A DNA stretch of 63,455 nucleotides, the filler included, from Reclinomonas americana ATCC 50394 (taxonomy: Eukaryota), in NCBI GenBank assembly GCA_048213135.1. It is 10 parts of 10 records of this genome, joined end to end, with 100 filler letters (N's around TTAATTAATTAA, not from the genome) between each part and the next. Parts side by side here need not be neighbours in the genome. Positions count along the whole stretch, not along the records: positions 47,003 to 51,732 come from AFZH01020260.1; positions 51,833 to 63,455 come from AFZH01020262.1; 8 more parts are not named here. One strand, given 5' to 3'. Below, one piece after another: positions 1 to 63,455 of this stretch. Position 1 is the first letter of the stretch, and every line of letters begins with the position of its first letter. The notes under the pieces are model-generated. The model did not search any database and was not told the DNA's origin. It worked only from the letters and a program-made list of their open reading frames with translations. The position numbers and the translations under genes were made by a program.

Positions 1-25800: not shown

Positions 25801-28752
25801 TCATCTTGCTGATTGAGTACTTGTCGCACCGCCCATGTGATTCATGGGAGAGCAGTGCTGCAATAAGAGGAAGATATTGGTGATGGCGTTTGGCATCATG
25901 GCACCGATTGTGATGGGATCCACGATCTGCCATCATCAGCGCATTCTTTTTGACTTGGCAAGCGAGGAGTGTGGCATCCCTTCATCGAAAGCAGGCTGCC
26001 TGTCGTCGGCAGTTGTGAGCTCATTCGGCAGGAGTCTTGGCCATGTCGTCCAAAACGTACGCGACAAGACGCCCAGGTCTGATGAGGGAGTGCTCCAGAG
26101 CATGAGCGACTTCATTGAGGTGAGCAGCATCCGTCTCACTCGACTGAATAAATATCATCGCTAATGTGTGTGGCATTATGCAGAAGAGTGAACTGCGTGG
26201 CGCTGCTCTGGCGAACGCCATTGAGAGACCCCTGGTTGTGGTGGATGAGCGTGGCTATTCGGAGGTTGGCTGCGCTGCACTCAGTGTGCGTTGTACATAT
26301 TGACTGCCATTTTCTCATGCTTTCTGTTCTGGAATTTGGTTGTCAGGAGTCGTCAAAGTTGCCGGGGATGCAGCACAACAAGCAGACACTCCATCAACCA
26401 TTCATCACGCTGGCAATGCAAGCTCTCCACAATTGCCCTGGCCTGCTGTCCACTCTGCTCCGAGACGGCTGTTTTTCGAAGAAAGAGATCACACGTGCTG
26501 TCCAGTGGTGCGGTGAACGAGGTTTGGCTGCGTGACTTGCACAGCTGCACAGTGTGCGCATGTGCTCAACAACGATGGAACAGCACTGAGGGAGATGGAG
26601 ATGGTGAAGAAAGAGGAGAAGAGGGAGGAAGAGCAGGAGGACGAGGACGATGGCAAGGTACGCCCGTCGCTCGTTTCCATTAGACGCTGCGAGACAGATG
26701 CGCGTCCTTACTCTGCGTGGATTGCGCTTCACAGCGCCGCAAGAGTGGTCCTGGGAAGCTGAGCATCAACGAGCAACTGATTCTGGCGAGGCTGTTTGTT
26801 GCGTGTTGCTGTTATCTGTGCATGTCACCGACAATGCTGTTACTCCCATCTGCTCACCTCGCCTCGGAGCAGCGCTGCAACAAGAAGAGGATGCTGGTGA
26901 AGGCATTCGGTCTGATGGCATTCGTGGTGATGGAGTCTACAGTCGTCCATCATCAGCGTGTTCTCCTCCAACTTGCCTGTGACGAATGCGGAATACCGTT
27001 TGAGGGACGGGGCTGTCCATCATCCGCGGTCATGGCTGCATTCGGCAACAGTCTTGCCGGCAGTGCCAGTAGAGCACGTTGCGAGACGCCCAAGTCAATT
27101 GAGGGTGTGCTTGAGAGTATGAGCAATTTCATAGAGGTGAGTGTCGGTGTGTTGTTTCAGTATCCTTTCGATTGTTATGTGCGTGGTACCTGACTCGACT
27201 TTGACGTGAATGTCACCATCAGAAGAGTGGTCTTCGGGGAGCTGCGCTGTTGGATGCCGTCGAGAAGCCACTGATTGTGATTGACGAATGTGGCCACTCT
27301 AAGGCGCGTGTGAAATTGTGTGTTTGCTAATTCGCGTCATTGAAAGCTGGCTCACATTTATGTGGCTTGGATGGCAGGAATCAGCAAAGTCGCAGAAGGG
27401 AGGCGCTCCTAATGCTCTTCTGCCACACATCATGCAGGCCATGCAGGCTCTCCACGGCTGTCCAGACCTGCTGGCCACTCTGCTTCGGGACGGCTGCCTT
27501 TCGCAGGCGGAGATTGCACGTGCCGCCGCATGGTGCAGTGAAAGAGGTTCGGCTGCTTGTGCTCGTGGCTTCATTGCTTACGTGCTGAGAAATGAGTGAC
27601 CAGTCGTCAGGGAGATGGAGATGATGGAGAAAGAGGAGGAGAGGAAGGGTGAGCAGGAAGAAGATGATGACGACATCGAGAGTGTGGACGATGACGCGAA
27701 GAGAAACAAGGTACGCCCGACGCTGCTTTCTATGAGATATGTATGAGGTACGTCTCAACACTGCGTGGCCTGTGTTTTAACAGCGCCGCAAGATTGATCC
27801 TGCGAAGTTGAGCATCAACGAGCAATTGATGCTAGCGAGATTGCTTGTTGCGTGTTCTTTGCATCGCCGACATTGCTGTCACAAATTCCTCGCTCACTCC
27901 CACCCATGCGTCACACCTGAGAGCAGGGCGGCAACAGGAAGAGGATGATGGTGAAGGCATTTGGCCTCATGGCACCCGTGGTCATGGAGTCTACAGTCGT
28001 CCATCATCAGCGAGTTCTCTTCCAGCTGGCCTGTGACGACTGCGGAATACCATCGAAGGGACCGGGCAGTCCATCATCCGCAGTCATGGCTGCATTTAGC
28101 AAGAGTCTTGCCGGCAGTGCCAACACGACACGCAGCACGACGCTCAAGTCTGTGGAGGGTGTGCTCGAGAGCGTGAGCAATTTCATCGAGGTGAGTGCCA
28201 GTTTGTTACTTCTGTGTCACATCTGCTTGTGGTGTGTCTGGCAACTGACCTGGCTTGCGTCGTGTGCATGTGGAATCATCAGAAGAGCGGACTTCGAGGA
28301 GCTGCGCTGGTGGATGCTGTCGAGAGACCACTGATTGTGATTGACGAGCGCGGTTACTCTGAGGCATGTGGACGACGACTGTTGGGATCGCTTTTGTGCT
28401 CCGATGATGTGATGACTGACTTTGCTGTCGTATTCTCGGATGGCAGAAATCAGACAAGTTGCGGAAGAGCAGCAATCCAAATTACCTTCTGCCTTATGTA
28501 TCACAAGCCATGCATCTGCTCCACAATTGCCCTGGCCTGCTGGCCACTCTGCTTCGAGACGGTTGTCTTTCAAAGGCGGATATTGAGCGTGCTGGTGAGT
28601 GCTATAAATGCAACAATCGGGGGTCGCCTGCTGTTGTTGCTCGTCGTGCCAACATCAGCACTGACGAGCATAATGCAGCACTGGGTGACGAGAAGCCGGT
28701 GAAGATGGAGGTGGTGAAGAAAGAGGAAGAGGAGGAGGAGGAGGACATGTAG
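22879..28752 (+). CDS. Five-domain repeat protein, copy 4 (5' end in gap)
   Basis: Resumes mid exon 2 after the gap; five modules; TAG 28750-28752. Confidence 0.85.
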
Positions 28753-29848
28753 AGCAGGTAAAACAGTTTTAGTTGTAGAAGGAAAGCATACGAGACCTGT
28801 TGGCGATCACTGGTAGATGCTCATTGTTGTGTATGGATCAGTGAAGTTTCTATTATTTCAAAGAGACGGTGGCGGAAAGGGGATGTGAAGAGCAAGACGC
28901 TGCGGTGGATGGACGACGTGTGCCTGCATCGGTTAGTGGCGGGGGAGTGTGAATGAGTCGGCAGCGGGTGGGATGAGAGAGGGGAAGACGGTTCACTGGC
29001 CAAGCAGCGCATGCATGGTGTTGTGAGGTCGATAAAGCTTGTCGAAAAAGAAGGAAGCAGGAACCCAGTGCATCAGTATTTTAAACAGCTGTCCTGTGTT
29101 GTGAGGGACGGACTCTTTATGTGTGTTTTTCTCTGCATGCAGCTGAATGTTGTTGTTGTTGTCGCAGGAGGAAGAGCAAGATGAGTGAAGGATTTGAACC
29201 GGGGCCATCATTTGACTTGGTGGGCGAATGAATGCTGCTGTTGTGCGTGCAGCCGCCACGGAGGCATGCATTTGCTGTCGTGATTTTGCATGAGAATGGC
29301 TGTCTTGTTGACCAAGGCCAGCCATATTCGAAAACAGCGACACTTGCTTCTTCTGTGTGTTCATGACAGCGGCAGAGCACCAGACCGCTGGTGCATGATG
29401 GCAACCAACAGACTCATCGCGTGATTGTACAAGTAACTCGTATTTCCAGTGGGTCGATGTGGATTGAGCACCAGCTTCCTGATCCGTGTTCTCCCCGTCT
29501 GATCATGAGATCTAGAGATCAGAACAAGAGGCATGCAGATGCTGGTCATCGAGTACAATTGCAGTTGATGATGTAACTACGTTGTTCAGTTCCAGACTCA
29601 CCTCTCTCCATTTCTTCCCCACGGCATCGCTTCTTTTTACAACGTCGACGTCGCAGTCGGTCGACGTTCCCCAGAATCATCTGTCAATTGCAACGCGCAT
29701 TCTCTCTCAGCCCTGCTAAACACAGACTTTATGCTCCGGCGCAAAGCTGCCGCTGTGTTTGCCGGGCGCTTGTTAGTTGAAGCTTGCGTCCTGCTGGTCC
29801 TCTCTATTCTCCCTTTCTCTCTCGCGCAACAACAAACAACTACTCACC

Positions 29849-30065
29849 ATGGACGCCGGCGACAACATTCAGGGCATTGAGCAGCAGGAGGCGGCTCCTT
29901 TCGTCGACCAAGTCGGCAACGAGGCGTTTCGTTCACACACACACAAACGCACAAAATCAAACACAACACTTTTTTCCCCCACACCCTCACTCTTCTCCTC
30001 TCGCGCGCAGCATCGAGGAGGTGAACCAGATCCTCTCCGGTTTCGGCGCCATTGCCGGCAAGTGA
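29849..30065 (+). CDS. Putative two-exon 43-aa microprotein (or 5' exons of a longer gene)
   Basis: CACCATGG start; intron 29926-30010 (GTTTCG...CAG); spliced MDAGDNIQGIEQQEAAPFVDQVGNEAIEEVNQILSGFGAIAGK*. Confidence 0.45.
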
Positions 30066-30606
30066 TGCAACAGCACACGCAGCATGCATGTTGTGTGTTG
30101 AGTGAAACTTCTCGCAGTGTGACATTGCTTGTGACGGGAGTGGAGGGGTAGAAGTGAGAGAAGAAGAAGAGGAAGTTGGACTCGGTTCCTTTGTCATGCC
30201 TCTCGTGGCACTTGACATCTCTCTCTGAGGGAGGAATGATCGAGACTTGTTTGTGTATGCATGTGTGTGCGAGAGATAGAGAGAGCAGTACGTGNNNNNN
30301 NNNNNNNNNNNNNNNNNNNNNNNNNNNNNNNNNNNNNNTTAATTAATTAANNNNNNNNNNNNNNNNNNNNNNNNNNNNNNNNNNNNNNNNNNNNGTCCTC
30401 TCCTCTCTCCTCTCTCTCTCTCTTCTCTCTCCTCCTCTCTCTCTCTTCTCTCTCCTCTCTCTCTCTCTTCTCTCTCCTTTCTCCTCTTCTCTCTCCTCTC
30501 TCCTTTCTCTTCTCTCTTCTCTCTCCTCTCTTCTCTCTCCTCTCTCCTTCTCTTCTCTCTCCTCTCTATCTCTTCTCTCTCTTCTCTCTCCTCTCTCCTC
30601 TCTCCA

Positions 30607-30637
<31 letters not shown>

Positions 30638-31260
30638 GCCCTCCACATATCGCAGTTGTCTCTCGCACAATCTGGCTTGCATTGTAGACTCTCGCTCGCT
30701 TTCTGACAGCTTTCCTTCTTGCCTTCCATCCTGTGCACTCATAATCACGTTAGCAGCGTCTCTCTCGCTCTCTGATCGCTCTTGGTTCTTGCATGCTGAT
30801 CTTTGCACTCATTGCTTCCGCGTCCTTATCGTTCCTTTCCTCTTCTTTGCTCCTCCGCGTCTCTTGCACATCGCCTCGTCCTCTTCGCTCTCGCCACCTG
30901 AGCGCTGTCATCCCTGCTCTCGCTCTTCCTCACATCTCAAACTTGCTCTGTATCTCCCTCGTCGTTCCTGTGCTCATGGTCAGCTGCAATCTTCACTCGC
31001 TCTCGTCGGCGCTCCTCCTTTCTCACTTCTAAGAGGTGTGCTCGTCGTCCTCCGATTCGTTTCTTCGGTGCCCGCACTCTTTGCCGTTCACTCTTCCTCG
31101 TCCTCCTCATTGTGCCTTTGAGCTCTTGTTGTCCTCGCTCGCTCACTTACTCTCACTGTTCCTCGTCTCACATCTCAGAGGCGCTCGTCATTCTCTCCTC
31201 ATCTTCGCATGCTCACCCTTCTCCTTGCCCACCCTTCACCACCCTTGCCCCCTCCCGCAG

Positions 31261-34200
31261 CCTTCTCCGGCGGCGTCGCCCACCCACCCGGCTACCCCCT
31301 CTTCACCCTGCTCGCCCGCGCCGCCATCCGCCTCCTCGACTGGCTCCCCTCGCCCACCACCGTGGCCTGGCGCGTCAACATGCTCAACGCCGTCATTGCG
31401 AGCGCCACCAGCGCGTGTCTCTTTGCGCTGGTGTGCCGCCTCACGCGGAACAGCGTGGCCATTGCGGCGCTCGTGTGCGGACTCTTTTCGTTCTCGCCCA
31501 CCACGTGGGAGAACGCGGTGGTGGCCGAGGTGTTTGCGCTGAATAATTTGTTTACGGTGCTGCTGCTGTGGCTGCTGGTCGAGTTTGCGGTGGCGGAGGA
31601 GCGGCGGCGAGTGACGCTCAGTCGGTACGGTGCCGTGCTGTGTGGACTGGCCATGACCAATCAGCACACGATTGCCTTGTATGAGGTAAGGGGGGAAAGG
31701 AGGGGGGAAGAAGGGAGGGTAGGGAGAGGGAGAGGGAGAGAAAAGAGGGAAAGGGAGGGGGAGAGGGATGTAAGAGGGAGAGCAACAAAGACAAGGGGGT
31801 GGGGGGGGGGGGGGGCACGAGAAGCGTTGCATGCTGCTTGCTATCGATGAGCATTCTCAGTCACTCATTCACTTCCTTGCTTGCTCGTACATACATGACT
31901 TTTCTCTTCTTAATCTCTCTCTCTCACTCATCTCAGCACTCCCTCGCTTGCTCTTACGTACATGACTCTTGTCTTTATCTCTCTCTCTTTCTCTCTTTCC
32001 CTATGTCACTCACTTACTCACTCTCTCGCGTGCTCGTACATGCATACTCTATCTCTCCCTAATCTCTTTCTCACACACACTTGCTTACTTGATCACTCGC
32101 GCAGACACACGCTCACTGTCTCTAGCTTTTCTCTCTCCCTTCGTCTCTCTCACACACTCACCCCTTCTCACATGCTCGCGTATACATACTCAGTCATTCA
32201 CTCTCACCTGCTCGCACACACTTGACTGTTTCGCTCTCTCTCTCTCTCTTGCACCCATTTACTCACTTAGTCACGTATGTACTCATTCACTCCCTCGCTT
32301 GTCACATGCATGACTGTTTCTCTCCCTAATCTCTCTGTCACACACTCCCTTACTTAGTTGCGCAAACATGCAGTCACTGCTTCTAGCTTTCTCTCTCCGT
32401 TGGCCTCTCAGTCTCTATGTTCTCTTTCCCTTTGCCTCTCAGTGACTAGCTTCTCTCTCTCTCCCTTTGCCTCTCAGTCTCTCTCCCTTTGCCTCTCAGT
32501 CTCTCTCCCTTTGCCTCTCAGTCTCTCTCCCTTTGCCTCTCAGTCCTTCCCCCTTTGCCCCTTTATCTCTCATTCTTATCCCATCCTCCGCCCCCCTTGC
32601 TGCCGCAGCTTCCCATCATGCTCTGGGTGCTGTGGTCCCTCCGATCCACCCTCCAAAGGCAGCCGCGACTGCTGCTAGACTACGTGGTGCTGCTGGTCGT
32701 GGGCCTGCTGCCATACCTGTACTTGCCCATCTCCACTGCGTGGTCCGAGTCGCGCGCAACGTGGGGTACGCTCTCCTACATGCATCCCCGCCTTTCGCTC
32801 CCTTGTCACTGACTTCCCTTCCCTCGCCGTAGGCGACAGCGCCACTCTTGCTGGCTTTCTCGCCCACTTTTTCCGCACCGAGTATGGCACATTCGACTTG
32901 GCCAACCGCCTGTCGTACGCCGGCGGCAGCAACCCGCTGCAGGGCCTGCTCACGTTTGCCGCGCATTTCTCCGCCGAGTCGCTCCACGTGAGCCTGCCGG
33001 CCGCTGCACTCGGTGTCGCACTGCTCTTTCGCACTCGCGCCAAGGCGGTGAGTTGATGACAAAGGAACGGGGATGCGAGGAGCTTGTCGCCGCTGAGTGT
33101 TCTCTATTTGTAGCCGGTGCTTGCTGCAGCTCGGGTGCCTCTCCTGTCGGCATTCGCGCTGTACCTGCTCTTTTTCCACTCGCGCGCCAACTTGGATCTG
33201 TCGTCGCCGTTGTACTATAGTGTGGTGTCGCGATTTTGGATGCAGCCGTCGTTAGTGTTGCTGCTGTTGGCGGCCTGCGGGATGCACGCCGTGCACGAGG
33301 TGGTGGTGGAGAGGATGTCGTTGAGGAGAATATCGGGCGGTGTGGTGTTGGCGGTGGTGGTGGCGGTGTGTGTGATGCAGGTGGTGGCGCATCGTCAGCA
33401 GGTGGGTGGAAAGGGGAAGGGGGAGGGAAGGGGAAGGGGGAGGAAGGGGGGAAGGGGGAAGGGAGAAATGGAAGGAAGAGCGGTGGGAGGTCTTCTTCGC
33501 TGCTATGCCGTGCAGATCTCTCTCTGGCGCCAGCACACTCTTCCTCACTTCATATCAGCCGAAACTGCCAGCTCTGTCAGATGTCACTTTTGCTTCGACC
33601 TTTGCAGTATCCACTGTCGCATTCCCTCTCCCTTTCCCACTCTCCGAATTTCATCTCCTTCTGCGATTCTGTGGAGCGTGCGTCTTCACTTGGAGGTTTC
33701 GCCCTGCCTTGTCTTCAGCGGTGATCTCGTCCATTGCATGAGCAGGGTGCATGTGGTTGCTGTTCTTGCAATCGTCGTAAGTAATTCCCTTCTGCTTTTT
33801 CAGTGTATGTGCTGCTCGCGCGTTTCCATCGCAAGAATCTTCAGGGGAACAGAACGGGCACTCTTTCGGGGATTCTGTTGTGTGTCTCATGGACGATCAG
33901 TCCATGAGACATGTCTTCTTCTAGCACATGAAGCCTCAGCGACAGAAAAGGAGTCTTCTTCAGGGATTCTGTTGTGCGTCTCTCGTGGACGATCAGTCCA
34001 GTCTTGTCTTCTTCCTCCATGATTTCGATCACTGCATGGGCAGAATGCATGTTGTTGCTGTCTTTGATGGTGTGCCTGTCCATCGCTTCTTGCAGTTGTT
34101 GTGATGTTTCTTGTGTGCTGCAGCTTCAGTTTGTTTACTGTTTGCACGTTTTGATCTGTGCTGATATCAGGGGCATGAACGGGGCATCTCCAGGGATTCT

Positions 34201-36265
34201 TTTGCGTGTGTGTCTCTTGTCGTCGAGGCTCCATTCTTGCTTCGTTTTCCGAAATGCTGTTGTCCATCGCGTGAGCTTGTCATCTTGTGTATCTTTGTAG
34301 TTTCTTGTTGTTGTACCTGTCTTTTGCTTGCAATTGTCGTGAGGCTAGTCCCTATCTGCTCTGCTGCAGTTATGCAGTCTATTTTCTTCCCAAGCACAAG
34401 AAGCCTCAGCGACAGAGAAGGTCTTCTTCAGAGATTCTGTGATGTGTCTCCTCTCGTCAAGGCTTCATACTTGCTTTTTCTTTCGCCGATCGCACCAGCA
34501 GGCGTAATTATCTCTTCCCTCGCAACATTGATGCGGGTTACTACTTTGCTCTGTCTGCTGCTTCCCTTCACTCACCTCCCTTTCCCCAATCGCAGGTGGA
34601 CCGCAGCTCCAGCACCTTCCTCACCGACGTGGGCCGCGAAATGCTGCGCCGCCTGCCACCCCACAGCATCCTCCTCGTGCGCGGCGACCTGCTCGTCAAC
34701 TCCTCCCGCTACGCCAGTCTGTGCGACGGTCTGCGACCAGACGTGCAGGTGATGGAACTTGACTTTATGTCGTATCCGTGGTACGCGAAACGAGTGGCTC
34801 CACGCCTGGCGGGTGTGGTGGTGCCGGGTCGGCGGTGGGGTCTCGGCGACCAGCCGGGCGACTATTCGCTGCTTGACTTTGTTGAGGCCAATCATCAGCG
34901 GCCAGTGATTGTGCTCGGCGGTGTGCGCCATGGTGTGTGATGGACAAGGGAGAAGCGAGAGGATTGCGTGCATTCTTGTTTATGTTGGCGAGTGTGACAG
35001 ACGACAAGTCGTATGCGAGCAAGTACGAGTTGCGGGAGTTGCCGGAGAGCATTGGACAGATATTTGTTGCGTTGCTGCCGGCAAGCGATGCTGTGATGTG
35101 TTGTGTTGTTGATGGATTGGTGTGGTGCAGGTGTTGAAGGATGAGCCCGATGATTTGCCGACGTGGTTTGCGAGATACGAGGTGTGTTGGGTGACGGAGA
35201 GAGGGAGGGAGAAACGGAGAGGCGGAGAGTGCAGCGAAGGAGATGGGTGCATGGAGCAGAGTGAGAGAGTGTGAAGGAGTGCTGTGAGTCTAGTGGCAGA
35301 GTGTGAAGAAGGGAAAATAGTGCACTAAGCAGTGAGAATGAGTTGAGTGCAATGAAGAAGTGCGCTGCAGAGGGGCAGATAGACAGAGCACAAACGGAAA
35401 GAAGTGAGCGAATGCATTGAAGGGGTGTACCGATGAGTGTGCTGACAAGGCTGTCAGTTTGGTAGGGCAGTTACAGAGTGCAGCTAAGGAGTGCAGTGAA
35501 CAAGGAGCAGCGTAAAAAATTTGTAGCGAATGAGCGCAATGGACGAGTGTAGTGACGGAATGCTGTAAAAGGTTGCATGCAGTGTTTTGGGAGAATGGGA
35601 GGGGAAACAGGAAGATTGCAGTGGAGTGCAGTGAGGAACTGCAGTGAACGAAGAAACGCAATGCACAGTGTGTTGTGATGAAGTGCAGTGAAGGAGCGAA
35701 AATGTTTGCAGTGAAGGACAGGAGAGAGTGTGAGAGAGAGAGAGAGCGCGCGGTAAAGGATTGAAAAGATTGCAGTCATGGATCACAGTGCAGGAACGCA
35801 GTGAAGGAACGCAGTGAAGGAACGCAGTGAAGGGAACGCAGTGAAGGGAACGCAGTGAAGGGAACGCAGTGAAGGGAACGCAGTGAAGGGAACGCAGTGA
35901 AGGGAACGCAGTGAAGGGAACGCAGTGAAGGGAACGCAGTGAAGGGAATGCAGTGAAGGGAATGCAGTGAAGGGAATGCAGTGAGGGAACGCAGTGAGGG
36001 AACGCAGTGAGGGAACGCAGTGAGGGAACGTAGTGAGGGAACGTAGTGAGGGAACGCAGTGAGGGAACGCAGTGAGGGAACGCAGTGAGGGAACGCAGTG
36101 AGGGAACGCAGTGAGGGAACGCAGTGAGGGAACGCAGTGAGGGAACGCAGTGAAGGGAGCGCAGTGAAGGGAGCGCAGTGAAGGGAGCGCAGTGTAAGAA
36201 GTGAGTGAAGGAACGCAGCGAAGAGAGTGCTGTGATGTCAAGTCGTTGCAGAGGGTGTTAGTGTC

Positions 36266-36310
<45 letters not shown>

Positions 36311-37039
36311 NNNNNNNNNNNNNNNNNNNNNNNNNNNNNNNNNNNNNNNNNNNNTTAATTAATTAANNNNNNNNNNNNNNNNNNNNNNNNNNNNNNNNNN
36401 NNNNNNNNNNCTCGTCCCCACCTCCTGGACTCCCTCCCGCTCCCACCGCTGAGCAAGTTCCGTCGCGAGTCGTGGGAGCGCTTCACCAGGCAACAGATGA
36501 TTGTGTTTCAGTATTGTTGCGTGCTTTGTCTCTCTCTCTCTTCACATACACGCCACGACTTACCCCCCCTTCCCCTCGCCCACAGACAAGGCCAGTCGAG
36601 GAATGATGAAGGTCTCCACTCCCTCTTCCCCCACTCATCCTCACTTTACCTCACCCTCCCCCTTCTCCCCTCACGGCAGCACATCCCCTCTCTCCCGGAG
36701 GACAGTCCACTGCGACGCTCGGTGCTGCTGGAGGTGGTGCGCATTGCCGAGTGGGCAGTGGCGGCGTTGGACGACGAGATCCGGCCGGTGGATGCGCCGT
36801 CGCGCGCCACGATGGATGCCATGCATCGCGTGGTCGGCGTCGGGCACTACCTGCTGATGCTGCATGCGCTGACGCCGAGCATGGAGGAGCGCGAGAGGCA
36901 TCGCGAAAAGGCCGTGGCGGCGATTGGTTATTACTTGTCGTTGGGGCATGCGGATCAGCAGAGGGCGATGTTGGAGTCGGTGGTGGAGACGTTTGCGGGG
37001 AGGGGGTCGTTGGAGGTGGTGAGGTTTGGAGGGGGGTAA
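31261..37039 (+). CDS. TMEM260: TMEM260/DUF2723-family membrane protein (putative protein O-mannosyltransferase), multi-exon, 5' partial
   Basis: Motifs GVAHPPGYPLF, AEVFALNNLF, GLAMTNQHT, GLLPYLYLP, HFFRTEYGTFDL, FFHSRANLD...RFWMQ, LLVRGDL...LCDGLRPD. Exons start at 31261, 32609, ~32833, ~33114, 34596, 35001, 35131, after the gap at 36411, ~36586 and 36680; TAA at 37039. Confidence 0.9.
32400..32544. repeat. 22-bp intronic minisatellite (CTCTCCCTTTGCCTCTCAGTCT)n
   Basis: About 4 perfect plus degenerate copies. Confidence 0.85.
33800..34460. repeat. Degenerate dispersed intronic repeats (CTTCAGGGATTCTGTTGTG-like core)
   Basis: Core recurs near 33865, 33958, 34190 and 34425; GAAGCCTCAGCGACAGA occurs at ~33930 and ~34400. 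Confidence 0.6.
35793..36194. repeat. 13-14-bp intronic minisatellite (GGGAACGCAGTGA[A])n
   Basis: About 30 tandem units in blocks of variants. Confidence 0.95.
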
Positions 37040-37164
37040 GGTGAGGGCGAGGTTGCGACGGTTATTTGTTGTTGGATGGTGAAATAATGAATGTGTTATC
37101 TCGGCTCTGCAGAACGTTGACTCTCTTCACTTGTGGCACGGTCATCAATTACAGCTGAAACAAA

Positions 37165-37170
37165 TTTATT
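37165..37170 (-). terminator. Probable poly(A) signal AATAAA of the minus-strand gene
   Basis: TTTATT on + strand ~70 nt beyond the stop, in the AT-rich space between convergent genes. Confidence 0.4.
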
Positions 37171-37241
37171 CTGTTTCGCGGTATCTTGTTCTTGTTATAT
37201 GCTTGCATTGCTTTAATCTTGCGTGCCTGGAGATCAAGAGC

Positions 37242-38904
37242 TCAACTGCCCGATCCGCTTCCTGAAGTGGAAAGACGCGATGCATGTACATCCTGCTCCA
37301 GGATTATTCGAGCGGCCTCCGCATAGTCATCATGCAGAATATCCATCCTACTCGGGTTGCCGGCCACCAGACGCCCCAACAGTCTCCGTGTGTGCATCGA
37401 GATTCGAGTACGCTCATCGACGCCACGTGGCAGCACAGCTCCTGGCTCCGTCGCCGCCGCGGCCTCGGCAGTGGATATTGGTGGCGGCGTAATCCCGGAG
37501 TGCTCAAATATCGGAGCCTTGAGCGTCCTCCATGCACATCTGGCCAGAGCCTTCATGTGGAAGCGGAAGTACTCTCCATAAAACGAGCCGATGTTGTGCA
37601 CCATGTTGATGTCGAGTTTCATATCCGCAATGCGGTTGGTGTCCGGATAATACACAACCTCGAAGAATGCACGAAGCTCGTCGGCTGCGGCCGCGGCCGC
37701 CTCTCGCAGCAGAGCGCGAGTATCGCAGGGCGAACGAATCATGGTCCACAGTACCGATTGCCGAGAGGAAGCCGTGAGGTCGACGTCCTTCACCCCGTCG
37801 AGAAACTGCACCTCCTCCGGGCGAACTCGCGCCATCGCCTGGTACCGGCCTTTGTGGGAGACTGCGTTCCGTGCTCCACAAAACAGCAGGTACAACTCGT
37901 TCGCAACATCGAGGTTGAGGCTGATGGACTCAGGCGCTATCGAAAGATCCTCTGAACGCCACATGAACACGAGTGGCATGTCCTCATCCAGAAGGCAGCT
38001 GCGGTTGCAATCAGGCCGGAAGCGCGACCATCCGTTGTACACGTATTCCCAAATTGTCGAGATGCCGCAGTGACCGACGTTCGTGAGAGCGCCAGCCTTA
38101 GCGCCCCGCTTTCCTATTTCCTCAAAGGACCGACTGAACTCCATCCGGTCGGTAAACACTTGGAAGACTGAATTGTTGGTCTTCACCTCCGGTGGAGCGT
38201 CTGGCTCCTGTGCGCATCAATGATTAGCAACTCGGCGACTCAACCAGGCAACACTGACGAAACTGTAGGCACACAGCTCTCCAGGATTTTCAACCAGCTC
38301 GCGGGGAACGGCCAAAACGAGCGAATTCGACCAACAACTGCAGTGCAGTCGACATCGCCAGAGTCTCGAATCCCCGCATCGTCAAGATGCGCAACCATGA
38401 ACACACAGGCGACTTTCAGAACGAAGTCGGCAACCATCTGTTTCATCGCGCGTTCGTAGAGAGAGTGGAAGTCGCCGACAGCCTGACGCCACCTCTTCTC
38501 TCGCATGATCGTGTCCAGGTGCTGATTGGTCAGAAGATACTTCTGCAGCTCAAATTGCTCACACTCGCTGTCGGTTTTCCATATGTCCGTGTACGCCAAG
38601 CAAGGCTCGTTGACAACCTACAGAAATGTACCAACTGAGTCTTCGTGGGAAGGTTCAGAGATGAACACGAACAACAGTGCATGTGCCACAGGTGGGTGGG
38701 GGTGGCAAATGTAAGTCAATGCCACCCACTGCAGATTGTGTGCCTGGTGCACTCCAACACGCGTACAGCGCAAACAAGAGAAGTGACGACATAAAGCTCA
38801 CGTCAACGCACCGCCATCTGGTCGATGAGTCCTTGAATGCCAACGCGCGCTGCTGCGGCGCGCAGGATTTCCACTTGTTTGCGGTTTGCTGACAGGAATG
38901 CCAT
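37242..38904 (-). CDS. Hypothetical ~500-aa protein with an R-N-x3-H (HEPN-like) motif; about 4 exons
   Basis: Exon 1 38904-38812 (MAFLSANRKQ...QMA|GTGCGT), short exon ~38743-38690, exon ~38617-38260 (VVNEPCLAYTDIWK...), last exon ~38207-37242 containing ELYLLFCGARNAVSHKG. Internal donors uncertain. Confidence 0.7.
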
Positions 38905-39475
38905 GTGATCTGTGTCATGGTCAGTGATTAGTTTCGTGATTGTGTGCTGCGCGCCTGCGAGTGTGTGCACGAGCATGTGTATGAGTGCGCGTGTCTCGCT
39001 CTCTTTCTCTTTCTCTCTCTCGCATACACGCACGCACGTGTGTGGCTCCCTCTTCTGCGCCTTCTCTCTCTTCCCTCTTCCTGCTTGGGTCCCTTCATTC
39101 CTTCCTCCCTTCGCGTGTGCGAGTGCGCGGGCGGAAGAGACGAACTTGTCATCGCGTACCTTTCTAGAGAAATGGGTTGTTCACCGAAATGGCGCGAAGC
39201 TCAACCGCCCGCAATTTCGCCAAAATATTGATCAAAATCATTGTCACTCGATAAACCCTGAGAAGATGACTGGCAGACGCGTCTTACAATAGCCAGCACA
39301 AGCATGCGTAACCAGCAAACATGTACATTTTCTGTCATCGAATCCACAATCGGCCGATCAACAAACGCATCGCAACTCATCAACCAGGTTCGTGCGAGAG
39401 CTCACACAACCACGACCACTCAGTCGCTCACTCTTCACAGACACAGTCGCACACCACATTCCCCACACACACATC

Positions 39476-39834
39476 ATGGAGCAGAGCAACATTGTTCCGT
39501 CGGAGAGCTCCATCAGCTCCATCGAACGCCGCACGTGCGTCTCTCCTCCATCCTCTCACACACCCTACTCTACTTTCCTCACACACACCTCCTCAACAGT
39601 ACCTCCTCGTCGGACTCACGTCCCAGCAGCGATGACTCGGGATCTCGCGTGGTGAGTGCGTGTGTGCGCACATTGATCAAAATACCCCCGATCGACCCCG
39701 TGTCATGACTCTCTCTTCTCTCTCTCTCTCTTTTCTCCTTGTTCTTTTTTCTCTCTTTCTCTCTCCACACTCGCAGCTCGCTGCCGTTCTTGATCCTCTT
39801 CCAGCAGACTCCACAGCACCCTCGTCTCATTCAT
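39476..39834 (+). CDS. 5' exons of an unknown Ser-rich protein (3' part not resolved)
   Basis: Exons 39476-39534, 39600-39651 and 39777-39834 splice in frame with GT-AG ends: MEQSNIVPSESSISSIERRTTSSSDSRPSSDDSGSRVLAAVLDPLPADSTAPSSHS; possible 5' UTR intron 39388-39440. Confidence 0.6.
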
Positions 39835-40504
39835 GTGCGTGAATACACAAGGGGAGAGAGAGAGAGAAGAAGAAGGAGGAGGAGGAGAAGAAGAAGAAGA
39901 AGAAGAGACGATGCGCTCCACTCCATACACAGTGAGAGAGACTGTGTGCGTGAGTGTGAGAGTATGTTGTCAGAGCTCACGAATACGCACGGTCAGCGAG
40001 TGAACAGAGACGCGTAGAGTGTGTGAGAGAGAGTCTGATAGGGAGTGTCGGAAGTCGCGGAGGAGAGGAAGAGAAGACACACACAGTGAGCGAGGAATAG
40101 AGATGCGGAGAGTGTCAGAACCGACGATTGGAGAGAGAGGAGGACGAGGAGCAGAGAAACTGAGAGAACAACGCAACGCGAACAGACACGTACGCCGACA
40201 TAACACATTGCGAGAGGAGAAGAGACAGAGAGCGCACGGCAGCGAAGAGAAAACTCATACCACTCTCTTCACCCAAGCACAATCTCTCAGTGAGAGAGAG
40301 AGAGACAGGAATGGTGAGAAGTAGGGAGAGTGAGAGGCAACTCCTCATACTCACACATGCTGTTAGAGATGGGGAGCGCACGGAGAGGAAAGGGTGGATG
40401 AGAGNNNNNNNNNNNNNNNNNNNNNNNNNNNNNNNNNNNNNNNNNNNNTTAATTAATTAANNNNNNNNNNNNNNNNNNNNNNNNNNNNNNNNNNNNNNNN
40501 NNNN

Positions 40505-41737
40505 TCACATGCAGACGCGTCATCGTGCAGGGCATGCAGCACATCCCCGCTGTCCTCGACCGGGCCTGCCTGCTCGTCGTCCACGTCCAGCAGCATGCCA
40601 CCAGAAGATTCGCCACGTGAATCCTCCGACACCGCCATCGCCTCCACCACCACAACCAGCTGCTCGGCCTCGGCAGTCGGCTCGATCGGCAATGCAGTCT
40701 CACCACCAGCAGCCACCTCGTCGTGCAGGGCATGCAGCACATCCCCGCTGTCCTCGGCCGGGCCAACCTGCTCGTCGTCCACGTCCAGCAGCATGCCACC
40801 AGAAGATTCGCCACGTGAATCCTCCGACACCGCCATCGCCTCCACCACCACAACCAGCTGCTCGGCCTCGGCAGTCGGCTCGATCGGCAGTGCAGTCTCA
40901 CCACATGCAGACGCGTCGTCATGCACGGCGTGCAGGCCATCCCCGCTGTCGTCGGCTGGGTCACCCAGCTCGTCGTCCACGTCAGGCAGCATGCCACCAG
41001 AAACGACAGCCAGATGCTCGGCCTCAGCACTCGGCTCGATCGGCCGTGCAGTCTCATCACATGCAGCCGCGTCGTCATGCAGGGCGTGCAGCACATCCCC
41101 GCTGTCCTCGGCCGCACCACCCTGCTCGTCATCCACGTCAGGTAGGTCAACGGCTTTCGCTTCCACAGGAACGGTGATCGTCCAAGCCTCCTCTGCCACC
41201 TCCTCCTCGTCGTCATCTGCGGCTGCTGTCACGACGATCATTGGCGGTACAACGTGCCACACGTCAGAGAGCTCTGCGTCGTCGTCCGGAAGTGCCACGT
41301 TGGCTCCACCAATGTCCACAGTAACTGACTCGTCCGTAGCCACCACATTCTCGGCTTCAACGACCTGCGTGCCCAACACCTCCTGGTGGCACTCGTCAAC
41401 AGTCGGTGCGCGACTTGCCTCCTCTTGCTCCATCGGCAACCTGTCGCCCGCCACACTTTCTTTGTCGTCCTCGTCGTCTTCTTCTCCTGCCTCCACCACG
41501 ACGACAGAGCACGGCATGGAATCGTCACCGGCCGCCGATCTAATCCACTCGGCCGCCGGCTCATCCTCCTGCGACAACATACTTCCTGCCTCCGGCGACG
41601 GCGCCGGCGTGATGGCATACGGCTCATCGACCGCGGCCCACTGCCCGGCCTCGCTTGGCGGCGCTGGCGATGGAACGGGTGTGGCGGCAAGCGGAGCGTC
41701 AACATCATCATTCTCTTCCTCATCCTCATCCTCATCC

Positions 41738-41775
<38 letters not shown>

Positions 41776-42816
41776 GCCAAAGGCACTAACGTGCCACTGA
41801 TCCGCACCAACCGGCGGTGGTGATGACGGCGGTGACGATTCCGGCGACGGCGTTGCATCGCTCAGCGGTGAAGGCGGCGCCGTCACATTCGCCAGTACCA
41901 CTTCGCCCGGGTGCTCCGTCGAACCGAGCAGCATCGGCAGCAACGTCTGCACAGACTGACCAGTGGCGGCCGCCTCATGCACCTGCGCCAACTGCAACTG
42001 CGTGACACGCAGCGCGTCGTGCACCGCCACCTGGCGAGCCAACAGACCCTGCAACTCAGCCTCCGCAGCCATATCCACCGACCGCCGCCGTCGCTCCCTC
42101 GCCCGCCGCACCCGCTGCTCCACCGCCTGTAACAGCGCCAAATTCTCCCGCCGCAGCTCCTCCTGCTCCAACTGCAACGCACGCTCCAGCGTCGCCATAT
42201 CCACATTGGCCAGCACCTCACGCACCTCCTCCTCCGTCACCACAATCTCCTCGCCCGAGTCGAACAACACCGGCAACGACTGCTCCTCATCGTCATCGAC
42301 GACACTCGCCGCCGGCACCGGCAACAACACAGGACGAGCCGACATGCGCGCCACATTCTGCACCTCCTCGTCACACTCGCTCCACTCGCCCTCCTGCATG
42401 CGCATCATCAGCGCCTCCTCGACCACGGCATCCATCGGCGAATCGTCGACTGGCACACGCGGAGGTGGCGGAGGCGGTGGCGGCGGTGGAAGCGCACGAT
42501 TACCAGGCACATGCAAGAACTGTTGCTGTTGTTGCTGTTGTCGTTGTCGTTGTCTGTGATTGGTCGTTCGCGGCTGCACCGGCGAGGGCGACATGGTGAG
42601 TGCGCTCTCCGACGTCTGATCCATGGACAATGAGGAGGTGTCGTCAGTGCTCATGGCGGTGGGCGTCGGAGATGAGTTGGCGGCGGCCAGCTCCGGCAAG
42701 AGCGTGGCGTACTCGTGCACGAGCAGAACGCGCTCTTCGTCGGTGACGTCACCGACGAGCGAGGCGAGGTAGGCGTCGAATTCGTCAATGGTGGGAAAGG
42801 CCCCGCCGAGTTGGAG
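40505..42816 (-). CDS. Large exon of a very acidic low-complexity protein with a coiled-coil-like stretch and 66-aa tandem repeats (both ends in gaps)
   Basis: Acceptor TAATAG at 42817 after a pyrimidine tract; ~770 open codons; poly-Q, poly-P and poly-D/E; repeat period 198, 198 and 156 nt at 40523, 40721, 40919 and 41075. Confidence 0.8.
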
Positions 42817-43736
42817 CTATTAAGGGGAAAGGGAGGAGAAAGTGAGGGGAAGAGAGGGGGAAGAGAGAAGGGGAAGAGAAGGGGAAGAGAGGGGGAGAGA
42901 AGGGAGAGAGAAGGAGAGAGAGGAGAGAGGAGAGAGGAGAGGGGAGGGGAGAGAGGAGGTAGAGAGGAGAGAGGAGTAGAGGAGAGTAGAGGAGAGGAGA
43001 GAGAGGAGCGAAGGGAGAGTGGAGAGGAGTGAGAGACGAGAGAGGAGAGNNNNNNNNNNNNNNNNNNNNNNNNNNNNNNNNNNNNNNNNNNNNTTAATTA
43101 ATTAANNNNNNNNNNNNNNNNNNNNNNNNNNNNNNNNNNNNNNNNNNNNAGGGGGAAGAGAAGGGGGAAGAGTGAAGGGAAGAGGGAACGGAAGAGAAGG
43201 GGGGAAGCGAAGGGGGGAAGGGAAGAGAGAAGGGAAGAGAGAAGGGAAGAGAGAAGGGAGGAGAGAAGGGAGGAGAGAAGGGAAGAGAGAAGGGAAGAGA
43301 GGGGGAAGAGAGGGGAAGAGAGGGGAAGAGAGAAGGAAGAGAAAGGGGTGAAGGTTGATTGGTGGCAAGTAATTGGTTGACGAGTGAAGAAAGAGTGTGT
43401 GTGGGAGAGAGTGTGTGTGTGCGTGTGAGAATGTGTGTGTGTGAGAGAGAGAGAGTGCAGAGAGAGAGAGAGAGTGCGAGAGAGAGTGCGAGAGATTCCT
43501 GTTTGTCCGAACACTACCAACGACGCCTCTCTCTCATTCTCACACACTTTCTCTTTCACTCACTCACCGCTCTCTCTGTCTATCTCACACTCACCTCAGC
43601 CAACAACGGCGTCAACGCCATTATCGCATCCAAAATCAAAAAAAAAGACAGAGAGAAAAAGAGTGATCCACGGTCCAATCGAGTCAACGAAGCGACACAA
43701 CACATTACACGCATCCTCTGAGGTCCGCACGCACGC

Positions 43737-43860
43737 ACACACACTTGCACACACTTGCACACACACTTTGCACACACTTGCACACACTTTGCACACACTT
43801 TGCACACACTTTGCACACACTTTGCACACACTTTGCACACACTTTCACACACATTTTGTA
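43737..43860. repeat. (CACACACTTTG)n minisatellite in a probable 5' UTR intron of AP-2 mu
   Basis: Direct reading; putative intron 43723-43900 ends 1 nt before the ATG. Confidence 0.8.
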
Positions 43861-43901
43861 CACACACACTCACTCACTCTTCTCTCTCTCACACACACAG
43901 A

Positions 43902-46900
43902 ATGGCCAACTCACTGTCGGCACTGCTCATCACCAACGCGCGCGGAGGTCAGTCAGTCAGTCACAACACTCTCTCACACGCTCTTTACTCACAATTGTGT
44001 TATGCAACACACACAGACTTGCTGGTCTCGCGCTCATTCCGCGACGATGTCTCCACGTGCGTTGCTTACATAAGAGACAAAGAGAGAGAGTGTGTGTGTG
44101 TGTGTTTGCAAGTGCGTCATTGCGCTTCATCTTCGTTTTGTGCACGCGCGCGCACACTCTTTCTCTCTCATGCACTGTCACTGTCAGTGTGCGTGTGTGT
44201 GTTGTTGCATGTGCACTGATGCAGCGTGTGCCGCGTGTGCATTGTGTTTTGTGAGCTCATGATTGCGCAACTGATGCAATGCGCTCTCTGTGTGTGTGAG
44301 AGAGATGCACATGCACACGCGCACACGTGTCTGTCTCACTGTTGCACTCTCTTGCCCATTGTGTGTCTCTCGTGTGTGTGCGTGACATTGCGCACTTTTT
44401 CGTCTCTCTCACTCTCTTTGTTTGTTTGTTTGTTTAGGCGCACTGTTGCAGAGGCGTTCCGCACGCAGATTGTCGGCAACAAGCTTGTGGATCGGTGCCC
44501 TGTGCGCTCTGTGGGCACAGTGTCGTTCATCTTCATTCGGTGAGTGTGTGCGTGTGTGATGAGTCATGTGAGGATTCGGGGGAGAGGCGAGAGAGGGGAA
44601 GGCAAGAGAGAGGGAGAAAGGAGAGAGAGAGAGAGGCGTGAGAAGAATGCGGATTTGGTTGACACTTGGCAGTCGTATTTTGCATGTTCGTATCTCTCTT
44701 TGTGCTTTCTTTCTTCTTCTCCTTTTTCTCTGTCGTCCTTGCGCTCTGTGTTGTGGGCTTGCTTGTGTACTACAAGCCGTGATCCTCTCATTCTGCATGG
44801 CAACTGGACCGTTGTCGTGTTCGCCTCATGACACATGGCAGCCGGAAATGCATGTTCGTTTCGTCTTTCTCTTCTTCTCCTTCGTGTGGTGGCGGCGTGC
44901 TATCACTAGTGGATTTGCTTGTGTATTGACCACGTGATCCCCTTATTCTGCATGTCGGCTTGTGCCGTTGTCATGTTCGCCTCATGACACATGGCAGCCG
45001 GAAATGCACGTTCGTTTCGTCTTTCTCGCACTTGCTGTGGCGGTGTGCTCTCCTTTGTTGGCATGTTTGTGTATGCAAGCAGTGGTTCCCTCATTCTGCA
45101 TGGCGACTGTGCCGTTGTCATGTTCGCCTCATGACACATGGCAGCCGGAAATCTGTGTTCGTTTCTTCTTCTCTCTGGCATGCTTTCGCGGATTGCTCTT
45201 TGTTGATGGCCTGCCTGTGTGCATTGGCTGCGATCACTTCATTCTGCATGGCGGCTGTACCGTTGTCATATTTATATCATGACACATGGCAGCCGGAATT
45301 GTGTGTTCGTTTCGTCTTTCTCGCACTTGCGGTGGTGTGTTTCTCGCGTGTTGGCTTGCAAGCCGTGGTCCTCTCATTCTGCATGGCAACTGTGCCATTG
45401 TCATGTCTGTCTCATGACACATGGCGGTCGGAAATGCATGTTCGTTTCTCCCCCTTTGTGGTGTGTTGTCTCCTGGCGCTTCGTCACATAACACGTGACA
45501 GTCGGAAGCGCTCTCTTTCCATCTTTTTGCCGTTCAACCCTTTTTCAATCTCCACTGGGTGTTCGGTGTCGACACATGTCACCATCAATTCCTGTATTCT
45601 CGCAGCCGTTGCTTATAATTGTGCTCCACCTGCAGCCACGACAACGTGTACGTGGTGGGCGTGTCGCGCCAGAATGTCAACTGCGCCACAGTGCTAGAGA
45701 TTTTGCATCGGAGTTGCGTGCGGACGCTGCTCGTGTCGCCTCTCGCGCACGCTGCTGGGTTGCTCATCATCACTGTCTTCTGGATCGCAGCGGTCAAAAT
45801 CTTCCGCGCATACTTTGAGAACGTCTTCAACGAGCAGATCGCCAAGGACAACTTTATCCTGTTGTACGAGTTGCGTTTCACCTTACCTCCCCAAGCATCA
45901 CACCCCCGCACTCGCTCACTTGCCCCCATAGGCTGCTCGACGAGATTCTCGACTTTGGCTTCCCGCAAAACACCGAGGTCGACAACCTCAAGCAGTTCAT
46001 CTCGCAGGAGGGCCGCACCATCGACATCCGCACCGCGCAGCAGGTGACGATCGATGCCACTGGTGTCGTGTCGTGGCGCCCGCAGGGACTGGTCTACAAG
46101 AAGAACGAGGTGTACATTGATGTGTGGGAGGAGGTCAACGTGCTGATGTCCACCAAGGGTGAGTTTGGGGGGAAGGGGACAAGGGAGGAGGAAAAGGAGA
46201 AGGGGGAGCGAAGAATGTCTTTAGTTTGTTGCTTTGTGGGTTGGCTAGTGCGTGAGAGAGAGAGAGAAGGAGAGACTGAAGGAGAGGGAGAGAGACGAGA
46301 GAGAGAGAGAGAGAGGAGTGTATGTGTGTGTGAGAGAGAGGGAGGGGGAGGGAGAGGGAGAGAAATATCTTCGGTTTGTCGCTGTGTGTGTGTGAGGGAG
46401 AGACAAGGAGAGAGAAAAAGAGAAATGTCTTCAGAAGATGAGAGGATGAGGAGAAATATCTTTGATGTGTCGCGAATGAGGCTGCAGATGTGCATTGTGT
46501 GAGAGAGACACACAACAAAGACAGTGTGTGCGAGTATGAGAGATATTTTCAGCGGGCGAGGATGAAGAGAGCTGTATTTGACGTGAGATTGCTGGCGTGT
46601 GTGTAATAGACGCATGCAGTGAGAGACGAAGCGAGAGAATGAGCTTGTGATGGGTAGAGAGAGTTTGTCATTGCTGCGGAGGTGTTTGATTTGTCGTAAG
46701 TGTGTGTGTGTGTGTATTTGTGCGCGTGTTTGAGAGAGAGAGAGAGAGAATGAGAAAGTGCGCGAGATGCAGAGAGAAAAATGATTGAAAAGGATCTGGG
46801 GCGCAATCGACGAAGGACAGCGAGGTTCTTGTTTCTTGTTCTCGACTGCTCACGTGGCTTCTCGTGTGGCACAGGCGACCCGCTGACCGCCGATGTGACT

Positions 46901-46902
46901 GG
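43902..46902 (+). CDS. AP2M1: Adaptor complex medium subunit, most like AP-2 mu (3' part in gap)
   Basis: Spliced MANSLSALLITNARGDLLVSRSFRDDVSTRTVAEAFRTQIV...QNVNCATVLEIL...[24 protein letters not shown]...TGVVSWRPQGLVYKKNEVYIDVWEEVNVLMSTKGDPLTADVTG. Confidence 0.9.
44789..45510 (+). repeat. Intronic array of five (plus one degenerate) 135-155-bp units, each with a ~65-nt hairpin; candidate ncRNA cluster
   Basis: Units at ~44790, 44945, 45093, 45241 and 45376; inner stem TGTCATG-N7-CATGACA; arm TCATGACACATGGCAGCCGGAA identical in four units. Confidence 0.8.
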
Positions 46903-47002
46903 NNNNNNNNNNNNNNNNNNNNNNNNNNNNNNNNNNNNNNNNNNNNTTAATTAATTAANNNNNNNNNNNNNNNNNNNNNNNNNNNNNNNNNNNNNNNNNN
47001 NN

Positions 47003-47213
47003 ACGCATGTGGTCCACGCCTTGCGATCTGGCTCGGGTCGAGCTCAGAAAGGCACGGTCGGCAATGCAGGCTGTACGGGAGATGCAGTGGAGAAGGAGTG
47101 GCGAGGAGCCTGATTCGCGCTGCTTGCCAGAGATGGTGCTGCGCTGTTTCATTGTGGAGGAGGCCGCGGTTGTGGTGCATCGATGCCTCACCGACCCTCG
47201 GCTGCACCTCTAA
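47003..47213 (+). CDS. WD40 array gene 1 (3' fragment, long tail type)
   Basis: ...RMWSTPCDLARVELRKARSAMQ...CLTDPRLHL TAA; 5' part in gap. Confidence 0.85.
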
Positions 47214-47471
47214 TGGGGGCGAAGGGCTCTTGTGCTCGACAATGCTCTGGAGCACTCTTTCGAACTGCTTGCCGTCACTTGCACCAGCTTGTGAATGTCG
47301 CAACCCGGCTGCCTTCCGCTGTCCAGCATCTACATGTACACTCCATTTTTTCTCGTTCAACTTCTCTGCCCAGTCCTTGTGACGTTCACTTTTCTTTCTT
47401 CCTCGCTTGTAAAGTGCTTATGGACAGTTGTGCCGAATGAAGAAGAAGTCTCTTATCGCCCTGTGTCTGCG

Positions 47472-47495
47472 GAAGTCTCGTGAACTTCAAAGTGC
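47472..47495 (+). promoter_or_regulatory. Conserved dyad GAAGT-N7-ACTTC upstream of WD40 genes
   Basis: Seen at 47472, 48928, 50381, 54051 and 55513, 92-129 bp before each ATG; partly deleted at ~52504. Confidence 0.4.
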
Positions 47496-47589
47496 GATCG
47501 TCCCAATGCAATTCACAGAAGATCACATAACATACACACGCACACACACTAACTCCTTCGCCTCCCTTTCCTGCCTCCTTCACTCTCCC

Positions 47590-48675
47590 ATGCCAATCGC
47601 TCCTCTCTTCCTCTGCACACGCGAGCCGGGGCTCCACACAGGTTGGGTGGAGAGTGTCGCCGTCACTCCCGATGATCAACACATCGTGAGTGGTAGTGAA
47701 GACGCTGTGCATGTGTGGTCCCTGGCGAGTGGTGAGGAAGTTCGGCGGCTGGAGGGCCACACTGGTGCAGTGTACTCTGTCGCCGTGACTCCCGACGGGC
47801 ATCACGTGGTTAGCGGCGGTGATGATAACACCGTGCGTGTGTGGTCTCTTGGGAGTGGGAGGGAAGTGCGACGACTGAAGGGACACACTGATGTGGTGTA
47901 CTCTGTTGCCGTCACTCCCGACGGTGAACACATAGTCAGTGGGAGTTATGACTGCACTGTGCGAGTGTGGTCACTTGCGAGTGGGAAGCAAGTGCGACGG
48001 TGGAAGGGACACACTGACTGGGTGCGGTCTGTCGCTGTCACTCCCGACGGTCAGCACGTTGTGAGTGGCAGTTCCGACAGTACAGTGCGTGTGTGGTCTC
48101 TGGCAAGTGGAAAACTTGTGCGACAACTGGAGGGACATGCTGACGAGGTAACCTCTGTCGCCATCACTCCCGACGGCCAGTACATTGTGGACGGAGGCGA
48201 AGACTGCACACTTTGCCTGTGGTCCCTGGTGACTGGCGAGGAGATGCGGCGGCTGGAGGGTCACACTGGAGGTGTGTATTGTGTCACCGTCACTCCCGAC
48301 GGTCTGCACATTGTGAGCGGGGCTGGCGACAACACGGTGCGAGTGTGGTCCGTGGCGAGTGGTGACGAGGTGCAGTGTTTGGAAGGACACACGAGCGGTG
48401 TGTTGTCTGTCGCCGTCACTCCCGATGGACAGCACATAGTGAGTGGGAGTGAGGACGACACAGTGCGCGTGTGGTCCACGCCTTGCGGTCTGGCGCGGAT
48501 CGAGCTCGACAAGGCGCGCTCGGCGATGCAAGCGGTGCAGGAGATGCAGCACCGCGAGGATGATGAGGAGCCTGATTCGCGCTGCTTGCCGGAGATTGTG
48601 TTGCGCTGCTTCGTTGTGGAGGAGGCCGCGGTTGTGGTGCATCGATGCCTCACCGACCCTCAGCTGCACCTCTGA
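47590..48675 (+). CDS. WD40 array gene 2, 361 aa, intronless, 7 repeats, long tail
   Basis: Start chosen by alignment with paralogues (MPIAPLFLC); GH...VAVTPDG.HIVSG..D.TVRVW x7. Confidence 0.9.
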   Translation: MPIAPLFLCTREPGLHTGWVESVAVTPDDQHIVSGSEDAVHVWSLASGEEVRRLEGHTGAVYSVAVTPDGHHVVSGGDDNTVRVWSLGSGREVRRLKGHTDVVYSVAVTPDGEHIVSGSYDCTVRVWSLASGKQVRRWKGHTDWVRSVAVTPDGQHVVSGSSDSTVRVWSLASGKLVRQLEGHADEVTSVAITPDGQYIVDGGEDCTLCLWSLVTGEEMRRLEGHTGGVYCVTVTPDGLHIVSGAGDNTVRVWSVASGDEVQCLEGHTSGVLSVAVTPDGQHIVSGSEDDTVRVWSTPCGLARIELDKARSAMQAVQEMQHREDDEEPDSRCLPEIVLRCFVVEEAAVVVHRCLTDPQLHL

Positions 48676-49056
48676 TTGGATAGCAAAGGGCTTGTGCGAT
48701 TGGCAAGGCTCTGGAGCACTCTTTCGAACTGCTTGCCGTCACTTGCACCAGCTTGTAAATGTCGCAACCCGGCCGCTTTCATACGCGTCGTCCAGCGTCT
48801 CCACTCCTTTTTTCGTTCAACTTCTCTGCCCAGTCCTCGTGACTTTCACTTTTTTTTCTTTCTTCCTCGCTTGTAAAGTACTTTTGTTCAGTTGTGCCGA
48901 ATGAAGAAGAAGTCTCTTGTCGCCCTGGAAGTCTTGCGAACTTCAAAGTGATCGGTCCCGACACGCATTTCTCACACGATCTCAGTCCGATCTCACACGC
49001 ACCCCCCATTCCCTCTCTCCCACCTCTTCCTTCTCCTCTCTCTCCTTTTCCCTCCC

Positions 49057-50133
49057 ATGTCATCCACGCCCCTCTTCCACCGCAAACACACCCTGCAGGG
49101 ACACTCTGCTGTCGTGTGGTCTGTCGCCGTCACCCCCGACGGTCGATTCGCAGTCAGTGGTGGCAACGACCAGACGGTGCGTGTGTGGTCGCTGGCAAGT
49201 GGTGAGGAGGTGCAGCGATTGGAGGGACACGATGAAGCGGTGCTGTTTATCGCCATCACTCCCGATGGGGAGCAGATTGTCACGGGCAGTGGAAGCAACG
49301 TTGTGCGCGTGTGGTCACTGGCGAGTGGCAAAGAGGTGCGACAGTTGGAGGGTCACACTCTGTCTGTGAGGGCGGTTGCCGTCACCGCCGATGGGCAGTA
49401 CGTGGTGAGTGGAGGCATCGACAGGACCATTCGCGTGTGGTCGCTGGCGAGTGGCAAACAGGTGCAGCGATTGGAGGGTCACACTGGATGGGTGTGGACG
49501 GTCGCTGCCACTCCAGACGGTGAGCACATTGTCAGTGGAGGTGATGACAACATGGTGAGAGTGTGGTCTCGCGTGAGCGGAGAACATGTGCGCCGAATGG
49601 AGGGGCACACGGATATTGTGCAGTGTGTCACCGTCACTCCCGACGGTCAGTGCGTGGTGAGTGCGGGCCGAGATGACACTGTGCGCGTGTGGTCACTGGC
49701 GAGCGGTGAGGAGGTGCGGCGGTTGGAGGGGCACACGCATTGGGTGAGGTCTGCCGTCGTCACTCCCGACGGGCGACACATTGTCAGTGGCGGATGGGAC
49801 AAGACTGTGCGAGTGTGGTCTGTGGCGAGTGGAGAGCAGGTGCAAGTGTTGGAGGAGCACACGGACGGTGTGTCGTCTGTCGCCATCACCACCGACGGGC
49901 AGCGTATTGTGAGCGGGACGTTTGACAGCGGTGTGTATGTGTGGTCCACGCCATGCGGTCTGGCTCGACATGAGCTTGACAAGGCATGCGCGTCGATGCA
50001 AGCGGTGCAGGAGATGCAGACGGGGGAGAATGAGGAACGGTGCTTGCCAGAGATGGTGCTGCGCTGTTTCATGGTCGAGGAGGCCGAGGTGATTGTGTAT
50101 CGGTGCCTCACCGACCCGCAGATGCACCTGTGA
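49057..50133 (+). CDS. WD40 array gene 3, 358 aa, short tail
   Basis: Single ORF with 7 WD40 repeats. Confidence 0.9.
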   Translation: MSSTPLFHRKHTLQGHSAVVWSVAVTPDGRFAVSGGNDQTVRVWSLASGEEVQRLEGHDEAVLFIAITPDGEQIVTGSGSNVVRVWSLASGKEVRQLEGHTLSVRAVAVTADGQYVVSGGIDRTIRVWSLASGKQVQRLEGHTGWVWTVAATPDGEHIVSGGDDNMVRVWSRVSGEHVRRMEGHTDIVQCVTVTPDGQCVVSAGRDDTVRVWSLASGEEVRRLEGHTHWVRSAVVTPDGRHIVSGGWDKTVRVWSVASGEQVQVLEEHTDGVSSVAITTDGQRIVSGTFDSGVYVWSTPCGLARHELDKACASMQAVQEMQTGENEERCLPEMVLRCFMVEEAEVIVYRCLTDPQMHL

Positions 50134-50474
50134 TGGGGGGCCGAGTAGGCGACGCCCTTAAGCTCGCTGGTGCTGCCTGTTCTTTGCAGGAGTCCACCTT
50201 CATATCGATCGCCTCCGTGGCACTGTTGGTTCTCCTCGTTTGTTGACCTTGCCCCTCACTCTCGTTCAACTTCTCTGCACAATCCTTGTGACTTTCGCTT
50301 TCCTTTCTTTCTCGCTTGTAAAGTACTTTTGTTCAGCTGTGCCGAATGAAGAAGAAGTCTCTTGTCGCTTTATGACTGCGGAAGTATTGCGAACTTCGAA
50401 GTGATCGTCGTCCCGGCACATTTCGCACACACAGTCCACCGACACACACGCACTCCCCCTCCCCCCTCTCCCGC

Positions 50475-51560
50475 ATGTCATTCGCTCCTCTCTTCTTATG
50501 TAAACTCGTGCTTGAAGGGCCCTCAGAGGTCTCATGTGTCGCCTGCGCTCCCAATTGTCAACACATTGTGAGTTCGAATGCTTACGAGACACTGCGTGTG
50601 TGGTCTCTGGCAAGTGGTGAGGAGGTGCGCCGGTTAGAGGGCCACACTGGTGTGGTGCTCACCGTCGCCGTGACTCCCGACGGGCAACATGTTTTGAGTG
50701 GTGGTGAAGACTGCACCGTGCGAGTGTGGTCCTTCGCGAGTGGCGAGGAAGTGCGACGGTTGGAGGGACACACTGCTGTGGTGTACTCGGTTGCCATCAC
50801 TCCCGACTGCGAGCACGTGATCAGTGGGAGTTATGACAAGACGGTGCGGGTGTGGTCACTTGCGAGTGGGAAGCAAGTGCGACGGCTGGAGGGACACACT
50901 GACTGGGTATGGTCCGTCGCTGTCACTCCTGATGGCCAGCACGTTGTGAGTGGGAGCTGGGACAGAACTGTCAGAGTGTGGTCTCTGGCGAGTGGGGAAG
51001 AAGTGCGACGACTGGAGGGACATGCTAAAAGGGTAGTCGCTGTCGCCGTCACTCCTGACGGGCTGCACGTGGTGAGTGGCAGCGAGGACAAGACAGTGCG
51101 AGTGTGGTCATTGGCAACTGGCGAGGAGGTACAAGTTTTGGAGGGCCACTCGGACGCAGTGTATTTTGTCGCCGTCACTCCCGACAGCCAGCACATTGTG
51201 AGCGGGGGTGGCGACAACACGGTGCGAGTGTGGTCCGCGGCGAGTGGCGAGGAGGTGCAGCGTTTGGAAGGACACACGAGCGGTGTGTTGACTGTCGCCG
51301 TCACTCCCGATGGACAGCACATAGTGAGTGGGAGTGAGGACGACACAGTGCGCGTGTGGTCCACGCCTTGCGGTCTGGCGCGGATCGAGCTCAACAAGGC
51401 GCGCTCGGCGATGCAAGCGGTGCAGGAGATGCAGCACCGGGAGGGTGACGAGGAGCCTGATTCGCGCTGCTTGCCGGAGATTGTGTTGCGCTGCTTCGTT
51501 GTGGAGGAGGCCGCGGTTGTGGTGCATCGATGCCTCACCGACCCTCAGCTGCACCTCTGA
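50475..51560 (+). CDS. WD40 array gene 4, 361 aa, long tail
   Basis: Single ORF with 7 WD40 repeats, the first degenerate. Confidence 0.9.
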   Translation: MSFAPLFLCKLVLEGPSEVSCVACAPNCQHIVSSNAYETLRVWSLASGEEVRRLEGHTGVVLTVAVTPDGQHVLSGGEDCTVRVWSFASGEEVRRLEGHTAVVYSVAITPDCEHVISGSYDKTVRVWSLASGKQVRRLEGHTDWVWSVAVTPDGQHVVSGSWDRTVRVWSLASGEEVRRLEGHAKRVVAVAVTPDGLHVVSGSEDKTVRVWSLATGEEVQVLEGHSDAVYFVAVTPDSQHIVSGGGDNTVRVWSAASGEEVQRLEGHTSGVLTVAVTPDGQHIVSGSEDDTVRVWSTPCGLARIELNKARSAMQAVQEMQHREGDEEPDSRCLPEIVLRCFVVEEAAVVVHRCLTDPQLHL

Positions 51561-51832
51561 CTGGATAGCCTACAAGTGGGCTTGTAGGCTCGGCAATGCT
51601 CTGGAGCGCTCTTTCGAACTGCTTGCCGTCACTTGCACCAGCTTGTCCATGTCGCAACCCGGCCGCTTTCATACGTGTCGTCCAGCGTCTCCACTCCGTG
51701 TTTCTCGTTCTCTGCACGATCCTTGTGGCTTTNNNNNNNNNNNNNNNNNNNNNNNNNNNNNNNNNNNNNNNNNNNNTTAATTAATTAANNNNNNNNNNNN
51801 NNNNNNNNNNNNNNNNNNNNNNNNNNNNNNNN

Positions 51833-52335
51833 CCATCGCCGTCACTCCCGACGGGCTGCACGTGGTGAGCGGCAGTGCCGACATGACAGTGCGTCTGTGG
51901 CTGTTGGCGAGTGGCGAGGAGGTGCGGCGGTTGGAGGGACACACCGGATGGGTGTATTGTGTCGCCGTCACTCCCGACGGCAAGCACATTGTGAGTGGCG
52001 GCGATGACGACACCGTGCGAGTGTGGTCACTCGCGACGGGCGACAAGGTGGACCGACTGGAGGGGCACAATGTGCTGGTGTCGTCTGTCGTCGTCAGTCC
52101 CGACGGCAAGCACATTGTGAGCGGCAGTCTTGACGAGACCATGCGAGTGTGGTCCACACCTGGAAGCATTGCTTGGAGTGAGCTCGACGGGGCGCGCTCG
52201 GCGATGCAAGCGGTGCAGCAGATGCAGATGGGGGAGGGTGAGGAACGGTGCTTGCCGGAGACGGTGCTGCGGTGCTTCATGGTGGAGGAGGCCGAGGTGA
52301 TTGTGAATCGGTGCCACTCTGTGCTGCACGTGTGA
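51833..52335 (+). CDS. WD40 array gene 5 (5' part in gap), short tail
   Basis: Last ~3 repeats plus a divergent tail ending CHSVLHV. Confidence 0.85.
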
Positions 52336-52592
52336 GGCGTTGGGGGTGAGAACGTGTCAAACGGCATGGTGCTTGTTTGGCAACTCGCCTCCTCGTCTTC
52401 CCGTTAGTTGGCCTCTTTTCATTCATTTCCTTATCCTCCTTTGTAATGTACTTTGTTTCCATCCGTCCCCGGTGCAAACAAAGAAGCCTCTTCTCGCCCT
52501 TCGGAAGTCTACAAAATGATCGTCGTCCCACCAGTTTGCACACAAACACACGCTCGCACGCACTCCCTCTTCCAGTTCTATCTCCTCTCTCC

Positions 52593-53681
52593 ATGTCAGT
52601 GGCTCCTCTCTTCCTCTGCAAACACGTGCTTGAAGGGAACGACACCGAGGTGTTATCCGTCGCCGTCGCTCCTGACGGTCAACACATCGTGAGTGGAGGT
52701 GGTGACACGCCAGTGTATATGTGGTCTCTGGCAAGTGGTGAGGAAGTGCGGCAGTTGGAAGGACATAGTGGTGTGGTGTTCTCCGTTGCCGTGACTCCCA
52801 ACGGGCAACACGTGGTGAGCGGCGGTGATGATGACACCGTGCGAGTGTGGTCCCTCGCGAGTGGCGAGCAAGTGCGACTGCTGGAGGGACACGCAGGTTG
52901 GGTGCAATCTGTTGCCATCACACTCGACGGTGAGCGCGTTGTGAGTGGGAGCTGGGACCGGACTGTGCGCTTGTGGTCTGTGACGCAAGGCGAGGAAACG
53001 GAACGGTTGGAGGGACACACTCAAGCAGTGCATTCCGTCGCCGTCACTCCCGACGGGCTTCATGTTGTCAGTGGGAGCTGGGACAAGACAGTACGCGTGT
53101 GGTCACTGGCAAGTGGTGAAGAAGTTCGACGGCTGAAGGGACACACTGAGGGAGTAACCTCAGTCGCCATCACTCCCGACGGGCTGCGCGTGGTGAGCAG
53201 CAGTGTTGATTGCACTGTGCGTGTGTGGTTGTTGGCAACTGGCGAGGAGGTGTGCCGATTAGAAGGACACACTGGAGGGGTGAACTGTGTCACCATCACT
53301 CCCGATGGCGAGCACATTGTGAGCGGGGGCAGTGACTGCACCGTGCGAGTGTGGTCCCTGGCGAGTGGTGAGGAAGTGCAGCGTTTGGAAGGACACACTG
53401 AATCGGTGTGGTCAATCGCCGTCACCTCCGATGGACAGCACATTATGAGCGGGAGTGGGGACTGCACCGTGCGCGTGTGGTCCACGCCTTGCGGTCTGGC
53501 TCGAGTCGAGCTCACCGGGGCACGCTCCGCGGTGCTAGCGGTGCGGGAGATGCAGCACCGGGAGGGTGACGAGGAGCCTGATTCACGCTGCTTGCCGGAG
53601 ATGGTGCTGCGGTGTTTCATTGTGGAGGAGGCCGCGGTTGTGGTGCACCGATGCCTCGCCGACCCGCGGATGCACCTCTAA
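52593..53681 (+). CDS. WD40 array gene 6, 362 aa, long tail
   Basis: MSVAPLFLCKHVLEG start; 7 repeats; TAA. Confidence 0.9.
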   Translation: MSVAPLFLCKHVLEGNDTEVLSVAVAPDGQHIVSGGGDTPVYMWSLASGEEVRQLEGHSGVVFSVAVTPNGQHVVSGGDDDTVRVWSLASGEQVRLLEGHAGWVQSVAITLDGERVVSGSWDRTVRLWSVTQGEETERLEGHTQAVHSVAVTPDGLHVVSGSWDKTVRVWSLASGEEVRRLKGHTEGVTSVAITPDGLRVVSSSVDCTVRVWLLATGEEVCRLEGHTGGVNCVTITPDGEHIVSGGSDCTVRVWSLASGEEVQRLEGHTESVWSIAVTSDGQHIMSGSGDCTVRVWSTPCGLARVELTGARSAVLAVREMQHREGDEEPDSRCLPEMVLRCFIVEEAAVVVHRCLADPRMHL

Positions 53682-54178
53682 TTGGGAGTGAGCACGAGAG
53701 AAAAGGGCATGCATATGTGCAGTCGACATGGAGGCAGTGCTCTGGAGCAATCTCCCTGGCCGCGCATGCTTGCTTCTAGCAGCCTGCGCCGTCATCATTT
53801 GCACCAGGATTGCAACTTGGCATCCTTCGTCCAACACCTCCACTCCGTGTTTTGCCTTGTCCCTCACTGTCTCTGGTGCCAGCGTTCCCTCTCACTCAAC
53901 TTTCCGCAAAATCAATCTCTCGAGCTCTTTGACTTGCATTGCTCCTTCCATCCTCGTTTGCAGTGTACTTTTGTTTCTGGTACTCCATCCCAAAGTCGTG
54001 TTGATCGAGAGGCAAGGAGTGTTTTTCTTGCTTTGCACGCCGTGTCTGTGGAAGTCTTGCGAACTTCGAAGTGATCATCGTCCCGGCACATTGAGCACTC
54101 ATAACATTGTTACGCGCACACACTTCTTCCCCTTTCCCCTTCTCTCTCGCTCTCCTCTCCCCCTTCTCTCTCCCTCCC

Positions 54179-55255
54179 ATGTCAGTCGCCCCCCTCTTCC
54201 TCTGCACACGCGTGCTTGAGGATCACACAGGTTGGGTGCAGTGTGTTGCCGTCACCCGCGACGGTCAGCACATTGTCAGTGGAGACTATGTCGGGATGGT
54301 GCGTGTGTGGTCTCTGGCGAGTGGTGAGGAGGTGCGCCGGTTGGAGGCTCACACTGGCATGGTGCTCGACATCACTGTAACTGCCGACGGGCAGCACATT
54401 GTCAGTGGCGGAGATGATAACACCGTGCGAGTGTGGTCCCTCACGAGTGGCGAGCAAGTGCGACTGCTGGAGGGACACGACGGTGAAGTGTTCGCTGTCG
54501 CTGTCACTCCCGATGGTCAGCACGTTGTCAGTGGCAGTTGGGACCAGACAGTGCGTGTGTGGTCGCTGGCCAGTGGCGACGAAGAGCAACGGTTGGAGGG
54601 ACACACGGAGCAGGTGTATTCCGTCGCCGTCACACCCAACGGTAAGCACGTTGTGAGTGGGAGCTGGGATGGAACAGTGCGCGTGTGGCTGTTGGCGAGC
54701 GGTGAGGAGGTACGACGGCTGGAGGGACACACTGATGGGGTGTATTGTGTGGCCGTCACTCCCGATGGTCAGCACATTGTGAGCGGTAGTGCGGATTTTA
54801 CTTTGCGGGTGTCGGTGCTGGCGACTGGCGAAGAGGTGCGGCGGTTGGAGGGACACAGTGGATGCGTGCTCTCGGTCGCCGTCACTCCCGACGGTGAGCG
54901 CCTAGTGAGCGGAGGTGGTGACAACACAGTGTGCGTGTGGTCTCTCGCCACGGGTGATGCGGTGGACCGGCTGGTGGGACATGCGGATGCGGTGGCGTCT
55001 GTCGTCATCACCTCCGACGGGCAACACATTGTGAGCGGCAGTCTTGACGAGACCGTGCGTGTGTGGTCCATGCCTTATTGCTTCGCTCGGCAAGAGCTCG
55101 ACAAGGCGCGCTCGGCGATGCAAGCGGTGCAGGAGATGCAGACGGGGGAGAGTGAGGAACGGTGCTTGCCGGAGATGGTGCTGCGCTGCTTCATGGTGGA
55201 GGAGGCCGAGGTGCTTGTACATCGATGTCTCACCGACCCGCGGATGCACCTCTGA
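54179..55255 (+). CDS. WD40 array gene 7, 358 aa, short tail
   Basis: MSVAPLFLCTRVLED start; 7 repeats. Confidence 0.9.
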   Translation: MSVAPLFLCTRVLEDHTGWVQCVAVTRDGQHIVSGDYVGMVRVWSLASGEEVRRLEAHTGMVLDITVTADGQHIVSGGDDNTVRVWSLTSGEQVRLLEGHDGEVFAVAVTPDGQHVVSGSWDQTVRVWSLASGDEEQRLEGHTEQVYSVAVTPNGKHVVSGSWDGTVRVWLLASGEEVRRLEGHTDGVYCVAVTPDGQHIVSGSADFTLRVSVLATGEEVRRLEGHSGCVLSVAVTPDGERLVSGGGDNTVCVWSLATGDAVDRLVGHADAVASVVITSDGQHIVSGSLDETVRVWSMPYCFARQELDKARSAMQAVQEMQTGESEERCLPEMVLRCFMVEEAEVLVHRCLTDPRMHL

Positions 55256-55604
55256 TTGGATAGCAAAGGGCTTGTGGGCTCGACAATGCTCTGGAGCACT
55301 CTTTCGAACTGCTTGCCGTCACTTGCACCAGCTTGTCCATGCCGCAACCCGGCTGCCTTCCGCTGTCCAGCATCTGTACTCAATTTTTCTCGTTAAACTT
55401 CTCTGCACAGTCCTTGCTTGTGACTTTCACCTTTATCTTTCTTCGTTCCTCGCTTGTAAAGTACATTTGTTCAGTTGTGCCGAATGAAGAAGAAGTCTCT
55501 TGTCGCCCCGCAGAAGTCTTGCGAACTTCAAAGTGATCGTCGTCCCGGCACATTTCTCACACCGACGTCGACACACGCACGCACTCCCCCTCCCCCCCTC
55601 CCCC

Positions 55605-56693
55605 ATGTCTTTCGCTCCTTTCTTCCACTGTGCACACGTGCTGGAAGGGCACGCTGACGAAGTGCGTGCTGTCGCCATCACTCCAGATGGCCACCACATC
55701 ATAACTGGGAGCAGTGACTCTTCAGTACGCATGTGGTCGCTGGCGAGTGGTAAGGAGATGCGACGAATGGAGGGCCACTCGAGGTGGGTGCTCACCGTCG
55801 CCGTGACTCCCGATGGGAAACATGTTTTGAGTGGCGGTTTTGACGCAACCGTGCGTGTGTGGTCGCTGGCGAGTGGCGAGCAAGTGCGACTGCTGGAGGG
55901 ACCCATAGGTTTGGTGTGCTCTATCGCCGTCACTCCCGATGGCCAGCACGTGATCAGTGGGAGTTATGACAAGACGGTGCGAATGTTGTCACTTGCGAGT
56001 GGGAAGAAACTGCGAAAGTTTGAGGGGCACACTGACTGGGTGTGGACGGTCGCTGTCACTCCTGACGGTCGATATGTTGTCAGTGGTAGTTATGACAAGA
56101 CGGTGCGTGTGTGGTCTCTGGCAAGTGGAAAACTTGTGCGACGGCTGGAGGGACATGCAAAGGCGGTAAAGTCTGTCGCCATCACTCCCGATGGGCTGCG
56201 CGTGGTGAGCGGCAGCGAAGACATGTCTGTGCGAGTGTGGTTGTTGGCAACTGGTGAGGAGGTGCGGCGGTTTGAGGAACACACTGGATGGGTGAACTGT
56301 GTCGCTATCACACCCGATGGCGAGCACGTTGTGAGCCGGGGTGAGGACCACGCCGTGCGCGTGTGGTCTTTGACGAGTGGCGAGGAGGTGCAGTGTTTAA
56401 AAGGGCACAATAGAACGGTGACCTCTGTTGCCGTCAGCCCGGATGGACAGCACATTGTGAGCGGGAGTGAGGACGGCACCGCGCGTGTGTGGTCCACAGC
56501 TTGCGGTCTGGCGCGGTTCGAGCTCGACAAGGCACGGTCGGCAATGCAAGCGGTACGGGAGATGCAGCACCGGGAGGGTGACGAGGAAGTGGATTCGCGT
56601 TGCTTGCCGGAGATGGTGCTGCGCTGTTTCATTGTGGAGGAGGCCGCTGTGGTGGTGCACCGGTGCCTCACTGACCCTCGACTGCACCTCTGA
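55605..56693 (+). CDS. WD40 array gene 8, 362 aa, long tail
   Basis: MSFAPFFHCAHVLEG start; 7 repeats. Confidence 0.9.
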   Translation: MSFAPFFHCAHVLEGHADEVRAVAITPDGHHIITGSSDSSVRMWSLASGKEMRRMEGHSRWVLTVAVTPDGKHVLSGGFDATVRVWSLASGEQVRLLEGPIGLVCSIAVTPDGQHVISGSYDKTVRMLSLASGKKLRKFEGHTDWVWTVAVTPDGRYVVSGSYDKTVRVWSLASGKLVRRLEGHAKAVKSVAITPDGLRVVSGSEDMSVRVWLLATGEEVRRFEEHTGWVNCVAITPDGEHVVSRGEDHAVRVWSLTSGEEVQCLKGHNRTVTSVAVSPDGQHIVSGSEDGTARVWSTACGLARFELDKARSAMQAVREMQHREGDEEVDSRCLPEMVLRCFIVEEAAVVVHRCLTDPRLHL

Positions 56694-56802
56694 TGCGAGG
56701 CGAAGTGCACATGGGCAGGGCGTGCGTCGTTGACGGCGAATGAACCTCACGCCCTTCATTCCTACGACAGTTGTTGTTCTGTCGCCTTCTGCTAGCCCCT
56801 CC

Positions 56803-59800
56803 TCACAACTCCTCCTTCCTCCCCTGCTGCTTGTTCTTCTTCGTCTTGTCCTTCTTCTTCTTGCTGCTCGAGACACGTCTATCGGACTCATCGAAAGCGC
56901 TGCTCTCGGTGTTGTTGTCCACAACGACTTCGGCCGGCGATGCCGGTGGCACCTCCTCCTCCACCACGTCCTCTTGCGGTAACACACCGGCATCGGTTCG
57001 CGGCCGCGGGATCTTTGCACGAGCGGCGTGAGCGCGCAGGAACTTGACGATGGACTTGATGCGCCGCTTGCCCTCGTACGTGTGCGGATAGGACTTTTTG
57101 TCGGCCGGATAAAACGCCAACATCGGCAGCACGTCCCAGTTGAGGTTGACAGTGGGCGGAACCTCGTTTTGCGACACGTCCATCTGTGCGATCACCAGGT
57201 GATCGATGTGTGCCATTTCCTGCGCCAGCTGCTGGTACAGGTCGCGGAACTTGGCGCACCGCGGATGCTCTGACAGGAATCGGTGAGCGCCCATCTTGTG
57301 ATGCAGTTCACGCATTGTTGTCACGCCCGCTCACCCGCCGCATGAAACATCAACAGCACATCCTTGCTGCTGTCCTGCACAATGTCGTGGAATGTATCGC
57401 CCACCACAATCTCCACATGTCCGTCGAACGGAGTGATTGGCACAGGCGCACTACGCAGCTTCACGCGCATTCGACCAGCGGCAAAGTCCTCCACAAACGA
57501 GCGAAAGGAGTCCGCCGTCAGCGGGGTGTCACCCTTTGGAAACACGAAATGCACGCCGTTCTGACAAAGGATCACACACATTTTGTCAACACGCGCCAGA
57601 GTGTAGAGGGAATAAATATAAAGAGTGCACACCCACCAGTGGATCATCGATGACGATGTTCGGCGTGCTACCGTCCATGCCAAATCGCTGCTGATGCTCG
57701 CCAAACTGGTTGTTGTCAAGGTACACAAAAGCGAGCTTCTTCGAGAACTGCCGCGCCACTGGCGACAGTTGCTCCACCAGCAACTTGACCGACGTCTCCT
57801 TTTCTGCAAGCATGCAGCCACGTGTGACTCGTACATCACTCTCTCGACCTCTCTCACTCTCTCAACGCGCCCTCACACCTTTGCCATCGACAAACATGTA
57901 GAGCATGGGCGCCTCACGACGCGCATAATCGGCGGCATTGGCGGCCGTCAGTTCGCCAAACGGCGGTGTGATCGCCATGTACACGAAGCGCATGAGGTCG
58001 TCCTTGTTGGTGGTGTTGCCGCCGTACACCAGCGGAGCACCGAGCTCAAAGTCGCGGAATGCCAACACTTCGGGCACCTTTTCCACATCGAAACTGGGGC
58101 GACAGCGAAAGTCAGGCACAAACAAACAAAAAAGAAAGCGAAGCATCACCGCAACTGGTGTGCCACATCACTGTCGGACACTGCGCCGAAGCGGTGCATG
58201 TCGCGGAACTCGGAGGCCACCACATCGAACGTGGCTCTGTCATCGTCGGGGCCGAAGAAGCCGATCAGAGAGACGCCCGGTTGTGCGAGGAACTCCTTGG
58301 CTTGTTTGATGGTCTCGAGCTCGGCGATGGGTGATTCGGATTGTCTGCGGGGAGGGGAAAGGGGAAATTAGGGAAAGGGGGGGGAATAGGGAAGGGGGAG
58401 ATAAGGAAAAGGAGGAGGGAGAAAATAAGTGAAGTGAGAAAGGGAGGGAGGGGTAGGAGAGAAGGGAGAGAGAGAGAGGGAGGGGAGGGAGAGAAGAGAG
58501 AGAAGGGAGAGGAGATGGAAGCAAAACAAGATGTAAGCCAAAACACAGAGAGGAAAAGAGAAAGACACAGAGTAAGTAAAAAACAGTGAAGTTGGCGGGT
58601 TGAGAATGGAGGAATGTAGTGGGGGAACGGATGAGGGGAACGAAAAATATAGGGAAAGGAGAGGTGGCAAGAGGCAGAAGAAGACATGAAGGAGAGGAAT
58701 TGAAAAAACGAGAGCGGGATAGAGATTTTCGAGGTAGAGAGAGAAACGGAGAGAGCGAGAGAGGGAAACAGAGTGTGGCTCAGTGCCTGGAAATAAACAT
58801 CGCGGCAACAATGAGATGGTGGGCAAATGAGAGAATGCGTGACGAGCAGTGAAAGAAAGTAATAGTGAGACAAAACATTCAGCAGCAATGCGGCGGATAT
58901 CTTGATGCAGATACGGACCGGAGAGAGAGAGAGACACGGGTTGAGGGAAAGAGGGGATATAGAGAGAGAGAGAGAGAGAGACAAGAGCCGGCGGTCGGTG
59001 TGGAACAAAGACAGATCTAATTGAGAGTACGAGAAACGCAACTCGTCCACAAACGCAATCAGTGCCTCGGCTGTGCGCGCTCCATTGTAGTCATACATGC
59101 GTCGGTTGCCGCGGAACAATTTCACGGTGGGGAATCCTTGCAGACGGAGTGCGTGTGCTGCATGCAGCAGTGAGACTCCAGCGCACACCCTCACACGCTT
59201 ACACACGGTCGACGCAACAAATCTGCTCGTACTTGCTGCCGTCGATCTTGGCCACCATCACTTTGCGATCGCGCTGCTCGGGTGCGCTAAAGTGCTGCGC
59301 CACCTTTTCGTACTCAGGCGCCATTTGCTTGGAGTATGTGCACCCTGTCGAGCTCGCGGCATGAGGGAGAAAAAAAGGAGAGCTGACGCGCACGCAAGCG
59401 AGGATGCTGACGCAACATGGGGCGTACACTTGGAGGAGAAGCAGGTCGTTCTCCTGCATCGCCAGCGCAATGTCCTTGGGTCGGAGGCGGCGGACGGTGG
59501 AGTCGTTGAAGCCGGTCTGTGGAAGGCGTGACAAGGGGGAAGAGGGAAGGGTGAGAGGGGAAGGGGGAAGGGGGAGAGGGGAAGGGAAGAGAGAAGGAGA
59601 AATAGAATAAGCAGGAGGAGGAGGAGGAGGAGGAGAAGAAGAAGAAGAAGAGGGAGGGAAACAATGAGGCAGAGGAGGACAAAGAGGGAGGAAATACGAG
59701 AAACGATGATGACAATGAAGATGACATCAATCTCAACGATGACAGAGGACAAGGCGCTGATAGAGGAGATGAAGAAGGAGAAGAACAAGAACAAGAAGAA

Positions 59801-59992
59801 GACGAAGAAACAGAAGGAGAAGGCAGAGAGAAAGGAAAGAGAAGGACAAGAGGAAGAGGAGGAGGAGGGGAGACGAAGAAGGGAGAGGGAACCACGGAGA
59901 AGGGGACAACAAGGCAGAGGAGAACGAAGAGGACACAAGATGACGATGGCATCAATCTGGATGCAAACAAAGATGGCAGAGAACAAGGTGCG

Positions 59993-60023
<31 letters not shown>

Positions 60024-60935
60024 AGGAGGAGGAGGAGGAGAAGAAGAAGGAGAAGAACAAGAAGAAGAAAGAAGAAAGAAGAAAACGAAGAAGAACAAGC
60101 AGAAGAAGAAGAAGGAGTAGGAGGAGGAGGCAGAGAACAATGCAGAGAGAAAGAGAAGGACAAGAGGAAGAGGAGGAAGGGGAGACGAAGAAGGGAGAGG
60201 GAACCACGGAGAAGGGGTACAACGAGGCAGAGGAGAACGAAGAGGAGGAAACGGATGCTGTGACGATGACATCAATCTGGATGCAAACAAAGATGGCAGA
60301 GAACAAGATGCGGAGAGAGAGGAGGAGGAGGAGGAGAAGAAGGAGAAGAAGACGAGAAGGAGAAGGAGGCAGAGAACAAGTCAGAGAGAAAGGAAGAGGA
60401 GGACAAGAGGAAGCGGAGGGGAAGAAGAAGAGGAAGAAGGGAGAGGGAAACAGTGAGGCACAACGAGGCAGGAGAACACAGGAGGAAACATAAAAAACGA
60501 TGATGATGATGACATCAATCTCGATGCAATCACAGATGACAGAGTACAAGGTGCGAAGAGAGACAGAGAGTGTGTGAGAGAGAGTAGGGGGGAGGAAGGG
60601 AGAGAGAGAGAGCAAAAAGAGAGACAACGCGTCACATGATAACAGACTTGCACACACACACTCACCTCCGGCAACAACACATCCTCCTCCTCCTCTTCCT
60701 CCTCTCCCTTCTCCCCGCCCTTCTCATCTCCGTCTTTCACACTGCGCGGTTGCACCAACTGCAAATCACCGTCGGCATCGGCCTCCATCGGCGCCGTCAT
60801 GAATGCCGCACGCATGGCTTCCACTTCTTCATCGGTGGGCTCATAGCTCTCCTCGCGAGAGTTGCGGCGAGCTGACACTGACAGTGATGCAATGAGAATG
60901 AAGAGGAGCAAGAGGAATGCGCGTCGCATTTGCAT
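56803..60935 (-). CDS. Protein disulfide isomerase family protein (a-b-b'-a'), signal peptide, KEEL end, non-canonical active sites; about 9 exons
   Basis: MQMRRAFLLLLFILIASLSVSA signal; VYAPWCTYSKQMAPEYEK, VAKIDG, GFPTVKLF, YNGARTAEALIAF, VEIVVGDTFHDIVQDSSKDVLLMFHA, VIAQMDVSQNE, ...RKEEL TGA. Confidence 0.9.
59680..60560. repeat. Four degenerate ~220-320-bp purine-rich units in PDI intron 1
   Basis: GATGRCATCAATCT...GATGRCAGAGxACAAG core near 59720, 59945, 60266 and 60508. Confidence 0.75.
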
Positions 60936-61076
60936 GCAAAAAAAACGAAAATGAAATGCACCGGTACCGCCGATCGACTGGAGCCTACAGTGGTGTGTTG
61001 CAGCACAAAGGTGCCTTGCGCTAAGGGGTACGCGTGTGGAAGGACACGATGTACAGTGCGAAATCAGGAGCCGTGT

Positions 61077-61244
61077 TCATGTATTGGTCCGGTTTCCGAT
61101 CGCGACAATTTCATGCTTTGCTTCCACTTCTTCATCGGTGGGCTCATCGCTTTCCTCGCGAGAGTTGCGGCGGGCCTCCGACACTGACAGTGATGCAAGG
61201 AGAATGATGAGGAGGAGGAGCAAGAGCAATGCTGTGCGTTGCAT
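61077..61244 (-). pseudogene. Partial tandem duplicate of PDI exon 1 (55-aa signal-peptide ORF)
   Basis: 60817-61116 and 61120-61412 are homologous; ORF MQRTALLLLLLLIILLASLSVSEARRNSREESDEPTDEEVEAKHEIVAIGNRTNT*. Confidence 0.7.
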
Positions 61245-61613
61245 TTGCACGCATCAAATTTAAAAACGAAAATGAAATGCACACTCGCTGGTCGATTGGA
61301 GTCAAACGGTGTGTGGTGTTGTTGCACTGATGGTGCCAGCGTGGAAGGACGCGATATACATCGCGCGTGGAAACAGGAGCCTTGTATTGATCCAGTTTGT
61401 TACAATTCTTGCAAATTCGACGTCGCTGAGTTGAATGAAATGCCGTGGCGCTGTGCCCGTTGCCTCCTGTTTCGGATCCCATTTCCCAATCAGCCACAGC
61501 TGCTCGCCCTTGTGCATGAACCGGATTCATTGATCGGAGTGGAGTGGTGGATTCTTGATTGGCCTTGATTGTGTGGCGTGCGTGCGTGCGTGTGCGTGAG
61601 TCAGGGGGAAAGC

Positions 61614-63198
61614 ATGAGCTCCAAGAAGAACCAGCGGCGACCCAAGGGCACCGCCGGCCCATCGAGCAGCAGGCAAGTCGCTCTCTCTCTCTCTCTCACA
61701 CAGATATTTGCATGTGAGCACACCACTCTCTTGCACGCGCGTGCGACAACTGCGCATTCTCTCTCTCTCTCTCCCACACACTCTCTGTCTCTCTTCCTCT
61801 CCCACGCACACACATCTGCTGCACTCACAACCTCACAAAAGGGGCGCGAAACAAAAAAAGGGAGCTGGAAATGGCTCCCCTCTCTCACTCACACGCACAC
61901 GTCTCTCTCTCTCTCTGCTGCATGCAGTCACGCGGCTGCCTCTCTCGCCGGTTCCGCTTCATCCATGGCCGATCCATTTGCTCGATTTCTCGCCGGCGGA
62001 TCGGCGGGCTCGGCTTCAGCGGCTTCGGCGGGTGTGAGTCATGCTGGATCGTCTTCGTCGGAGGCGGAGTCGTTTGCGGCCATGTCCATGTCGCGCGTGA
62101 AGGGCTACGTTGCGTGTGTGAAGTGGGATTGCAGGTGGCAAGGACGGGGCGAGTTTGTCCTGTTTGTCGGGGCTCTGCTGGGGAGACAACAGAGGGAGGG
62201 AGGGAGGGAGAGAGAGGGAGGGAGGGAGATAAGGAGTCATGCATCAGTCGACAGGCTGCTTGACGATTGAGTCCATCGACTGGCTTGGCAATTGTGGCAG
62301 AGGCCAGAGTCATCATTGAGAAGAGAGAAGATGAGTCGATCGATTGGCTTGGCGATCAGAGAAGATAGATATCGACAGGGTGCTTGGCAATCGATGTACA
62401 CAACTTGGCTGAGAGAAATGAGTCGATCGATTGACTTGACGATCGTGGCAGAGGCGAGAGTCGTCAGTGAGCGTTGTGGGGAGTAAGACGACAGGCTGCT
62501 TGGCGATCGACACTGAATTAGAGACGACAGAGCAATGCACTGTCCCTCGCGTGTGTGCTGGCGATCGATGCACTTGCAGAGAGACGATAGCCGTGGCACA
62601 GGCGAGAGTCATCGCTGAGCGGAGAGAAGAGAGTTATGCTTGCTGCATGACAATCGATGCACCCAACGATGCAGAGAGACGAGAGTCGTGCCACATGCGG
62701 AGACCTTGCAGAGGCGAGAGTCATCACTGAACGTGAGAGATGAGAGGCATGCATCGACGCGCTCTCTGGTGATCGATGCGCCCAGTACAGAGAGAAGAGA
62801 GGCACACAACCACCGACAGCTGCTTAGCGATCAACACTGCGTTACAGCGACAAGAGAGTGATGTTATGTTCTGGACTCGCTGCTTGGCGATCGAGGCACA
62901 CAGCGTCGCAGAGAAGAGAGCTATGTATGCTCTTTGAGCACTGATGGACACCATCGTAGTCTACGGTTGTGGGGATCTCTCACGCATCACCAGCTGCCGT
63001 CGCGCTGACATCCGTTCTCTCACAGGAGGCCGACCAGCTACGCTTGCTGTTTAAGAAGCTGAGCAAGAAGGACTCGGTGACCAAGTTGAAGGCGTTCACA
63101 GAGTTGTCCGAGTTTGTGGAGCGAATGGAGAGTGCGGATTCGGATGACATGCGGGAAACCCTGGCACAGTTGATTCCTGAGTGGGCGATTGCTTACAA
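61614..63198 (+). CDS. LTN1: Listerin/Ltn1 E3 ubiquitin ligase, first three exons (continues past window)
   Basis: MSSKKNQRRPKGTAGPSSSSHAA N-terminus and LRLLFKKLSKKDSVTKLKAFTEL...LIPEWAIAY. Exons 61614-61672, 61928-62108 and 63026-63198. Confidence 0.88.
62240..62960. repeat. Degenerate modular repeats in LTN1 intron 2
   Basis: GCAGAGGCGAGAGTCATC-like x4 and GCTTGGCGATCGA-like x~8. Confidence 0.7.
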
Positions 63199-63237
63199 GT
63201 TGAGTGGATAGGAAATGGGGTGGCTTCCAGCTTTGCT

Positions 63238-63455
63238 TCCTCCCCACTCGCTGTGCTCCTTCCCCACTCGCCTTTTGCTCCTTCCCCCACTCGCCTCTTG
63301 CTCCTTCCCCCACTCGCCTCTTGCTCCTTCCCCCACTCGCCTCGTGCTCGATCTTCACTCGCCCCTTGCTCATTCCCCCACTCGCCTCTTGCTCGTTCCC
63401 CCCACTCGCCTCTTGCTCCTTCCCCCACTCGCCTCGTGCTCGATCTTCACTCGCC
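63238..63455. repeat. ~23-bp minisatellite (CCCCACTCGCCTCTTGCTCCTTC)n
   Basis: Direct reading; lies in LTN1 intron 3. Confidence 0.9.

What the first reader, a model, noticed from the sequence alone, without database searches (positions are those of the whole stretch)
47003..56693. Array of at least 8 intronless HET-E-like WD40 propellers with hypervariable surface positions: candidate receptor repertoire
Seen: each complete gene has 7 repeats of about 42 aa (LEGHxxxVxSVAVTPDGxHIVSGxxDxTVRVWSLASGEEVRR) that are highly similar at DNA level. Variation concentrates after GH (TGAVY, TDVVY, TDWVR, ADEVT, TLSVR, THWVR, AKRVV, SRWVL, TEQVY) and around SGxxDx (SYDC, GIDR, GWDK, SEDK, GFDA). The genes have no introns although neighbours are intron-dense. 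Established: fungal NLR-like HET-E/HET-D WD repeats evolve concertedly with positive selection at equivalent top-face positions. Inference: an expanded, diversifying binding repertoire (non-self recognition or substrate capture) that lacks the NACHT and effector domains, possibly of retro- or lateral origin.
Basis: partly seen in the sequence, partly recalled or inferred. Interest (0 to 1): 0.78.

Follow-up and report, generated by a model that had tools for sequence, protein, structure and literature searches.

The report
Tandem WD40 propeller genes, orphan tail
A protist genome carries a row of at least eight intron-free genes, each for a seven-bladed WD40 propeller with its own binding-face residues and a shared, previously undescribed two-helix tail; it looks like an old family of adaptors, not a fast-evolving immune-type repertoire.

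Summary
47004-56693 (+) carries six complete genes (358-362 aa) and two genes cut by contig ends. Each has 7 WD40 repeats of 42 aa (Pfam, AlphaFold2 pLDDT >90) and a conserved ~65-aa C-terminal tail. Only five of 42 repeat positions are hypervariable (7, 8, 10, 26, 28). They lie in the d-a and b-c loops, on the top face, and four are the codons positively selected in HET-E/HET-D.

The HET-E-like reading is only partly supported. Repeats average 69% DNA identity, silent divergence between copies is large (dS about 0.5-0.9), and concerted evolution shows only as one local conversion tract. My per-site test found 0 of 42 positions with dN>dS. A pooled estimate for the hot codons is 1.8-2.75, but it is saturated and the codons were chosen after the fact. 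Framework and tail are under purifying selection (omega about 0.2).

The tail has no Pfam or PDB relative. A profile search of 1.84 billion proteins found three true relatives, one an EST product of the jakobid Reclinomonas americana.

Best reading: an old, lineage-specific family of stand-alone adaptors with paralogue-specific binding faces and a common docking tail. Ligands and tail partner are unknown.

The parts
47004..47213 (+). G1, partial gene: end of repeat 7 plus complete tail and stop; the 5' part is lost at the contig start (47003)
   Evidence: Translation; aligned with the other tails
47590..48675 (+). G2, complete gene, 361 aa: 7 WD40 repeats plus long-form tail. Its last third is 94-100% identical to G4 (a conversion tract).
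49057..50133 (+). G3, complete gene, 358 aa: 7 WD40 repeats plus short-form tail (4 aa fewer)
   Evidence: (PF00400, 7 stretches, E 2e-76)
50475..51560 (+). G4, complete gene, 361 aa; the copy that was modelled. The propeller spans residues 8-296 and the tail helices 298-322 and 332-355.
51363..51557 (+). The tail module of G4 (65 aa), as an example of the family-specific C-terminal two-helix module
   Evidence: Alignment A1, 28 invariant columns among 8 copies; no Pfam or PDB match; 3 true relatives in 1.84 billion proteins
51835..52335 (+). G5, partial gene: part of repeat 5, repeats 6-7 and a short-form tail with a divergent end; the 5' part is lost in the assembly gap
52593..53681 (+). G6, complete gene, 362 aa
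54179..55255 (+). G7, complete gene, 358 aa, short-form tail
55605..56693 (+). G8, complete gene, 362 aa; last gene of the array
51733..51832 (.). Assembly linker (N44 + TTAATTAATTAA + N44) inside the array; an unknown amount of the array is missing here. A second linker lies at 46903-47002.
48676..48810 (+). Conserved 3'-flank block, including a stretch of about 60 nt that is nearly invariant. It is also present at 47214-47340, 51561-51695 and 55256-55385, and absent after G3, G5, G6 and G8.
   Evidence: 79-92% identity; no covariation
50245..50415 (+). Conserved upstream block (-230 to -60 from the ATG), 82-88% identical among G2, G3, G4 and G8. This is more than the first 195 nt of their coding sequences (64-72%).
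56803..59420 (-). Convergent neighbour: an intron-rich thioredoxin/PDI-like gene ending in KEEL. It marks the right end of the array.
   Evidence: (PF00085, E 1.7e-4, below Pfam's cut-off)

Best explanation
This is an old, tandemly duplicated, lineage-specific family of small stand-alone proteins in a protist, probably a jakobid or a relative. Each gene encodes a canonical seven-bladed WD40 propeller closed by its own N-terminal strand, followed by a family-specific C-terminal module of two helices.

Shown: the scaffold and the tail are held by purifying selection. The five top-face positions of every blade are free to differ, so each paralogue presents its own binding face, rich in Trp, Tyr, Asp and Glu.

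Inferred: the proteins work as adaptors with a variable head and a constant handle. The propeller top binds a paralogue-specific ligand, most likely a peptide or protein. The shared tail docks all paralogues to one common partner or site, as the F-box or SOCS box does for WD40 substrate receptors.

The family grew by gene duplication and divergence (birth-and-death) with occasional local gene conversion. It did not grow by HET-E-type concerted evolution.
For: Architecture:
- Pfam WD40 x7.
- AF2 models with pLDDT >90 over residues about 11-296, 28 strands, first strand at residues 8-14.
- Foldseek TM 0.98, rmsd 0.9 A to PkwA 5yzv; 2ymu, WRAP-T, WDR5 and RACK1 follow.
- H, S/T, D and W at the tetrad positions in 36 of 42 units.

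Complete genes:
- ATG in 6 of 6 complete genes, directly after a CT-rich tract with no AG.
- In-frame stops 28-81 codons upstream.

Selection:
- Omega is 0.24 for the framework and 0.18-0.25 for the tail, both rejecting omega=1 (2dlnL 176-192 and 34-48).
- 25 of 42 repeat positions are significantly negative.

Variable head:
- Entropy peaks only at positions 7, 8, 10, 26 and 28, all in the d-a or b-c loop region.
- Hot-site identity between same-index blades of different genes is 0.88 of 5. It is 0.53 of 5 for other pairs, and 0 of 2000 shuffles reach the observed value. Faces therefore diverged gradually and are gene-specific.

Old family:
- Genes are 59-78% aa identical.
- Fourfold-site difference is 0.37-0.46.

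Constant handle:
- 28 of 65 tail columns are invariant in 8 copies.
- The motif L-R-C-F-x-x-E is kept in all three outside relatives.
- P0122 (381 aa) and P0124 (394 aa) keep the same propeller-plus-tail layout at only 24-25% identity.

Expression of the family:
- P0121 is the product of a Reclinomonas americana EST. It is 62-77% identical to the window's genes and ends at the same C-terminus.
Against: No ligand, partner, localisation or expression data exist for these genes. One search for sequencing runs listed none.

The tail is modelled at only moderate to low confidence (pLDDT 55-75 with alignment A5, below 50 for 328-361 with A2). No F-box, SOCS-box or other docking domain is detectable in it. 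The 'handle' role is therefore inferred only from its conservation.

Pooled ML omega at the hot codons is above 1 (1.78 with 2dlnL 2.97; 2.75 with 2dlnL 6.93). Unit pairs with low framework pS (0.2-0.3, n=37) already show hot-site pN of 0.58. Active diversification is therefore not excluded.

Some non-coding flanks are more alike than the coding sequence. Simple divergence does not explain that.
Confidence: 0.55

Rival explanations
1. A HET-E-like diversifying recognition repertoire. The array is kept under positive, diversifying selection at the top-face positions, with exchange of repeats between copies, and serves non-self or pathogen recognition. The signalling part would be supplied in trans.
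For: - The hypervariable positions match those in HET-E/D.
- Pooled omega at the hot codons is 1.8-2.75.
- First plus second codon-position divergence at hot codons is about twice the fourfold-site divergence of the framework after JC correction (the correction is my arithmetic).
- G2 repeat 4 and G7 repeat 3 are 92% identical in the framework yet differ at 5 of 5 hot residues.
- The genes form a tandem array, and the hot positions are rich in Trp and Tyr.
- Some repeats match best at another index.
Against: - 0 of 42 positions are significant for beta>alpha; beta/alpha at the hot positions is 0.76-2.17 with p 0.24-0.79.
- The NG86 ratio is 0.97.
- The hot codons were chosen because they vary, and their tree length of 14-20 substitutions per codon is saturated.
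- Repeats are not homogenised: mean nt identity is 69%, against up to 100% in HNWD genes (PMC1805685, passages).
- The repeat number is fixed at 7.
- There is no NACHT, HET or other effector domain.
- The duplicates are old.
Confidence: 0.17
2. The ORFs are terminal exons of larger spliced genes, or exons of one long gene, and not stand-alone genes.
For: The genome is intron-rich. CT-rich tracts precede each ORF. Conserved blocks lie in the spacers.
Against: - Each ORF starts with a conserved ATG and has in-frame stops 28-81 codons upstream.
- No AG lies between the CT tract and the ATG.
- The N-terminal residues form the closing strand of blade 7, so the propeller is complete.
- Each ORF ends in a conserved stop.
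- The EST-derived relative ends at the same place.
- Two distant relatives are complete ORFs of 381 and 394 aa.
Confidence: 0.05
3. The propeller part was recently acquired from bacteria, or arose by retroposition. That would explain both the lack of introns and the bacterial-type consensus repeats.
For: - No introns in 6 of 6 complete genes, beside an intron-rich neighbour.
- The best database hits are mostly metagenomic or bacterial WD40 proteins at up to 59% identity.
- The closest solved structures are bacterial: 2ymu from Nostoc and 5yzv from Thermomonospora.
Against: - GC is 0.59-0.62 and GC3 0.65-0.71, like the PDI exons (GC3 0.65-0.81).
- Fungal proteins are among the hits too.
- Consensus-like WD40 repeats resemble each other whatever their descent.
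- The tail has no bacterial relative. The one genome-contig hit lies in a wrong frame of a recombinase gene.
- Relatives with degenerate propellers keep the same tail, which points to an older family.
- This rival concerns origin only and is compatible with the best explanation.
Confidence: 0.15

Closest known systems
Podospora anserina HNWD/NWD genes (HET-E, HET-D, HET-R): NACHT-WD40 NLR-like allorecognition proteins (Paoletti, Saupe & Clave 2007, PMC1805685; passages read)
   Same: Both have 42-aa WD40 repeats with a constant scaffold. Variation sits at the same four codons flanking the conserved V and D (their 7, 9, 25, 27; 8, 10, 26, 28 here), on the propeller's interaction face. Both are multigene families.
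   Different: - This array has no HET or NACHT domain.
- The repeat number is fixed at 7 and forms one closed propeller. HNWD genes vary in repeat number, with at least 10 needed for incompatibility activity.
- Repeats are 69% nt identical on average, against up to 100% in HNWD genes.
- There is no family-wide concerted evolution.
- Positive selection was not significant here.
- This family has a conserved C-terminal tail that HNWD proteins lack.
Highly or moderately repetitive WD40 proteins (Hu et al. 2017, PMC5587647; abstract and sections 9 and 11 read), e.g. the Nostoc punctiforme protein 2ymu and the Thermomonospora PkwA WD40 domain 5yzv
   Same: Repeats are consensus-like (SPDG-type a-b loop, DHSW tetrad residues) with high internal identity: 0.54-0.71 per gene here, which is their 'moderately repetitive' band, with G4 at the border of 'highly repetitive'. 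Diversity is concentrated at the predicted hotspots, which that paper already notes. Sequence identity to 2ymu and 5yzv is 40-44%, and TM is 0.98 to 5yzv.
   Different: Most such proteins are bacterial or fungal, often multi-propeller and fused to other domains. These are single-propeller eukaryotic genes in a tandem array with an orphan tail. My internal-identity figure was not computed by their exact method.
WD40 substrate receptors of cullin-RING ligases (F-box/WD40 such as FBXW7; WD40/SOCS-box such as WSB1). Named from my own knowledge as a functional analogy.
   Same: The logic is the same: a family of propellers with different top faces, each joined to one short, conserved helical module that docks them to a shared machine.
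   Different: No F-box or SOCS box is detectable in the tail (Pfam at E up to 10; PDB profile search). The module is C-terminal. No ligase link is shown. This is an analogy and not membership.

Membership tests
WD40 repeat beta-propeller (Pfam PF00400) | Seven WD40 repeats folding into a closed seven-bladed propeller | tested here: met
   7 PF00400 stretches in each of G3 and G4, E 2e-76 and 1.5e-81. AF2 gives 28 strands with pLDDT >90. Foldseek TM 0.98, rmsd 0.9 A to 5yzv.
WD40 repeat beta-propeller (Pfam PF00400) | DHSW tetrad residues (His after G, Ser/Thr, Asp, Trp). The positions are assigned partly from recall and partly from PMC3419727 passages. | tested here: met
   36 of 42 units carry H5, S/T23, D27 and W33.
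Fungal HNWD / HET-E, HET-D NLR-like proteins | N-terminal HET effector domain and NACHT NTPase domain on the same polypeptide | tested here: not met
   The ORFs are complete at 358-362 aa, with only WD40-type Pfam families in the two genes scanned. In-frame stops lie upstream. No longer protein carries the tail among 1.84 billion representatives.
Fungal HNWD / HET-E, HET-D NLR-like proteins | Repeats homogenised by concerted evolution (up to 100% identity within and between genes) | tested here: not met
   Unit pairs (n=861): mean nt identity 0.69, aa 0.62. Framework pS 0.45-0.53. Only one clear conversion tract, the G2/G4 3' third.
Fungal HNWD / HET-E, HET-D NLR-like proteins | Strong positive selection at the four codons flanking the conserved V and D | tested here: inconclusive
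   Per-site test: 0 of 42 significant; beta/alpha 1.13, 0.76, 1.50 and 2.17 at those four codons. Pooled ML omega 1.78-2.75, saturated and measured on codons chosen after the fact. NG86 ratio 0.97.
Fungal HNWD / HET-E, HET-D NLR-like proteins | Variable residues on the top (interaction) face of the propeller | tested here: met
   Positions 7 and 8 fall at the end of the d-a loop, 10 is the second residue of strand a, and 26 and 28 are in the b-c turn. The register equals R1-2, R1 and D-1. No coordinates were available, so exposure was not computed.
Moderately/Highly repetitive WD40 proteins (Hu et al. 2017) | Internal repeat identity above 0.4 (MR) or above 0.7 (HR) | tested here: met
   Per-gene mean aa identity between repeats is 0.54-0.71, which is MR. 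It was computed on a 33-aa core and not by the paper's own procedure.
F-box/WD40 or SOCS-box/WD40 substrate receptors | A recognisable F-box or SOCS box next to the propeller | tested here: not met
   A Pfam scan of 8 tails at E up to 10 gave only chance-level hits, the best being DUF4761 at E 0.019. The PDB profile search gave one chance hit at E 0.48.
Gcp1-3, Pex7-like WD40 proteins co-occurring with the mitochondrial T2SS in jakobids, heteroloboseans and malawimonads (PMC8134430, passages read) | Orthology to Gcp1, Gcp2 or Gcp3 (Pex7-related propellers, single genes) | not tested
   No Gcp sequence was in hand, and the paper's Supplementary Data 1 was not opened. No Pex7 entry is among the 60 best PDB matches listed. 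I consider membership unlikely, but it is not excluded.

The most novel reading that the evidence does not exclude
The array is a 'split' recognition system of a deep-branching protist. The propeller heads are kept different by diversifying selection; the pooled omega above 1 would then be real and merely blurred by saturation. The orphan two-helix tail plugs every head into one common effector supplied in trans. That would be an NLR-free counterpart of the HET-E design, in a lineage where no innate recognition system is known.
Probability: 0.12. Interest if true: 0.7.

Novelty: new variant of a known kind. Interest (0 to 1): 0.38.

Why it matters
It adds a eukaryotic, NLR-independent example of the 'frozen scaffold, free hotspots' WD40 design. 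It also defines a new small protein family, propeller plus two-helix tail, that so far appears only in this genome, in a jakobid EST and in two unnamed assemblies. If the tail proves to be a docking module, the family gives a ready set of natural propellers with different faces on one handle, in a poorly studied branch of eukaryotes. As it stands it is a tidy gene-family description and not a new mechanism.

Tried and rejected
- Sequencing runs for 52340-56800: none was listed, so expression and splicing of these copies could not be read.
- Whole genome: none is held for this window, so copies could not be counted genome-wide.
- Organism identification failed. The PDI-exon protein search gave no hit. 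The Atlas gave only 'Eukaryota' thioredoxin clusters. Rfam found 0 families and ARAGORN 0 tRNAs. Earlier notes of this scan held nothing for this genome or sequence.
- Tail searches that found nothing:
  - word-based protein search of the tail;
  - Pfam;
  - Atlas;
  - PDB profile search;
  - metagenome and viral contig scans;
  - Genome contigs, whose single hit is a wrong-frame match inside a recombinase gene.
- P0123 is a low-complexity repeat protein and was discarded as spurious.
- Homodimer prediction of G4 x2 returned 'no answer'. It is no evidence either way.
- F-box, SOCS-box, zinc-site and PTS1 readings of the tail were dropped after inspecting the sequences. The Cys/His and C-terminal residues are not kept in P0121, P0122 or P0124.
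- RNA-structure reading of the conserved 3' block: 0 of 33 predicted pairs show compensatory change.
- The Chou-Fasman-type helix guess was superseded by the AF2 models.
- Literature: two full-text searches found no paper on such an array in protists (terms: jakobid / WD40 / nuclear genome; WD40 / tandemly duplicated / diversifying selection / protist). Papers outside the library were not searched.
Full report
What the window is. The 63,455 bases are ten contigs joined by nine 100-base linkers (N44, TTAATTAATTAA, N44). The finding lies on the last two contigs (47003-51732 and 51833-63455), so 47003 is a contig start and the array crosses an assembly gap. No whole genome is held.

The genes. 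On the + strand there are six complete ORFs: G2 47590-48675, G3 49057-50133, G4 50475-51560, G6 52593-53681, G7 54179-55255 and G8 55605-56693 (358-362 aa). Two genes are truncated by contig ends: G1 47004-47213 and G5 51835-52335. They are real paralogues and not assembly duplicates, because pairs are 69-84% identical in DNA and 59-78% in protein.

Pfam finds seven WD40 stretches in each of the two genes scanned, and Tandem Repeats Finder sees the 126-base period at 66-75% matches. The two AlphaFold2 models of G4 give 28 strands with pLDDT above 90 over residues about 11-296, beginning with an N-terminal strand at residues 8-14. The model superposes on the bacterial PkwA propeller 5yzv at TM 0.98 and rmsd 0.9 A; 2ymu, designed WRAP-T propellers, LIS1, WDR5 and RACK1 follow.

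Are they whole genes? All six complete copies begin with ATG directly after a C/T-rich tract that holds no AG. Each has an in-frame stop 28-81 codons upstream. The first dozen residues supply the strand that closes blade 7, so nothing is missing at the N-terminus. Every repeat is an intact 42-aa unit, so there is no room for an intron.

The neighbour on the other strand is a thioredoxin/PDI-like gene ending in KEEL. It lies in at least seven ORF pieces, and one GT-AG intron of about 73 nt splitting a Trp codon can be read directly. 'Intronless among intron-rich genes' is therefore correct, judged on one neighbour.

The variable positions. I cut 44 repeat units and used 42; the first repeats of G2 and G4 were dropped for 1-aa indels. 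In my numbering (R1 L2 E3 G4 H5 ... V9 ... D27 ... W33 ... R42) entropy exceeds 2.8 bits only at positions 7, 8, 10, 26 and 28, each with 12-14 residue types. Positions 6, 11, 19 and 1 are moderately variable and most others nearly fixed.

On the model's DSSP string, 7 and 8 end the d-a loop, 10 is the second residue of strand a, and 26 and 28 sit in the b-c turn. Wu et al. (PMC3419727, passages) define the top face as the d-a and b-c loops. They name R1-2, R1 and D-1 (G-beta blade residues 16, 18, 34) as the usual contact residues, and by register these are my 8, 10 and 26. Paoletti et al. (PMC1805685, passages) found codons 7, 9, 25 and 27 of HET-D/E repeats under positive selection, flanking the conserved codons 8 and 26; these are my 8, 10, 26 and 28.

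If ten of the 42 positions count as top face (4-10 and 26-28), the chance that the five most variable all fall there is 252/850,668, about 3e-4 (my arithmetic). No coordinates were available, so solvent exposure was not computed. The hot positions are rich in Gly (14%), Asp (10%), Trp (10%), Glu (9%) and Tyr (6%).

How the family evolves. Here the HET-E analogy weakens.
- Unit pairs (n=861) average 69% DNA and 62% protein identity.
- With the variable codons masked, DNA identity is 0.77 for same-index blades of different genes and 0.73-0.74 otherwise (all 44 units).
- Framework pS is 0.45 (same index) to 0.53 (all pairs), with dN/dS about 0.2.
- Fourfold sites differ at 0.37-0.46.

The copies are therefore old and held by purifying selection, not homogenised. 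The one clear conversion tract is the last third of G2 and G4, at 94-100% identity.

At the five hot codons the tests give the following.
- NG86 gives pN 0.575 against pS 0.582.
- An IQ-TREE GY model on the 33 hot codons gives omega 1.78 (F1X4, 2dlnL 2.97 against omega=1) or 2.75 (F3X4, 2dlnL 6.93). The tree length of 14-20 substitutions per codon means saturation, and the codons were chosen because they vary.
- The same models give omega 0.24 for the framework and 0.18-0.25 for the tail.
- My FEL-type per-site test on the 42 units found 0 of 42 positions with beta>alpha at p<0.05. Beta/alpha at the hot positions was 1.46, 1.13, 0.76, 1.50 and 2.17 (p 0.24-0.79), and 25 positions were significantly negative.

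The 37 unit pairs with framework pS 0.2-0.3 already show hot-site pN of 0.58, although picking low-pS pairs biases this. Hot-codon first and second positions are about twice as diverged as fourfold sites after JC correction. The fair summary is that the hot sites change at least as fast as silent sites, and selection for change is possible but not shown.

Hot residues keep a weak phylogenetic signal: 0.88 of 5 are identical between same-index blades, against 0.53 for other pairs, and 0 of 2000 shuffles reach that value. This fits gradual divergence of gene-specific faces.

By Hu et al.'s scale (PMC5587647, sections 9 and 11) the per-gene internal identities of 0.54-0.71 are 'moderately repetitive'. 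That paper already notes that hotspots stay diverse in repetitive WD40s.

The tail. Among eight copies 28 columns are invariant and omega is about 0.2. Both AF2 runs predict two long helices (298-322 and 332-355 in G4) joined by an acidic loop. pLDDT is 55-75 with the family alignment A5 and below 50 for 328-361 with A2.

The tail has no Pfam match (best E 0.019) and no PDB match by sequence or profile. It has no word-based database hit and no Atlas hit. It has no relative in the viral or metagenome contig collections, and its one bacterial-genome hit is a wrong-frame artefact.

A full HMMER pass over 1.84 billion representatives gave four hits, one of them spurious.
- P0121 is a 116-aa product of a Reclinomonas americana EST.
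  - It is 62-77% identical to the window's genes, which is as close as they are to each other (65-95% over the same region).
  - It ends at the same C-terminus.
  - It groups with G6 at moderate support, 85/90.
- P0122 (381 aa) and P0124 (394 aa) come from unnamed assemblies. They are 24-25% identical over their whole length, have degenerate propellers and keep the tail core L-R-C-F-x-x-E.

The layout of propeller plus tail is thus a small, rare family whose members are all short; no fused form turned up. The EST shows that the family is expressed in a jakobid. It also suggests, as inference only, that the window comes from that species or a relative.

Mechanism. Three things are shown: a complete, stable propeller; a conserved scaffold and tail; and paralogue-specific top faces. 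From these I infer that each protein binds its own ligand on the top face, as most WD40 proteins do, and that the common tail ties all of them to one partner or place. The closest functional analogy is the F-box or SOCS-box WD40 substrate receptors, but no such box is detectable, so this is analogy and not membership.

Composition gives no sign of recent foreign origin: GC3 is 0.65-0.71 against 0.65-0.81 in the PDI exons. The mostly bacterial best hits can be explained by consensus-like repeats. The origin of the intron-free state stays open.

Unexplained. Some spacers are better conserved than the coding sequence next to them. The upstream blocks of G2, G3, G4 and G8 are 82-88% identical, against 64-72% for their first 195 coding bases. 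The 3' blocks after G1, G2, G4 and G7 are 79-92% identical and include about 60 nearly invariant bases. The cause may be regulatory constraint or spacer-limited conversion; I could not tell which.

Verdict. This is a new small family and a new variant of a known design, of moderate interest. The ligands, the tail partner and the question of ongoing diversification need transcript, population and binding data.

Noticed in passing
window 1-30294 (contigs 1-7793, 7894-15619, 15720-22778, 22879-30294): Four paralogous units of about 7.5 kb, 83-87% identical over nearly their whole length. Each has internal repeats at about 1-kb spacing (65-75% identity). Several frames are open and none of the 33 ORFs scanned from the first two units has a Pfam match. 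This is a second, unrelated tandem family on the same scaffold.
   Followed up: partly
window 47214-47340, 48676-48810, 51561-51695, 55256-55385 (+): A conserved block directly after the stop codons of G1, G2, G4 and G7 (79-92% identical), with about 60 nearly invariant bases. It is better conserved than the adjacent tail-coding sequence in some pairs (G1/G7: 92% against 77%). There is no covariation support for an RNA structure (0 of 33 pairs).
   Followed up: partly
window 47360-47530, 48827-48997, 50245-50415, 55375-55545 (+): The upstream blocks (-230 to -60 from the ATG) of G2, G3, G4 and G8 are 82-88% identical, while the first 195 coding bases are only 64-72% identical. The blocks contain a GTAAAGT...TTTTGTTCAG stretch and an upstream ATG. 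They may be a promoter or 5' UTR, or a tract of spacer-limited conversion.
   Followed up: partly
window 48443-48904, 51328-51780, 55044-55487 (+): A long ORF in another frame (147-153 aa) runs from the last WD repeat across the stop codon and through the 3' spacer in three copies. It is probably a by-product of GC-rich, conserved sequence, and was not tested.
   Followed up: no
window 56803-59420 (-): A thioredoxin/PDI-like gene with a KEEL end and many short introns. One active-site region reads W-C-T-Y-S once the 73-nt GT-AG intron is removed, which would be a CxxS-type site and not CGHC.
   Followed up: partly
window 31122-31847 (+) and 45819-46499 (+): Exon-like ORFs with Pfam matches to TMEM260-like protein O-mannosyltransferase (E 4e-27) and to the start of an adaptor-complex medium subunit (E 2.6e-7, just below Pfam's cut-off). 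The second lies on the contig just upstream of the WD array.
   Followed up: no
array order, window 47004-56693: There are two tail forms, long (with the PDSR-type insert: G1, G2, G4, G6, G8) and short (G3, G5, G7). From G3 to G8 they alternate short-long along the array, which hints at duplication of a two-gene unit. The spacer similarities do not follow that pattern.
   Followed up: partly
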